Shown here piece after piece: positions 1 to 64,000 of a DNA stretch of 64,000 nt. The stretch is from Candidatus Cloacimonadota bacterium (GTDB lineage: Bacteria > Muiribacteriota > UBA6191): positions 83,648-147,647 of the forward strand of contig JACFNL010000001.1 of the NCBI GenBank assembly GCA_019454875.1, read 5' to 3'. Each line of letters opens with the position of its first letter. Positions within the stretch are counted from its first letter, which is position 1. The notes below the pieces were generated by a model, which was not told where the DNA came from, made no database searches, and saw only the letters and a program-made list of their open reading frames with translations. Both the position numbers and the translations under genes were made by a program.

Positions 1-28
1 GAGATAGTAGCACAGTAGGATTTTACAG

Positions 29-3000
29 TCAACGAAGGATCGCAAATTTTAAATTTACTCTGCGTCTGCGATCCCCATGCCTGGCATTCAACTTCATAAA
101 ATAGACCCCATTGGCTACACCTGGGGGTAGATAACTCATTAAATCTATCTTGATTGCTGAGGCAGGCATCAGATCGATTCTGGCAACTCTGGCTCCGGCT
201 GTATCATGTACAGAAATATTGAGTTCTTCCGGGGTTCTGGTAAATACACAATCCAGGTATCCACGATTGCGAATTGGATTTGGGTAAGTGGCGCACCTTT
301 CCAGATCAAACGGTTTTAAAACCGTTAAGACCGCTAATGCCCGTGTGTAGTTTCCAGCTGCATCATGGGACTCCACGACAAGGTCATGTTTTCCTGGGGT
401 AAGTTTCAGATCCCCCTCCCATTGATTGCTCTCATTAGGATTTAGGATATATGCTTTATTTTCTGCCACAACTTTAACTGAGGTCACCAGACTTTGAGGG
501 TCCTGACTGTAGATACTTACCTTCTGAGTCCCCATTTCCCAGTCCTGATTTAAACTGGAAATATCCAGTTCAGGGGGCATACTGTCTCTTATGAGACTAA
601 TCCGATTTAAATTTCCGCTACTGATGCTGTAACTCAGAACACCATTTTGACAGGCTAGTGTCTGGGGCGGCAATAATACCCCCTGTTCCCCTTTTTGCAG
701 AAATACAAGATTCTGGCAGTCCGTCTGAAGCTCAATTCTGCCTCTGGAACTAAGATCCATATCCGTTTTCTGGTGATGAACAAAGGGAAAATCTGAGAGT
801 GAATAGACAGTTCTGCCCGCTGTTTCCGAAAATGGCTCCAAAAACTCCGTCTGTTTCCTTGGGCCTAGTATCAATTTACCTATACTTTGACTGCTAGTAC
901 TCTGGTGATTGTCAACATGTAAAAACACGGTATCAGTAACCGTTCTTCCCCTTGTATCTTCTGCAGAAATGTTAAAACGCATATCACCAACAAAGCGCTT
1001 ATCAATCCGAAAGCCTCCAGCAATACCTCTGGCATAATTTTTGTTCCCCAAAGGTACTAGCTGCAGAGGCAGCATTTCCGACATACTCAGAACCGGCTGC
1101 ATCGCCTGACTGATCGTAATTTTTGGCTTACCCTGTCCAGGCTCCCAAAGAAGATAGTCATCCCTACCATCCCAGTCCAGCCCCTTAAACACATACCGAA
1201 ATTCATGCTGATCCACTGGGTTTGCAAATACTTTTACCTGGTACTCTGGCCCTTTATCCACTTTAAAAGGAATCTGTAGGTAGTTTTGTTTGCTGTCCGT
1301 TAACAGGACATTTCCAGCCTGGTCCCTAAATCCCTGGAAATGAAATATTGCCTGACCATTTACCTTGGATTTTGGCATCTGGAACATAAATCTTAATTCA
1401 TTGGTTTCAACAGGCAATTGATAACCGGACTTCATGGTGATTAGTTCCTGGTTGCGTAGAAACCTTACAAACACTGTTTCGTCTCCGTGAATCCTTATCA
1501 GTTCTGGAGCCTTGAATACAAACTCAAATACTTCCGATGTCGCAAAGGTGTCTGGATGGGATGGGTCAAGAAGCAGATCGCCTTCGACAAAAAATACCTG
1601 GGTAGCAAACATGGTAGAAACCTGGCTATCCAGAAAAATCTTTTCCCCACGGCCAAACTGTGCTAGTGGTGTACCTTGTCTGGCGGCATCCAAAGCTTCA
1701 ACAAACCAGTAAATTTCGTCCGTTGCAGAGGGTAAAACAGGAACTCCAGAGCTGGTAACATAGGTAAAGTCAACCTGGTACTCCAGGGTGTTGGCTGGAA
1801 GATCAATCACAGTTGTGCGATCTCCCGGTGTCTGACTTTCCCGAGACAGATGAAGTCTGTACGACTTGGCAGCCTCCACGGCCTCCCATTGCATTTTTAG
1901 CACGGGATTACTGGTGACAGTACTAACCGTTGTTCCGCGAAAAAATGATGTGGAACGAGGAGATATTCGTGTTGGGATAGGGATCGTATTGGGATTTAAT
2001 TTAAGAATCCGCCTGGATACACTCAGATTGCCAGCCAGATCCTGGGCCACAAATTCAAAACTGGCCTGTCCTGGTCTTCCTGGCAGGCCCAAAACTACGG
2101 GAGATATTCCTTCTATCACAAAGGCAAGTTGCTCCGTCTCAGCAGGATAGTCTGGCTGGGCCATAGAAGTCAGTATCTGGGGGCGGGTAGTTGTCAAAAG
2201 GTTCCCGGCCTGTTCCGTATCGGGATTCCATTGATAAACATTCAGAACCAGTGTGGATAAATCGGGATTTCCTGAGGTGTTTGTAAGAAATCCACAACCC
2301 CTGTCGGCCAGATGACCCTCAAAACGAAAAGTCTGGGATGTGATAAATTCCAGATCTCCAAGATCGGCCACGGATACGGTTGGGGCCAAGGTATCCAAAA
2401 TCAGTGTACTGGTAAAACCAACCTGGTTGGATGCCAGATCTGTAACATCCCCCCGGAGTCGGTACAATCCATCTTTAGTTCCATCCTTAGGCATTCCTAA
2501 ACGGCCCTCATGGCGAATTTCAAGGGCAGCTATCTGGGTCGCCATATCAGATGGATCCTGAGACAGAAACTTCATCACCCCTTCTGTTACACTACCTGAA
2601 GGGAAAAAATTATAACCAGGATACGGTGACATCAGCTCCAGTTTCAGATTGGTCCTTTTTCTGTCTATACCTGAAATGGCCTGAGGCACTCCAGCCCGAT
2701 CCTGAAGCGATAGCTGGGCAAGGGACAATTCCGATACACAGGCCCCATCCACGGGAAAACTTTGTAGTACTATGGGGGCCAGTGTGTCATAAGTATAGGA
2801 ATGAGTTTTTTCTGTGATATTACCTGTTTTGTCAGAGGCCCTGATCCTTATTTCATAAATCCCGTCGCTGCTCCCATCCGTTGCCGGCAAAGAGGTGGTG
2901 CTAAATGTTCGGTAGATGGACTGTTTTGACTCATCAACAATTTTAGTGCTCTCAAGCAAGAGATTGCCGGGACCTGCAATCACAAAATCTGATACAGAAT

Positions 3001-6000
3001 AGTCCGCTTCAAAATCCAGTATGGAAACTGAATTGTGAGGTCCGGTGTTCACAGAAACCGGCATCGTAGATACAAAAGATTTATCTTCAGGGTTACTTAA
3101 AAACAGGGGTTCAAGAATACCTTTTCTATCGAGAAAAAATGTGCGGTAAAAGCGCTTTTCATTACCCACATTATCCTTGCCAAGATATTCAAACCTGTAG
3201 GTTCCATCTGTCACAATAGGCGTGGCCGGTCGGGCTGCCAGATCAAAACCAGCTTCCCCAGGCACAAAAGTTATCAGGGGGACTTTAGCTAAAGAATCAA
3301 GACCAGTCTGCAATGGGCCAAACAGCTCGATTTTTAAACCGGGAGTAGAAATTCCCGATGCGTTTTGTGTGGTTAACTGATCCTTAAACCAGTCCTGCAA
3401 ATCAATTCTGGTGGATACAATCGTAGTCATAAGAGTTGAATCTGTCGGCGAAAGAATAATTGTGGGGGCTGAGGCTCTTGCACTAGGTGCAACTGTGTCC
3501 ACAATCATGGCTAGACCTGTAGTTCGGGCCACGGGGTTTCCAAAAAAGTCCTCTCCTCCACTGACCTCAAATTCCACAATTCCATCATAATCAAATTCAA
3601 CCGGTTCAACCTCATACAGGTAACGAAAGGTAAATGTACCTAACTCCTGAGGAAACACGGAAGGCAGTTTGGCCGCCTGTTTAAATACATAACCAGCCTG
3701 TTTCATACGAACATCCGGTGCTTTACGCATGGGGAAAAATGCCTCCATTTCCAAAGGCACAAGATCAAATGAATAAAACACGGTCTGCCAGGGACTCGAT
3801 ACCGTGGAGTCCGGAAAAATTAACACCCTATCCCCTAAGTCTGGATAATTAAGAATACTCAGTTTGTTGAGTGGTGCTTCTGTATCATTTTTGTGAATTT
3901 CAATGGGCCGTACAGATAAATCCGGATCGGTATTGTCAAATCTATCAATCATTTGTACCCAGACAATTGTTGGTGTACTCAAGGAATTGGCAACTGTGGA
4001 AATATCTACATTCTCCAGCCTGAATACCCCCTGATCATCTGCTGAGAACGGTACACAGGTGAGATTGGCACAAACAGAAAGGGTAGAATCGAGAAGGGAA
4101 CCAGGAATTGGTATGGAACCCGGAGTTGTTCTAGGGATTCTGGCCTGGGAATCAATTACAAATCCTGCCGGTGCCCCAGCAGGTGGCAACAGTAAAAAGC
4201 CTCTGGAATTAGGTTCGGATGTACCCTGTAAAAGCATGGTATCTGTATTGATGTACAATACAGGCAGGGTAGTTCCCGGTAAAGGAGCTGGAGCCTGCAA
4301 AACGGGAGCTATGGGAGGATTTACATCACGGATGACACTCATGGAGAGAATCGCCCCCAGATTCCCCAGATTATCAGAAGCCTGAATCTGAATGAACTCC
4401 TCAACCCCATCCAGAAGGTCAAACAAGGGAACATTAGCCCTCCAGTTGACGCTATTTCCGGTACTGACTGGAATAGGAGGCTGAGGCACATTAAAGGGAA
4501 ATCCATTGTATGCAACCGATATATCAGTGCCTCCAGGGGCTTGATTTACATCTCTTAAGATAATCTCTGGAATACGATTCCCTGAAATGCGAATCTGTGT
4601 GGTAATTCCAAAACCATCAATTGCTGTACCATTCAGATTGAGTCCTAGGCCATCTGGCAAGGGAATTCCTGTGATCAAAAAGCTGGGATCAACCCCGGTA
4701 ATGGCTACCGGATCTACAGTTAACTCAGGAGATTTTAAGGACACTAAAAACTTGAGATCGTCCGCTCCCGAAAAGTTCGGCGCAGTGGGAAAGTTTTCAT
4801 AGTTATCATCAGGCCCCGAGTCCTGAAGCCTCATGGCCAAATCAGGCCCAGTCAAATCTTTAAGTACAGTAACCGAAGTACAGGGATTGCTTCGGTTGCC
4901 AACCTGATCCAGAAGACACAGATTAAACTGTAAAATCCCGTCAGGTACATTTTCAAAATTTACAATTCGATCCATGTTAAAGCGTTCAAACACCAGATTG
5001 GCAAAACGGTTGGTGGCATCTGGAAAATCAACTGTAACTACAGCACCGGTAGGAACCCCCTGTGGATCTGTGATGGCAATAGTCTGTGAGGTTGCAACAA
5101 AAGCATCATCGAGGGGAGAAAATGTTGCCGGAACCAATCCTCCCGAAGATGTGGGAATTACAAAAGTCTGTATCCCCTCCACTCCTGTGGAAGTCAGTCG
5201 AAAAATCTCAAAGAAAAACTCTACTCTCCCATGTTCTGACAGTACGGAATTTGGATCCTGGGTGGCTTCGGCCCTGACTGTAAAAAGTCTTTGCGTGATG
5301 GCATCTCCATCCTGCAGATTGGTGAATACCGGGGTAGGAGGGGGGGCATAATCCTTGATCAGAAACAACTCAGCCACATTAGCCACATTCACATTGCCTA
5401 AGGCATCTTCCGGCACATAAAACAGACGGTAAGCCACCTGTCCCGCTGGAGTATAGGCCGGAACTGTAAGCACCGGCTCAAAAATACTGGCATCTATCAA
5501 ATCAGCAAACTGTCCCGTATTAGGATCCGTAAAAAAAATTCTGTCATTAAAGGGTCCTGTATTAACTCCTGCATCAAGATCCGGTGAATCCTGAGAAAAC
5601 ACATGCATCTTGGAAGGCTCGCGCCGCTCGTTTCCTACTGCACCCCGAACCGTAAATATGCTGTCCTCAAATGGTGGATCCACCGATGGAGGCGTATTTC
5701 CAAATATAAAAACCGAGGCCGGACTCTGAAGAATGGCTGCCTGTGGGGGAACTGTATCTTTTCTGATAAGAATTCTTCTGGGGATACCTGGTGTGGGATT
5801 GGTCAAGGTACCAAAGGCATTAAATGCCCCTGGGGATAAACCTCTTTGGGTTTCTCCATGAGCCGCATCCCTGGCTCCCACAATCACTTCATAATCTCCA
5901 TCAGGAATAGTCTTGAAGTCAAATCCGATTGCAGAAAACTCTCCTAGGGCAGGTCCAGTACGGGCTGGAGTAATGTTTGGCGAGGAAAGACCGGGGCTTC

Positions 6001-6895
6001 TATCAATCAAAGCCACTGCCAAGGGTTGCGGTCCCGTAAATGTGGTGACATCGCCAATAAATTCCACTAATAAGGGTGGGCCAGTAGGAGGAAACCCACT
6101 TAAAATCCGCCCAAGCTGGGCTGCCACGAGGGCATTGGATTCTGGCCGTGCCACAGTGGCCACTGGATTGGGATTGGGAGGGGTGTCTGGATCATTATCA
6201 AAAATTGCCGGATTATTAACTACAGTACCAACAAATGTGACCTGCAAGGAGTTTCCAGGAATATTGACATCTACTCGGTTAAAAAAGACTTCAAGAAATA
6301 CTTCCGGGTTGGATGGACTAAAATTACTGAAAAAATTTCTTACTGTTGGTGTGGGCAGATTTAAAGTTCTGCCCCCTTCTATATCAAAAGCCCCGATAGC
6401 TGGAGCAGCTGGTGGCCCCTGATCCACAATAAACCGCAGCTCATCACCACTGGAAAAAGTCAATGGGCCCAGATCCCATCCGGCACCACCCCCGTCACCA
6501 ATTGGATTTCGGGCAAAAAGATAGAGCCAGGTCAACCCCTCAAACAGGGGAATGTCCTGATTGGTAGGAATTCCCTCATCCACATCGGCAATGGTTTGTA
6601 TGGTCTGGGCAAACACAGGGCTGTTTTCAAATTGATTCATGATACGAATGTCTGCCGGAGTAGACTCTACCGTATAAGTGAAACTGCCTAAAATTGTGGG
6701 GCCTACATTGCCTCCTGAATCAGTAATCAGACTCTCACCATCATTGGGATCATCAATAAATTCAAATCTGGTAATAGCCGCGTCTGTTATAAAGGACAAC
6801 AAACAAAAACAGACAAAAAGCAGCCGTAAAAAATGACAACGGACAATGAAGTACATAAGAGGCTTCAATCTACCTTTTTTTGTGCGACAGTTCAA
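29..6895 (-). CDS. Giant secreted surface protein (2288 aa), adhesin-like, with T9SS-type C-terminal sorting domain
   Basis: N-terminal signal peptide (likely ATG at 6856; the ORF-track start at 6895 is TTG). Many repeated DTxAP/DTVPP-type Ig-like module starts. C-terminal ~80 aa reads CATYPNPIRNRGYLDCVFT...NISVHDTAGARVARIDL...GVANGVYFMKLNARHG...KFAILR, the pattern recalled for the T9SS type-A CTD (TIGR04183: YPNPf...IyDxxGrxV...GvYFyrL...kmvLlK). N-terminal and internal blocks are paralogous to the upstream giant ORF. Confidence 0.6.
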   Translation of the reverse strand: MNCRTKKGRLKPLMYFIVRCHFLRLLFVCFCLLSFITDAAITRFEFIDDPNDGESLITDSGGNVGPTILGSFTYTVESTPADIRIMNQFENSPVFAQTIQTIADVDEGIPTNQDIPLFEGLTWLYLFARNPIGDGGGAGWDLGPLTFSSGDELRFIVDQGPPAAPAIGAFDIEGGRTLNLPTPTVRNFFSNFSPSNPEVFLEVFFNRVDVNIPGNSLQVTFVGTVVNNPAIFDNDPDTPPNPNPVATVARPESNALVAAQLGRILSGFPPTGPPLLVEFIGDVTTFTGPQPLAVALIDRSPGLSSPNITPARTGPALGEFSAIGFDFKTIPDGDYEVIVGARDAAHGETQRGLSPGAFNAFGTLTNPTPGIPRRILIRKDTVPPQAAILQSPASVFIFGNTPPSVDPPFEDSIFTVRGAVGNERREPSKMHVFSQDSPDLDAGVNTGPFNDRIFFTDPNTGQFADLIDASIFEPVLTVPAYTPAGQVAYRLFYVPEDALGNVNVANVAELFLIKDYAPPPTPVFTNLQDGDAITQRLFTVRAEATQDPNSVLSEHGRVEFFFEIFRLTSTGVEGIQTFVIPTSSGGLVPATFSPLDDAFVATSQTIAITDPQGVPTGAVVTVDFPDATNRFANLVFERFNMDRIVNFENVPDGILQFNLCLLDQVGNRSNPCTSVTVLKDLTGPDLAMRLQDSGPDDNYENFPTAPNFSGADDLKFLVSLKSPELTVDPVAITGVDPSFLITGIPLPDGLGLNLNGTAIDGFGITTQIRISGNRIPEIILRDVNQAPGGTDISVAYNGFPFNVPQPPIPVSTGNSVNWRANVPLFDLLDGVEEFIQIQASDNLGNLGAILSMSVIRDVNPPIAPVLQAPAPLPGTTLPVLYINTDTMLLQGTSEPNSRGFLLLPPAGAPAGFVIDSQARIPRTTPGSIPIPGSLLDSTLSVCANLTCVPFSADDQGVFRLENVDISTVANSLSTPTIVWVQMIDRFDNTDPDLSVRPIEIHKNDTEAPLNKLSILNYPDLGDRVLIFPDSTVSSPWQTVFYSFDLVPLEMEAFFPMRKAPDVRMKQAGYVFKQAAKLPSVFPQELGTFTFRYLYEVEPVEFDYDGIVEFEVSGGEDFFGNPVARTTGLAMIVDTVAPSARASAPTIILSPTDSTLMTTIVSTRIDLQDWFKDQLTTQNASGISTPGLKIELFGPLQTGLDSLAKVPLITFVPGEAGFDLAARPATPIVTDGTYRFEYLGKDNVGNEKRFYRTFFLDRKGILEPLFLSNPEDKSFVSTMPVSVNTGPHNSVSILDFEADYSVSDFVIAGPGNLLLESTKIVDESKQSIYRTFSTTSLPATDGSSDGIYEIRIRASDKTGNITEKTHSYTYDTLAPIVLQSFPVDGACVSELSLAQLSLQDRAGVPQAISGIDRKRTNLKLELMSPYPGYNFFPSGSVTEGVMKFLSQDPSDMATQIAALEIRHEGRLGMPKDGTKDGLYRLRGDVTDLASNQVGFTSTLILDTLAPTVSVADLGDLEFITSQTFRFEGHLADRGCGFLTNTSGNPDLSTLVLNVYQWNPDTEQAGNLLTTTRPQILTSMAQPDYPAETEQLAFVIEGISPVVLGLPGRPGQASFEFVAQDLAGNLSVSRRILKLNPNTIPIPTRISPRSTSFFRGTTVSTVTSNPVLKMQWEAVEAAKSYRLHLSRESQTPGDRTTVIDLPANTLEYQVDFTYVTSSGVPVLPSATDEIYWFVEALDAARQGTPLAQFGRGEKIFLDSQVSTMFATQVFFVEGDLLLDPSHPDTFATSEVFEFVFKAPELIRIHGDETVFVRFLRNQELITMKSGYQLPVETNELRFMFQMPKSKVNGQAIFHFQGFRDQAGNVLLTDSKQNYLQIPFKVDKGPEYQVKVFANPVDQHEFRYVFKGLDWDGRDDYLLWEPGQGKPKITISQAMQPVLSMSEMLPLQLVPLGNKNYARGIAGGFRIDKRFVGDMRFNISAEDTRGRTVTDTVFLHVDNHQSTSSQSIGKLILGPRKQTEFLEPFSETAGRTVYSLSDFPFVHHQKTDMDLSSRGRIELQTDCQNLVFLQKGEQGVLLPPQTLACQNGVLSYSISSGNLNRISLIRDSMPPELDISSLNQDWEMGTQKVSIYSQDPQSLVTSVKVVAENKAYILNPNESNQWEGDLKLTPGKHDLVVESHDAAGNYTRALAVLTVLKPFDLERCATYPNPIRNRGYLDCVFTRTPEELNISVHDTAGARVARIDLMPASAIKIDLMSYLPPGVANGVYFMKLNARHGDRRRRVNLKFAILR

Positions 6896-9800
6896 TCAAC
6901 GCAGCACTGCAAACTTGCCACGATGTACAAATTGTTTACGGGAGGTTTCCAGTCTCAGTCTATAAAAATACACCCCATTGGCAATTTCATTGCCAGAACG
7001 GGTGCGTAAATCCCAGTGCATCCGATTACGACCAAGGACTGGTGTCATCTCCTGGGTGGCAACAAGCCGGCTTGCTGCATCATATACACCAAACCACGCT
7101 CTCACCGCTGGTTCATTGGCAAAAAACTCAATACTTAAATCCTGAGATTTTCGTACAGGAGATGGGGCCACCTGCACCCACTCCAAACCTTCCCCCGCAA
7201 GCATCAAAACTGATTTTTGCAGCCGTGTTTCCCGGCCACTGCGATCCCTGGCAGAAATATTTAGTGATACTTCTCTGCTGCTTTGAGCTTTAGGAACAAA
7301 AAGGCTTATCTGATCCTGTCTTTTTCTGTCCCAGTCAAGAGAAACATCATCTAGCTTCACACTAAGACTTTGCCAATCCGGCCCACTACCTGAATCACTC
7401 AGCTCAAAGGGGGCATCAAACCAGCCTGAAACCATGGCATCAGCCCCAGTCCACTCCAGTTTTGGATCTACCATATCCCTGGCCACAACATAATCCCGGC
7501 CCAATCGAATGTGGGAAGCATTCAGATCACCGGCGTACAAAAGCTGCCCATCCCCAAGTACCTCATAAACTCCAGCATGGGTAAGCGAACCAATTCTTGC
7601 GACCGAGGGACTGATCTTTAATTTGGCTTCCAATCCATTTGCCTCACTGCCAGCACCAAAAATTCTGGCATCATAAAGAAGCTCCAACTCGCCTGAAATC
7701 TTCTGAATCGGGCTTAGATTCCCACCCAACCAGACTGAACCTGGCTTTTGGGTTTCTGGAACCATCAAATCCAGATGATATCCTGACTGCGGCAAAACAA
7801 GGGACAGACTTGCCTTAGGTTCATAAGCCTCAACCCTGATTTCATTTTCTTTTTCAATCCATCGTCCATAACGATCCGTCACTCTGGTTCTTAGAAAAAA
7901 GAAGCCGCTTTCATTACCTTGAAACACTAGTGGCATGGTATAAGTGTGGGCTACTACCCTTCCTTCCAGAATTCTTTCTTCCACTGCCAATGCCTGAATT
8001 GGCCGAATTGCCTGATTTTTCAAAAGTTGGAACTGGGGAGAAATCAAAAGGTTGTTTTGTCTTTCTATGGGCATTTCTTCTAGTAGGCCCCTAGCTGATA
8101 CAAAGCGCACTACGGCTACAAGTTCCTTGTTGCTCACGGGATTGGTGAATAGGCGCAAACTGACTTCTGCACCGAAGTCTGGAGTGATCATGGTAGTAAA
8201 TCCACTCATTTTCTGGCCAAGAAGATCCGAAAAATCGCTGATACTCAACTCCAGGTTTTCCCGAGGATAGGATTGTCTGGGATTGATGGGGATTTCTCCC
8301 GTAAACCGAATCTTTTGTGTGGTGGAACTGCCCGGTGGCATAGACTTTAGCATTACCGTCTGACCCATATTTTTTAAAATCACGGAACCGGAAGCAAAAC
8401 TGCCGTCAGGTCTTTGTAGATATGGCTTGGAGAAGGACAGTTCAAGTTCAAATACATTGGTGCTAAGTGTGGTGTCTTTTGAAGACAGGTTTTGAATCTG
8501 ATTGCCTGTGATAAGGCTGGCATTTTCCAGAAAAAACGGCCTGCCATCCAGAAAAAATGTCCTGGGAGGACTAAATGGGGTGCTGTTTGCCAAAGAGTTT
8601 AGACCCCGAATACGAACCTCAAACGGCTCCAGTCCTGATGCTGGGCTGGTGGGAGTAAGACTTATCAGTTCAGAAAACAGATCCGTTGCCGGATAAATCT
8701 TCTGAAACACAACCCCTGAAGCACTGCCTAAAAGCCTTCTAACTTCAATCTCCACCTGATTCAGACCACTGATCATTTCCCATTCCACACGCATCAGGGC
8801 TGAGGATTGAATCCAGGGACTGCTCTCCCCGTTTTGAACTGTTTCATCAGGAGGAAAAAGAATTCTTGGAATCCCTCGATTGGCCTGTAAAAGACTCAAT
8901 ACCCGTTTCATAACAAAAGAATTCCCGGCCTGATCCTCAGAAACAAGCTCTACTTCATAAAAACCAGCTGGAAAAATTCCTGGAATAGAGGTTGTGAATC
9001 CAAAGTCGGCCTGTGCTGAATGATATGGAAATGAGGTTTCTGCCTTTGGAATAAGATTATCTACGGGCTGGGGAAACAGAACAGGAGCTCCGGCTACCTG
9101 ATTGTTGGGATCAAAAAACCGTAAACCCACACTTAGGGTAGTGTTTTGACTATGCTGTGCCCCCCCCACAAAGAAGTGACAGGGACCATCATCCTGGATG
9201 GAGCCAAAGACCTCCAGATTTATGCCTAAAGTGGTGAGAAACAGGCGGCCCTCACTAAAATCCTGAATACGGATACTCGGTGCCTGGTTATCATAAAAGA
9301 AGTGGGATGTCTCTTCTCTTATATTACCGGCATAGTCCAAAATTTTGGCCTGAAGCTCCATTTTCCCATCAAGACTCCCGTCCGTTGCCAGAATTTTTGG
9401 AGTAGTCGGAGTACCAGAAGGTAAAAATGCCAGCTTGTAAAGAGAAGTCGGGATGGCCTCCTCAACTGATAAAAGCTCAGAGTCTCCACCAATAAATCCT
9501 GGCTGAGCCTCGGGGTTGGTAGGCAGATAGGGTTCGGCCAGAAAAAGTTTTAATCTACTTTCTCTTGCCACCCCGGATACGGGAACAGGAACATCGAGTC
9601 TTCCGGGCAAGTCCTGTGTAATAACATCAAGAATGGAAATGGGACCTCTTTGGCATGTTCCCGCAGGTGGATAAAATCCCTTAAATACGGGAGCCTGACT
9701 ATCCAGTAAAAAACTGTGAATCTTTTCTGTGGTATTGCCAGACTTGTCTACAGCAAAAATATGGATCTGATACAGTCCATCGATTGAGCCATCATATACT

Positions 9801-12800
9801 GGTGGAACTGTCAGAAATCTTCGTAAATGATTGGGAGCAATGATTGAGGTAGTTGAAAGACTTACAGGATTGCCCAAAGGATCAAACAGGGAAAATCCAC
9901 TCAAATTTTCATTGGTATCCAGTCTTTGAATGATTAAATCAACAAAAGCCGAACCCCCCGTGGTTGGAAAGCGGGATATCACACTTTTATCGGTTGGATT
10001 CGTGAGAAGAAGTGGCTGGGCTATTGGAGTTTGATCATAAACAAAACTGGAATAAAATGGATGTTGATTGCCTACATTATCCACAGCCACAGTGCTGATA
10101 CGGTAGACTCCATCAAGCAGTGGACTCAAAATTCTTACTGTTTTGTCAAATCCTGCTACAGGGGTAGTCAAAGGGAGAAGGGCTAGTGCATTTTCAGGAT
10201 TGATATGTAAGGGACCCCGGATTTCAAGGGTGGAGGCCGCAGTGTTTAATCCAGAACGATCAAGGCTTCCATTGCTTGTTACAAAGTCATCCCAATCTAC
10301 ACTGACTTCAATCCCCTGCTGATTCACTCTTTCACCCTGTGGGGGAATAAAACGGGGGCGAACTTCCTCGACTAAAAAGTCCGGGCTCGTAGTCGCTAAG
10401 TTAGGGGCCAGTGAATCCACATAAAATGCTGTTGTGATAGTGGCACTGCGTACAGCATTACCAAAAAGATCCACTCCCTTAGAAACTAGAGCCTGTACCT
10501 GTCCATCAAATCGTCCCACCTGGCTTATAGGAGAATAACTGTACTCAAATACAGTGGATGCACTGCCTTGCGGCAAAGAGGTCAAAAGACTGGCAATTCT
10601 GGTGGTAGCACCAAACTGCAAAAGAGAAAGCTCAGGGGCCTTAACCATAGGAATGATAGTCCTGAGCCGAAACTGTACTGATTCCAGGGGAGTAAATAAG
10701 GTGCTCAACAAGGATGGGGGCAGACTCGATGGTGGAAAAATTACAATATCAGTTAACTGATTACGAAACTCAATAATTTCCAAAGATGCTATTGGGGCCC
10801 CTCCCGGAAAATAGAAAATTTCAATCCCCTCGGAAGATGCCTGTGGATCCGTATTGGAAAAAGCATCCACTGCCTGAACCCAGATCGTGGTTGGTATCGT
10901 TGGGCTCTGGGGCAGATGATCAATGGCTACCCGTGTATCAAAGCCACCATCATCATTGACAAAAACCTCATGCCAGGATGCCACAAAAGCTGTCTGAGGC
11001 AAGGAGCTGAAAAATGAGTCCGTTCTTGGGATTGTGGTTGGTGAGCTTAAGGGTAGTCTTGGCACTGTCTGGCCTGTGACAAAACTGCCTGGGTCGGTAC
11101 TAGGAGTAAGAATCACTACCTTGGAACGAAGACTCTGATTGACTGCCACCTCAAGTACAGGGGCATCATTGGGTGCTAGACTACCGGCAATTCTTAGGGA
11201 GTCCGTAGAAGTAAAAACCTGCCTTCTTCCTGTAAATGGAATAATGGGGGGATCGGAGAGAACGGGGCGACGGGCCGGGATTACATCACGAAAAATCTGA
11301 ACCGAGGTTGTAGGGCCAGAGATTCCGTTCTGATCAAATCCGCGTAAGTCCAGAATCTCTCTTTGAGCTTCTGGAATGGTGCTCATATCAACATCTACAA
11401 AAAATACGGCATCGGTAAGATTTAATCCAGCCAGATTGGAAGTGACCGAACTTACATGCGCTCCGGTTAACTCAACCCTGTCAATAAATGAGATGCCGTC
11501 GATCACCTGCCCCACCAAACGCAGCTGATCCATCGTACCTGGATCAGGAACCAAGGGCTGTACCCCATCAGGTCCAGTATCCACGGTAAACTCAGGGCTT
11601 ATCAAAGACACAACAAAGGCTTCATCATCAGCACCGAGACGATTTGGAAAAGGAAACTGGTTATCCGGTCCGGAAAACTGCCTCTCGGCATCCGAAAAAC
11701 GAATGATTGGGCCTGTTGTATCTTTGATAAACACAATAGAGGTTGTGTTTACAGACCGGTTGCCAACCTCATCCTCGAGATGAATAATAATTGTCATCTG
11801 TCCATCTATAAACCCATCGAGGTTTACAATTCTTGAAAATTCAAAGGTACTGGGAACATTTCCAAAAAAATCGACCCCTGTCAGACCAGCCCCCCCTAAA
11901 GGTGAAGGCGGTATATTCCATGTCAGATTGTCGTCCAGAAGAGACGACTGATTGGCTGGATCCAAAAAAAGACCGTTACCCACAGTAGTAAAAACCGAAG
12001 CAAAACCACTGCTATCAATCACAGTCATACTCATATTCACATTGCCATGTTCCCGTAAATCATCAGGAGGTACCCCCGTATTCTGGTTTGATCCTGATAC
12101 CCTTACAGTAAGCAGACGGTTTGTAACAATCACTGAAGGATCCACAGGATTTAACAAAACTGGATCCGCTGGGGGCTGTAAATCCTTGATCACATAAAGA
12201 GCACTAGTTGTCTCCGATGTGTTGAGCTGGGGATCTACAGGATAAATTACAAGCTGATAACCTCGTTGACCACCAATGGCTGGATGAGGATTGGGAGGTG
12301 ACAGGGTGGAATCCGGTAAAACAGGGGTAAAATCAAGTCTTTGAAAAAAACTGCCCCCACCAAAGGTTGGAATCTGTTCAAAGTGTCCATTTTTTCCAGG
12401 GGTTGTAACTAGTACCCCATCATCACGCCGTAAATCCACCTGAACTATATTTTCATCCCCCCTTTCATCCTGAACTCTGCCGGTTACATCAAAAAGTTCC
12501 CCCTGATAAGTCAGGTAGGGCAAGGGGGGTTCGGACTGATCCCCAACAATCAGAATACGGCGGTTGGGTACCATACTGACCTCAAAGGAATTAGGAGGAA
12601 TGGTATCCCGAATGACTGAAATGATGGCTGTCACACCTGGGACACGGCCAGCTGAGGCCGTCACAGCCCCTGGGGACTGTCCATTTAAGGTCTGGGCAGC
12701 CGTAAAATCATCAGAGGATATCCAGATTTCATAATCCCCGTCATTCATACCCGTAAAATTGTAATTAAAGGTTGTATACATGCCAGGCCCTAGGGATGGG

Positions 12801-14020
12801 CCAAAGGGATATTTCACGGGAAACGGGGTCAGATTAGGAAACACTGGAGCACCATAAGGGTAGGCCACCACCTCATCGGGATATACAACCTGAGGTACAC
12901 CAGGGGTTCCCGGGCCCACAGATATTGCATAAGGGCCTGTAATGGTGGTTTTTCTGGACTGCTCAGGACTGACTACCGTGGTAAACCGAATAGGCAGAAG
13001 AAAGGAATCTACAAATGCATTGGACTCCCGTTTTGGCTGTGCACCAGGTAAACCAACTGTACCATCGGGGCTTCTAAACAATGCAGGATTGTTCTCGACA
13101 AAACCCGAATATTGAATCGTCATCAAAACCCCACTGCCTGAAGAATTGGTAGCATTGAATAAATCAAGCTTGTTAAAAACCACCTGGTAGCGAAACCGAT
13201 TGTTAATGGGATTCAGATTAGGTTTTAGGGTTTCAACCAAGAGAGGTGCATCAATACAGTTGGCTGTTCCCTGACAGGTAAAAAAATCAATGTTTGGGCT
13301 ATCTGGCGGCCCCTGATTGGAATCAATAAAAATAAAATTGCCCGAGTCTGTACCTGTCTGAAAGACATGAGGCCCAAAAAACCAGGGAGACGCATCCGTA
13401 ACCCCGGTGATTGTAGTTATGTCAGTGGCATTTGCTACAGTCAAAGCAGTATTAGCCGGTAGATTAAACCCAATCGGAGTGACATTTTGACCATTGGATG
13501 TAATTGTGCCCAATGCTCCAAAAGTAACTGTACAGTTTCCGGCAGTGACACATTGAAAGGACCCATTACGGACAGGAAAATTGATTGTTCCCGTACCTGG
13601 TGGATTGGTTATTTCAAATCGTACCGGTCTGTCATTGGCGTTTCTGGCCCAGGCCAAAAGCTGGGTTCTTCCTTCAAACATGGGAAGATTGGGGCTGAAT
13701 ACCTGCTGCTCCGGGGTTAGAGTACTGTTAAAGGGAGGATGGGTAATTGCGGTTAAATGAAGTACCTGCCCAATCTGATTAAAAAATGTGACTTCAACAT
13801 CACCTTCAAGATTGGCAATTCCTGTGCCTAAAGCATCATTATTGTTGGCCGTCTCAACAATGTACTGAAATGGACGCAGGAATTCATTTCCGGTTTCAAT
13901 ACCCTGAATCAAATGCTGCCCTTCGTTTGGTTCATCCTCATAACGAAAGACGGTAATGTCAGCTAGGGAGGATGAAACAAGAAGAGCAAACAAAAATACA
14001 GACCGGATAGAAATCAGCAT
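6896..14020 (-). CDS. Giant secreted surface protein (about 2374 aa from ATG 14020), paralog of the downstream giant, with T9SS-type C-terminal sorting domain
   Basis: Start taken at Met27 (MLISIRSVFLFALLVSSSLADI signal peptide). The 14098 track start is TTG and lies inside the terminator hairpin. Shared blocks with the 2288-aa protein: PMFEGRTQLLAWARN vs PLFEGLTWLYLFARN, NNPALF vs NNPAIF, DGDYEIWISSDD vs DGDYEVIVGARD. C-terminus HWDLRTRSGNEIANGVYFYRLRLETSRKQFVHRGKFAVLR fits the T9SS CTD consensus. Stop TGA at 6896-6898, then 39-nt spacer to the next ATG. Confidence 0.6.
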   Translation of the reverse strand: MLISIRSVFLFALLVSSSLADITVFRYEDEPNEGQHLIQGIETGNEFLRPFQYIVETANNNDALGTGIANLEGDVEVTFFNQIGQVLHLTAITHPPFNSTLTPEQQVFSPNLPMFEGRTQLLAWARNANDRPVRFEITNPPGTGTINFPVRNGSFQCVTAGNCTVTFGALGTITSNGQNVTPIGFNLPANTALTVANATDITTITGVTDASPWFFGPHVFQTGTDSGNFIFIDSNQGPPDSPNIDFFTCQGTANCIDAPLLVETLKPNLNPINNRFRYQVVFNKLDLFNATNSSGSGVLMTIQYSGFVENNPALFRSPDGTVGLPGAQPKRESNAFVDSFLLPIRFTTVVSPEQSRKTTITGPYAISVGPGTPGVPQVVYPDEVVAYPYGAPVFPNLTPFPVKYPFGPSLGPGMYTTFNYNFTGMNDGDYEIWISSDDFTAAQTLNGQSPGAVTASAGRVPGVTAIISVIRDTIPPNSFEVSMVPNRRILIVGDQSEPPLPYLTYQGELFDVTGRVQDERGDENIVQVDLRRDDGVLVTTPGKNGHFEQIPTFGGGSFFQRLDFTPVLPDSTLSPPNPHPAIGGQRGYQLVIYPVDPQLNTSETTSALYVIKDLQPPADPVLLNPVDPSVIVTNRLLTVRVSGSNQNTGVPPDDLREHGNVNMSMTVIDSSGFASVFTTVGNGLFLDPANQSSLLDDNLTWNIPPSPLGGAGLTGVDFFGNVPSTFEFSRIVNLDGFIDGQMTIIIHLEDEVGNRSVNTTSIVFIKDTTGPIIRFSDAERQFSGPDNQFPFPNRLGADDEAFVVSLISPEFTVDTGPDGVQPLVPDPGTMDQLRLVGQVIDGISFIDRVELTGAHVSSVTSNLAGLNLTDAVFFVDVDMSTIPEAQREILDLRGFDQNGISGPTTSVQIFRDVIPARRPVLSDPPIIPFTGRRQVFTSTDSLRIAGSLAPNDAPVLEVAVNQSLRSKVVILTPSTDPGSFVTGQTVPRLPLSSPTTIPRTDSFFSSLPQTAFVASWHEVFVNDDGGFDTRVAIDHLPQSPTIPTTIWVQAVDAFSNTDPQASSEGIEIFYFPGGAPIASLEIIEFRNQLTDIVIFPPSSLPPSLLSTLFTPLESVQFRLRTIIPMVKAPELSLLQFGATTRIASLLTSLPQGSASTVFEYSYSPISQVGRFDGQVQALVSKGVDLFGNAVRSATITTAFYVDSLAPNLATTSPDFLVEEVRPRFIPPQGERVNQQGIEVSVDWDDFVTSNGSLDRSGLNTAASTLEIRGPLHINPENALALLPLTTPVAGFDKTVRILSPLLDGVYRISTVAVDNVGNQHPFYSSFVYDQTPIAQPLLLTNPTDKSVISRFPTTGGSAFVDLIIQRLDTNENLSGFSLFDPLGNPVSLSTTSIIAPNHLRRFLTVPPVYDGSIDGLYQIHIFAVDKSGNTTEKIHSFLLDSQAPVFKGFYPPAGTCQRGPISILDVITQDLPGRLDVPVPVSGVARESRLKLFLAEPYLPTNPEAQPGFIGGDSELLSVEEAIPTSLYKLAFLPSGTPTTPKILATDGSLDGKMELQAKILDYAGNIREETSHFFYDNQAPSIRIQDFSEGRLFLTTLGINLEVFGSIQDDGPCHFFVGGAQHSQNTTLSVGLRFFDPNNQVAGAPVLFPQPVDNLIPKAETSFPYHSAQADFGFTTSIPGIFPAGFYEVELVSEDQAGNSFVMKRVLSLLQANRGIPRILFPPDETVQNGESSPWIQSSALMRVEWEMISGLNQVEIEVRRLLGSASGVVFQKIYPATDLFSELISLTPTSPASGLEPFEVRIRGLNSLANSTPFSPPRTFFLDGRPFFLENASLITGNQIQNLSSKDTTLSTNVFELELSFSKPYLQRPDGSFASGSVILKNMGQTVMLKSMPPGSSTTQKIRFTGEIPINPRQSYPRENLELSISDFSDLLGQKMSGFTTMITPDFGAEVSLRLFTNPVSNKELVAVVRFVSARGLLEEMPIERQNNLLISPQFQLLKNQAIRPIQALAVEERILEGRVVAHTYTMPLVFQGNESGFFFLRTRVTDRYGRWIEKENEIRVEAYEPKASLSLVLPQSGYHLDLMVPETQKPGSVWLGGNLSPIQKISGELELLYDARIFGAGSEANGLEAKLKISPSVARIGSLTHAGVYEVLGDGQLLYAGDLNASHIRLGRDYVVARDMVDPKLEWTGADAMVSGWFDAPFELSDSGSGPDWQSLSVKLDDVSLDWDRKRQDQISLFVPKAQSSREVSLNISARDRSGRETRLQKSVLMLAGEGLEWVQVAPSPVRKSQDLSIEFFANEPAVRAWFGVYDAASRLVATQEMTPVLGRNRMHWDLRTRSGNEIANGVYFYRLRLETSRKQFVHRGKFAVLR

Positions 14021-14056
14021 GCAGATGAACACAGGCTGGAGTATAACAAATCGACC

Positions 14057-14085
14057 AAAAAAAAACTCCCGCGTAAACGCGGGAG
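14057..14085 (-). terminator. Rho-independent terminator (or attenuator) directly after pilA and before the giant genes
   Basis: Minus strand reads CTCCCGCG-ttta-CGCGGGAG (perfect 8-bp GC-rich stem, 14066-14085) followed by T9 (plus-strand A9 at 14057-14065). It starts 26 nt after the pilA stop. Confidence 0.6.
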
Positions 14086-14110
14086 TGATATAAATCAATC
14101 AGCTAACAGA

Positions 14111-14515
14111 TTAGCTGCCACAAGTGTATACATCTGGCTTGCAGTCTGAACCTACACAACCATCAATAGCACCGTGAAATTCACACCATACATCGCCTTC
14201 CTTATTGGACTTGTAATTGTCCTTTCCGGAAATACAGCCTGGATCTTTAGGAACTGATTGCAGATATTTAGCTTTTGCCAAAGTATCCAGATCACCCTGA
14301 TTCTGGATAGTCTTCTGCTCTCCTGTATCAAGGTTGTACATTTCCAAAGCACCCAGAATGGTTTTCTGGTTGGCATAACATGCTCTCATGTTGGATTTCT
14401 CTCTGGCCTGCCTGAAGTTTGGAATCGCAATGGCCGCCAAAACCCCGATGATCGAAATCACAATCATCAGTTCGATCAGGGTAAAGCCCCTGCGCTTTCG
14501 CAAAATTTTCATCAT
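14111..14515 (-). CDS. pilA: Type IVa major pilin PilA, with an unusual Cys-rich C-terminal region
   Basis: Class III leader MMKILRKRRG|FTLIELMIVISIIGVLAAIAIP (prepilin peptidase site G|F, Glu at +5). Mature C-terminus carries 6 Cys: CISGKDNYKSNKEGDVWCEFHGAIDGCVGSDCKPDVYTCGS. The ORF-track N-extension to 14599 overlaps pilC and is not credible. Confidence 0.8.
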   Translation of the reverse strand: MMKILRKRRGFTLIELMIVISIIGVLAAIAIPNFRQAREKSNMRACYANQKTILGALEMYNLDTGEQKTIQNQGDLDTLAKAKYLQSVPKDPGCISGKDNYKSNKEGDVWCEFHGAIDGCVGSDCKPDVYTCGS

Positions 14516-14585
14516 CACTCCTTTAAAAATTTTCCCATCACCTGAAAAGTAAACTCCAGAACAGGAAGTATGGTTCAAACTATTT

Positions 14586-15797
14586 TTAATTATCTGCACC
14601 GTTCACAAGAGTTAACATGGGCATAAACACCGCAAGTACAATTCCACCAATAATCAAACCCATGAACACAATTACAACTGGTTCGATGATGGATGTCAAA
14701 CCTTTGACGGCATTGTCTACCTCAACCTCATAAAAATCGGCAATTTTCATAAGCATTTTGTCAAGTTCCCCGGTTTCTTCTCCTACAGCAATCATCTGAA
14801 CCACCATGGCAGGAAACACATTGGATGCCTTTAACGGGTCTGCAATACTTTCTCCCTCACGAATCGAGTTTCTAGTTGAATCTACAGCTTCCTTAATCAC
14901 CATGTTTCCGGCTGTAGCAGCCGTTACTTCCAGGGCCTGCAAAATGGGAACTCCCGATGTAATCATGGTGCCAAGAGTACGGGTAAACCTAGCCACTGCC
15001 ATCTTTCGCATCATGTTACCAACAGCAGGCATTCTTAAAATATTGACATCGTAAAGCCTCGCCCCTCTTTCGGTTCTGAAAAACTCAGAAATTGCCAGAG
15101 GCACTACCACAAGGGAAGGAATAATGATGAACCAGTAGCCAATCAGAAGATCGGAACAGTTTAATAAAAACACCGTAATAAACGGAAGTTCCACATTCAT
15201 GGACTCAAAAATGGATTTAAACTGCGGCAATACAAACATTACCAGGGCCAAAACCACCAGGCCGGCGATGGATAAAATCACAACCGGATATGTTAACGCT
15301 CCTTTTACCTTTGACTTAAGAGCCTCAGAGCTTTCCAGGTAAGTAGCCAGCCTCTTTAAAATACCGTCAAGAATACCACCTGCTTCTCCGGCCTTTACGA
15401 GGTTTACAAACAGAGCATCAAACACCCGTGGATGTTTGGACAAAGCCGAGGACAAGGTTGAACCACCTTCTACCTCAGTTCTCACCTGGGATAAAACTTT
15501 TGCGAATGCAGGATTTTCGGTCTGACCCTGCAAAATGGACAGACAACGAACCAGCGGTACCCCGGAACCCATCATTACCGAAAACATCTGGGCAAAGATG
15601 GAGACATCCTTGGTTCCGACCTTGCCTTTAAACAGGGAAAAGCTGAGGGCACTGCCCTTTTTCTTTTCCAGCTTAACGATGATGTAACCTTTCTCCCTGA
15701 GACGGGAGCGCACCTGCGCTTCGCTATCACCATCGGCCTCGCCGTTTATTGTTTTACCACCATCAAGGCTCTTGGCTTTGTAAACATATGTAGCCAT
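14586..15797 (-). CDS. pilC: Type IV pilus inner-membrane platform protein PilC (GspF family)
   Basis: 403 aa with two GspF-type repeats and three TM segments. Position between pilT and pilA. Confidence 0.85.
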   Translation of the reverse strand: MATYVYKAKSLDGGKTINGEADGDSEAQVRSRLREKGYIIVKLEKKKGSALSFSLFKGKVGTKDVSIFAQMFSVMMGSGVPLVRCLSILQGQTENPAFAKVLSQVRTEVEGGSTLSSALSKHPRVFDALFVNLVKAGEAGGILDGILKRLATYLESSEALKSKVKGALTYPVVILSIAGLVVLALVMFVLPQFKSIFESMNVELPFITVFLLNCSDLLIGYWFIIIPSLVVVPLAISEFFRTERGARLYDVNILRMPAVGNMMRKMAVARFTRTLGTMITSGVPILQALEVTAATAGNMVIKEAVDSTRNSIREGESIADPLKASNVFPAMVVQMIAVGEETGELDKMLMKIADFYEVEVDNAVKGLTSIIEPVVIVFMGLIIGGIVLAVFMPMLTLVNGADN

Positions 15798-15893
15798 CAG
15801 TTCTCCCTGCTCGGACCTTACCCTGTCTTAATTATAACCATGAGAGCAGAAACCGACAATTGTTCAGGCCCAATTCTCTTGATCCCGATGAAT

Positions 15894-16955
15894 TTATCCA
15901 TCTTTGAGCATACGGGATAACTCATCCTGCCTTGTGGAGTGTCTCATGGCCTCCTCATAAGTGATGTCCCCTCTTTTATAAAGGGTCTTAAGGGAATTTT
16001 CAAATGTCATCATGCCAATGTTCTGGCTGGTCTGCATAATTGTATAAAGCTGCTGAATCTTGTGTTCACGAATACAGTTCTGCACGGCAGCATTGGTCAA
16101 AAGGACTTCCTGGGCACAGACCCTTCCCTTGCCAGAAGCCATTGGCAATAGCTGCTGGGCCACCACACCCCGCAACACAAAAGACAGCTGTGTGGTTACC
16201 TGAGACTGCTGATGGGGAGGGAACATGTCTACAATCCTGTTGATTGTCTGAGCAGCATCGGTAGTGTGCAGGGTACCAAACACAAGGTGGCCTGTTTCCG
16301 CAAGAGTCATTCCCGCTGAAATGGTTTCCAAATCCCTCATCTCCCCTACTAGAACCACATCGGGGTCCTCTCTTAACACATGGCGCAGAGCCTCGTTAAA
16401 GGATAAGGTGTCCACATGCAGCTCTCTTTGATTAACAATCGATTTTTTATGATAGTGAAGATACTCGATCGGATCTTCAATCGTGATGATGTGCTTTCTT
16501 TGACTCTCATTGATCAAATCAATCAAGGCTGCCAGGGTTGTAGATTTACCGGAACCTGTAGGTCCGGTCACCAGAACAAGCCCCTTATGCATATCTGCAA
16601 ACTTTTTACAGACTGGCAGTACATTCAGTTCTTCCAGGGAAGGAATGGCGGAAGGAATAATCCTGAACGCAGCTGCAATACAACCTCTTTGTCTGTAGAC
16701 ATTCACACGAAATCGTCCAAACCCGTGAACCGAGTAGGACAAGTCAAGCTCCAGCTTTTCTTCAAATTCCTTCTGCTGTTCACTGGTAAGCATATTATAA
16801 ACCAGAGAACGGGTGTCCATTGGGGTCAGCTGGTCAAGGTCTGTGGCCACAAGCTCCCCATCCACACGAATTACCGGTGGTGTTCCCACGGTCAAATGTA
16901 AATCTGATGCCTCATTGTCCACGACCAGATTCAAAAGATCATTTAATACAAACAT
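15894..16955 (-). CDS. pilT: Twitching-motility retraction ATPase PilT
   Basis: 353 aa. Walker A GPTGSGKSTT, Asp box, His box, and PilT-specific AVQNCIREHK (AIRNLIRE motif). Confidence 0.9.
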   Translation of the reverse strand: MFVLNDLLNLVVDNEASDLHLTVGTPPVIRVDGELVATDLDQLTPMDTRSLVYNMLTSEQQKEFEEKLELDLSYSVHGFGRFRVNVYRQRGCIAAAFRIIPSAIPSLEELNVLPVCKKFADMHKGLVLVTGPTGSGKSTTLAALIDLINESQRKHIITIEDPIEYLHYHKKSIVNQRELHVDTLSFNEALRHVLREDPDVVLVGEMRDLETISAGMTLAETGHLVFGTLHTTDAAQTINRIVDMFPPHQQSQVTTQLSFVLRGVVAQQLLPMASGKGRVCAQEVLLTNAAVQNCIREHKIQQLYTIMQTSQNIGMMTFENSLKTLYKRGDITYEEAMRHSTRQDELSRMLKDG

Positions 16956-16979
16956 GAGACTGACTCCGTTTCCAAGCTA

Positions 16980-18701
16980 TTAATGCCCACCTGCTGTAAC
17001 CCTGACCACTTCATCCATAGTGGTCAAACCGATCAAGGCCTTACGAAGCGCAGACTCCCTTAGAGTCAACATGCCTTCCTTACGGGCCAGAGTAGTAATA
17101 TCCTGGGTACTTCCACCCCTAAGAATCAGGGTTTTCATATTTTCCGTCATAGTAAGAACTTCGTATATACCCAAGCGCCCCTTGTACCCGGAACCACCGC
17201 AGGTATCACATCCTGCACCCTTGTACAATCGAAAATTATTGGCATCAATATGCTTCAAATCGAGGTGAGCCAAAAGCTCCTCGGTAATGCCGAAATTCTC
17301 CTTAACCTCTCGTTGACCGCGATATTCTGTTTTGCAGTCCTTGCACACGGACCGAACCAGCCTCTGAGCCTGAATCAGAATAATGGAAGAGGTCACCATA
17401 AAGGCCTCGATGCCCATGTTCAAAAGACGGCCAATGGTACCAGGAGCATCATTTGTATGCAGGGTTGAAAGTACCAAGTGTCCCGTCATTGAGGCTTTAA
17501 TCGCAATCTCGGCCGTCTCAAAGTCCCTGATCTCTCCCACCATGATGATATCAGGATCCTGTCGCAAAAACGAGCGTAGGGCAGCCGCAAAAGTAAGACC
17601 GATATCAGGGCGGCACTGCACCTGATTTACACCCTCAAGCTGGTATTCCACCGGATCCTCTGCCGTCATTACATTCACATAAGGAGTATTTAAGGAGCTG
17701 AGGGCCGAATACAAAGTAGTGGTTTTACCAGAACCCGTAGGACCTGTAATCAGACAGATTCCATAAGGATGGGCAATCCCATCCTTAAATCTTTCATAGG
17801 TAGCTGGTTCAAATCCAAGTTTCCCAAGATCCACCTGTAAGGATGTCTGATCCAGAATCCTCATTACAATCTTCTCACCCCATGTACAGGGAAGAGTAGA
17901 AACCCGAAGATCAATGGTTCTGTTGCTGACCTTGATTTTAATCCTACCGTCCTGAGGCAGTCTTTTTTCAGCAATATCCAGATCGGCCATAATTTTAAGC
18001 CTGGAAGTGATGGCTGCCTGAGCCTTTTTAGGTGGTTTTACATCCACCATAAGCATACCGTCCAAGCGATATCGCACCCTGAGCTCTTTCTCAAAAGGTT
18101 CAATATGAATGTCAGATACTCCCCGATTTACGGCCTGAGAAATGATCAGATTCACCAGTTTAATAATTGGCGCATCATTTTCACCGAGTTCACCGGACAA
18201 TTCTTCCTGAAGCTCATCTTCGGAAGCGGAGCCCATGTCCCCGATTTCTTCCATAAGTTCGCCGGTCTTGGAAGAGTCCCCATACGCTTCATCCAGGGCA
18301 TCATTTAAATCCTTGGCAGTGACAATCACTGGCTTGACAACAAGACCCGTCATCAGGGCAACATCATCGATGGCAAGGATGTTTAATGGATCAACCATTG
18401 CCACTGTAAGTTTATTGCCTACTTTATTAATGGGGATCAGCTGATGCCTTCTGGCAACATGCTCAGGGATAAGTTTGACTGTACTTGGTTCTATCAGATA
18501 GTTGCTAAGATCAATTTGCGGAACATTTAACTGTTCGGACAATACCCGAACAATCTCTTTTTCAGTGACCAGGCCCATTTCAATCAAAATGATGCCCACG
18601 CGTTTCCCGCTCAGTTTTCCCTTGGTCAGGGCTTCCTGCAACTGAGCCGCCGTAATCAGACCCTTTTCTACAAGGGCATCACCGAGTTTAATTCTCTTCA
18701 T
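16980..18701 (-). CDS. pilB: Type IV pilus assembly ATPase PilB (GspE family) with MshEN-like N-terminal domain
   Basis: 573 aa. Walker A GPTGSGKTTT, tetracysteine CKDC...CDTC. N-terminus KLGDALVEKGLITAAQLQEAL ... RVGIILIEMGLVTEKEIVRVLSEQ resembles the tandem RLGxxLxxxGxI...L..AL c-di-GMP-binding MshEN motif. Confidence 0.9.
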   Translation of the reverse strand: MKRIKLGDALVEKGLITAAQLQEALTKGKLSGKRVGIILIEMGLVTEKEIVRVLSEQLNVPQIDLSNYLIEPSTVKLIPEHVARRHQLIPINKVGNKLTVAMVDPLNILAIDDVALMTGLVVKPVIVTAKDLNDALDEAYGDSSKTGELMEEIGDMGSASEDELQEELSGELGENDAPIIKLVNLIISQAVNRGVSDIHIEPFEKELRVRYRLDGMLMVDVKPPKKAQAAITSRLKIMADLDIAEKRLPQDGRIKIKVSNRTIDLRVSTLPCTWGEKIVMRILDQTSLQVDLGKLGFEPATYERFKDGIAHPYGICLITGPTGSGKTTTLYSALSSLNTPYVNVMTAEDPVEYQLEGVNQVQCRPDIGLTFAAALRSFLRQDPDIIMVGEIRDFETAEIAIKASMTGHLVLSTLHTNDAPGTIGRLLNMGIEAFMVTSSIILIQAQRLVRSVCKDCKTEYRGQREVKENFGITEELLAHLDLKHIDANNFRLYKGAGCDTCGGSGYKGRLGIYEVLTMTENMKTLILRGGSTQDITTLARKEGMLTLRESALRKALIGLTTMDEVVRVTAGGH

Positions 18702-18746
18702 ACAGATATCCGTCTGATATTTGATGCATTAACAGTTGCCCTACCC

Positions 18747-20162
18747 TTACCGCTCTGTAGATACCGCTTTGACCTTGGCTAAATAGAACAAAGCCTTTTT
18801 TTCAATCCAGGCATCGTTAAAACTGCCGACCTTACTCTTCAAATATAATGATTCGAAGTAACCACGAGCTTTTTGAAACCACTCCAGTCTCTTCTCAAAG
18901 TCGGCCTCCAGTTCACCCAAGTAATAATGACACATGGAAAGGTAAAACTCAACCAGATGATAGCCAGGATTTCTCACATCACAACGGTTAAAATACTGAA
19001 TTGCCAGACTAAACTGTTGTGTCCTGTATGCCTCAAAGCCTTTGCGGAAATAATCCACGGTAAACAATTTCACCTGATTATTGCCCCAGTCCGCCACCCA
19101 CAAACCACCAGTGGGTGAAACCGCCAGGCCCAGTGGAAAGTTCAGTATGGAATCATTGGGCACAAAACCACTGTTTCTAACCTGCTCCGGCTTTCTTTCT
19201 TCCTGAGCAGAGTGTTTAAGATGCTCGGAAAACTGGGAAACATACCCAATTTCCCCCATTTCTGCTCCTGAACCACTGATTTTTAATACCCTTTGTGATA
19301 TCTGATCCCCGATATAAAGGTTGCCTTCATCATCCAGGGCCAGAGCCTGGGGCATCACTACCCGATTGGATTCAGCCCCGACCCGGATGATTTCTCTGAT
19401 GAAGTTCCCATCCTGATCAAATACCAGAATTTTGGTAGTGCCTGAGTCTACTACAAAATATTCCTTTTGCTGCGGCCACCAGGCCATACTGCGGGGTGCC
19501 TGCAATACTACTTCAGGCTGGTACTCATCAATATTCATGAAATAATGACTTTCACGGTTAAACATTTTGTCCAGACTAAAAACTTCTACACGATTGTTTT
19601 TATCATCTGCCACCCAGGCCATACCCCTTAAATCCACGACCAGGGAATTGGGGTGATTGAGCTGACCGGGTGCAACCCCAGCCTCTCCCATGACAAAAAC
19701 AGGTTCATATTGTTTATTGTATACACGAACACAAGGGCAGGCCGCATCCACAACAAAATACTGATCCTTATGTACCTGAAACTGGACAGGCTCAAGAAGT
19801 CCTGGCAAGGGAAGAATTTCTACAAACTCTCCCATAGTGGTAAATTTCTGGATGCGGCGGTTGCCATAGTCCGTGACATAAATAAAGTCTCCATCCAGTT
19901 CAACATGGGTGGGGAGTAAAAACTGTGATGGCTGATTTCCCCTCTGCCCCACAATTCTTTCAAGTTCATATTCCGAGCCCCGGCTGCGAAAGGTGTCTTT
20001 GCCTTCCAGGTACTTTGAATCAGGAATTATCTCCTGATTTACAATTTTTTTCTGATATCGGGCCTCTAAAAGTGGGAACTGTGATTCAGCCTGAACACCA
20101 ATCAGTACGGTCAAAGACAAAACCAGCTTAAAAACGGCGTTTTGCAGAAATCCTCTGAACAT
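18747..20162 (-). CDS. Secreted NHL-repeat beta-propeller protein with C-terminal TPR-like region
   Basis: Signal peptide from Met32 (MFRGFLQNAVFKLVLSLTVLIGVQA). NHL-like repeats (YVTDYGNRRIQKF, WVADDKNNRVEVFS, LYIGDQISQRVLKI). C-terminal helical TPR-like region. Confidence 0.5.
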   Translation of the reverse strand: MFRGFLQNAVFKLVLSLTVLIGVQAESQFPLLEARYQKKIVNQEIIPDSKYLEGKDTFRSRGSEYELERIVGQRGNQPSQFLLPTHVELDGDFIYVTDYGNRRIQKFTTMGEFVEILPLPGLLEPVQFQVHKDQYFVVDAACPCVRVYNKQYEPVFVMGEAGVAPGQLNHPNSLVVDLRGMAWVADDKNNRVEVFSLDKMFNRESHYFMNIDEYQPEVVLQAPRSMAWWPQQKEYFVVDSGTTKILVFDQDGNFIREIIRVGAESNRVVMPQALALDDEGNLYIGDQISQRVLKISGSGAEMGEIGYVSQFSEHLKHSAQEERKPEQVRNSGFVPNDSILNFPLGLAVSPTGGLWVADWGNNQVKLFTVDYFRKGFEAYRTQQFSLAIQYFNRCDVRNPGYHLVEFYLSMCHYYLGELEADFEKRLEWFQKARGYFESLYLKSKVGSFNDAWIEKKALFYLAKVKAVSTER

Positions 20163-21114
20163 TACCCAGGTCCTGATCATTATATGCATAGTCAAAGGTC
20201 CACTCTTCATATTTTGCCGAAGCACCTGCCGTAAACTCGCCTTCATTTGATCCAAGTCTTAACCCATACTTTTCGGCAAACCATTTTTCAACCCCAAGTC
20301 TGAGTCCAACTTCTTCTCGCTCCCTCTTTACTCCATCAAGAGCAATGAGTGTACTTTGGTTTACCTGAAATGCACCACCAACTGTAGCCGTAATTGGAAC
20401 AGTATCTTTACGGCCTGTAGTCCACTTTAAGGATTCAAACATATCACGAAAGCTTGCACCCAGGGTAACCCGTTTACTGGCCTTGTATTGCACCCCAAAG
20501 TCAAAACCAACCCCATCAGCACTCTCGGTAAAAAGTTCCTGCTCCAAGTAACGCACTGTCCCACCCAGATTCAGTCTGGAATTGACTTGTTTGGCAGCCG
20601 AAATACTGATATTACTTTCTGCATCCTCAAAATAGGAAAAAATTCTTACGGGAGCTGTAGCCCTGCCAGCAGCCAGCGGTGCCCCATCTACTTCACCAGT
20701 CAGAATCGGATCATCAAACCGCCCGTTCCCATCTACATCCAGACCATTGTGAATCCTGGTTTCAGGGATTCCATCAACGCTGAAACGATGATAGGCCACC
20801 CCAAGTACCCAACCATCTTTACCCATAGGTCTGGCATAACCCAGATAATTATAATTGCGATCCAGACTAAGAGATGTATGCATGGCGGCGGCTTCTTTGC
20901 CTTTGACCCCTGCCAGTCCTGCCGGGTTCCAGTAAGTTGCATTCACATCCGAAGATACGGCCACCCCTGCCCCACCCAAACCAAGAATTCTGGCATCAAT
21001 TCCAAGATTGCGGTAAGCCGCAGCCTGGCCCTGAGCCGATTTGGCCTGACTGATTGTTGCGAGGCTGACTCCGAGCATCCCTGCCAGAACAAACCTTTTG
21101 CAATTTACTTTCAT
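20128..21114 (-). CDS. Outer-membrane beta-barrel protein, FadL/OMPP1-like (PorV-like?)
   Basis: Signal peptide MKVNCKRFVLAGMLGVSLATISQA with AGGAG Shine-Dalgarno 7 nt upstream. N-terminal ARILGLGGAGVAVSSDVNATYWNPAGLA matches the FadL-family signature (glGrAfaG..a.addas..f.NPAgla). C-terminal Phe (…SAKRRF) typical of barrel OMPs. At 339 aa it is shorter than canonical FadL or PorV. Confidence 0.5.
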   Translation of the reverse strand: MKVNCKRFVLAGMLGVSLATISQAKSAQGQAAAYRNLGIDARILGLGGAGVAVSSDVNATYWNPAGLAGVKGKEAAAMHTSLSLDRNYNYLGYARPMGKDGWVLGVAYHRFSVDGIPETRIHNGLDVDGNGRFDDPILTGEVDGAPLAAGRATAPVRIFSYFEDAESNISISAAKQVNSRLNLGGTVRYLEQELFTESADGVGFDFGVQYKASKRVTLGASFRDMFESLKWTTGRKDTVPITATVGGAFQVNQSTLIALDGVKREREEVGLRLGVEKWFAEKYGLRLGSNEGEFTAGASAKYEEWTFDYAYNDQDLGNVQRISAKRRF

Positions 21115-21149
21115 ACCCATACTCCTAATTCCCGCATCCTTGCCCAAAA

Positions 21150-22475
21150 TCAGTTGCCGCCCCCAGCCTGTAAGGTTGGGACCGTAAAGACTCCTGTACC
21201 ATTATTCAAAGCTTTAAAAGCTGTTTCTGCTGTAGCAGTTCCCTGTTGCTGACCAGTAGTTTCATCACAGCCATAAACTACTGTGGATACGGTCAAATCG
21301 TTTTGAGTATCCACTGGAACCCCATCAATGGAAAAACTTCCTACTGTTCCACGAACTCCATTGGTAAATGCATTACAGTTAGGAATTCCGCCTGTTACCC
21401 CACCTTCCAGACCTAACTGGGTGATTACCGCCCGGTTGCCGGATGGATTACGGATTTCACCAACAATAGTCACAGTCTGAGGTGTCATGGGAGGCACATC
21501 AACCCTGACTGATCCTGCAATGGGTGCCAGGATGTTATTGACCACCTGATCAAACACACCCCGTCCCGAAATCCTTAAGGTATAAGAACGGTTGTTGGTT
21601 GAGGTTCTCACAGGCACTTCCACCTGGAAAAAACCATTGGCATTTGGGGCCTGGTTGGCCTGATTGGCCGTACTCAACCCTTCTACCGTTACCCTGAACT
21701 GGGTGATGTCATACAGGTTGGAAAACTTGCTTAAAGTAATCTGACCTTCAATCTGTCCTAACAGAGGAACCATACGGACAGTATGCTCAATACTCTGTCC
21801 GGCCAGAACGGCTAAGGAAGCTACCCCATCAGCCGGACCGGAATACCCCTCTGCCGAAACATTTAAGGCTGCTGACTGGGGAGCTGCATCTCCAGACGGA
21901 TTGATAATTGGAACTACCAGGACATATTGCCCGTTGGAACCATTCGAGGTAGTGGAATTCCCAACAGATACAGTCGCTCCATTCACAGGCTCACCTGTTC
22001 GTTCATCCACAAGATTTAATATCACGGTTCCGTCACCTTCCGGTGGGCGATTCCTCAGAGTGACATCAGGTGCGGCAATTGTGGAAGCAGTTTCCACATA
22101 CACCTTGATGTCCGTTCCTCCAATAGCTGTGGAAGCCTCGCTGGAAGTCGCTGTCTTTTCCGTTGCCTGAATTGTTTCAAACCCATCTTTGGAGTAACCA
22201 AGGGCCCACTTCCCGATCCGAAGATTCGGAATGCGATACTGTCCATTTGCATTACTGACAGCAGTTCGAATGACCTGAGGCTCACTCTCAAACACAGCAA
22301 TGACACTCACATTGGGTTCGGGTGTTTTTGTAGTTGCTCCACCAGCTCGATTGGAAAAAACCGTGCCTGTGATAACTCCATTTTCAACTCCGGCATCACC
22401 GCAGCCGCTCAACAGTAGAACGACCCCAATCATTACCGAAAGTACCCCACGCAATTGAAACTTGCTTTTATACAT
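21150..22475 (-). CDS. Lipoprotein with carboxypeptidase-regulatory-like (CarbopepD_reg) beta-sandwich domain
   Basis: Start at ATG 22475 (GGAAGG Shine-Dalgarno 8 nt upstream). Lipobox LLLSGC. GVITGTVFS...NANGQYRIPNLRIGKWALGYSKDGF matches the CarbopepD_reg fold pattern. Stop lies 2 nt before the OMP ORF. Confidence 0.5.
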   Translation of the reverse strand: MYKSKFQLRGVLSVMIGVVLLLSGCGDAGVENGVITGTVFSNRAGGATTKTPEPNVSVIAVFESEPQVIRTAVSNANGQYRIPNLRIGKWALGYSKDGFETIQATEKTATSSEASTAIGGTDIKVYVETASTIAAPDVTLRNRPPEGDGTVILNLVDERTGEPVNGATVSVGNSTTSNGSNGQYVLVVPIINPSGDAAPQSAALNVSAEGYSGPADGVASLAVLAGQSIEHTVRMVPLLGQIEGQITLSKFSNLYDITQFRVTVEGLSTANQANQAPNANGFFQVEVPVRTSTNNRSYTLRISGRGVFDQVVNNILAPIAGSVRVDVPPMTPQTVTIVGEIRNPSGNRAVITQLGLEGGVTGGIPNCNAFTNGVRGTVGSFSIDGVPVDTQNDLTVSTVVYGCDETTGQQQGTATAETAFKALNNGTGVFTVPTLQAGGGN

Positions 22476-22644
22476 ATCACCCTGCCTTCCAAAAAATAAG
22501 GCATCCATACATTCTTCACACAAATCCTTCCTGATTTCGGCAGCTTCTTCCATGCACCTAACAAAATTAATGCAATTACCCATATTCCTGATCACTCTGT
22601 CTTGATTACAAATCCATCCTTGATTACATTGCTTAGGAAGGGTT

Positions 22645-23628
22645 TTGTTGATGAAGATTTTTCTTTGTTTCCTCCTATTGATTCATGTACTTTTTGGTTT
22701 GTTACAATTTGGCCTGTGCTCGGGAAAAATTCCTTCCAGGTATGCCCATAGTATGCCGCGACTGGTATTACTTGAACCCGTCGAAGATAAAAGCAGAAGT
22801 TCTTCCTCTTCCAGGATTGTCAACCTGACAGACAATTCCGATTTAGACGAAGATAGCGTAGCCCGCTGGGAAAAACTTAGAAGAGAACAAATCGGTGAGC
22901 TTGCTGAGGCTCAAAAAATTAAAAGCCCCCAAAAAGAACCAGCCCCTCTTAAGGGAATCTGGAATGAAAAACACCATTTCAAGTTGCAGGTTGCAAAATC
23001 AGAAAAAGAATGTCTTTTTATGATATTTCACGGCATGATATTTATTGAAAACCTGGGGATTCTGTACCGTGATAAAGTTTTAAGCCTAAAGCCTTTGCAC
23101 ATCTCCTTGATATGGATGTTTATCGTACTTGGGCTTTTAAGCCTGCCTGCAAAAGTCCTGCCCTCCTGGGGGAGAAAAACCAATCCCCTCAAAATTCTGA
23201 CAAAGAGCATCCAACTTCGGGATATTGAGAACACCAGAAAACTACTTAGAGATCTGAGAATGGATTATAGATTAAGAGAAGAACTTCCATTCAAGTTTCA
23301 AAAAATCTGGCTACAAACCCTTTGTGATCATAATGCCTACGGGGAAGCTGTGGATTTTGGAGGCTTTCTTTTACATAAGAATCCAGAAAACAGATCCCTT
23401 CTGAAACAGTTTATACCCTGGTTGATAACAAACGATGAGAGATATCCCCTGCATTTGGCAGTATTCCTGTCACGATATTTAACTATTTGGCCTGATCAGG
23501 GGCTGGCCATCAAAGTATGGGAAACCACATTTTCTGGGGAAGGTGTTGAAAATGTGGACACCGAAGTCAAAAATCTGGCAACAATAATTCAGAGTGTAGC
23601 TGGAATATTGTCTACGGCACCCAGGTAG
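22645..23628 (+). CDS. Hypothetical membrane protein (327 aa)
   Basis: Only plus-strand gene in this neighbourhood. N-terminal hydrophobic segment plus an internal TM. No recognisable domain. Confidence 0.3.
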   Translation: MLMKIFLCFLLLIHVLFGLLQFGLCSGKIPSRYAHSMPRLVLLEPVEDKSRSSSSSRIVNLTDNSDLDEDSVARWEKLRREQIGELAEAQKIKSPQKEPAPLKGIWNEKHHFKLQVAKSEKECLFMIFHGMIFIENLGILYRDKVLSLKPLHISLIWMFIVLGLLSLPAKVLPSWGRKTNPLKILTKSIQLRDIENTRKLLRDLRMDYRLREELPFKFQKIWLQTLCDHNAYGEAVDFGGFLLHKNPENRSLLKQFIPWLITNDERYPLHLAVFLSRYLTIWPDQGLAIKVWETTFSGEGVENVDTEVKNLATIIQSVAGILSTAPR

Positions 23629-25341
23629 TCAGTTTTTAGCTATACCCCGGCACTGAAGCTGTACTCTTTTGCTACCAAAATAATTATACTCAAGTTGCCC
23701 AACCAGAGGCGGCAGCAGTAAAAATTCCTGAAGAAAATTTCCTAATCCAAATCCAATGACACTCATACGGGCCCCACTATAACACTCAATCTCCATGCTC
23801 AGATCCTTTAGCTCCTTGCCTACTCTTCTATGTCGAATCAAGCGATAGTTTCTAAGTGCAAAAACGGGACGGGCATTTTCTTCCCCAAACGGCCCCAGGC
23901 CTCTTTGCTGGTCCACAAAATCCTCGGGTAAATGTGCTCCATCAAGCCAGGCGCAAAATGTTTTTGGAGTGAGATCCTGCTCAAAATGAACAGGTTCCAG
24001 TCTGAGGAGGGCCTGTAAAAACTCACCAAGATATTCCGGCTTAAGACGAAGGCCTGCGGCCCGGGCATGACCACCGTGATTCATAAGGACATGGGAAACC
24101 GAATCCAGCATGGCTTTTAGGTTAAACCCCATAATGCCACGGGCCGAACCCACAAGCTCTCCAGATGGATTGCTGGCTAAAGCGATTACAGATCGGGAAT
24201 ACAATTCACTAAAAGATGAGGCCAATAAACCCATTAGCCCAAGCTCCCGGCTATTGCTTTCAACCACGATTAGCGGGATGTTCTCAAACCTGTGAATCTT
24301 CATGGCCATGGAACTTCTTAATTCCTTCAATCTCTTAACCCTTAGCTGATTGTAATTTTCCAGAGTGTCCCCAAATTCAACCACAGAGGCTAGCTTGACT
24401 GAGGTCAGAAAATGAAAGGCAGGCCAGGCCGAATCAAGTCTGGAAGCTGCATTTAGCCTAGGGGCCATGTAAAAACCCACATGTTCCGGCCCATATTGTT
24501 CTCCCAGATCCGATCTGAGGATCTTGCGGTTCCAATAATCCCGAAGGAAAGGAAGCCTGCTCTGCATCATATGTTTTAATCCTGCCTCCACCATGTAACG
24601 GTTCTCCCCAGTCAAGGGGACCACATCCGCTACCGTACCTATGGCCACATAATCCAGGCAATTGATCAGGGTGGACTGAGTGATTTGTGAGTTCTCCCCA
24701 TGCATACGCCGAAGTAGGGCATGAATGAATTTATAGGCCACACCAACTCCTGCCAGTGCATCACAGGGGTATCCATTTAACCTAGGATTTACAACAGCCA
24801 GAGCCCCCTGCATTTCCTGTTCAGGAAGATGATGATCGGTGACTATCACGGAAATCCCAAGACTTTGGGCCAGAAGGATTTCTTCGGCCGATCCCATGCC
24901 ACAGTCAGCCGTGATAATAACTTTGATACCTCTTTGGGAAAACTCCCGTACCAGATGCGGTTTTAACCCATGTCCCTCAGTAAAACGATTGGGAAGATAC
25001 ACCTCGGGAACTACCCGTGGGTCAGCCTTGCGAAGTCCCCAGTAAAGAACACTGGAGGCAGATAGACCATCCACATCAAAGTCTCCAAAAATCAGAATAG
25101 GTTCCTGATTCTGAATGGCCTCAATTACCCTGTTTACGGCCAATTCCATACCTGATAAAAGCATTGGATCATGGTAAAGGTCGGGATTTTTTTGCAAAAA
25201 CCCCTCCAGGCCCCCACAGGAATCCAGCTGGGCCTCCTTGGCAATCCAGGTGGCCAGAGCCGGATGATAACCGTGACCCAGGGCCTTATCCATAGCATCC
25301 TGTCTTAATGGTCGGCTATCTTCAACAAATTGTGGCAACAT
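23629..25341 (-). CDS. recJ: Single-stranded-DNA-specific exonuclease RecJ
   Basis: 570 aa. DHH motifs (GDFDVDGLSAS, VIVTDHHLP) and DHHA1-type C-terminal region. Confidence 0.85.
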   Translation of the reverse strand: MLPQFVEDSRPLRQDAMDKALGHGYHPALATWIAKEAQLDSCGGLEGFLQKNPDLYHDPMLLSGMELAVNRVIEAIQNQEPILIFGDFDVDGLSASSVLYWGLRKADPRVVPEVYLPNRFTEGHGLKPHLVREFSQRGIKVIITADCGMGSAEEILLAQSLGISVIVTDHHLPEQEMQGALAVVNPRLNGYPCDALAGVGVAYKFIHALLRRMHGENSQITQSTLINCLDYVAIGTVADVVPLTGENRYMVEAGLKHMMQSRLPFLRDYWNRKILRSDLGEQYGPEHVGFYMAPRLNAASRLDSAWPAFHFLTSVKLASVVEFGDTLENYNQLRVKRLKELRSSMAMKIHRFENIPLIVVESNSRELGLMGLLASSFSELYSRSVIALASNPSGELVGSARGIMGFNLKAMLDSVSHVLMNHGGHARAAGLRLKPEYLGEFLQALLRLEPVHFEQDLTPKTFCAWLDGAHLPEDFVDQQRGLGPFGEENARPVFALRNYRLIRHRRVGKELKDLSMEIECYSGARMSVIGFGLGNFLQEFLLLPPLVGQLEYNYFGSKRVQLQCRGIAKN

Positions 25342-25344
25342 GGC

Positions 25345-26634
25345 TCAAACCACATCTCCAAACAAGGACTGTGAATTGGCTTCTTTAATTTCGATTTCAA
25401 CAAATGAACCAATTTTGTTTTCATGATGCTGAAAAAGCACAGGAATATTGCCTGCCGTCCGACCCTTGTACTGATTCTCAAACCGCTTGGCCTCCGCTTC
25501 CACAAGCACCTTTTCAGTCCTGCCAATAAAACGGGGATAAATTTCTGTCTGAACCTCTCTTTGTACAGCAATCATTTTGGAGAGCCTGTCCTTGCGAACC
25601 TCTTCTGGAATGGACTCCTGCATGGAAGCTGCGACGGTTCCCTGCCGCTCTGAGTAATGAAACAGATAGGCTGTTTCATACTGAACCTCCCTTAAAAGGC
25701 TCAGTGTCTCCTCAAATTCTTCGTCTGTCTCGGAAGGGAAACCACAAATCATGTCTGTGGAAAGACATACCCCGGGAACCGTCTCACGGATTCTGCCAAT
25801 CAAGTCAAGATAAGCCTCCCGTGTATAACCCCTTTTCATAGCTTTTAAAACTCTGGAGCTCCCGGACTGAGCCGGAATATGGACCCAGGGACAAAGATTG
25901 GGATTCTCTCGCATGACATCCAGGATTTTTTCATCAAACAAAACCGGATGTGATGTTAAAAATCGAATCCAGATTTTAGGAGCCTTCTGGGCCACTCTGG
26001 ACAATAGATCAGAAAACCTCAGACCTTCATGTCTCCAGGAGTTGATCGTCTGGCCTAAAAGGGTAATTTCCTTCACACCCTGGGAAACGAGTTCATGCAC
26101 CTTGTTAAGTATTTCCACTGAGGACAGATTGACCTCCCGGCCCTTAACCGCTGGAACAATACAATATGTGCAATTAAAATTACACCCGGTCTGAACAGGC
26201 AGATAACTTCTATGAGCCGCAGCGTTTCCTTCGGTCAGAACCTCATAGGTTGAATAGTCTTCAAACCTGCGCGCAGTGACATCAGCAAGTACCTTCCCAA
26301 TGGATTGCAATTCTGCCGGGGTTATTAAAAAATCAATTTCTGGATGTTTTAGAAGCAATGCTTCTTTCTGGGCAGCTACCATACACCCCATCAATCCAAT
26401 TTTTTTCTGGCGACGGGAACGCCGCTTTTGCGGCAGAAGATGTTCCAGTTTGTGCCATACCTTCAAGTCAGCATTGTCGCGAACAGTACAGGTATTGAGG
26501 ATAACAACCTCAGCATCATCCGGATTGCTGCTCATTTCAAACCCGGCCCCCATCAACATTTTGCTGACAGTCTGAGATTCGTATTCATTCATTTGACATC
26601 CATAATTGATGACACATGCTACATTTTTTTTCAT
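25345..26634 (-). CDS. Radical-SAM tRNA methylthiotransferase (MiaB-like)
   Basis: N-terminal MTTase motif INYGCQMNEYES, radical-SAM CNFNCTYC, C-terminal TRAM-like domain. 3-nt gap to recJ. Confidence 0.7.
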   Translation of the reverse strand: MKKNVACVINYGCQMNEYESQTVSKMLMGAGFEMSSNPDDAEVVILNTCTVRDNADLKVWHKLEHLLPQKRRSRRQKKIGLMGCMVAAQKEALLLKHPEIDFLITPAELQSIGKVLADVTARRFEDYSTYEVLTEGNAAAHRSYLPVQTGCNFNCTYCIVPAVKGREVNLSSVEILNKVHELVSQGVKEITLLGQTINSWRHEGLRFSDLLSRVAQKAPKIWIRFLTSHPVLFDEKILDVMRENPNLCPWVHIPAQSGSSRVLKAMKRGYTREAYLDLIGRIRETVPGVCLSTDMICGFPSETDEEFEETLSLLREVQYETAYLFHYSERQGTVAASMQESIPEEVRKDRLSKMIAVQREVQTEIYPRFIGRTEKVLVEAEAKRFENQYKGRTAGNIPVLFQHHENKIGSFVEIEIKEANSQSLFGDVV

Positions 26635-26702
26635 GGGAAAACCGACACCCTATCAAGGATTTATTCCAAAAGTTTCTATACAGGGTGCTATTATAGCCTC
26701 TT

Positions 26703-27584
26703 ATGAATCTGAGAGACAAACTATCGACAAATCGCTTTGTGATTACTTTGGAAGTTGACCCCCCAAGGGGCAGTGGTATGAAACATTCTCTTTCAGAAGT
26801 TGGTCCACTGATTCCCTACCTGGATGCCATAAATGTTGCCGCCTGTCCCGTGGCCAAACTGCGCATGGATCCTGTTGCCTATGCCGTGCTTTTAAAGCGG
26901 GAGTACGACATTGAGACCATTCAGCATATTACCATGAGGGACATGACTCTTCTTGGATTACAATCCTACCTCCTAGGCGCATCAGCTCTAGGTCTGGATA
27001 ATTTTCTGGTGATGACTGGTGATGCCCCTAAACATAGTAATATTCCCGACACCAAGGGAGTTTTTCAGGGTAACAGCATGCTTTTAATGCAGGTGATGCA
27101 AAAAATGAATCAGGGTGAACATACTGGAAATGGCAAGCTGAACAAAAAAAATCGCTTCTACTTTGGGGCCACGGCCAATCCAACTGCCATCAATCAGCCC
27201 AACGAAGTAAAAAAGATGCAGAAAAAAATCGATCATGGTGCATCATTTTTTCAGACTCAGCCCCTGTTTATGAAAAGTACACTGGATGACTTTCTAATGG
27301 CCTCAGCCGAAGTAAAAACCCCAATCCTGATTTCCACCATGCTTCTTAAGAACTATGAGTCCTCCTTAAACCTCAACCAGACTGTCCCTGGATTGTTTGT
27401 TCCCTCAGAAACCCTGAGCCGCTTAAAACAAAATAACAATCAGGAAGAAGCCATGAGAATAGTCATTGATTTTTTGAAACTCTGCAAGGACAGAATTCAG
27501 GGCCTGCATCTTTTCCCTATGAATAACTATTGTGCCATGAAAGAACTTTTACAGGAAATATCCCACATTCGAGAATCCCGCTGA
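26703..27584 (+). CDS. Methylenetetrahydrofolate reductase family protein (MetF-like)
   Basis: 293 aa. FVITLEVDPPRG ... ITMRD ... LVMTGDAP pattern recalled for the MTHFR TIM-barrel. Not verified by HMM. Confidence 0.5.
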   Translation: MNLRDKLSTNRFVITLEVDPPRGSGMKHSLSEVGPLIPYLDAINVAACPVAKLRMDPVAYAVLLKREYDIETIQHITMRDMTLLGLQSYLLGASALGLDNFLVMTGDAPKHSNIPDTKGVFQGNSMLLMQVMQKMNQGEHTGNGKLNKKNRFYFGATANPTAINQPNEVKKMQKKIDHGASFFQTQPLFMKSTLDDFLMASAEVKTPILISTMLLKNYESSLNLNQTVPGLFVPSETLSRLKQNNNQEEAMRIVIDFLKLCKDRIQGLHLFPMNNYCAMKELLQEISHIRESR

Positions 27585-27603
27585 GCCCTGGGAGACCAAT
27601 GTT

Positions 27604-29580
27604 GTGAACCAGTATTTTGGCACTCTTGGGATCGTATGGAAAATCCTCTCCAGAGAAAAACTCTTCCTCTTTCTGCCCGTCCTGCTTTTTAGTCTGGGTC
27701 ACTGGCTCTTAAATGCCAGTTTCTGCATCTTCAGCGGCTTACATAATGACTTTGTCCTACAGGTGCAAAGACGGGGACCTCATGTCACAATCCGTCCTCA
27801 GAATTCATGGTTTGAAAGCCAGCCCCTAGCCCATATAAGCTCCCATGCCAGTATCACCAAAATTGATAACATAATTCAGACTCAGGGAATTCTGATGAAT
27901 TCCGATGTGGGAATTGGGGTTCTTGTTTCGGGAATTGTTGATCAGGAGGCCCACTTGATGCTGGACGGGTCCCAGGACTCCGAGTGCAATCAGGAGCCTG
28001 GTGACAGATATGTCCTGATTTCAGAATCCCTGTTTCGGGAATTTGGTGAGAATCGCTGTGATTTATCATTGATGCTTCTTAACGGAAATGAATTTCCCCT
28101 CATTCCCCTTGCCCTGATTTCGGACTGGAATCAACCCCAGAAAAAGCTCAATATCTTTATGTCTCGGGACACATTAAAACAACAAATGGGAACCAGTACA
28201 GAAAACAACCTGATTGAGATCCATCTAACCGATCTGAAACAGGCACAAAACTTTAAAGCTTCTCTCAAAAAACTTCCCGAATCCTCCCACTGGCATGTTT
28301 CCTCCTGGGAAGATACATACTCAGAAACATTGCTACTTTTTAGTACTGAACAGAAGCTGCATTTTGTATTTTTAATAGCGTTGGGGGTTTTTGTTATTTT
28401 TGCCCTGTATGCCTCGGGATTTTTGATTCTTCTAAGAAGGCAGAACTCACTAAAAAGTCTTTTGGCTCTGGGAATGACAAAAAATTTACTGGGTTCTCAA
28501 ATCATCGGCATTCAAATTCTTCTATTGCTCAGTGCCGTTGTTATCTCTCGAACAGGTCTTTATCTGGTAGAACAATATCTTAAACTGTGGCCCCTGCCCC
28601 TGCCCCAATCCCTCTTCTATTCTGTATCCCTTCCATTTGAGTATCAGCCGAATTTTTTTATGCTTTCCACAGCACTACTGCTTCTACCCTCCTTATGGAC
28701 CCTGTATCGGGCAAGACTTCAGTTACTCGCCCTGATTTTTGTACTGTCTCCCCTCTCATTTTCTGACGCTCAGTTCTCCAGGCCAAACCCCAATGCATTT
28801 TTTAAACCCGATCTGAATTATAAGGAAAAGGAACGGACTGGATTCAGTCTTCTAATCTTAAAGGATCACAGATTTTCCACCCCTTTTAACAGTCCACAAT
28901 TCAGCCGTCTGGGGTTTCGGTTCGGAGACGCACAGGCTCAAACCGATCTGGCCTGCACCCTGGGGCAGGAACCACGATTTACGGACTCCAATGGAAAAAT
29001 CCGGCAAATACCTCTTAAGGCCGGAAAGTATGACCTGAACTGTCCCACAATTGGCCTTGAGGAACAACTCAATATTACTCTTGGGCAAACCCATCTGATG
29101 TTAGCCTGGTCTCCACATACACGGTCTGAGATAGAACCAGTTCTCTACCGGGCCAAAAAAGTTATGCAAAGACAGGAAAACCCAGAGTTCAGAGAACTGC
29201 ATGCCATTTTGAAGCGGGTTCGCGAAATTGTTCTGGATATTTTTAAGGATCACACCCAGATCCGTTCCTACCTGCATCCTGATTATCGTGATGAGGATGG
29301 GAAACTGGAGGACTTTTACGAGTACCTGAATCTGATCCTGCCCTCCTTACACGAATACTCAATTACCTCTTTACTTATGGAGCCGAGGGAAAATACATAT
29401 CATCTTAATCTGATACTCGAATCTGACTCTTCGGCTATTGAACTGAACCTGGAAACAGATACACAATATCTGTTAAAACGCTACCGCCACCGAACCCTGG
29501 CGCGAAAATCCTCGACATCACCGAGCAGTTCAAAATCCCCCCGTGTCAGGACAGGTAAAACTTTTAAAACATCTCCGTAA
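27604..29580 (+). CDS. FtsX/LolCE-like permease with ~280-aa C-terminal soluble extension
   Basis: TM1 (aa ~20-45), ~200-aa periplasmic domain, then three clustered TMs (aa ~245-375) as in the FtsX domain. No ABC ATPase adjacent. 19-nt gap from the MetF-like gene. Last ~30 aa are low-complexity and overlap the convergent gene. Confidence 0.4.
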   Translation: MNQYFGTLGIVWKILSREKLFLFLPVLLFSLGHWLLNASFCIFSGLHNDFVLQVQRRGPHVTIRPQNSWFESQPLAHISSHASITKIDNIIQTQGILMNSDVGIGVLVSGIVDQEAHLMLDGSQDSECNQEPGDRYVLISESLFREFGENRCDLSLMLLNGNEFPLIPLALISDWNQPQKKLNIFMSRDTLKQQMGTSTENNLIEIHLTDLKQAQNFKASLKKLPESSHWHVSSWEDTYSETLLLFSTEQKLHFVFLIALGVFVIFALYASGFLILLRRQNSLKSLLALGMTKNLLGSQIIGIQILLLLSAVVISRTGLYLVEQYLKLWPLPLPQSLFYSVSLPFEYQPNFFMLSTALLLLPSLWTLYRARLQLLALIFVLSPLSFSDAQFSRPNPNAFFKPDLNYKEKERTGFSLLILKDHRFSTPFNSPQFSRLGFRFGDAQAQTDLACTLGQEPRFTDSNGKIRQIPLKAGKYDLNCPTIGLEEQLNITLGQTHLMLAWSPHTRSEIEPVLYRAKKVMQRQENPEFRELHAILKRVREIVLDIFKDHTQIRSYLHPDYRDEDGKLEDFYEYLNLILPSLHEYSITSLLMEPRENTYHLNLILESDSSAIELNLETDTQYLLKRYRHRTLARKSSTSPSSSKSPRVRTGKTFKTSP

Positions 29581-30791
29581 AGCAATTGCCCAATGCCAAG
29601 ATGAAAATCCTGATTATGCAATAAACATCCCTGGGCCGTCAAAGCAGGTCCCATAGGACAGAATCTGTTATGTTCCTCACGGTTTTTCTGACATGTTTCC
29701 TGCATGGAGATTATAAAACTTCTGAGTGAACCTTCAATTCGGGTTCTAAGCAAGGGAAGCATTTCCTGTAAATCCCAAACAATAATACTGGAATCAATTT
29801 CGGGTTCGGAATGGGAAATATCCACCGGGTCACCAAATTCCATGCGAATTTCAGATCGCTCCCTTTTAATGCTTAGATGACCAAAATTGAATGGCAGAGG
29901 AATATGTAACCCCTGATTTATTCTTTTATAAGGGTGCTGATTTTCAATCAGATATCCAATCAGCTCGGTCAGGATTCGTGCAGAATCTGAAGGCTCATTA
30001 AAAGTCAGGCTTAGATTGAGAGAAAATCCTGCTGACTGCCGTTTGTAAACAATGCCACTGAGCTTAACTAGTTTGGAGAGGGCTTTTGCAAGTTCCCTAT
30101 TTTTTAAATCGAGACTTTCAGGTAGATGTTTCCAGTTGATAAAAACATAACTTGAGCAATCACTACAGTAGGAGTTTTTTGGTTCTACTTCCTTTATGCT
30201 GTCTGTATTTTTTTGGGAACAATCAAGAGTTAAATCGCTTGCGGATCCAAGAATCACACACTCTCTATTGGGAGTAGACAAAGATTTTGGTATACGGTTT
30301 GATATCCTAAGAACTTCCCTGTCAGCGCTAAGACAAAAATCCGCGTCCAATCCCTGCCTCAAACACAGGTGTTCGCCCAAATCCAGCTGAATTGTCTGTT
30401 CCCGGCTTAAGCGGGCAATCCAGTCTGACCACAGGCTTCTATCCTGAACCAGTTCCCAGGAGCTCCAGTTATTTGGTAACACTCTTAATGAAAATCCGTC
30501 AAATGGCTTGAAAATTCCCATATCACTGGCAAAATATGCCGCCTGAACCCCGGAGTCCTGTCGCCGGGAAAACACAAGCCAACGCCACAGAACATTCATG
30601 ATTGTATACGAGACCCATTCTTTAGCCATCAATGGCTGGCGAACAATCAGGCCTCCTCCCAAAAATTCAGCTCTGGATGTATCCACTGGCCCATTTTGGC
30701 CTACGGTATATTGCGTGACCAAAGGCCCTGAGGAGAACAGATATAGGGACCCCACTGTGACAAAGGCCAGAATCAGAAGCCATTTCATCAC
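29481..30791 (-). CDS. Hypothetical exported protein (436 aa), translationally coupled to maf
   Basis: Signal/TM MMKWLLILAFVTVGSLYLF. Start overlaps the maf stop (ATGA). No recognised domain. Confidence 0.3.
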   Translation of the reverse strand: MMKWLLILAFVTVGSLYLFSSGPLVTQYTVGQNGPVDTSRAEFLGGGLIVRQPLMAKEWVSYTIMNVLWRWLVFSRRQDSGVQAAYFASDMGIFKPFDGFSLRVLPNNWSSWELVQDRSLWSDWIARLSREQTIQLDLGEHLCLRQGLDADFCLSADREVLRISNRIPKSLSTPNRECVILGSASDLTLDCSQKNTDSIKEVEPKNSYCSDCSSYVFINWKHLPESLDLKNRELAKALSKLVKLSGIVYKRQSAGFSLNLSLTFNEPSDSARILTELIGYLIENQHPYKRINQGLHIPLPFNFGHLSIKRERSEIRMEFGDPVDISHSEPEIDSSIIVWDLQEMLPLLRTRIEGSLRSFIISMQETCQKNREEHNRFCPMGPALTAQGCLLHNQDFHLGIGQLLYGDVLKVLPVLTRGDFELLGDVEDFRARVRWR

Positions 30792-31387
30792 AAAAACCGG
30801 CAGATACCCAGGCTTAACAAATCATGCAGTAACCCGGGAGCCGGCAAACCCATAACATTATAATAACAGCCTTCAATTTTTCTAATAAAACAAAAGCTCA
30901 AATCCTGGATTGCGTACGCTCCTGCCTTATCCTGAAATTTGTCTTTATCCAGCCAGCAATCAATCAGTTTGGGAGGCAAATCAAAAAACTCAACCTCAGT
31001 GCTGTACACCTTTTGCAAAAGATGTTTTCCATCCACAGAAACCAGACTGACACCGGTATGAACCTGATGTGACTGGCCGGAAAGAAGCTTTAGAACCTCA
31101 AATGCCTCATCCCTGTTTTCAAATTTCCCCAAGAGTCTGTCGTTCAATGCCACAACCGTGTCAAAGCAGAACAAAAATCCTGACTCCAGCTGATTGGATT
31201 TCAGAATGCTCAAAGACTTGTACAGGGCATTTTCCAGGGCAAATTCACTACCAACACCCTGAATTCTTAAAAGCTCATCCTCAGAACTCAGAATCTGAAA
31301 CTTTTGAAACAGGTAGGCAAACAGTTCCTTGCGACGCGGAGAAGCTGATCCTAGATACACTGGTTGATTGTCATAAAAATTTAACAT
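30788..31387 (-). CDS. maf: Maf-like nucleoside-triphosphate pyrophosphatase
   Basis: VYLGSASPRRKELF N-terminal Maf signature. 199 aa. Confidence 0.8.
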   Translation of the reverse strand: MLNFYDNQPVYLGSASPRRKELFAYLFQKFQILSSEDELLRIQGVGSEFALENALYKSLSILKSNQLESGFLFCFDTVVALNDRLLGKFENRDEAFEVLKLLSGQSHQVHTGVSLVSVDGKHLLQKVYSTEVEFFDLPPKLIDCWLDKDKFQDKAGAYAIQDLSFCFIRKIEGCYYNVMGLPAPGLLHDLLSLGICRFL

Positions 31388-31389
31388 AC

Positions 31390-31414
31390 AAAAAAGCCCT
31401 GAGGTTCAGGGCTT
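31390..31414 (-). terminator. Rho-independent terminator after rpsT
   Basis: Minus strand reads AGCCCTGAACCTCAGGGCT hairpin followed by TTTTTT, immediately upstream of the maf start. Confidence 0.5.
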
Positions 31415-31473
31415 TGTCTATCCTTTGCTTTTAAAATCATTCCTCCTGTTTTGGGGGGTGATTTTTCAAGGAC

Positions 31474-31752
31474 TCAGCTTGGTTTTGCTGCGCTTAATTG
31501 GTTCACGCGAACCATCAGACGGCTTTTATTTCTAGCCGCAGTGTTCTTGTGAATGATGTTTTTTGAAACCATTTTATCAAACAAGCGCAAAGTTCCAGGC
31601 AACGCCGCAGAAATAGCTTCCTGATTACCTTCTGTTAACAGTTTTGCCATTTTCTTTTTGGCGGTGCGCAGAGACGCTTTCAAAGCTGAATTACGCTCTG
31701 TACGCTTGACAGCCTGTCGAGCGCGTTTGGCTACTGATGCTATATTGGCCAT
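31474..31752 (-). CDS. rpsT: 30S ribosomal protein S20
   Basis: MANIASVAKRARQAVKRTERN... is the typical S20 N-terminus. 92 aa, basic. Confidence 0.9.
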   Translation of the reverse strand: MANIASVAKRARQAVKRTERNSALKASLRTAKKKMAKLLTEGNQEAISAALPGTLRLFDKMVSKNIIHKNTAARNKSRLMVRVNQLSAAKPS

Positions 31753-31848
31753 TGCGAACCTTAATCCTTTTCTAATCGTGAGAACTATGCTAAATGCAGG
31801 GGACGGATTATAACATATCGAATGATTATGTCAAACTCTAATTCCAGT

Positions 31849-33009
31849 TCAAAGTCTTTCAAGCCAGTGATCCCGAAACTCAAGAAACTGTCCCGCCCCA
31901 ATTGCTTCTCTGGCGTTTTTTAAAAAATTCTTAAAAAATGCCAGATTGTGCCAGGTTAATAACCTTTGACCAGTGGTCTCTTTCATCTTCAGAAGATGAT
32001 GAACATAGGAGGCGGAATAGTTCTGACAAATCCGGCAATCACAATGTGAATCAATCGCAGATAACTGGGTACGGAATCGGGAATTCAAAAGATTTACCTG
32101 ACCATTGGCCGTAAATGCCCGTCCGTGTCTTGCCACTCTAGTTGGCATTACACAGTCAAACAGATCCACCCCGCATTCGATGGCTGTCAGAAAATCATGA
32201 GGGGTACCCACTCCCATCAGATAATGAAGTCGATGTGGATCCATCAGTGGGCCCACATGCTGAAGCACCCGTGACATGTCTTCTCTTGACTCACCTACAG
32301 ACAGGCCACCGATGGCAATACCACTAAAAGGCAAATCCTGAATAAACTTTAAGGATCGTTCACGAAGGTCCTGATGCACTCCGCCCTGGAAAATTCCGAA
32401 AAGATGCTGCCTTCCGGGATCTCTGGTAAATTCCTCAACACATTGTATAGCCCAGCGATGGGTCAGCTCCATTGATTTTTCAATATAGGATCGGGGGGCA
32501 TCCCCTGGGGGACATTCATCAAGGCACATCATAATGTCTGCCCCGATGGCCCTTTGAATCTGAATCACAGAAGCTGGTTCAAATCGATGCTTGGATCCGT
32601 CATAAACAGATTGGAAGGTAACTCCCTGCTCATCTAGTTTGCGCATCCCTTCCAGAGAAAAAATCTGAAAACCCCCACTGTCTGTGAGCATTGCCCCGGA
32701 AAAACCGGTAAAGTTATGCAGACCACCGTGTTCCCGTAAAACCTCTATTCCCGGCTTGAGGTACAGATGATAGGTATTACCCAGAATAATGGGAAAACCT
32801 AAGGCCTGTAAATCTGCCGAATCCAGGGTCTTTACAGCCCCTCTGGTACCAACTGGCATAAACTGGGGGGTTTCTATTTTAACTCCCCTAAGAGTAAATT
32901 CTGTTACTCTTGCCAGGGATTTTGAGTCTTGCGCTTTTAGGGTAATTGGAATCATAAGGGGACATAATACAACAAAGGACCGGTCCCCGTAAGGGAACCG
33001 ATCCTTCAA
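31849..33009 (-). CDS. tgt: Queuine tRNA-ribosyltransferase (tRNA-guanine transglycosylase)
   Basis: ETPQFMPVGTRGAVK, LGNTYHLYL, and zinc motif CDCRIC...H. True start may be Met19 (32955). Confidence 0.85.
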   Translation of the reverse strand: MKDRFPYGDRSFVVLCPLMIPITLKAQDSKSLARVTEFTLRGVKIETPQFMPVGTRGAVKTLDSADLQALGFPIILGNTYHLYLKPGIEVLREHGGLHNFTGFSGAMLTDSGGFQIFSLEGMRKLDEQGVTFQSVYDGSKHRFEPASVIQIQRAIGADIMMCLDECPPGDAPRSYIEKSMELTHRWAIQCVEEFTRDPGRQHLFGIFQGGVHQDLRERSLKFIQDLPFSGIAIGGLSVGESREDMSRVLQHVGPLMDPHRLHYLMGVGTPHDFLTAIECGVDLFDCVMPTRVARHGRAFTANGQVNLLNSRFRTQLSAIDSHCDCRICQNYSASYVHHLLKMKETTGQRLLTWHNLAFFKNFLKNAREAIGAGQFLEFRDHWLERL

Positions 33010-33030
33010 AGCGATCAGACTAGCTGCAAA

Positions 33031-33627
33031 TTATTGGAAGTATTGATCCAAAAACCTCAGAGCATCCATGTAAAACGCTCTTTCCTTGCCCTGGCTGTTA
33101 TGCAACTGATAAGTCACATTCTTCTTGATTTCCACACGAACATTGGAAATCGTAGTTTTCATGCTGCGATCCCCAATTCTGTAAATCTTGGCCAACACTT
33201 GCAAAAGGCGAGATTCAGTAGCTTCCAGATCCCGTTTTACAGTTTCAATCACAGCACGGGCCAGATCTTTTTCTTCCTGAAGAAGTCTTACATAAGTCTT
33301 CATCAGTTCTTTCTGATCTGCTCCAGAGCTTGCAGACTGCTGCAATTTTACTTCCATTTGCATTACCTCAGTGTATTTGTCCCTAAGACCATACAACTGA
33401 TCAATAAAGCCCATTACTACCTGGGTATCAGCCTGACCTAACTCACGAACAATGTCAGCAATAGCTGCCATGTCCCCTGCCCGGGTACTGTTCATCATAG
33501 ACTCTGGAGAACGAGGATAAGTCTTCCTGCCCTCTTCCAGATCCTGTACCTCATTAGCCATGGGTGAACCCATAAATGCAACGCCCAAAACCCCTGTCAA
33601 AACCAGTTTGCTCAGTTTCATGCTCAT
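33031..33627 (-). CDS. Hypothetical secreted helical protein (198 aa)
   Basis: Signal peptide MKLSKLVLTGVLGVAFMGSPMA. Directly downstream of the Gly/Tyr-rich protein gene. Confidence 0.35.
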   Translation of the reverse strand: MSMKLSKLVLTGVLGVAFMGSPMANEVQDLEEGRKTYPRSPESMMNSTRAGDMAAIADIVRELGQADTQVVMGFIDQLYGLRDKYTEVMQMEVKLQQSASSGADQKELMKTYVRLLQEEKDLARAVIETVKRDLEATESRLLQVLAKIYRIGDRSMKTTISNVRVEIKKNVTYQLHNSQGKERAFYMDALRFLDQYFQ

Positions 33628-33661
33628 ATCTCCTTGCTACTATCCAATCGCTTTAAATCAA

Positions 33662-33688
33662 GGCGAACCCACTATAAGCAGGTTCGCC
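33662..33688 (-). terminator. Weak candidate hairpin terminator after the Gly/Tyr-rich protein gene
   Basis: GGCGAACC-11 nt-GGTTCGCC, 8-bp stem. On the minus strand it is followed by TTGATTTAAAG, only moderately U-rich. Confidence 0.3.
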
Positions 33689-33699
33689 ACTATATTCAA

Positions 33700-35208
33700 C
33701 TACTGCCTGGCCTCTTCAAGCTTCTTCTGTGCTGCAGTATATGCATCACGAGCCGCCTTGATTCTGGCTGCATCCCCAGTGGCAATGGCCTGGGTCAATT
33801 CCTGATATGCCTTGTTCACCGCATCCTGCAATGCTGCCAGATCTGTTGGTGCTAAAGGAGCCACAACCGCTGGAGTCTGTACCGCTGGCTGGCTGGCTAC
33901 TGGAGCTTCCCCGCCGGTAGATGCAGAACTGTAACCATAATATCCTGATGTTGGGAATCCGCCACCATAACCGTAGCCAGCCCCATAACCACCGGGATAA
34001 GTAGTTCCATAACCTGGTGTGCCGTATCCGGGAGTACCATAACCGGGTGTGCCGTATCCAGGCATTCCGTACCCTGGTGTCCCATAACCAGGCATACCAT
34101 AACCTGGCTGACCACCATAATACCCAGGATATGTACCATAACCTGGCATCATGTGAGTTGTATCATTTAATACCAGAGAACCTGAATTGATTTCCTGGAC
34201 AATTCCTGATAGCTCATTGGCAGCAACAGTACGATCCTGAATTGAGGAAGCATACATGAGTCTGCGAATCAGTCGTTCGTTACCTGTAGGTGGTACAGAA
34301 GCAATCAAGCCCTGTAACCTGACTCTTGCATTAGAGGAGTTACCTGGAAAATCCATGATAATCTGATTCAACTGCTGCAACAAAAAGCCCTTGTCAATAT
34401 CCTGCTGACCAGGAAAAGTCTGGTTTCCGTTGCCGCCCCATCCGATGGAGAGCTGACCATTAGACCAGTCTGTTAAAATTCCATTCACTTCCATGGAAAT
34501 CTGCTCTTTATTGCGAAGATTTGCAGCCAGATACAGCCTTCTCATCAGGTTTGAGTCTCCGTAGGTGCGGATGTAGGAAATGATTTGCTGAATCCGTGCG
34601 TGGGCATTGTAAATGCGGTTCTGATCCACATCAGATTTGATGAATCTTAACTGATCTGTAATCCAGTTCTCATCTACGAACTGACCTGCGCCCATTCCAT
34701 AACCTGGCATTCCCATACCTGGGGTACCATAACCAGGAACTCCATACCCAGGAACTCCATAACCAGGAACTCCATAACCAGGTACGCCAGTTCCAGGATA
34801 GAAACTTCCTCCACCGGGATAATAGCCCTGACCATAACCATTGCCGGCATAATAACCGTTTGAGCCGTAGTTATAACCAGTGTTCACACCGCCCTGATTG
34901 TAGCCAGTGTTGTATCCTGTTCCCTGATTGTAGCCAGTATTGTAACCAGTGCCCTGATTATAACCAGTATTGTACCCAGTACCCTGATTGTAACCAGTCC
35001 CAGTATTATAGGCTCCACCCAGACCATCGTAGCGGCCAGCCGTTGAGCTTACAGCAGCATTTGTTTGATACTGTGCAGTCTCAGAGGCGGATACAGGCAT
35101 CGACTGGACCAGGAAGATTCCGAAGGCAGCGACTTTCAGACCAAAGCGAATTGGTCTTGTCGATAATTTTATGCTGCTGTTAGCTTTCATGTCTTTCCTC
35201 CACTCCAT
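33700..35208 (-). CDS. Secreted Gly/Tyr/Pro-rich repeat protein (502 aa) with C-terminal Ala-rich helix
   Basis: Signal peptide. Block 1 is (TGYNQG/TGYN) and (VPGYG)x5. Central ~200 aa holds two related globular halves. Block 2 is (PGYGTPGYGM)n. C-terminal helix AALQDAVNKAYQELTQAIATGDAARIKAARDAYTAAQKKLEEARQ. Confidence 0.5.
   Translation of the reverse strand: MEWRKDMKANSSIKLSTRPIRFGLKVAAFGIFLVQSMPVSASETAQYQTNAAVSSTAGRYDGLGGAYNTGTGYNQGTGYNTGYNQGTGYNTGYNQGTGYNTGYNQGGVNTGYNYGSNGYYAGNGYGQGYYPGGGSFYPGTGVPGYGVPGYGVPGYGVPGYGTPGMGMPGYGMGAGQFVDENWITDQLRFIKSDVDQNRIYNAHARIQQIISYIRTYGDSNLMRRLYLAANLRNKEQISMEVNGILTDWSNGQLSIGWGGNGNQTFPGQQDIDKGFLLQQLNQIIMDFPGNSSNARVRLQGLIASVPPTGNERLIRRLMYASSIQDRTVAANELSGIVQEINSGSLVLNDTTHMMPGYGTYPGYYGGQPGYGMPGYGTPGYGMPGYGTPGYGTPGYGTPGYGTTYPGGYGAGYGYGGGFPTSGYYGYSSASTGGEAPVASQPAVQTPAVVAPLAPTDLAALQDAVNKAYQELTQAIATGDAARIKAARDAYTAAQKKLEEARQ
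33930..34140. repeat. In-frame tandem repeats (~30-bp unit) encoding PGYG(T/M)PGYGx
   Basis: Imperfect tandem copies of ccgtatccgggagtaccataaccgggtgtg-like units. All multiples of 3. Confidence 0.6.
34690..35010. repeat. In-frame tandem repeats (15-bp and 30-bp units) encoding VPGYG and YNQGTGYNTG
   Basis: aggaactccataacc x4-5 (34730-34800), then ccctgattgtagccagtgttgtaacc-like ~30-bp units x3.5 (34870-35000). Confidence 0.6.
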
Positions 35209-35365
35209 TTCTGTGAACCGACGCTTCCTTATACCCGGCCCACGAGGGACGGTTTCTATGCATTCTCTGCGTTGATTTCACTTTCTATACGGTGGATAGG
35301 CAGAAAAGGTTTCAAGTGATGTAAATTTTGATAGTATATGGCCCTATTTTTATCAAGGAGAACCC

Positions 35366-37690
35366 ATGAACTTAACCTGGAACTGGCTCAAAGAGGTGTC
35401 CAAAGTAGAAGCAACCCGTGCTGAAGCTATTAAAACACTGGAAGATTTAGGCATTGAGGTAGAAGGATGTACCCCTACTCTTGCCGACTTCAGTGGAGTT
35501 TTTGTTGGAGAAATCCTGGACACGGCCAGCCACCCGGAAGCAGATAAGCTGAGACTTTGTACCGTAGATATCGGTACTCAGACTCTGAGTATAGTTTGTG
35601 GCGCTCCCAATGCCAGAGCAGGAATCAAGGTCCCGGTTGCCCTGATGGGCGCAAAACTGCCCGCATTTGGAGTCTTGAAACCTAGAAAAATCAGAGGGGT
35701 GGACTCAGAAGGCATGATCTGTTCCGAGGCAGAACTGGGATTTAGCGACGAATCTGATGGAATCTGGGAACTAAGTTCTGATATCAAAGTCGGCACAAAT
35801 TTTCGTGACTGTTTTTTGGAAGATTACATCCTGGAAATCTCTGTGACCCCCAATCGGCCCGATTGTTTAGGCATACTTGGCCTGAGTCGTGAATTGGGGC
35901 TTAGGTTAAAAACTGCTCTGGATATTAAGGTGACAGAACTAACCGAATCCGTAATAAATGATATTCCAATAAGCATCATGGACTCTGACTGTATAAGCTA
36001 CAGCGGTGCTCTGTTTACTGAAGTGAAGGTCGGCCCCTCTCCTTTATGGCTTCAGGAGCTTCTTAAACACTCGGGCATTCGCTCCATCAATAATGTGGTG
36101 GATCTTACCAATTATCTGATGCTGTTATACGGGCACCCCCTGCATGCCTTTGATGCAGACAAGGTTGAGGGTAAACTTGTGATCCGCTCAGCCTGTGCAG
36201 ATGAAACCCTCAAGACCCTGGATGGAATCGTTCGTGAATTGCATGAAGAAGACTTAGTCATTGCTGATGCAAAAAAACCTCTGGCTTTAGCCGGTATTAT
36301 GGGTGGAGAGGACTCCGGGGTAACAGAACAGACCACCAGGGTTTTAGTTGAAGTTGCCTGCTTTGACCCTGTGCGCATTCGCAAAATGGCCAAACGCCAT
36401 AAAATGCATACCGATGCTTCTCACCGATTTGAGAGGGGCATGGATCCAATGGGAACAAAAACGGTTGCTAACCACATGGGAAATCTTTTAATCGAGATTG
36501 CCAATGCCAGACTCAATGGGTTTGAAACCCAGCACGGAAAAAGGCCAGAGCCAAAAATACTGGACCTTGAATTAAAATTGATCACCAGAATGTTAGGTCA
36601 TCAGCCCGATACGGACATGATCCTGACCTGGCTAAATAAGTTAGGCTGCCAGGTAACTGTGCAAAATCAGAGCTTAAAAGTAACTGTGCCCACCTTTAGA
36701 CCCGATTTGGAAAGACCTATTGATCTTGTGGAAGAGATTGCCCGTATCTGGGGCTATGATCAAATTGATTTTTGTGAGCCTGTTGCATGCCTTCCTGCCA
36801 TGAAGGCCCAAAATGATATTGAGGTGTTAGAACACATTCAAAACATTTTATCCTCCTGTGGCCTTAATGAAACCATTAACTATTCCTTCACCCCCCCCAC
36901 TGAGCAGGGACTTTTCCTCAAAAACCCCCTGTCTGAAGAAATGTCCTGTCTCAGAAAAGATCTTTTAACAAACCTTCTGGAAAGTGGCCTGTTAAATTTC
37001 AGAAGGCAAAATAAACTGGTTCAGACCTTTGAAATTGGCAAAGTTTTTGCCCAGGACCTCACCGAGAAATTTCACTTAGCCATACTTATGGCCGGAAACG
37101 AAGAAGAATCCTGGAAAATCAAACGGGAACCAGTGGGTTTTTTTGAATTAAAGGGAATTTTGGAAGAAATGTTTCAAAGGCTACGGCTTCGATTCGAGTT
37201 AAAAGAAAACAAAGCCGGCCCCTTGATCCCCCATCTTAGTCCCGCACTTGATATTTTTGTCAGGGGCAAAAGTATTGGAAGCTTAGGGCTTCTGCCTAAA
37301 AATCTACAGAAAAAACACAAGCTTCAGTTTCCTGTGGCCATGGCAGAGCTTGATTTGTCCTCGCTTTTCACTCATAAGCCTCAGACCATCAGTATGGAGC
37401 CTTTGCCCCTGTTTCCAGGATCAGAGAGGCAGCTAGCCCTGATTTTAGATACAGGCACTGCTTCCGAAGATATTCTAAAGGCCGTCCGCAGCTTAAAGAT
37501 CAGCTATCTGGAAAGTGTAGGGGTTTTTGATGTCTATACAGGCAAGGGAATGCCTGAAAACAAATTCAGCCTTGGTCTGAAATTTTACCTCCGTGCCCTG
37601 GATAAAACCTTGGGAGAAGAAGAAATTCAGGGGGCCATGGAACAGATACTTAAACTTTTAAATCAGAAGTTTGGCGCGTACCTGAGATAA
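35366..37690 (+). CDS. pheT: Phenylalanine-tRNA ligase beta subunit
   Basis: 774 aa, PheT-like throughout. AGGAG Shine-Dalgarno upstream of the ATG. No pheS immediately upstream. Confidence 0.9.
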   Translation: MNLTWNWLKEVSKVEATRAEAIKTLEDLGIEVEGCTPTLADFSGVFVGEILDTASHPEADKLRLCTVDIGTQTLSIVCGAPNARAGIKVPVALMGAKLPAFGVLKPRKIRGVDSEGMICSEAELGFSDESDGIWELSSDIKVGTNFRDCFLEDYILEISVTPNRPDCLGILGLSRELGLRLKTALDIKVTELTESVINDIPISIMDSDCISYSGALFTEVKVGPSPLWLQELLKHSGIRSINNVVDLTNYLMLLYGHPLHAFDADKVEGKLVIRSACADETLKTLDGIVRELHEEDLVIADAKKPLALAGIMGGEDSGVTEQTTRVLVEVACFDPVRIRKMAKRHKMHTDASHRFERGMDPMGTKTVANHMGNLLIEIANARLNGFETQHGKRPEPKILDLELKLITRMLGHQPDTDMILTWLNKLGCQVTVQNQSLKVTVPTFRPDLERPIDLVEEIARIWGYDQIDFCEPVACLPAMKAQNDIEVLEHIQNILSSCGLNETINYSFTPPTEQGLFLKNPLSEEMSCLRKDLLTNLLESGLLNFRRQNKLVQTFEIGKVFAQDLTEKFHLAILMAGNEEESWKIKREPVGFFELKGILEEMFQRLRLRFELKENKAGPLIPHLSPALDIFVRGKSIGSLGLLPKNLQKKHKLQFPVAMAELDLSSLFTHKPQTISMEPLPLFPGSERQLALILDTGTASEDILKAVRSLKISYLESVGVFDVYTGKGMPENKFSLGLKFYLRALDKTLGEEEIQGAMEQILKLLNQKFGAYLR

Positions 37691-38793
37691 TGAACTGTCT
37701 GGAGTGGCTAAATAATAACAGTGCATCTTCGGAAGATACAAAAGTCTTTTATGTTCTGGGAGAAAATCTCCTGGAGCGCAATCTGATTGAAAAATACTGG
37801 TATCAATCACTTAGGGAAAAATATCCAGGCATTCAGAAAACGGATATGGACTCAGCATGTCCAGCCCAGATTAAACCGCTTGACTGGTATTTGCAGGTTT
37901 TGACTCAAAGGACCCTGATTCCAAAACCTGCACTATACCTGATGAATCTGGACCGTTTCAGCCCCAGTGATAAAAAGCGGATTTTGGAAACATCCCTGGT
38001 TTCAGTAAAAAACCACCTGTATTTTTTAATCATGACGGGAAGCAGTCCAGGAATTGACCTCGCGACCCAAAAGACCATTGTGATTGGCAATAAAACCAAA
38101 GCTCTGGATCTGACTGCCCTGTTGCAATGGATCTTACGAAAAGAACATATCGCCCTGCCTGATTCTGTCACAAATCGTCTTGTTCAAAGGCTTTCAGATA
38201 ACGAAACTGGTCTCTTATCTGAAGTTTCCAAACTAAAGTATCTGATGTATTCCGAACCAAAGAACATGGATTGGGACGCAATTTATCCAGAGCCTTTGAT
38301 TGAGGAGGACTTTTTTACTTTAGTTCGTGCCCTGGTGGATAAGGATCCAAGAATCTGGTTTCTTAACTGGAAACTACTTAAAGATTCCGACAATATCCTT
38401 CTAAAAATCAGGCAGCAGCTTCAGACCCTGGAAAGAATAAAAAGAGCCATTCCCAAAGAAATGCGCCCAAAAATTCTACTTTTAGCCCAAAAAGCCAAGG
38501 ACTCAAGAAACCGCAAAACAAGGCAGGACGCGATTTTGGAAATTAAAGCCCTGTTAAATCAGGGTACAGACTCACAAATGGAGAACATTTTAAGTAAAGA
38601 AGCCCGTATCCCCTACCTGATTCGGGATCAGGCCAGATTTGATGATGAAGAACTTGATGAGATGCTTATGGATTTAGGACGGTGTATTAACGAAACCCGT
38701 TCAAAAAACTCATCAAAATCACTCATTCCTAAAACACTCTTAACAAGACTGTTTGGCAGTAACAAACGATTTTTATCTAGCTCACACGCATAA
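37690..38793 (+). CDS. Hypothetical protein (367 aa), possibly DNA polymerase III delta (HolA)-like
   Basis: Start overlaps the pheT stop (TAATG). N-terminal VFYVLGENLLERNL resembles the HolA vYLLyGeE motif. Weak. Confidence 0.3.
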   Translation: MNCLEWLNNNSASSEDTKVFYVLGENLLERNLIEKYWYQSLREKYPGIQKTDMDSACPAQIKPLDWYLQVLTQRTLIPKPALYLMNLDRFSPSDKKRILETSLVSVKNHLYFLIMTGSSPGIDLATQKTIVIGNKTKALDLTALLQWILRKEHIALPDSVTNRLVQRLSDNETGLLSEVSKLKYLMYSEPKNMDWDAIYPEPLIEEDFFTLVRALVDKDPRIWFLNWKLLKDSDNILLKIRQQLQTLERIKRAIPKEMRPKILLLAQKAKDSRNRKTRQDAILEIKALLNQGTDSQMENILSKEARIPYLIRDQARFDDEELDEMLMDLGRCINETRSKNSSKSLIPKTLLTRLFGSNKRFLSSSHA

Positions 38794-40372
38794 GATAACT
38801 TTCCTGAAACTCTGGTCCAGAAACCATCCTGATACTGTGTTTATTACCAAAAGAGGATGCTTCCGCAGTAAATGTACCCATGGTCAGAACCAGACAGGAA
38901 TCATATCTTCGGTTAATCATTTCCGAGTATGCCTGATTCATTTCCACTTCCCCTAATTGAGACAGTCCTGGATAAACCCTGGCATAAATCTGATCTCTTG
39001 ACCTTCCTGACAATAAAAAGGAAGAAAACAAATCGCTTCTTTCTGTACGAATCGGCTTAATCTGATCAAAGCCCAGATTGCGAAAAAATCTGGTTACATG
39101 AAGCTGGATCTGTTTAGACCCTAACATGGGAAAATCCTTAAGACCGATCCTTTCCTTACCTACCAGAAATTCCCTCAGCCCACTTAAGAATGAATTGTCC
39201 ACGCTGGATTCAATCTGGGCCACATCAAATGGTGGGATTCTGTAAAAGGTAATCGGATCCAGCTTCAGTTTTTGCTCAAACAGAAACGGATCACCAATGC
39301 GCTTCTCATTGTAATAGTCCCGAATCAGTTGAACTGAGTCCAGAAGTTTGTCCAGATCCGAGCTTAACAGGTTCTCCAAAGTCTTAAATTCCTTAAATTC
39401 AGGATCGAGATTAAGCTGAAGCCTAAGCCTCTCGACTGCCGACTTTGGATCCTGTCCAATTCGGGCAAAATATCCAAACAGAGCCTTCTGCCATTGAATT
39501 TCCCTCCTCTGTTCCGAAGAGATTAGAGGCTCAAGCAGAATTCTTTCAAACTGTTCTTCCCATACAACACATTCCTGGGCACTGTGATATCTGGTTCTCT
39601 GATAAAAACTTCGCATCACGGCACGAGCTGCATCCGTCACAAATTCAGAGGATTCTGACTGTTTGTTCAGATATACCTTAAAATAGTTCAGTGCCCCCTC
39701 ATTGTCGGAAAGATCAGACAGGGCTTTGGCCAGAAGATAATAGTGAAAAGGTGATTCCTGACGGTCTGCGATCAAGTCCAAAAGAATATTTCTGACCATA
39801 TCAAACTGACGATGTCCATAATAAGCCAGAGCCGCTGAAAATCTGGTTTCCACATCACGGTTCTGAGGGGGAATTCTGGAAAAAAGCCCAATTGCCCTTT
39901 CATACAGACCCTGGGAAGTATACAGATACACCAGACGGGACAGGATTCCCGGGTTTTCATAATTACCCCGGCTCAAAAGCAATAAATAATGGCGCATGGC
40001 TTCCCCATACTGATGATCCGTGAAACACAGATGGGCAAACTCCTCACGAAACTTGTCCAGTTCGTCTGCCTCAAACGAACTGTGGTACTCATCTATCAGA
40101 ATTTTAAGCTCGCCCATTAACTTCGTAAATTCGCGCTGCTCCCGGTAAATGTCAATCAATCTTAGCCTTGCCCTCACAAAATCCGGCTGGGTAGACAACA
40201 GCTCCAAAAATTTGGCCTCAGCTCCTGAAAGGTCCTTCTTTTCCTGTAGATGAACCCCCTCCACATACAAAGGGCTTTGCTGCTCAACCATTCTGGTAAC
40301 AAAATACTTGAGCAGCAAAAAAGCCACAGCGGGACAGATTATAAAAAAAAATATAGATACAAGAATCTGCAC
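38777..40372 (-). CDS. Membrane-anchored TPR-repeat protein (531 aa)
   Basis: N-terminal TM (ILVSIFFFIICPAVAFLLL) then TPR-like helical repeats. T9 homopolymer in codons 8-10. Confidence 0.45.
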   Translation of the reverse strand: MQILVSIFFFIICPAVAFLLLKYFVTRMVEQQSPLYVEGVHLQEKKDLSGAEAKFLELLSTQPDFVRARLRLIDIYREQREFTKLMGELKILIDEYHSSFEADELDKFREEFAHLCFTDHQYGEAMRHYLLLLSRGNYENPGILSRLVYLYTSQGLYERAIGLFSRIPPQNRDVETRFSAALAYYGHRQFDMVRNILLDLIADRQESPFHYYLLAKALSDLSDNEGALNYFKVYLNKQSESSEFVTDAARAVMRSFYQRTRYHSAQECVVWEEQFERILLEPLISSEQRREIQWQKALFGYFARIGQDPKSAVERLRLQLNLDPEFKEFKTLENLLSSDLDKLLDSVQLIRDYYNEKRIGDPFLFEQKLKLDPITFYRIPPFDVAQIESSVDNSFLSGLREFLVGKERIGLKDFPMLGSKQIQLHVTRFFRNLGFDQIKPIRTERSDLFSSFLLSGRSRDQIYARVYPGLSQLGEVEMNQAYSEMINRRYDSCLVLTMGTFTAEASSFGNKHSIRMVSGPEFQESYLMRVS

Positions 40373-40384
40373 AGAACTCCAGAA

Positions 40385-41395
40385 TCAGGCTCTTAGGGAC
40401 GCGGAGTGAAATCTCAGTGAATTTCCAATTTCATCCCTCCACAATTCCCAATCATGGGGACCATGTCCCACGAAACACTCACAAGGAATTCCAATGGTGT
40501 TCAAAAATTGTTGAAAATGTCTGTTTAGAGGAATCAGGGAGGGCTCACCATCTCCACAGTTCAGACGGATTTTCACCCCGGAATCCTTAAGCTCTCGGGC
40601 CTTCTCACTGGCCAGATCAAACATATCTTTGGATAAAGGACAGGACAGGGAACTTAATGAGCTGAACGAATAGGGATGCAAAAATCCGATTCTCATGGCC
40701 CAGTGCGCCCCAATACTTAACCCTTCCAGTGCTCGTCCTTTAGCGGGATTGACCCGAAAAGCAGACTCAATATGTCCCATCAAATCCTGGGTCATATAAC
40801 GGTAAAACAGATGTTCCTGATCGGACTCCGTCCAACTCTGATCCTTGTCTGGCATAACAATAATCATTTCCTGCATTTCCCCGCCTGCAATCAAGGAGTC
40901 TGCCACCAGATGAATTTCTCCCTTGTTAGTCCAATCCATCTCATAATCCAAAAGACCGCCCATGAGATAAAGCACAGGATATGATTTGTCAGAGAGTCCG
41001 TAGGAGGGAGGCAAATACACTACATACTTTTTATAACTCCCAAGACTTTCAGAATAAAAGGAGCGATGATACAGGGAGCCTGAGTTACCCGTCAGATCAA
41101 ACCAGGAGTTTTCGTGTTTGCCAGGATCCGTTCTAAGATTGACCCGATCATTGATATAGTTTCCATCAACAACAAAACGATACTGAATTTCGCGGTTGCC
41201 AAGGGCAGGAGTTCTTATTCCCCAGTAGCCATTTTCCCCAGGCTGCATACCCCAAAGCTGCCAGCCGTTAAAGTCGCCGGCTACAGCAACCTGTCTGGCA
41301 TTGGGGGCATAACAGGAAAATACTACGGATGTATCCTTAAGAATCTGGGAATGAGACACAATAATCCTCCTCGCATTCGTGATAGGTATAGTCAT
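40385..41395 (-). CDS. CBM48 (glycogen-binding-like) domain fused to esterase-D/enterochelin-esterase-like hydrolase
   Basis: VVFSCYAPNARQVAVAGDFNGWQ is an AMPK-beta/CBM48-like signature. C-terminal alpha/beta hydrolase with GLSIGAH nucleophile elbow. Confidence 0.55.
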   Translation of the reverse strand: MTIPITNARRIIVSHSQILKDTSVVFSCYAPNARQVAVAGDFNGWQLWGMQPGENGYWGIRTPALGNREIQYRFVVDGNYINDRVNLRTDPGKHENSWFDLTGNSGSLYHRSFYSESLGSYKKYVVYLPPSYGLSDKSYPVLYLMGGLLDYEMDWTNKGEIHLVADSLIAGGEMQEMIIVMPDKDQSWTESDQEHLFYRYMTQDLMGHIESAFRVNPAKGRALEGLSIGAHWAMRIGFLHPYSFSSLSSLSCPLSKDMFDLASEKARELKDSGVKIRLNCGDGEPSLIPLNRHFQQFLNTIGIPCECFVGHGPHDWELWRDEIGNSLRFHSASLRA

Positions 41396-41437
41396 TTTAG
41401 GCTAAGAAGTCCTACCTAGCAATGCCTAAACCGAACT

Positions 41438-42136
41438 TTAGACAACAGGCTGAATTTTAGGCTTGGGAAGTTGGTGCATACTCCTCATCAGCAACTGATT
41501 CAGAGTATCCTTTTCTCTCTCAAACATACCAGTGAATTCTAAAGAATACCTGTAGGTAAGATTTTCATTACCGGCTTCCGTGGATCTGCGAAGGACTCTG
41601 GCTAAAACCCCATGAAAATCAAAAAACTCCATGGAAAAAAAGAGTTCCAGGACATCACCTGGTTCCATCAGCTCCATGGAACTGATTTCAATTCCACCTA
41701 CGCTGATATCTATACTCTCCCCTGAATAAAAAGACTCACTAAACCCGTCTTCGCACAACAGGCGAAACTTCATTTCCATCTGTTTTTTAACACGAATAAA
41801 ACGCCGTTTCTGCTCCATTTTCTCCCAGAATCGTGGCAGGTTGATCGTAAGTCTTCGATCTTCATGCTGTTGCAGGATTGCAGGAGTAATATCCACCTTG
41901 AAGGAAATAACCTTGCCCCTCACAATAGCCTGAAACACTGCAAAGCGAACCCCTGGAAAAAAATACCGGCCTTTTAAGGGTGACTCTGGCCATACAAGAA
42001 CAAGACTGTCACCACTGACTGAAACGACTCGGCTCGTCAAGGTAAGTTTTCCCTGCTCAGGATCAAACACAATCAACTGGACAAACTGATTGCGCACTAA
42101 AGAAAAAGGTGATGTGGCTTCACGGGCTTTGAGCAT
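41438..42136 (-). CDS. YcgR-like PilZ-domain c-di-GMP receptor
   Basis: RRFIRVKK (RxxxR) and DISVGGIEIS (D/NxSxxG) motifs. 232 aa with N-terminal YcgR-N-like domain. Confidence 0.55.
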   Translation of the reverse strand: MLKAREATSPFSLVRNQFVQLIVFDPEQGKLTLTSRVVSVSGDSLVLVWPESPLKGRYFFPGVRFAVFQAIVRGKVISFKVDITPAILQQHEDRRLTINLPRFWEKMEQKRRFIRVKKQMEMKFRLLCEDGFSESFYSGESIDISVGGIEISSMELMEPGDVLELFFSMEFFDFHGVLARVLRRSTEAGNENLTYRYSLEFTGMFEREKDTLNQLLMRSMHQLPKPKIQPVV

Positions 42137-42142
42137 AATTCC

Positions 42143-43306
42143 TCAAGGGGCAGTTCGAGAAAGCTTCTTTATCTTTTCAAGAGTTTCTTGATTCTGGGGG
42201 GAGTTTGGTACTAATTCTATACACTTTTCATAGTGCTTGACTGCTTCGGCATTCTGCTTTAGAGCCGAAAGAGACTCTGCAAGATTATAGTGGGCATTGG
42301 GATAACCAGGGTTCACTGATACTGACTTGCGATAATATTCCAGGGCATCTTTATGCTTGGATTGTTTGGCCAGTAAAAATCCGATATTGTTAAACACTAC
42401 CGGGTCTTGTGGAGTCTGTAGAGAAAGTGACTTCAAAACTTCAATGGCCTTGTCCACCTGATTGGTATGATCATAAAGGGCTGCCAGATTCGTATAGGCA
42501 TTAAAATATTGGGGATTGCCTTCAATTGCCTTCAGATAATGTTTTGCTGCCTCTTCAGCGTTTTTTTGCATGGCAAACAAAAAACCGAGGTTGTTGTGGG
42601 CAGCTGCAAATTTGGGTTCTGCTGTTACAGCCTTCTGATAAAAGGCGATGGCCTTTGCCACATCATTTTGACCACCATAAATCAAACCCAGGTTGTAGTA
42701 TGCAAATGCGTAATCCTTCTGAATCGTCAAAACCTTCTGCCATGTGGCAATAGACTCTGCCTCTTTGCCTATGGAAAGGTAAATTCTTGCCAGATTTTCA
42801 TGAGCCTTCAGATTATCTGGTTCAACCTCCAGAGCTTTTTGCCAGTTCTGGATAGCCTCGTCCACCCTTTCCAGGGTAGCCAGAATAAATCCAAGATTAA
42901 TATATGCGTTGGCATATTTTGGATCTGTGGCAATTGCCTTTTCAATCATGGCCTTAGCCTCATCAAACATACCCTTCTGAGTATAAAGATAACCTAAAGA
43001 ATCCATGGCTTTGACATTGCCCGGCTCGACCTGCAATACCTTGTCCCAATACTGTTCTGCTAGCTGCGGTTTATCCAGTAAAAAATAGGCCCCACCCAAA
43101 TCATACAGGGCATCTACAAACGAGGGGGACAGGCTCACCGCCTTCTCCCACTCCTTAGCAGCCAATGCCACTCTACCCCGCTTCATATAGTACTGACCCT
43201 CTTTATAGGCTTTGTCAGCCGCGCCGCTTACATTAGCATTCGCAAAACTAAGCGAAGTCAGCAGCAGGGAAGTCATCAAACAATAGACAAAGCACCTCAT
43301 ATCCAA
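42143..43306 (-). CDS. Secreted TPR-repeat protein (387 aa)
   Basis: Signal peptide ...SLSFANA. About 9 tandem 34-aa TPR units (W/Y-LG-Y-A-F-P pattern). Confidence 0.55.
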   Translation of the reverse strand: MDMRCFVYCLMTSLLLTSLSFANANVSGAADKAYKEGQYYMKRGRVALAAKEWEKAVSLSPSFVDALYDLGGAYFLLDKPQLAEQYWDKVLQVEPGNVKAMDSLGYLYTQKGMFDEAKAMIEKAIATDPKYANAYINLGFILATLERVDEAIQNWQKALEVEPDNLKAHENLARIYLSIGKEAESIATWQKVLTIQKDYAFAYYNLGLIYGGQNDVAKAIAFYQKAVTAEPKFAAAHNNLGFLFAMQKNAEEAAKHYLKAIEGNPQYFNAYTNLAALYDHTNQVDKAIEVLKSLSLQTPQDPVVFNNIGFLLAKQSKHKDALEYYRKSVSVNPGYPNAHYNLAESLSALKQNAEAVKHYEKCIELVPNSPQNQETLEKIKKLSRTAP

Positions 43307-43310
43307 CTCC

Positions 43311-44675
43311 TTATTCTGTCTTCAGGATTTCGTTGGTTAAAAACGCTGTTGAAAAGCGTCCTCCCTGAAACCCACTCGACTCCAACACCTTCTGATGCAG
43401 CTTCACAGTACTGGCAATTCCTCGAATCTCAAACTCTGCTAATGCCCTTTTTGCCCTCTTGATACAGGCTTCCCTGTTCTCGGCATGCACGATTAGTTTA
43501 CCGACCATCGAGTCATAAAAAGGCAGAATGCTATCCCCTGCTGATACAAAAGAGTCAATTCTGACTCCAAGTCCCCCAGGATAAACCAGTCTCTCTATTT
43601 TACCTGGAGATGGCAAGAAATCCTGATCAGGATCTTCAGCATTAATACGAAACTCTATAGAATGTCCAGAAAAACGCACGCTTTCCTGAGAAATTGATAA
43701 CCTGTGCCCTTCTGCCACCCTGATCTGCTCTCTTACCAAATCGAAACCAGTTACCATTTCCGTTACAGGGTGTTCCACCTGAAGACGGGTATTCATTTCC
43801 ATAAAATAAAAATTTTCATCCTTATCTACCAGAAACTCCACAGTACCCGCATTGTGATATCCGATACTTTTAGCAACCAGAACACCGGCCTCGCAGATCC
43901 TCTGCCTGAGCTTCTCGGAAATTCCAGGAGAAGGAGATTCTTCTATCAGTTTCTGGTTTCTTCTTTGTACAGAACAGTTTCTCTCACCCAGATGAATCAC
44001 ATTTCCATGTTTGTCTCCAAGTACCTGAACCTCAATATGTCTGGGTTCCACAATAAACTTTTCCACATACAGGCCACCGTTTCCAAACGCTGACAAAGCC
44101 TCCTGGGAAGCAGTCTCGAACAATTCCGTAAATTCAGCCTCTGTCCTGACAAGACGCATTCCCCGGCCACCCCCACCAGCCGTAGCTTTGATCATGACAG
44201 GAAAACCGCACTTTCTGGCAACCTCAAGACCATCCTTAGGATTGGCAACAATACCCTCTGAACCCGGAACCGTAGGCACCTTAGCTGCCATCATGGTCTT
44301 TCTGGCTTCGCTTTTATCCCCCATTTTGGATATGGCATAGGGATCCGGACCAATAAAGGCAATTTCACAGCTTTGCAGGATCTCTACAAATTCTGCCCGC
44401 TCCGATAAAAAACCATATCCCGGATGAATGGCATCGGCACCTGTAATCTCAGCCGAAGCGATTATGTTCTGGACATTAAGATAACTGTCCCGCCCCAAAG
44501 CCGGGCCTACACAAACCGATTCATCTGCAAGCCTTACATGCAGACTGTCTTTGTCAGCCGTACTGTATACGGCCACAGTCTGAATCCCCATCTCCTTGCA
44601 GGTTCTTATGATACGGACAGCAATTTCTCCGCGATTGGCAATCAATATTTTTTTAAAGCTGCGAACTTCGCTCAT
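43311..44675 (-). CDS. accC: Acetyl-CoA carboxylase biotin carboxylase subunit
   Basis: KKILIANRGEIAVRIIRTCKEMGI, ATP-grasp motifs, 454 aa. Start overlaps the accB stop (ATGA). Confidence 0.9.
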   Translation of the reverse strand: MSEVRSFKKILIANRGEIAVRIIRTCKEMGIQTVAVYSTADKDSLHVRLADESVCVGPALGRDSYLNVQNIIASAEITGADAIHPGYGFLSERAEFVEILQSCEIAFIGPDPYAISKMGDKSEARKTMMAAKVPTVPGSEGIVANPKDGLEVARKCGFPVMIKATAGGGGRGMRLVRTEAEFTELFETASQEALSAFGNGGLYVEKFIVEPRHIEVQVLGDKHGNVIHLGERNCSVQRRNQKLIEESPSPGISEKLRQRICEAGVLVAKSIGYHNAGTVEFLVDKDENFYFMEMNTRLQVEHPVTEMVTGFDLVREQIRVAEGHRLSISQESVRFSGHSIEFRINAEDPDQDFLPSPGKIERLVYPGGLGVRIDSFVSAGDSILPFYDSMVGKLIVHAENREACIKRAKRALAEFEIRGIASTVKLHQKVLESSGFQGGRFSTAFLTNEILKTE

Positions 44676-45067
44676 GCCTGTCCTTCCAGTTCCAAAAGCA
44701 AGTCTCCGTACTCCACCGCATCGCCTGAACTGATAAGAATTTTCTGCACAACCCCTGCCTTACCAGCCTTAATCTCATGCATGATATTCATAGCTCTTAT
44801 CTGTCCTATTATGAAGTTCTCTTCCAATGTATCTCCAACTTTTACCCGAGGATAAAACAAACCTACACGAGTTGCCTTGATCAACTTCCTTTCATCGACT
44901 GAATCCAGGGCTGAAGGGGCGGGTTCTGATGAAGGCCTGATGGGATCTGCGATTTGAGATAGAGAACCAGGAGCCTTTCGTAAATATACCTCAGCCCCAT
45001 CTGTGCCTACGGTAACAGTATCGTAACGAGACTGACTAAACTCTTTTAAAAATGCTTCCATATCCAT
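44672..45067 (-). CDS. accB: Biotin carboxyl carrier protein homologue lacking the canonical biotinyl-lysine (AMNIM in place of AMKM)
   Basis: Pro/Ala-rich linker then biotinyl-domain fold, GDTL...AMNIMHEIKAGKAGVVQKILISSGDAVEYGDLL. Aligns to E. coli [41 protein letters not shown]. Codon is AAT (plus-strand att at 44786-44788). Confidence 0.6.
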   Translation of the reverse strand: MDMEAFLKEFSQSRYDTVTVGTDGAEVYLRKAPGSLSQIADPIRPSSEPAPSALDSVDERKLIKATRVGLFYPRVKVGDTLEENFIIGQIRAMNIMHEIKAGKAGVVQKILISSGDAVEYGDLLLELEGQA

Positions 45068-45071
45068 AGAA

Positions 45072-45593
45072 CTACTCCTTCAGCGAATGCAAGGACTCCT
45101 CGGACTCTCTTAAAAAAGCCTCAGCCATCCTTTCCCGAGTACGAATTGGATCTTCAACAATGATTCTGGACCCGTTTAAAACATCCATAAATCCAAGCTC
45201 TCTTTGATACCGGGGAACCACATGTAAATGAACATGATCAATACTTGCTCCACTACAATGCCCCAGATTGTAGCCTAGATTGAACCCTTTAGGATTATAC
45301 ATCTGCCTCAAAACCGCAAACGCCATTCTTTGAATAGCAAAACTGCTAAGGATTTCAGCTTCTGTAAAATCTTCTATGGTACATGTATGCCGAACCGGAA
45401 CAATCATAAGGTGTCCTGGATTGTATGGATACAGATTTAATGTCACAAAAAACAGTTCTGATTGCCACACTATAAGATTTTCCACTCCAGGTTCGTTTCT
45501 GTATGCAGAGCACAGAATACAATCCACCCTTGGTCTGTGTCCCTGAACATAGGACAGCTTTTCCGGGCAAAACAAATTCTGTCTTGAACTCAT
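45072..45593 (-). CDS. HIT-family nucleotide hydrolase/transferase
   Basis: DCILC and histidine triad HVHLHVVPR. Confidence 0.7.
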   Translation of the reverse strand: MSSRQNLFCPEKLSYVQGHRPRVDCILCSAYRNEPGVENLIVWQSELFFVTLNLYPYNPGHLMIVPVRHTCTIEDFTEAEILSSFAIQRMAFAVLRQMYNPKGFNLGYNLGHCSGASIDHVHLHVVPRYQRELGFMDVLNGSRIIVEDPIRTRERMAEAFLRESEESLHSLKE

Positions 45594-47014
45594 ACCTGAC
45601 TCCCTTCCAGGTCTTTTAACAGCTTCAGCACCCGAACCTGCTCGGAAGAATCCTTTTCCAGGCAGGACTGCAAACGCAATAGAGTCTGACGGGCTTTTGC
45701 ATTTTCTCCTTCCAAAATCAGGATATCAACATAACAGAATGCGGATTGGTAATAAAAGGGGTTCAAATCCCAGGCCTCCTGATAGTGCTCCCGAGCCTTC
45801 TGCAACTCACCAAGCTTTTCATAACACAATCCACAATAATAGTGCCCGTCAGCATAGGAAGGCGCAATTTCAATTCCCTTTTTCAACTCCTCAAGAGCTT
45901 CAGAATACTGCCCCTTTTCATAAAGTTCCTTACCAAGGTCAATATGAAAAGAACCAAAATCAGGTCTTGGTTTCAAAACTCTTAAAAGCTCTGCTGATGC
46001 CTCTTCCATATAACCCGCATCACAAAAACTCATGATGTTATTCATCACCTGTTCCCTGACTTCCGTTTGATTAACAGCAGCCAAAAGACTCTTGACACTC
46101 AAGGAAAATTCCTCATTTTCGAATTCAAGTCTGCCCTTCTCGTAAAGAGCCTTATGAAAGTGAGGGTTTATATTCACAGCCTGTGAGAAAGCTTCCAGGG
46201 CATCTGCCTGTTTTCCCATGCGCAGATAGATCATCCCGATACGATACAATACATCTGGAAAAGGTGGTTTTTTTAATAAATCCTCAAGTGCGTCCCCAAA
46301 ATCAATTTCAACCTGTTCCATCTGTTCGGCAATAGCCTGTAACTGCTTCTTGACCCTAACATCCTCAGGATGGATTTTTAATGCCTGAGTCAACCATTCC
46401 CGAGCCTCTTCCCACTCCCTTAGCTGAATACAGATAAGTCCGAGGTGGGCCAGCACAGAAAATGAATCGGCTTTCAGCTGATGGGCCCGCTTCAGACTAA
46501 GCCTGGCCTCTTCAAAATTTTCTGATAAAAAATGCACTCTTCCCAGAAGATAGTGAGAACGGTAAGCATAAGGCTTAAGACTGACAAGATTTCTGGCCAC
46601 AGCCTCGGCTCTTACAATGTTTCCTATACGGATATTCTGCCGGATAAAATAAGCCAGTACCTTTTCGTCTCTGGGTCGGCCAGACAAAAGCACCTCAAGA
46701 GCATACTCTGCATCCTCTTTTTTGGATTCAGATATAGCTAAATCGACAATCTTCTGGGTTTCCTCAATTTGATCCAGAACCTGCACTTCACTGCCGTCCA
46801 CACCACGAAGGATTTCTTCAATCCCATCAAGCTGAAATGCCGACCTGAGCTGCTGTCGTTCACAGACATTGATGTACATTTCCAGATTGGGCCAGTCTGC
46901 TTTTAAACTTCTAAGCACTTCCCAGTGTTTTAGAGCCTCCCGAAACAGACCCTGCCGATAGAGCTTTAACCCCTGATTAAAAAATTCACTTGCCGAGAGC
47001 AATTCCTGCTTCAT
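45590..47014 (-). CDS. TPR-repeat protein (474 aa)
   Basis: Repeated TPR-like A-x-x-Y-x-x-A-L motifs. Start overlaps the HIT gene stop. Confidence 0.55.
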   Translation of the reverse strand: MKQELLSASEFFNQGLKLYRQGLFREALKHWEVLRSLKADWPNLEMYINVCERQQLRSAFQLDGIEEILRGVDGSEVQVLDQIEETQKIVDLAISESKKEDAEYALEVLLSGRPRDEKVLAYFIRQNIRIGNIVRAEAVARNLVSLKPYAYRSHYLLGRVHFLSENFEEARLSLKRAHQLKADSFSVLAHLGLICIQLREWEEAREWLTQALKIHPEDVRVKKQLQAIAEQMEQVEIDFGDALEDLLKKPPFPDVLYRIGMIYLRMGKQADALEAFSQAVNINPHFHKALYEKGRLEFENEEFSLSVKSLLAAVNQTEVREQVMNNIMSFCDAGYMEEASAELLRVLKPRPDFGSFHIDLGKELYEKGQYSEALEELKKGIEIAPSYADGHYYCGLCYEKLGELQKAREHYQEAWDLNPFYYQSAFCYVDILILEGENAKARQTLLRLQSCLEKDSSEQVRVLKLLKDLEGSQV

Positions 47015-47017
47015 AAT

Positions 47018-48277
47018 CTAGGTCTTTCTAGGTTTGGGCCTGGCCGCAGGGAAAAGCACATTATTAAGTATCAGGCGATATCCTGGGGAGTTTTTATGCA
47101 GCCTGAGATCCGTGGGCGGGTCTTCCACTGCATGCGAAAAATCCTCTGGATCATGGCCCCCATAGAATGTAAATGTGCCCTGACCTACCTTGCCGTGCAA
47201 ATACTTATAGACATTCCCATCAACAACTTTTCCAAGCCGGATCACTGATGGTTTAAGAAGATTTCCATCAAAGGCTGTAGTTTGCCCAAGAAATCCCCTG
47301 ACCCGATTCACATGGTTCTGAGTCAGCATGGTGGGAATAGGATCAAACTTTGCAGAAAACTCAAACAGGGTGAAGTCTTCTCTTTCTGGGGTCATGCGAT
47401 GTTCGTATCGGGAAACATCAATATTGGAAAACTCATAAATCATAGGGTCAGTAATGACTTCAAAATTGTGGAAGGCAAATGTCTTTTCAAAATCAAGATA
47501 GTTTTCAAAAGCAGGAGTGATCGGTGTTCCATCAATGCGGGCATCCACTACATCTACCGAGGAAGCCGCCAGAGCTAAATCAAGACTGTCGGTAGCCGAG
47601 CACATCGCAAAAAGATATCCACCACGAAAGACATAATCCCTAAGATTTAATGAGACCTGTGCAAACCAGGCTGAAACTGAGGGAAAACCAGCTTCAGTGG
47701 CCATTTCACGAAACTGCTGAACCTTTTTCACATACCAGGGAGCATCCTTGAAGGTGCGATAGAATTTCCCATACTGTCCGGAAAAATCTTCATGATGAAG
47801 ATGAAGCCAGTCATAGTCAAAATGTTTTCCGGCCAATACTTCGGAATTCCATATCTTGGCGTAAGGCACCTTGGCATATTCCATAACCAGAGTAACCGCA
47901 TCATCCCAGGGGTCTGAGGATGGAGTGGTATACACGGCAATTTTTGGTGCTCTCTCCAAAGGCATTACCGCCGAATTTTCATTCTCAATCTGTTTGAAGA
48001 TATTGCCACGGGCCGAATCCGAGACCAGTTCGATACGAACCCCGTACAGGGCTGCCTGAATCTCGATCAAATCGGAGCGGGCCATTAAAAAACTACCGCC
48101 CTGATAGTTTAGAAGCCAATCCACCCTAAGGGAATGTTCCAAAGCAAAATACACCAGGCCATAGGCCCGTAGATGATCGGTCTGTCTCTGGTTCATTGGC
48201 ACAAAAATCCAGTCCGAGGCCCAAGGGCTTACGATGCAGGACAAAAATATAATAACGGTACAGACTATAACTCTCAT
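47018..48277 (-). CDS. Hypothetical secreted protein (419 aa), translationally coupled to xdhC
   Basis: Signal peptide MRVIVCTVIIFLSCIVSPWASDW. Start overlaps the xdhC stop (ATGA). Possibly a class-I glutamine-amidotransferase-like or ThuA-like fold (KIAVYTTPSSDPWDD, RGGYLFAMCSATD). Unverified. Confidence 0.3.
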   Translation of the reverse strand: MRVIVCTVIIFLSCIVSPWASDWIFVPMNQRQTDHLRAYGLVYFALEHSLRVDWLLNYQGGSFLMARSDLIEIQAALYGVRIELVSDSARGNIFKQIENENSAVMPLERAPKIAVYTTPSSDPWDDAVTLVMEYAKVPYAKIWNSEVLAGKHFDYDWLHLHHEDFSGQYGKFYRTFKDAPWYVKKVQQFREMATEAGFPSVSAWFAQVSLNLRDYVFRGGYLFAMCSATDSLDLALAASSVDVVDARIDGTPITPAFENYLDFEKTFAFHNFEVITDPMIYEFSNIDVSRYEHRMTPEREDFTLFEFSAKFDPIPTMLTQNHVNRVRGFLGQTTAFDGNLLKPSVIRLGKVVDGNVYKYLHGKVGQGTFTFYGGHDPEDFSHAVEDPPTDLRLHKNSPGYRLILNNVLFPAARPKPRKT

Positions 48278-49098
48278 TTGACTACCATATCATATTCTAC
48301 CACGCACTCGGAGTCCTCTTTCATAAAGACAGCGGGCAGAATCTCAGCCGCAAGGCTGACTGCAATCGCTTGTGGATGTTTGCTACCAATCTGCCTGCCT
48401 GCAGGGCACTGTAATCTTTGTAATTCACTTGCGGAGAAACCACGCTGATTCAGTCTGTTTTCAAAGGTCTTTCTTTTGGTCTTAGAACCAATCAATCCCA
48501 GATAACTCAAATCTGTGCGTTTAAGAAACAGCTCACATAAATCAAAATCGAGGGAATGGGAATGTGTCATGATCATCACGGCAGCCCCCTGGTTCACAAA
48601 GGCACCTTCACCAAGAGGATCTTCAGAAACCAGAATACGAATCCATGAAGAGACTTCCTTTAAAAATTCATTCTTGCGGGAATCAATCCAGTCAATAGGA
48701 ATTTCAAGCGGTTCCAGAATACGAACCAATGCCCGACCAATATGTCCTGCTCCAAAAATTACAACCGGGGCCACATTGGGAAGCCAGCTTTCCAGAAGCA
48801 CTTCCACGACTCCACCGCAGCACTGCCCCAGACTAGCCCCAAGCTGAAAGGACACTATAATACTTCCATGCTGCCTTTTTTCAATACGCTGACGGCTCTG
48901 AAGAATCACCTGATACTCCAGATGGCCTCCCCCTATTGTTGCATAAACTTCTGAGCCCGTAACCACCATTCTTGTGCCAGCACCCCTTGGTGCAGAACCT
49001 GTCACCTTAAGCACTGTAACCAGAACAAATGGGGTTTTGGAAGCCTTCAGGCCCGCTATATTATCGATCCAGTGCATAGGCTTATGATAAGGAACCAA
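48274..49098 (-). CDS. xdhC: Xanthine dehydrogenase accessory/maturation protein XdhC
   Basis: XdhC/CoxI pattern with Rossmann VIFGAGHIGRALVRIL. Likely ATG at 49077, 4 nt after the xdhB stop. Confidence 0.65.
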   Translation of the reverse strand: MVPYHKPMHWIDNIAGLKASKTPFVLVTVLKVTGSAPRGAGTRMVVTGSEVYATIGGGHLEYQVILQSRQRIEKRQHGSIIVSFQLGASLGQCCGGVVEVLLESWLPNVAPVVIFGAGHIGRALVRILEPLEIPIDWIDSRKNEFLKEVSSWIRILVSEDPLGEGAFVNQGAAVMIMTHSHSLDFDLCELFLKRTDLSYLGLIGSKTKRKTFENRLNQRGFSASELQRLQCPAGRQIGSKHPQAIAVSLAAEILPAVFMKEDSECVVEYDMVVK

Positions 49099-51379
49099 TG
49101 GCTTTTAGGACGGCTTCTGGTGTCGCCGGGGCATTTAGATTGGGATTTTCTCCAGGAGCACAAAAGCTGGAAACCGCATCCTTGATGGCTAGCCAGACTG
49201 CATTAGCAAGCATCAGGGGAGGTTCTCCCACAGCTTTACTACGATAAACCGTATCTTCCTGGTTGGGAGAATCCTTCAAAATTTCAACCCTCAGATCCAG
49301 AGGAATATCCCGGCAGGTAGGAATCTTGTAAGTCGAAGGCGCATGAGTTTTTAAGTGCCCCTTGGAGTCCCAATACAATTCTTCCATGGTCAACCAGCCA
49401 GCACCCTGTACAAAAGCCCCTTCAATCTGACCAATGTCAATAGCCTCATTGATGGATGTTCCTACATCATGAAGAATATCAGATCGCAAAATCCTGTACT
49501 CTCCTGTCAGTCCATCAACCAAAACCTCACTGACACAGGCCCCATAAGCAAAATACAGAAATGGTCTGCCTTTAGCTTTGCCACGGTCATAAAAAATTTT
49601 GGGGGTTTTATAAAATCCGGTTGTAGATAACGATACCCTGGCATGATGTGCCATGTTGACTAATTCGGAAAAACCTATTCTTCTTTCCCCGACCGTCACT
49701 CGGTTATTGTGAAAAATAACTTCCTCTGGCTTCACTTTAAATTCGGACACTGCAAAGTCTATCAGTCTCTGTTTTAAGATTCTGGCAGCAATCTGGGCAG
49801 CCTTGCCATTCATGTCTGTACCGGAGGAGGCTGCCGTGGCGGAGGTGTTGGGAACTTTTGCCGTATCGGTTGCTGAAACCCGGATTCGGGAAAGATCGAT
49901 TTGAAATTCCTCAGCCACAATCTGAGCCACCTTGGTAAAAAGCCCCTGACCCATTTCTGTGCCACCGTGATTCAGATAAACTGAGCCATCTGCATAAATA
50001 TGCATCAGAGCCCCTGCCTGATTCAAAAAGGAGGTAGTAAAAGAAATTCCGAATTTCACAGGAGAGAAGGCCAATCCTTTTTTTATAAATCTGCTACTCG
50101 CGTTAAATTCTTCAACTTCCTTGCGGCGCAGAAAGTACTGGGAACTGTTTAAAAGCTGTTCCGTAATTTCTGGAATAATATTATCCTCAACAGTTTGATG
50201 ATACGGTGTCAGGTTTTTATCTGCCGTCCCATAATAATTGCGTATACGCACCTGAACCGGATCCATCTTCAGGTACCTGGCCACATGATCCATCACATTC
50301 TCAATACCTAACATTCCCTGAGGGCCTCCAAAACCACGGAATGCCGTATTGGAAACCGTGTTTGTCTTGCAGGGGATTCCATGCAAGGTGGCATTTGGTA
50401 AAAAATAGCAGTTATCAGAATGAAACAGTGCCCTGTCAAGAATTGATGTTGAAAGGTCTGCAACCTGCCCACATCCGGCAGCCAGAACCATTTCCAAAGC
50501 TCCAATACGGCCTTCATTGTCAAAACCAACCTTGTATCGGGTCAGAAAATGATGCCTCTTACCAGTCATTATCATATCATCATCACGATTCAGCCTTAGT
50601 TTTACCGGCTTTTGGGATTTGACCGACAACAATGCTGCTATACAAGCTAAAATGGCTGGCTGAGTCTCCTTGCCTCCAAATCCACCTCCCATGCGACGAA
50701 CTTCTACTCTGACCTGGTTTCTTGGGATACCTAGAAACTGGGCCACCATTTTCTGCACTTCAGAAGGGTGCTGAGTTGACGAATAGACAAGCATCTCTTG
50801 TCCCTCACCTAAAACAGCACTTGCCACCTGTCCTTCCAGATAAAAATGATCCTGGCCCCCAATATGAAACTCCCCGGAAACCACATGTTCACATTGTTTT
50901 AAAGCACTCTGGGAGTCGCCTACCTTCAGAGTATGTTCTGCTGCAACTTTTAACCCCTGGGCCAAAGAGTCTTCAATGGAAATAGCAGCTGGCAATACCT
51001 CATACTCCACCTCAATTGCGGCCACAGCCCGTTTGGCTTCGGACTCACTTTTGGCTGCAACGGCTACTATGGGTTCACCAGCGTATTGCACCACACCGGA
51101 TGCAAGGGCAGTTTCTCCTGGAAAAATTGGGCCAACCTCATTAACCCCAGGAATATCATCAGCGGTGATAATTGCCTCAACCCCTGGACACTTCCAGGCT
51201 TTGGATAAATCAATTTTAACAATTCTGGCATGGGCATGAGGGCTTAACAACAAAGCTGCATGCAGTTGATGATAACTTTCTGCAATATCATCTGTGTACA
51301 CGGCCTGACCGGTGACATGCCGGATCGCACTATCGTGAACCACGGATTCTGAAACACCACCAGAGATCTTTTTATGCAT
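49082..51379 (-). CDS. xdhB: Xanthine dehydrogenase molybdopterin-binding large subunit
   Basis: Aldehyde-oxidase/xanthine-dehydrogenase a/b-hammerhead and Moco domains. ATG 51379 overlaps the xdhA stop (ATGCATAA). Confidence 0.8.
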   Translation of the reverse strand: MHKKISGGVSESVVHDSAIRHVTGQAVYTDDIAESYHQLHAALLLSPHAHARIVKIDLSKAWKCPGVEAIITADDIPGVNEVGPIFPGETALASGVVQYAGEPIVAVAAKSESEAKRAVAAIEVEYEVLPAAISIEDSLAQGLKVAAEHTLKVGDSQSALKQCEHVVSGEFHIGGQDHFYLEGQVASAVLGEGQEMLVYSSTQHPSEVQKMVAQFLGIPRNQVRVEVRRMGGGFGGKETQPAILACIAALLSVKSQKPVKLRLNRDDDMIMTGKRHHFLTRYKVGFDNEGRIGALEMVLAAGCGQVADLSTSILDRALFHSDNCYFLPNATLHGIPCKTNTVSNTAFRGFGGPQGMLGIENVMDHVARYLKMDPVQVRIRNYYGTADKNLTPYHQTVEDNIIPEITEQLLNSSQYFLRRKEVEEFNASSRFIKKGLAFSPVKFGISFTTSFLNQAGALMHIYADGSVYLNHGGTEMGQGLFTKVAQIVAEEFQIDLSRIRVSATDTAKVPNTSATAASSGTDMNGKAAQIAARILKQRLIDFAVSEFKVKPEEVIFHNNRVTVGERRIGFSELVNMAHHARVSLSTTGFYKTPKIFYDRGKAKGRPFLYFAYGACVSEVLVDGLTGEYRILRSDILHDVGTSINEAIDIGQIEGAFVQGAGWLTMEELYWDSKGHLKTHAPSTYKIPTCRDIPLDLRVEILKDSPNQEDTVYRSKAVGEPPLMLANAVWLAIKDAVSSFCAPGENPNLNAPATPEAVLKAIGSLS

Positions 51380-52832
51380 GATGTAAAACTCCCACTCTGG
51401 ACTCTGAAGAACTGGTCTCCAGAAAAAATTTATGCAACAGATTGGCAGAGACGACTTTGCGATATTGGGCCGACCCTCTGAAATCACTTAAAGGAGTAAA
51501 CTCCTCCCGCAAAAGCTCCATCGCCAGCTCCACAGTTTTTTCACTCCATTCCACACCACGCAAGAACTTCTCCGTTTGCAGGGCCCGTTTAGGAGTAGCT
51601 GCCATACCTCCAAAGGCAATACGAATTTCTTCAACCCTTCCCTTAACCTTGCGCAGGTAAAACGCACCGCAAAGAGTAGAGATATCCTGATCAAAGCGTT
51701 TGGATATTTTGTATACCCGAAAAAAGCTGTCCGTTTCTTGAACCTGACGAGGAATATGAATCCTGGTCAAAATCTCGTCTGGCTGCAGTGCTGTTTTACG
51801 GTAATCCAGAAAAAAGTCCTGTAGAGGGAGTTTTCTTTCTCCCCGCATGGACAAAATGCTAACTTCTGCACCCAGTGCTATGAGGGCTGGGGCCGAGTCC
51901 CCGATTGGAGAAGCATTGGCCAGATTCCCTCCAATAGTGCCAAGATTACGGATCTGTACTGAGCCAAGCCGAAGAAGCACCTCATAAAAGCCAAAAAACT
52001 CCTGCTTCAAAACAGACTCTGCTTCCGCATAAGTAACTCCTGCTCCTAATATCACCTCAGAGTCCAAAACACTAAGAGTATGGAGCTCCGACACCTTTTC
52101 CAGTGAAATCAGTACGGGAAGCCGACGATTCAACTTGGTGACCAGCAACCCCAAATCTGTGCCACCTGCTAAAAGATGGGCCTCGGGAAACCTGTTTTTG
52201 AGTTCGAGTAACTCTTCCAGTTTGGTCGGAGCAAAAAATTGCTGGTCGGAGTGTTCCAGATGCAGAGATTCTTCAGCCTGAATTTCCTTAAGCTTCTGTA
52301 CAATCCTATGTTCATGCCTGTCATCAAATCTGCCACAACCGGGCTCAGAAAACATCTGTTTCCCCGCATCAAGAATTGGCCTGTATCCCGTGCAGCGACA
52401 GAGATTTCCAACCAATGCGTTTTCCAGAGAAGTTCTATCCGCCTCCGTATTCTGTTTATAATAAGCAAACATGGACATGACAAAACCAGGGGTGCAGTAA
52501 CCACACTGTGAGCCATGACATTCCACCATGGATTTCTGTACAGGATGTAGTTGCCCTTCATTTGAAGCCAGACCTTCTACAGTTATGAGCTGTTTTCCAT
52601 CCAGCATGGGAACAAAATAAATACAGGCATTGATTGCCCTGTAAACCATTTTGCCCTGCCTCAATTCTCCAAGAACCACGGTACAGGCTCCGCAATCGCC
52701 TTCCGCACAACCCTCCTTGGTTCCACAATATTTCTCAACGGACCGAAGATATTGTAAAACAGTAAGATTTGTATCTATCGATCGTAACTCTCTTGGTTCG
52801 TCATTTACCAAGAATCTGATGGTGTTGCGCAT
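51372..52832 (-). CDS. xdhA: Xanthine dehydrogenase small subunit (2Fe-2S + FAD-binding)
   Basis: CAEGDCGACTV and CHGSQCGYCTPGF iron-sulfur motifs, then a CO-dehydrogenase-flavoprotein-like FAD domain. Confidence 0.8.
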   Translation of the reverse strand: MRNTIRFLVNDEPRELRSIDTNLTVLQYLRSVEKYCGTKEGCAEGDCGACTVVLGELRQGKMVYRAINACIYFVPMLDGKQLITVEGLASNEGQLHPVQKSMVECHGSQCGYCTPGFVMSMFAYYKQNTEADRTSLENALVGNLCRCTGYRPILDAGKQMFSEPGCGRFDDRHEHRIVQKLKEIQAEESLHLEHSDQQFFAPTKLEELLELKNRFPEAHLLAGGTDLGLLVTKLNRRLPVLISLEKVSELHTLSVLDSEVILGAGVTYAEAESVLKQEFFGFYEVLLRLGSVQIRNLGTIGGNLANASPIGDSAPALIALGAEVSILSMRGERKLPLQDFFLDYRKTALQPDEILTRIHIPRQVQETDSFFRVYKISKRFDQDISTLCGAFYLRKVKGRVEEIRIAFGGMAATPKRALQTEKFLRGVEWSEKTVELAMELLREEFTPLSDFRGSAQYRKVVSANLLHKFFLETSSSESRVGVLHHA

Positions 52833-52881
52833 GTGATACCTTTAAATAGGGTAACGATTGGTTAATTTCTCAACGAGAATC

Positions 52882-52914
52882 TTGAGTATACAGCAAGGCT
52901 TTCTGTATACTCAA
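52882..52914. promoter_or_regulatory. 12-bp perfect inverted repeat TTGAGTATACAG-N9-CTGTATACTCAA in the xdhA / FecR-gene divergent intergenic region
   Basis: Read directly from the sequence. No T-run follows on either strand, so operator-like rather than terminator. Confidence 0.35.
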
Positions 52915-52985
52915 ACGGATCTAGATTGAATTTTGCCAATGAGAACTGTGGCCATCCGTATCCCTGACGGTGGCAGGAGAACTTT

Positions 52986-54923
52986 ATGAGACGCATACTT
53001 GCGCTTGCTATAATTTTAGGACTTGTGTTTACAGCCTCTTTCTGGGCTGCCGAAGAAAAAGGTGTAATCACCTATTCTGAGGGCAGAGCCTTTGTTGTTC
53101 GAGGCGTAAGGACCATACCAGCAAAAGTTGGCACAATTCTCATGGCTGGCGATGTTGTGGCTGTGGAAGAGGGCTCTGCTGTCTCCATTGATCTCACAAA
53201 TACAGGTCTTTTAAAAATTTCAGAAAAAACCAAGTTTGAGATCCCACAGACTCAGGCTACCGAGGAAAGAACCTCAAGTATTTCATTGTTTTTCGGGGGA
53301 ATCTGGACGGAAGCCAAAAAACTGATTCAGGGAGAATCCTTTGAGATAAAGACACCTACTGCAACCGCAGGTGTGAGGGGAACAGTATTTGGAACCAATT
53401 TTGATGAGGCCACTGGCTCCATGTCAGCCGTTGTGGAATCAGGGCATGTAGTTGCATCGGACAGTAGTGGCAACACGGTAGATCTGTTTCAGGGCATGGT
53501 CGGGGTAGCCTCCCCTAGTGGAATGGATGCCAGAGTGGATCCGGTAGCAGTGGCCAAGGCTTCCATCAGTGCAGCCCAGGTTCTGGACTCCAACACACCA
53601 GAGGCCAAGAAAAAAGCCGAAGAACAGTTAAAGGCTAAAGCCCAGGAATTAAAAGAAGCTGCAGCCAAGCAGGAAGCTGAGGCTAAAGCCCGAAGTGAAG
53701 CCGCTAAAGCGAAAGCTGCGGCTGAAGCTGATAAGAAAAAAGCTGAGGCTGAGGCATCCAAGAAAAAGGCTGAGGCTGCCAAAGCCGAGGCTGAGGCCGC
53801 CAAGAAAAAAGCTGAGGCGGCCAAAACTGCTGGTGATAAGGCTAAAGCTGAAGCCGAGGCCAGGACAAAGGCCCAGGCTGCTGCCCGTGCCGAAGCAGAG
53901 TCCAAGGCCAAGGAAAGAGAAGCTCAGGCTGCTAGTGCAGAGAAGGCCAAGGTAGAGGCCAAAGCCGAAGCTGATGTCAAAGCAGCTCAGGAAACCTCTA
54001 AAGCTGCGGAAGCTGTAGCTGAAACTGCTACCAAAGCCGCTGAAAGTGTACAGCAAAAAACCCTGTCTGATGCCCCTCCTGTTGCCGCACCAGCCAAACC
54101 TGAGGCTGCCAAGCCGCAGGAAGCGGCCCCAGAGCAGACCCCAGCCCAGGAGTCTGTGAAAAAGGATGTGACCGAGGAACTCAGAAAAATCGAGCAGGAA
54201 ATCCAACAGCAGGTTGAGCAAAAAGCCAAGGAAGAAGAGGCAAAAAAGGCAACTGAGGAGGCTCAAAAGCCACCGGCTGAAGTAAACAAGGCCCAGATTG
54301 AACAGGTGCTGAATCAGATGCAGACCAGAAAGGATCGTCTACAAACTCTTTTGAATGAAATCCAGGCACTGATGAACAACACCACCTTGACTGTCAGTCA
54401 GAGATATGAACAGATTCAGTCCAAAAAGCAGGAAGCACAACAATTGCAGAGTCAGCTCGCAACTATCTTTGTGCAGGAGATTCAGAATCTTCAGACTCTA
54501 GGAGCAGAACCAAGCACTATTAGTAATGCACAGGCATTTTCCCCTGATGCGCTAGCATCTCTGATTGAAACGATCAATTCATTAGTTTTGACTGTTCCGG
54601 TGGATATCGTATTTGACACATCCAAAGTACCTGGACTGGTGAATGGCAAAATCCGGTTACCTGTACAGGCTAAAGGGATGATGATGGAGATCTATGTAGA
54701 CCCAAGGGATGCTAAAAACCATCAGAAGGTTCGTGAAATTATTGAGCAGGAACTTCGGGTTCAAGCCTATCAACAGGAGCAGGCTGAGCAGGAAAGATTA
54801 CGGTTGGAGCAATTGCGCAGACTTCAGGAAGCCGAGGTCAGAAAACAAAGAGAAGGCAGCCTCAATCCTGCAACTGGTACCAAAGACGGTTCTGGGGTAT
54901 TTCTACCAATCCAGATTCGCTGA
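52986..54923 (+). CDS. Secreted FecR-domain protein with ~150-aa Ala/Lys/Glu-rich low-complexity coiled-coil tract
   Basis: Signal peptide. FecR-like ATAGVRGTVFG. aa ~215-370 is (A/K/E)n, e.g. KKKAEAEASKKKAEAAKAEAEAAKKKAEAAK. Globular C-terminal domain. GGAGAA Shine-Dalgarno. Confidence 0.5.
   Translation: MRRILALAIILGLVFTASFWAAEEKGVITYSEGRAFVVRGVRTIPAKVGTILMAGDVVAVEEGSAVSIDLTNTGLLKISEKTKFEIPQTQATEERTSSISLFFGGIWTEAKKLIQGESFEIKTPTATAGVRGTVFGTNFDEATGSMSAVVESGHVVASDSSGNTVDLFQGMVGVASPSGMDARVDPVAVAKASISAAQVLDSNTPEAKKKAEEQLKAKAQELKEAAAKQEAEAKARSEAAKAKAAAEADKKKAEAEASKKKAEAAKAEAEAAKKKAEAAKTAGDKAKAEAEARTKAQAAARAEAESKAKEREAQAASAEKAKVEAKAEADVKAAQETSKAAEAVAETATKAAESVQQKTLSDAPPVAAPAKPEAAKPQEAAPEQTPAQESVKKDVTEELRKIEQEIQQQVEQKAKEEEAKKATEEAQKPPAEVNKAQIEQVLNQMQTRKDRLQTLLNEIQALMNNTTLTVSQRYEQIQSKKQEAQQLQSQLATIFVQEIQNLQTLGAEPSTISNAQAFSPDALASLIETINSLVLTVPVDIVFDTSKVPGLVNGKIRLPVQAKGMMMEIYVDPRDAKNHQKVREIIEQELRVQAYQQEQAEQERLRLEQLRRLQEAEVRKQREGSLNPATGTKDGSGVFLPIQIR
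53630..54070. repeat. Low-complexity GCx/AAR/GAR codon repeats encoding the AKAEAE tract
   Basis: Visible gctgaggc/aaagc periodicity. Source of the spurious antisense ORFs 53489-53911 and 53649-54266. Confidence 0.5.
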
Positions 54924-56171
54924 TTAATCATCTCCTAGAGATTTGGCAATCGTCTGACCGATCCGGGCTCTTGTTTCAGAACTGAGCCCTGGATCCTTCA
55001 ACAGGGAGATCAGGATGTGCCCAAATTTTGAAGCAATGGAATCACCCATACGGGATGCCTGATTTTTTTGGGTTGGATCACAATCCCTTAACCAGCGAAC
55101 AGCCTCGCTTTCTACCATGGAAGTCCTCAAGTCGGCAATTTGCTTGATGATTTCGGAAACCTCCTGAATTTCTAACCAGGCATTTAATTCATTGTGGACA
55201 CTATCAATGATAACTTGGATTTCAGCCTTCTGTGACTCTCGGGCCGCCAGATTCTGATCTACTACCTGCCGCAAATCCTGTATGTTGTAAACAAAGGCAC
55301 TAGGCAGGTCATTGATACTGGCATCTATGCTCAAAGGCAGGCTGATGTCTATCAAAAACAGAGTACGATATCGTCTGCGGGGCATAATCCGCTCTATCAT
55401 TTCCCTAAGGATCAATGGCTCTGAAACACTAACCGCACACAGGACAAGATCCACTTCTTCCAGTTTCTTTTCCAAATCCTGTAGCCGCACAGGCTCACAG
55501 GCTAGATTCTGACTGACTTGCAGGGCATTTTCAAAGGTTCGATTCATCAGATATGGTTTGGGAAACCCACTGGCAATTAAATGTCTCAATGCCAGAACCC
55601 CCATTTCTCCTGCACCAATCACCAATGATTTGGTATTACCAAAGTCAGCAAACACCCTCCGTGATAGTTCTACGGCTGCCTGAGACACTGATACCGCTCC
55701 ACGGCTGATACTGGTTTCGGTTCTTACCCTTTTTCCCAAGGCAACCGCAGTTTCAAAGAGACGGTTCAGATACTTTTTGGTATGGCCTAGTTTTAAGGCA
55801 TCCAGATAGGCTCCCCGAATCTGGGCCAGAATCTGGGACTCGCCTACCACTATGGAATCCAGGGAGCTTATCACCCTGAACAAATGCTGGATACAGGCAT
55901 CCCTGTCATACACATAAAATGCTTCACTGACTTCTTTGGACGAGTTTAACATCCGATTCAGGCTTAACAGAAAATCTGGTCGGCCTTCACCCCATAATGC
56001 CATGTAAAACTCAATCCTGTTGCAGGTTGCCACCAGCACACATTCATGGCCCTGATGCAACACCATGTCCCTGAATGCCAAAAGTTCGGCTTTAGCCCCG
56101 GATACCTGATTTAAGGTACCCATGTCCGCCGTTTGATGGGATATTCCTAATACCAGATATTCAGCCTTCAT
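54924..56171 (-). CDS. hemA: Glutamyl-tRNA reductase
   Basis: Start taken at MKAEYLVLGISHQTADMGTLNQV. VATCNRIEFY active-site region and NAD-binding GAGEMG. Confidence 0.85.
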   Translation of the reverse strand: MKAEYLVLGISHQTADMGTLNQVSGAKAELLAFRDMVLHQGHECVLVATCNRIEFYMALWGEGRPDFLLSLNRMLNSSKEVSEAFYVYDRDACIQHLFRVISSLDSIVVGESQILAQIRGAYLDALKLGHTKKYLNRLFETAVALGKRVRTETSISRGAVSVSQAAVELSRRVFADFGNTKSLVIGAGEMGVLALRHLIASGFPKPYLMNRTFENALQVSQNLACEPVRLQDLEKKLEEVDLVLCAVSVSEPLILREMIERIMPRRRYRTLFLIDISLPLSIDASINDLPSAFVYNIQDLRQVVDQNLAARESQKAEIQVIIDSVHNELNAWLEIQEVSEIIKQIADLRTSMVESEAVRWLRDCDPTQKNQASRMGDSIASKFGHILISLLKDPGLSSETRARIGQTIAKSLGDD

Positions 56172-56947
56172 GAGAATTGATGTAGTCCAATCATAATAAA
56201 AAGGGCAAAGATCTGGACCAGATAACACCACACTGCTACCCAGGCCAGTTTTGAACCCAGATAACCTACAGAATAACGAATGCGAAAATACAGGGCATAA
56301 ACAAGCCAGGCCGCAAATATAATCCACTCCCGACTTCCCATGGCAAAAAATGCCAGCTGCCCATCATGTATACGAAATCCCCCCGACAAAATAGCTACGG
56401 TCAGGCTTAAAAAACCAAAAAGAGTGGCTAAAAATCCCACCTCATCCAAAGTGCTTAATGGGGGAAGCCGTTTCGTCCAGAAACCAAAAGTCTTATTCTT
56501 CAACTGAGAATGCTGAATCAGATAGAGAATGGCTGCAATAAATGAAATTGTCAGAGAGGAAAGAGCCAGAACGGAAGAGACAAAATGCAAAAGATGAACT
56601 GAGAATGCTACTGGGATTGTAGTCCCAACCAGCTGGGGCTTGTAAAAGAAACACAAAATCAGGGTAGGGCTCACAAAAAATACATGAGAATAAGACAGGC
56701 GATATCTAAGACTCATGATTAGATACATTCCCGCCCCTGTAAGGGTGACCAGGGTCAGCATAACCAAACGAAGTAAAATCACCTCATTGTTCACAAGGTT
56801 GTTGAGAAAGGTCAGAGAATGTACGATGAGACCAATAGTCAAAAATAGAAAACCCAGTCTTTCCAGGCGATGATTCATCTTCACAAAGGCAATGGTAAAA
56901 AGTGCCAGAGAAATCAGATACAATATCATTTCAATGCTCAGTTTCAT
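56168..56947 (-). CDS. Cytochrome c assembly family (CcsA/HemX-like) membrane protein
   Basis: 8 TMs. C-terminal LPPLSTLDEVGFLATLFGFLSLTVAILSGGF matches the PF01578 core. No WWD heme-handling motif, so HemX-like. Confidence 0.55.
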   Translation of the reverse strand: MKLSIEMILYLISLALFTIAFVKMNHRLERLGFLFLTIGLIVHSLTFLNNLVNNEVILLRLVMLTLVTLTGAGMYLIMSLRYRLSYSHVFFVSPTLILCFFYKPQLVGTTIPVAFSVHLLHFVSSVLALSSLTISFIAAILYLIQHSQLKNKTFGFWTKRLPPLSTLDEVGFLATLFGFLSLTVAILSGGFRIHDGQLAFFAMGSREWIIFAAWLVYALYFRIRYSVGYLGSKLAWVAVWCYLVQIFALFIMIGLHQFS

Positions 56948-57004
56948 GTAAGCAGTCTAGCGGATCCCGGCGAGCTTTTAAATCACTGAATTTATGGAGA
57001 CATC

Positions 57005-57514
57005 ATGACTAAAACAATGTATCAGCATATGGAACAGATAATGATTCCAGATATTGAGGCAGATTCTTCAATTGTTCAGAATCAACTCTATTTTCTGGTT
57101 CAGATTCTTCCTGTCCTGGAAGCCCTGCGTAATAATGACCCGGACCAATATGAAATCTTTGTGGACGAGTTTCAAAAAAAATTCAATACACGACACAAGC
57201 CAAACTTCTCAGATGTACTGGAATACTCACTGGTATTTTTGAAAAATTCCTATGGTATGTCATTTCAGATGGAACAAAGTTCCACTTCCTACCATATCGA
57301 ATCCATAGATTGTCCCCTAGTGGCCAGACAGCTACAAAATCCCCACCTTACGGAACTGGAAAGAAAAACCCTGTGTTTCCACTGTCATGAGTTTCACCTT
57401 AGAAAATTTTTCCGGCTGTTTCGCCTGGACTCGAGTCTGCAACTGTATCCCAATGGATGCAGCGTTTATGTAGAAAAACCTAAAGAGGAAAAAATCAATC
57501 CACTCTATTATTGA
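57005..57514 (+). CDS. Hypothetical Cys/His-containing protein (169 aa)
   Basis: CPLV...CFHCHEFH...C cluster. Isolated plus-strand gene between minus-strand operons. Confidence 0.3.
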   Translation: MTKTMYQHMEQIMIPDIEADSSIVQNQLYFLVQILPVLEALRNNDPDQYEIFVDEFQKKFNTRHKPNFSDVLEYSLVFLKNSYGMSFQMEQSSTSYHIESIDCPLVARQLQNPHLTELERKTLCFHCHEFHLRKFFRLFRLDSSLQLYPNGCSVYVEKPKEEKINPLYY

Positions 57515-57603
57515 AATGGAGCTTCTCTGACATATACAGGCAATTCATGTTTTTCAGAAATTTCCGCAGCACTCACAGATGCTTCCGATTTACTCCCATA
57601 ATT

Positions 57604-58593
57604 TCATAGAAGAACGCGAAACTGAGCCTGTGAACCAATACGGATTTCTTCCACATCAGCCAAAAACCCCTTGGAAATCAAAGAATCCCGTAATGTAACG
57701 GCATTCTGCCTGCTTAGAAACGACCCAACCTGAATCGTGAAGGGTCTTTGTTTTGCAATACGGCGAAAGTCAGAAACGGCAACCTCCGGCTCCACAGGGG
57801 CAATGGGAGTGGCCCTGCCTAACATTCTTCTTGACTGCAACTGTAAGGAAGAAACCTCCTGAGCCGACAAAATCCTCAGCTTAAGATTGTTATTCAGACC
57901 TTCCAGCCTCTCCTTGACTAAACGAATCTCTGAATCAGAAGCAGGCATACCAAACATCACCTGATACCCACCCTCAGCAGGCAGAAATTCAAACTCCGGT
58001 TCAATATTTCCATACTTTAGTTCTTTAAGTAGAGAAAACGCAGCCCTCATGGACGGAAACCTTTGCTCAATCTGAATCCATTTCACCAGAATTTGAGGAA
58101 CTTCTACATTTTTGATAACCGGTCTGATCTCCGGTGCTACTGCAAGTGGCTGAGACACAACCACAGATTTGGGTGTAACCTGAGCCGTAGACTGCAAGGG
58201 ATTCACAAACTCGGTCTGAACCTTCGTGGATGAAGCCAGTTCACGGAAAAAGTCATCCACACCGTCCTGGCTGGAAACTGGTTTCACTTCCACCTTGACT
58301 GGTTCAACCGGACTTTGGGGAACATCAACCTGAACTACTGGGGTCACTGGAGCAAGAACAGGTCTTGATTCCACTATAAATGGCTGATCCATTTCCTCAG
58401 GAACAGAATCCTCAATTGATTGAGTGACTACAACACCGGGAGATTTTCGTAAAAAACTCTCAAAAGTGAACACAATCACATAGAACAAAAGACTGGCAAT
58501 AATTAGCCAAGCTATCAAGGAAATCATTTTGTCCTGTTTCGGGGACTGAAAACTATCGATTGGTTCTTCCATATTCACAGGACAAGATAACAA
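57604..58593 (-). CDS. Membrane-anchored SPOR-domain protein
   Basis: N-terminal TM, Pro/Val-rich linker. C-terminal FTIQVGSFLSRQNAVTLRDSLISKGFLADVEE...AQFRVLL fits the SPOR consensus (FxVQVGSF..NA..L...L...G...YRV). Confidence 0.45.
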   Translation of the reverse strand: MLSCPVNMEEPIDSFQSPKQDKMISLIAWLIIASLLFYVIVFTFESFLRKSPGVVVTQSIEDSVPEEMDQPFIVESRPVLAPVTPVVQVDVPQSPVEPVKVEVKPVSSQDGVDDFFRELASSTKVQTEFVNPLQSTAQVTPKSVVVSQPLAVAPEIRPVIKNVEVPQILVKWIQIEQRFPSMRAAFSLLKELKYGNIEPEFEFLPAEGGYQVMFGMPASDSEIRLVKERLEGLNNNLKLRILSAQEVSSLQLQSRRMLGRATPIAPVEPEVAVSDFRRIAKQRPFTIQVGSFLSRQNAVTLRDSLISKGFLADVEEIRIGSQAQFRVLL

Positions 58594-58617
58594 ACATCTG
58601 CAAACTTTGCCAAAAAA

Positions 58618-59274
58618 TCAAGTGCCTGATTGAATAAAGTCTGGAACATCTGTTACAGCTGGCTGTTGAAGCATTTCCACAATTCTGGTTCTAGTGTCGG
58701 GAGGAAGTTCCTCAAGAATAGCACCCAGACTCTTGGGCTTTAGTCTCTTTAATACATCTTTTGATAATTCTACACTCAAATCTCTAAGAATATCAGCCGC
58801 TGCCTTTGGCTCCATTTTGGAATACATTGCTGCAAGATTATCTAAGCGAGATTGAAACTCGGCATCCTCCCGACTTTTTCTTTCGGCCTCATATTTAGCC
58901 ACTTTGTCGGCATAGTCCGTTTTTTCCCTGGAAAAAGACAGCTTCTCTTCTTCAAGAACACGAAACAGGGATTCTAGCTTCTGCTTCTCATCCAGAAGTT
59001 TCATGGACTCTACCTTCATTTTTTTCAAAAGCTCCTCTACATATTTTTCTTTATCTTCCAAAAGGATCATTCTCTGATCTTTAGGGGCTTTGGAGCTGAT
59101 CTCGGCCGCTGCAATATACTGGGCAACCACAGGTCGATTAGCAATCGCCTTGGGAATATACTGTCTCAGATTCATAAAACCCGTATAATCCAGAAACCCT
59201 GTAATGATTAGAGACAAAGCCACTATAAAACCAACCAGAAATAAAACCAGGGCCTTTTCCAATATTCGTGTCAT
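58618..59274 (-). CDS. Flagellar-operon MgtE_N-like protein (YlxF/FlbB-like)
   Basis: N-terminal TM, coiled coil, C-terminal ILRDLSVELSKDVLKRLKPKSLGAILEEL MgtE_N-like helices. Sits downstream of fliJ, as ylxF does in Bacillus. Confidence 0.35.
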   Translation of the reverse strand: MTRILEKALVLFLVGFIVALSLIITGFLDYTGFMNLRQYIPKAIANRPVVAQYIAAAEISSKAPKDQRMILLEDKEKYVEELLKKMKVESMKLLDEKQKLESLFRVLEEEKLSFSREKTDYADKVAKYEAERKSREDAEFQSRLDNLAAMYSKMEPKAAADILRDLSVELSKDVLKRLKPKSLGAILEELPPDTRTRIVEMLQQPAVTDVPDFIQSGT

Positions 59275-59732
59275 GGCTGCTCCATTTTTTCTTTACGAGA
59301 TGGGTTTGCACGAATCACATTCAAGTCATCAAGAAACTTCTGTTCGTGCTGCAATCTCTCTTTATCATACTCACCCTGAGCCGTTTCCAGAAGCTTCAGG
59401 TAGGTTTTGTGTTCTTTTCTGGCTGTCTGGTACAAACCCCGACGGCGTTTTAACTCTTTGTAAATATCCTGAAGCTTCAATTCCTGAGTAGTAATTTTAA
59501 AGTCAATTCCAATCTCAAAATTCCGACTCAAATCCATCATCACAAAATTCATCTGCCGCGTGAAATCCATTCTCCTTAAAAGAATCCTGTGTTTTTCATC
59601 CTGCAAATCTTTTAACACCTTCTGAGCCTTATGTAAGGCCTGCTCCTGCTCATAAACAAGCTTTTCAGCTTCCTTCAGTTTATGCTCCTTCAGATTAAGA
59701 ACTGACTGTAATCGAAATGAAAACTTCTGCAT
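59271..59732 (-). CDS. fliJ: Flagellar export chaperone FliJ
   Basis: 153-aa coiled-coil protein immediately after fliI. Start overlaps (ATGA). Confidence 0.5.
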   Translation of the reverse strand: MQKFSFRLQSVLNLKEHKLKEAEKLVYEQEQALHKAQKVLKDLQDEKHRILLRRMDFTRQMNFVMMDLSRNFEIGIDFKITTQELKLQDIYKELKRRRGLYQTARKEHKTYLKLLETAQGEYDKERLQHEQKFLDDLNVIRANPSRKEKMEQP

Positions 59733-59734
59733 GT

Positions 59735-61045
59735 CTACTGGACTATCCTGGCCATGCGAGTCAATACTTCTTCCAATGGAACTTTTTCTTCAGTACTCTG
59801 TCTTAAAAATGCCTGAATCATTTCATGCTTACTAATGGCTCTGTCAATCCTTGGATTTGAGCCACTCTGATAAGCCCCGATATCTATCAGATCTTTGGCC
59901 TGCCTGTAGACAGACAAAATCTCTCTTAAAGCCACCTGATGCTTTTTATGGGAATCACTTGCAATCTCATTGATAAGCCTGGAAACTGATGCCAGCACAT
60001 CAATAGCTGGAAAATGTCCTAACTGGGCCATTTCACGGCTCATGACAATATGGCCGTCCAGAAGTCCCCGCACTGCATCGGCCACAGGTTCGTCCAGATC
60101 ACCACCCTCAACAAGTACGGTATAAAATCCGGTAATTGTGCCAAGTGGAGCTGGACCTGCCCTCTCAAACAGGCGAGGCAACATGGCAAATACGGAAGGA
60201 GTATAACCTCTTGTAGTTGGAGGTTCACCGACAGCCAGACCAATCTCCCTTTGAGCCAGGGCAAATCTGGTCACGGAATCCATCATTAACATGACATCTT
60301 TGCCCTGATCACGAAAGTACTCAGCAATAGCCGTGGCAACATAGGCCCCTTTTAATCGAACAACAGCCGGTTCTGAGGATGTAGCCACAACCACAACCGA
60401 ACGGGCCAGCCCCTCTTCTCCCAAGGCTGTTTCAATAAACTCTCGAACCTCCCGTCCCCTCTCACCGATCAGGGCGATGACATTCACATCTGCCTGTGTG
60501 TTTCTGGCAATCATACCCATTAGAGTAGACTTTCCTACACCAGAACCTGCAAACACCCCAATTCTCTGACCTTTACCACAGGATATACAGGAGTCAATAG
60601 AACGGATGCCCAAAGGTAGCATTTCCTGAATTCTGGGGCGAGAAATCGGATCCGGTGGCTCACAATCAATTTCCCTGACCTCGGATGAGTCCAAAGGCCC
60701 TAATTTATCCAATGGATTGCCCAAAGGATCAATAACTCTGCCAAGCATTCCATTGCCTACCCGTGCCATCAGGCCCCGACCCATGGAAATGACCTTGGCA
60801 CCAGGAGAAATTCCCTGCATTGAACCATAGGGCATCAACTCCACGACTTCGGATCGAAAGCCAACCACCTCGGCCAGAATATTATCATTGCCACGGGACT
60901 GAACCATACAGACTTCGCCTAAAGCCACTTCAGGGCCTATGGCCTCGATTTTAAGGCCAGTGATTCCCTTGACCTTACCGACACCACGAACCACCCGGGC
61001 AGCCTCAATGCGTTTAGCCCAGGATTCCCAGGCCAGTTCAATCAT
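59735..61045 (-). CDS. fliI: Flagellum-specific ATP synthase FliI
   Basis: Walker A GSGVGKST. F1-beta/YscN-like throughout. 436 aa. Confidence 0.9.
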   Translation of the reverse strand: MIELAWESWAKRIEAARVVRGVGKVKGITGLKIEAIGPEVALGEVCMVQSRGNDNILAEVVGFRSEVVELMPYGSMQGISPGAKVISMGRGLMARVGNGMLGRVIDPLGNPLDKLGPLDSSEVREIDCEPPDPISRPRIQEMLPLGIRSIDSCISCGKGQRIGVFAGSGVGKSTLMGMIARNTQADVNVIALIGERGREVREFIETALGEEGLARSVVVVATSSEPAVVRLKGAYVATAIAEYFRDQGKDVMLMMDSVTRFALAQREIGLAVGEPPTTRGYTPSVFAMLPRLFERAGPAPLGTITGFYTVLVEGGDLDEPVADAVRGLLDGHIVMSREMAQLGHFPAIDVLASVSRLINEIASDSHKKHQVALREILSVYRQAKDLIDIGAYQSGSNPRIDRAISKHEMIQAFLRQSTEEKVPLEEVLTRMARIVQ

Positions 61046-61856
61046 GTCTTAGCTCCTGATTTAAAAGTGCCATCTGAGTCTCAATGGTGGCATCCACACT
61101 GCCAAGCTCACTTTCGATCAGGCAGCCCCCCGGCTGAATGGAAGCATCCTTAAGAAGTTCTACCTGGGTTGTGGCTGTAAAGTGCTTGCGAAACTCGGCC
61201 TCCATGACCATCAATGTGTCATAGTCCTGTTCTGAAACCACAACCTTGAGTTTTTTGGCCCGCGATAATTCCTTAAGACCTTTATCGAGATTGTTTAACA
61301 CAACTTCTATCAGATTATCTGAGAGGGCACCGACCACCTTTTCGATGAAAGTTTTCACGAATAATAAAATACCCGGCAACTGCTCCTGATAAATCCTGTC
61401 GCTCTGAGCTTCAATCCCCGCGAGAACTTCAGCTAGACTGTCTACCATCTTCTGAAAGCGGGCCATTCCTTCCTGGTATCCTGCTTCATAACCGAGTTCG
61501 CGACTCTGTGCCTCAGCACTCTCTTTACTGGCCTCAAGAACTTCCGTTTTTGCCTGTAAATCTTCAAGCTTTTTTTGGTACTCCGTCTCTAAAGCCTGCT
61601 TTTGCTCAGAAATCTCTCTTTCTTTTTCCTTGATGAAATTACGGGCCTGATTGCGAGCATCATCCAGGATCTTCTGAGACTGCATACGGGCCTCGTCCAT
61701 GGCCTTGGAAGCCTCAGCTTCAGCCTCGCGGACCTCTGCCTCAACCCGTTCCATTTCCCGCTGCCGCAGCTTCTCAGAAGCCACCCGGATATTCTCTTCA
61801 ACCTGCCACTCATCCCGAATGGAGCGAATAGCCAATATCAGCTCAGATTCCTGCAT
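61038..61856 (-). CDS. fliH: Flagellar assembly protein FliH
   Basis: E/K/A-rich N-terminal coiled coil. C-terminal IQPGGCLIESELGSVDATIETQM is a FliH/YscL-type motif. Overlaps the fliI start. Confidence 0.65.
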   Translation of the reverse strand: MQESELILAIRSIRDEWQVEENIRVASEKLRQREMERVEAEVREAEAEASKAMDEARMQSQKILDDARNQARNFIKEKEREISEQKQALETEYQKKLEDLQAKTEVLEASKESAEAQSRELGYEAGYQEGMARFQKMVDSLAEVLAGIEAQSDRIYQEQLPGILLFVKTFIEKVVGALSDNLIEVVLNNLDKGLKELSRAKKLKVVVSEQDYDTLMVMEAEFRKHFTATTQVELLKDASIQPGGCLIESELGSVDATIETQMALLNQELRHD

Positions 61857-61867
61857 ACACTCCTGTT

Positions 61868-63427
61868 TTAATAGTAGTTCTCATCAAACATCAGTGTACG
61901 GATAATTTTAACCAGCTGCTCCGGATCTTCGCGAGCCATTTCCATAAGAAATCGTTCTCGCTCATTTTTCTCTCGTTGTTCCATAGTAAGGACATCTTCC
62001 TTGTTCTGGCTTTGTTCCTCAATGGCCTCCTGAGCCTTCCGTAGCAATTGCTGTCTGTAAGCCCTTCTTTTACTCAGAATGCGCCGGCCAAGCATAAACA
62101 TGGTTGCCATCATGGCGCAGAAAACCCCGGTCGCAAACACTGAGGACTGAAATGACCTTATATCGGACTCATTTTTCTGTTCCCGTTCAAAACGCAGCTT
62201 ATTGAAGGTAAATGCTGTGACCGAAATTTTATCTGCCCGGTTTTTCAGATCAAGCCCCGTTGCGGAAGCCACCAAATCGGAAACCCCCTGGCGGATTTCA
62301 TCCGACAGAGTCATTTCAGGCAGGGCATCCAGATTGATTACCACCATGACTGACATACGGCGAATCTGGCCAGTGGCTCTCTTTACAGTTCTTTGTTTCT
62401 GTTTGTAGGCATAATTGATTCTCTGTTCCCTGGATTTTGAAGCTGACAATGTGTTTTCTGGGGCCTGATAACCAGGAATATTGGTCTGAGTTCCGGGAAC
62501 CGCTTTGGGATCGGTGGTACGAGACTCGGTTTCCCGAAGCTCCTCACTGATTTTAACCCCCTGCTCCTCTCCATCAACCGGGGGAGCAAGCTCCTTGCTT
62601 TCCTCATCTACCGAGTCAAAATCAAGCTCCAGGGTCACTGCAACATTGACATTTTTTTCCCCATAGATCTCAGACAAGGCCGAAACGGCCTTGCGGGTTA
62701 ATTCTCTTTCTTTTCTGATTGTAAGCTCAGACTGATCAAGCTTTTTATCCTTCTCCTTGACCAGTCCTAAAAGGTCCCCACCTTTATCATCTGTGATAAA
62801 AACATTTTCCTTTTTAAGCCCACTGATAGCATTCGTCACCAGATTGAGAATCGTCTGAACCTGAGAGGCAGGAATTGGCTCCAGTGGATTGCTGGGAGTA
62901 ACCAGAACAGATACTCTTGTTTCTTTCTGGTCCTGAACAAACAGGGAGTCCTTGGCCTTGTCGATATGTACCTGGGCATGGGAAATATTGCGAAAAAGCA
63001 TGATGGTTTTGGCAATCGATCCTTCACGGGACCGATTGATTCTGACATCAAGCTCCTTCTCAGTCAGTCCAAATGACTGATTTTCATCAAGAATTTCACG
63101 ATAGGACAAAACGGCATCGGGCAGGGAATTGGCTTCAGCCAGGGCTAAATGAGCAGACTCCCTCATCGAACGGGGAACCAGAACCACATGGCCCCCATCT
63201 GAAGAACGGGCAGGAATATTAAGTTCTTTCAGTTTACTTTCAACAGCCAGTGCCTCGCGCCGATCACGGATGTAATCAAACAGCGGGACATAGTCTTCAC
63301 GAGAGTAAAATGCCGCTAGCATGGCAATGACAATCAGGACTCCAAAAAACGACCCGACCGTTACCAGCCTCTGGGTCCTGGAGAGCTTGTCCCATGTTGC
63401 CCTTAAGTTACTTAAAAAATCATTCAC
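61868..63427 (-). CDS. fliF: Flagellar MS-ring protein FliF
   Basis: 519 aa. N-terminal TM, periplasmic ring-building domains, C-terminal TM and cytoplasmic tail. Confidence 0.85.
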   Translation of the reverse strand: MNDFLSNLRATWDKLSRTQRLVTVGSFFGVLIVIAMLAAFYSREDYVPLFDYIRDRREALAVESKLKELNIPARSSDGGHVVLVPRSMRESAHLALAEANSLPDAVLSYREILDENQSFGLTEKELDVRINRSREGSIAKTIMLFRNISHAQVHIDKAKDSLFVQDQKETRVSVLVTPSNPLEPIPASQVQTILNLVTNAISGLKKENVFITDDKGGDLLGLVKEKDKKLDQSELTIRKERELTRKAVSALSEIYGEKNVNVAVTLELDFDSVDEESKELAPPVDGEEQGVKISEELRETESRTTDPKAVPGTQTNIPGYQAPENTLSASKSREQRINYAYKQKQRTVKRATGQIRRMSVMVVINLDALPEMTLSDEIRQGVSDLVASATGLDLKNRADKISVTAFTFNKLRFEREQKNESDIRSFQSSVFATGVFCAMMATMFMLGRRILSKRRAYRQQLLRKAQEAIEEQSQNKEDVLTMEQREKNERERFLMEMAREDPEQLVKIIRTLMFDENYY

Positions 63428-63447
63428 ACCTGGCCCCTATCCGTGAA

Positions 63448-63762
63448 TTATAGTCTGGTTTGTGAAACTTCTCTGTAAATTTCCAGCACCTTTTTACGCA
63501 TGGTGTTGGCCGTCTTTAATGCTAATCCTGATTTTTCAGAAGAAATCATAAGATCATGTACATTTTCCAGTTCCCCCATGGCGAACTGCTCTGATAAACG
63601 GCGGGTTTCCAGCTGTAAATCATTTACATGACTCATGTTTTCCTTGAGATAATCACCAAATGACTTCTGTAGTGCCCCGGTAGTACTGGCAGGTACAACA
63701 ACCTGCTTCTGCTCCATGGAGTTGATCATGGTCTCATTCATTTTAAAAAAATCGATTTGCAT
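63448..63762 (-). CDS. fliE: Flagellar hook-basal body protein FliE
   Basis: 104 aa. C-terminal MRKKVLEIYREVSQTRL resembles the FliE VRNKLVSAYQEIM end. Confidence 0.65.
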   Translation of the reverse strand: MQIDFFKMNETMINSMEQKQVVVPASTTGALQKSFGDYLKENMSHVNDLQLETRRLSEQFAMGELENVHDLMISSEKSGLALKTANTMRKKVLEIYREVSQTRL

Positions 63763-63772
63763 GATTTAACTC

Positions 63773-64000
63773 CTAGCCCTGACCAATCTGTAAAGCGGTA
63801 CTAAAAAACTGCTTGGATGTATTCATGGCAGTCACATTGGCTTCATAAGCCCTGGATGCCGTAATCATGTCCACCATTTCTTTCACGATGTTGACATTTG
63901 GCATGTGAACATAACCCTTGTCGTCAGCATGAGGATGCTCCGGGTCATAAACCATTTTTAATTCTGAGGAGTCTTCCATAATTTCGGTTACCCTGACCCC
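63773..64000 (-). CDS. flgC: Flagellar basal-body rod protein FlgC (3' part; gene runs past the window edge)
   Basis: C-terminal MITASRAYEANVTAMNTSKQFFSTALQIGQG is the FlgC rod-protein end. The frame stays open to position 64000. Confidence 0.65.
   Translation of the reverse strand, partial: GVRVTEIMEDSSELKMVYDPEHPHADDKGYVHMPNVNIVKEMVDMITASRAYEANVTAMNTSKQFFSTALQIGQG

Follow-up and report, generated by a model that had tools for sequence, protein, structure and literature searches.

Two giant genes lying directly downstream of a type IV pilus gene block in an uncultured deep-sea bacterium of candidate phylum UBP17 probably encode T9SS-type surface rods and form a transcription unit of their own, with the pilus genes as neighbours to which the giants would have no mechanical link. 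The sequence examined comprises a 64-kb stretch of the host genome (the window) and loci of up to 27 kb from its relatives. The host carries flagellar as well as type IV pilus genes. UBP17 was previously filed under Cloacimonetes and is particle-associated (PMC9426571); for Cloacimonadota, T9SS has been reported as possibly present (PMC11285876). On sequence comparison, the giants constitute a new and narrow family of an already known kind, namely giant Ig-like T9SS-type cargo.

Giant A (6896..14020, minus strand, 2374 aa) and giant B (29..6856, minus strand, 2275 aa) each consist of a leader, a chain of beta-sandwich modules and a C-terminal domain (sorting-type, ~6899–7228, in giant A; T9SS type A, ~32–337, in giant B). 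The open reading frames extend further (6896..14098, 2400 aa, and 29..6895, 2288 aa). The likely real starts are ATG 14020 (MLISIRS...) for giant A and ATG 6856 (MYFIV...) for giant B, which agree with the gene calls of the 98%-identical homologs P0023 and P0001, respectively. Giants A and B share 27% identity across 2311 columns (BLASTP, E 9e-129), and in the alignments both paralogy and conservation span the full length. The first-pass annotation had described two tandem paralogous giant secreted proteins of Ig-like domains separated by 39 nt, and both the description and the spacing are borne out. Judged by eye, a Sec-type leader occupies 14020–13961 in giant A (MLISIRSVFLFALLVSSSLA) and 6856–6779 in giant B; in both giants and in their homologs, the leaders begin with charged residues, continue as a hydrophobic core and finish in an A-x-A-like motif.

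Profile searches give weak Big_13/Big_3 matches in giant A. DTxPP-type boundaries (7 in giant A, 13 in giant B), together with about 10–12 D..GN module ends per giant, therefore suggest ~15–20 domains in each protein, and not the 'dozens' of modules originally proposed. Structure prediction, which the same annotation had suggested as a check, was performed for two parts of giant B and yielded all-beta AlphaFold2 models (residues 1–505, pLDDT 75; residues 1490–2275, pLDDT 86). Foldseek matches of these models are generic Ig chains, GhpA and PorU among them. Family lengths are fixed (2352–2385 aa for A, 2253–2297 aa for B) at 37–57% identity, which points to a defined architecture rather than an array of repeats that varies. 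The pI of the two proteins is acidic (4.7–4.8).

Profiles and motifs place the C-termini of the giants in the T9SS type A sorting-domain family. Against the TIGR04183 cutoff of 23 bits, giant B scores 23.9 over its whole length and 28.1 over its final 123 aa. The giant A copy in the window, taken alone, gives no TIGR04183 match at E ≤ 0.01 and does not reach the cutoff; its C-terminus scores 27.8 bits with the C-terminal domain region of PorU. The C-termini of giant A orthologs do match TIGR04183 at E ≤ 0.01. At the level of the whole family (A and B families with distant relatives), TIGR04183 is matched at E ≤ 0.01 by 20 of 21 C-termini and PF18962 by 15 of 21. The profile check thus supports the proposed type A assignment at family level. 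Further matches of the family tails are to C-terminal domains of PorU, PorZ and T9SS-dependent proteases. In the alignment, the motifs PNPV, YD.SG, NGVYF and KFAVLR are conserved at the extreme end, and the domain match stops no more than 8 residues from the protein end. The corresponding domain of giant B (model residues ~696–786) is modeled by AlphaFold2 as strands throughout, with block pLDDT of 85–94. Homolog P0015 is named 'T9SS type A sorting domain-containing protein' by NCBI. SprA/Sov, PorU and PorK/L/M/N were not found among the genes of the window or of the relatives' short loci.

The genes beside the giants represent, by profile scores, the type IVa pilus core, with PilB, PilT and prepilin models over cutoff. 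All of them lie on the minus strand. The pilA gene (14111..14515) encodes a type IVa-like major pilin of 134 aa with the leader MMKILRKRRG followed by FTLIELMIV (N_methyl, 39.7 bits against a cutoff of 21.2; TIGR02532, 38.5 against 16.3); the best NCBIfam match of this pilin is GspG, under cutoff. The platform protein is encoded by pilC (14586..15797; T2SSF, E 1.2e-65), for which the PilC and GspF equivalog models score 406–439 bits, under their cutoffs. The retraction ATPase gene pilT (15894..16955; TIGR01420, 489.6 bits against 319.1) is followed on the map by pilB (16980..18701), whose product is an assembly ATPase with an N-terminal MshEN c-di-GMP-binding domain (TIGR02538, 719.8 against 675.65; NF053729, 65.5 against 38). 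The location of the giants directly downstream of a genuine pilB-pilT-pilC-pilA series on the same strand, as first annotated, is thereby supported. Genes for pilQ, pilMNOP and pilD were not seen within the 64-kb window.

Upstream of pilB, the block continues with a gene for a secreted NHL beta-propeller protein whose C-terminal part is helical (18747..20255, minus strand; NHL, E 2.3e-18). Its true start is probably downstream of the ORF start, and the gene occupies this place in the block clade-wide. It is preceded by the gene of an outer-membrane beta-barrel of the PorV/PorQ family (20128..21147, minus strand; NF033709, 105.1 bits, cutoff 90). This barrel fails the PorV, PorQ and PorV2 equivalog models, and the one solved structure that it matches is PorV (6h3i, E 0.0024). 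The adjoining gene (21150..22595, minus strand) encodes a lipoprotein with a visible lipobox (LLLSGC) and CarboxypepD_reg-like beta-sandwich domains (PF13620, 39.4 bits against 32.3); it adjoins the barrel gene in distant lineages too.

The pilA stop and the start of giant A lie 90 nt apart, and this spacer includes an intrinsic terminator (14057..14086, minus strand) whose 9-bp G+C-rich stem (14086–14065) and 4-nt loop are followed by nine consecutive T (-35.4 kcal/mol for a 116-nt stretch, z -4.1). It begins 24 nt, not 26 nt as annotated, from the pilA stop. In the window, as in the relatives L003, L012 and L013, the last pilin gene has a strong terminator behind it; by eye, L010 has an L003-like hairpin and T-run at the terminator position. 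Past the hairpin, an extended -10-like element, TGTTATACTCC (14038..14048, minus strand), stops 20 nt short of the giant A start codon. Within a spacer that has otherwise diverged, this element is identical in the window, L012 and L013; L013 retains it in spite of a 31-nt insertion on its near side to pilA and a 9-nt deletion on the side of giant A. The equivalent place is occupied by TGCTATGAT in L003 and L010 and by TGCTAGAAT in L016. The TGTTATACTCC element is a candidate promoter of the giants, and the succession of a terminator and a conserved block favours a separate unit. In L003 and L010, the ATG of giant A overlaps the T-run of the hairpin, so the giant transcripts of these two must begin at or before the hairpin, and read-through from the pilin gene could occur there.

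The suggested check for pilA-giant synteny in related genomes was positive throughout the clade: all 10 UBP17-clade genomes that were examined keep the block in the same order, which counts against regarding the giants as independent of the pil genes. The clade is narrow (PilB 86–91% identical across these 10 genomes). In its loci, the two giants always occur together as tandem paralogs; in NORP72, they are separated by an inserted glycosyltransferase gene. The stretch from pilA to giant A contains an HD-domain gene in most relatives and a second pilin gene in some. Giant B adjoins the functionally unrelated rpsL operon as constantly as the giants adjoin the pil block; synteny within a narrow clade therefore says little on function. 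In the more distant lineages L021 and L023 (PilB 69–70% identical), no giants follow the pilin gene, and the pil block keeps the same upstream lipoprotein and barrel genes. Giants with no pil neighbours occur in L005, L006 and L011, and in the single bin where both were seen, the giants are on a different contig from the pil block. Pil blocks without giants and giants without pil genes point to separable modules, and in the loci compared the giants do not appear to be co-conserved with pil genes beyond close relatives.

SprB of Flavobacterium johnsoniae ends in a type B (CHU_C/TIGR04131-type) tail and requires gld and spr genes. The likeness of the giants to it, put forward in the first-pass annotation, is a loose one: they too are very large T9SS-type surface proteins (SprB being repetitive and T9SS-exported), but their tail is of type A (TIGR04183 in 20 of 21, against weak CHU_C matches in 5 of 21). 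With this tail, and with no gld or spr gene within the window, a SprB-type gliding adhesin was rejected. Tip or shaft adhesins of type IV pili (PilY1, minor pilins) likewise mediate adhesion and are encoded near pilus genes. Profile searches with N_methyl, TIGR02532 and PilY1 found no match in either giant, and assignment as a minor pilin or PilY1-like adhesin was rejected in the absence of a prepilin leader, N_methyl or PilY1 domain. Given their Sec-type leaders and T9SS-type tail, the predicted export route of the giants differs from that of pilus adhesins. GhpA, the grappling-hook protein of Aureispira, is likewise a giant, and its Sec leader, long Ig-like chain and C-terminal T9SS sorting domain resemble the architecture predicted here; it is a T9SS substrate forming surface appendages of uniform length (bioRxiv 10.1101/2024.01.29.577165; PDB 9flw, 9fly). 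It is the product of a single gene (5898 aa, 52 Ig repeats), assembles into heptamers and is proposed to be anchored by the PorP/PorE homologs GhpB/C, encoded downstream of ghpA (bioRxiv 10.1101/2024.01.29.577165). In contrast, the giants are two ~2300-aa paralogs of another phylum, with no PorP/PorE gene nearby and no detectable sequence similarity to GhpA.

The case for the proposed coupling of giants and pilus is weak. According to this explanation, attenuated read-through from pilA would make the giants, the pilus, the lipoprotein, the barrel and the NHL protein one attachment or motility apparatus; in a variant, the PilBTC machine would act T2SS-like and help to secrete the giants. The shared strand and short pilA spacer, the block order kept throughout the clade, the start codon overlap in L003 and L010, the PorV/PorQ-family barrel in the same block and the GspG match of the pilin are consistent with it. 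Nevertheless, it is unlikely in view of the strong recurring terminator, the promoter-like block conserved past it, the intervening HD-domain and second pilin genes, the equally conserved rpsL adjacency and the closeness of the genomes in which the order is kept. Distant lineages retain the lipoprotein, the barrel and pilBTCA without giants, and the giants themselves have ordinary Sec-type leaders with neither a prepilin motif nor a PilY1-like domain. The terms 'operonic' and 'genetically coupled', used in the first-pass annotation, are weakened by the terminator, the -10-like block, the intervening genes and the distant pil blocks that lack giants.

Export by a route other than T9SS, with the tail serving as a FlgD-like Ig domain for anchoring or assembly, is also improbable. 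The tail of giant A scores best on FlgD_ig (25.3 bits, under the cutoff of 27) and fails TIGR04183, and FlgD_ig is matched by 11 of 21 family tails as well. Related tails occur in Wallbacteria, where T9SS is not established, and in a lineage of 72% G+C; the barrel passes none of the PorV and PorQ equivalog models, and the window has no T9SS core gene. Against this stand the near-universal TIGR04183 matches with giant B over cutoff, the extreme C-terminal location, the typical PNP, GxY and K-x-hydrophobic end motifs, and the matches to C-terminal domains of PorU, PorZ and T9SS-dependent proteases; moreover, the lineage used to be placed with Cloacimonetes of the FCB group, where the presence of T9SS has been reported as a possibility (PMC9426571, PMC11285876). 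Finally, the pair could co-assemble as a regular two-component surface layer and not as individual adhesive fibrils, which is very unlikely. Tandem paralogs always found together, fixed lengths, acidic composition and the glycosyltransferase gene of NORP72 would suit such a layer, but no sequence similarity to any solved S-layer protein was detected, the fold matches are generic and the Bacteroidota O-glycosylation motif is not enriched in the giants. The S-layer glycoproteins TfsA and TfsB of Tannerella forsythia, on which this explanation is modeled, are also only about half the size of the giants, and no similarity between them and the giants was detected. The likeness would be that of two large T9SS cargo proteins with a C-terminal domain acting together at the surface, TfsA/TfsB being T9SS-dependent S-layer proteins (PMC4175972, PMC8869499).

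The most plausible explanation is thus that the giants are a co-inherited pair of acidic cell-surface rods, each of ~15–20 Ig-like beta-sandwich domains. They would cross the inner membrane by Sec via cleavable leaders and the outer membrane by a T9SS-type pathway reading the type A C-terminal domain. The C-terminus would keep them anchored at the surface, and the N-terminal region, which is clade-specific, would face outward. Most likely, they are expressed as a two-gene transcription unit, for which the extended -10 element just past the pilA terminator could serve as the promoter. Judging from the architecture, they most likely serve to attach the cell to particles or to other cells, or else coat its surface as a pair. 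The adjacency to the pil genes would then be a clade-specific neighbourhood, perhaps with shared regulation for life on surfaces.

The whole gene block lies on the minus strand and, in transcription order, comprises a CarboxypepD_reg-domain lipoprotein (22595-21150), an outer-membrane barrel of the PorV/PorQ family according to an NCBIfam subfamily model (21147-20128), an NHL propeller protein (20255-18747), pilB (18701-16980; TIGR02538, 719.8 versus a cutoff of 675.65), pilT (16955-15894; TIGR01420 passed), pilC (15797-14586; T2SSF protein) and pilA (14515-14111; prepilin motif). These are followed by a G+C-rich 9-bp hairpin trailed by nine T (14086-14057) and by the genes of two giant surface proteins, giant A (14020-6896; 2374 aa) and giant B (6856-29; 2275 aa), separated by 39 nt. 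Judged by family models and motif, the pil genes are genuine. The gene map and the family models bear out the position of the giants directly 3' of pilB-pilT-pilC-pilA on the same strand, and the coordinates and spacing of the first-pass annotation are correct to within 2 nt.

The PilB N-terminus carries an MshEN c-di-GMP-binding domain (NF053729, 65.5 versus 38), and the gene of a stand-alone PilZ-domain protein lies 23 kb from pilB (41438-42136, minus strand). An Rfam scan of the whole window revealed no riboswitch and no other RNA family; a c-di-GMP riboswitch near pilA and the giants is therefore absent. The remaining window genes are housekeeping and flagellar; the latter (58618-63427, minus strand) include fliF, fliH, fliI, fliJ and a FliG/MgtE-like gene, so the organism has genes for flagella, for type IV pili and for T9SS-type cargo. 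ORFs of 327-658 aa lacking significant Pfam or NCBIfam matches are located at 27604-29580 (+), 29481-30791 (-), 33700-35208 (-), 47018-48277 (-) and 22645-23628 (+).

Paralogy of the two giants, proposed from the sequence at first reading, is confirmed by 27% identity over 2311 columns (E 9e-129), with similarity spanning nearly the full length. Sec-type leaders are recognizable by eye at both N-termini. The mature N-terminus after the predicted cleavage, (I/V)(T/N)RF(E/V)(F/Y)..(E/D).PN.G, is conserved in both paralog families (approximately 13960-13900 and 6778-6720, minus strand) and is still recognizable in a Wallbacteria homolog (VVTAFTYI). Full-length Pfam and NCBIfam searches of the giant bodies returned only weak Ig-type matches (Big_13, Big_3_3), OmpL47 remaining below cutoff, and giant B matched none of the PDB chains in sequence. 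Structure prediction, which had been proposed for the internal modules, was realized for two segments of giant B: AlphaFold2 models of residues 1-505 (pLDDT 75) and 1490-2275 (pLDDT 86) are all-beta. The structures most similar to them are generic chains built from Ig, FN3 or macroglobulin domains, among them GhpA, itself T9SS cargo, and PorU; a special head domain was not detected. D-T-x-P-P linkers and D..GN module ends suggest about 15-20 domains per giant. Both proteins are acidic (pI 4.7-4.8). For the O-glycosylation motif of the Bacteroidota type, D(S/T)(A/I/L/V/M/T), counts of 6 and 13 against expectations of 8.4 and 9.1 show no enrichment.

The C-terminal tail of the giants contains the motifs PNPV, YD.SG, NGVYF and a terminal K-F-A-V-L-R. 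The assignment of a T9SS type A tail to both giants stands for giant B, which exceeds the TIGR04183 cutoff, and at the level of the family; giant A of the window fails TIGR04183 and instead matches FlgD_ig and the PorU C-terminal domain. Among 21 tails from both families and the distant relatives, TIGR04183 is matched by 20 and PF18962 by 15, while the type B model CHU_C gives weak matches in five; these models class the tail, at the family level, as a T9SS sorting domain of type A. An HMM built from the tail found no other ORF carrying it in the window or in the examined loci of relatives, and no T9SS core genes occur within the 64-kb window. According to reviews, Cloacimonadota belong to the FCB phyla that may have T9SS (PMC11285876).

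The closest genome, with contig DITF01000206, is labelled 'bacterium UBP17_UBA6191', and two others, NORP72 (GCA_002402105.1) and GY13CL_bin.7 (GCA_023954715.1), are labelled Candidatus Cloacimonadota. NORP72 is placed in the GTDB phylum UBP17, formerly Cloacimonetes, and a close relative was found attached to particles in the deep ocean (PMC9426571). The giant homologs form tight families of near-constant length (2352-2385 aa for giant A, 2253-2297 aa for giant B; identity 37-98%), conserved along the whole protein, unlike adhesins of varying repeat number; because of the fixed lengths and the full-length conservation, a variable-repeat adhesin reading was dropped. Among 1.84 billion representative proteins, only seven are related to the first 505 residues of giant B, and all seven lie within the giant A and B families, so the family is very narrow.

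Distant homologs (23-28% identity) occur in clusters of giant genes in Wallbacteria (L005, 3473-21366; L006, 2-17499) and in a 72% G+C metagenomic bin (L011, 4346-16492 and 21190-26492). Their giants measure about 1650-1700, 2160-2190 and 1815-1840 aa; the first is followed by a small gene (212-230 aa), TPR-like in Wallbacteria, and the sorting-type tail is present on the first two giants and, wherever the contig reaches that far, on the third as well.

The first-pass annotation regarded the giants as operonic and genetically coupled with the pilus. The recurrence of the pilin-giant order, which it had proposed to check, was found: the order lipoprotein, barrel, NHL, pilB, pilT, pilC, pilin, giant A, giant B is present in every genome of the clade with a long enough contig. 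Identities within this clade are 86-91% for PilB, 87-92% for PilT and 37-57% for the giants, and the rpsL-rpsG-fusA-S10 operon 3' of giant B is as constant as the pil adjacency. Since the clade is narrow and the rpsL operon equally constant, the conserved order is no sign of shared function here. The pilA-giant A junction is not tight: in most relatives a small HD-domain gene, in some also a second pilin gene, is inserted (L003, 1736-2733; L008, 9351-9848; L009, 9230-9727; L010, 8528-9739). Neither gene would fit in the window or in L012, the relative closest to it, and L013 also has neither. In NORP72 a 535-aa ORF without family match and a GT2 glycosyltransferase gene lie between giants A and B (L008, 17137-19479).

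The window, L003, L012 and L013 each have a terminator behind their last pilin gene, and L010 has, by eye, an L003-like hairpin and T-run at this place. Between the terminator and the giant A start, the 11-nt block TGTTATACTCC (14038-14048, minus strand; L012, about 216-226; L013, about 9929-9939) does not differ between the window, L012 and L013, within a diverged spacer that in L013 carries 31 inserted nt and lacks 9 nt. The block reads as a candidate extended -10 element whose end lies 12-20 nt 5' of the ATG; as a predicted promoter it would leave a very short mRNA leader or none. TGnTAnnAT elements are found at the equivalent place in L003, L010 and L016. In L003 and L010 the element TGCTATGAT immediately precedes the terminator-like hairpin, and the giant A ATG overlaps the T-run (2826-2861 and about 9956-9990, respectively); a predicted start at TGCTATGAT would fall inside the hairpin, and the transcript would escape termination. 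In silico, the terminator and the promoter-like block would part the pil and giant units, and giants A and B probably constitute their own two-gene unit.

In more distant lineages the giants and the pil block are separate. L021 and L023, whose PilB is 69-70% identical to that of the window, possess a block of lipoprotein(s), barrel (43-47% identity), aroE, pilB, pilT, pilC and pilin with no giants 3' of the pilin; upstream proteins of 1064-1079 aa are not giant homologs. Giant homologs of the bin containing L021 (72% G+C) are located on a separate contig beside ndk (L011), and Wallbacteria have three tandem giants with the small TPR gene and no pil neighbours. The narrow clade, the loose junction, the terminator with the promoter-like block and this separation weaken a functional pilus link, to which the comparative data give no backing; the proposed coupling is not upheld, and the data do not establish a tie of T9SS cargo to type IV pilus genes. 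In literature searches on Cloacimonetes with type IX secretion, and on a link between type IV pili and T9SS, no account of such a coupling turned up. Shared regulation of giants and pilus for a surface-attached life is possible. It is improbable that the lipoprotein, barrel, NHL protein, PilB/T/C/A and two giants form one hybrid surface apparatus in UBP17, with the barrel as the outer-membrane partner of the pilus, near whose genes no secretin gene is seen, and the giants as co-regulated cargo or adhesive partners; if true, this would be an undescribed functional link of a type IV pilus with T9SS-type sorting.

The lipoprotein-barrel pair (window, 18747-22595 including the NHL gene, minus strand) is situated directly 5' of pilB-pilT-pilC-pilin in UBP17 and in two divergent lineages of 58% and 72% G+C (L021, 4077-11026; L023, 7213-10936); in UBP17 the NHL propeller protein also belongs to its block, and in Muirbacterium lipoprotein and barrel form a bare pair (L022, 2495-5157). 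The barrel passes the PorV/PorQ subfamily model (105.1 versus 90), falls short of the equivalog models for PorV, PorQ and PorV2, and has PorV as its sole match among solved structures (E 0.0024). A weak PorZ match of the NHL protein (16.8 bits versus 260) was dismissed. Neither pilQ nor pilMNOP was found in the window or in L021, L022 and L023. The barrel is not assignable to the giants, because the pair follows pilBTCA where the giants are elsewhere and is bare in Muirbacterium; the pair might serve the pilus machine as a partner in the outer membrane. Its travelling with pilBTCA across divergent lineages is a more intriguing lead than the pilus-giant link.

In the way they work, the nearest known counterparts are T9SS cargo proteins of giant size composed of Ig-like repeats. 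The grappling hooks that GhpA forms in Aureispira share uniform length, a T9SS tail and Ig-like repeats (bioRxiv 10.1101/2024.01.29.577165), and the TfsA/TfsB pair of Tannerella is likewise a T9SS cargo pair (PMC4175972). SprB is giant T9SS cargo but has a type B tail, and so is not of the same class as the type A giants. Sequence similarity of giant B to solved members, including GhpA, is undetectable in the PDB. The giants are best regarded as a narrow new family within a kind already known, giant T9SS-type cargo. They would be exported by Sec, the beta-sandwich chain folding in the periplasm; T9SS would recognise the type A tail and carry the giant across the outer membrane, where its C-terminal end would hold it on the surface. 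Two types of rod would result, both acidic, constant in length and tipped by a clade-specific end, most likely serving attachment to particles or cells, or forming a paired coat. With 15-20 domains, such an appendage would be expected to measure tens of nm. If this reading is true, the giants would be the main candidates for surface attachment in the deep-sea, particle-attached and little-known UBP17, and a fixed-length family of two paralogs would be added to the few cases of giant T9SS-type cargo known from outside Bacteroidota.
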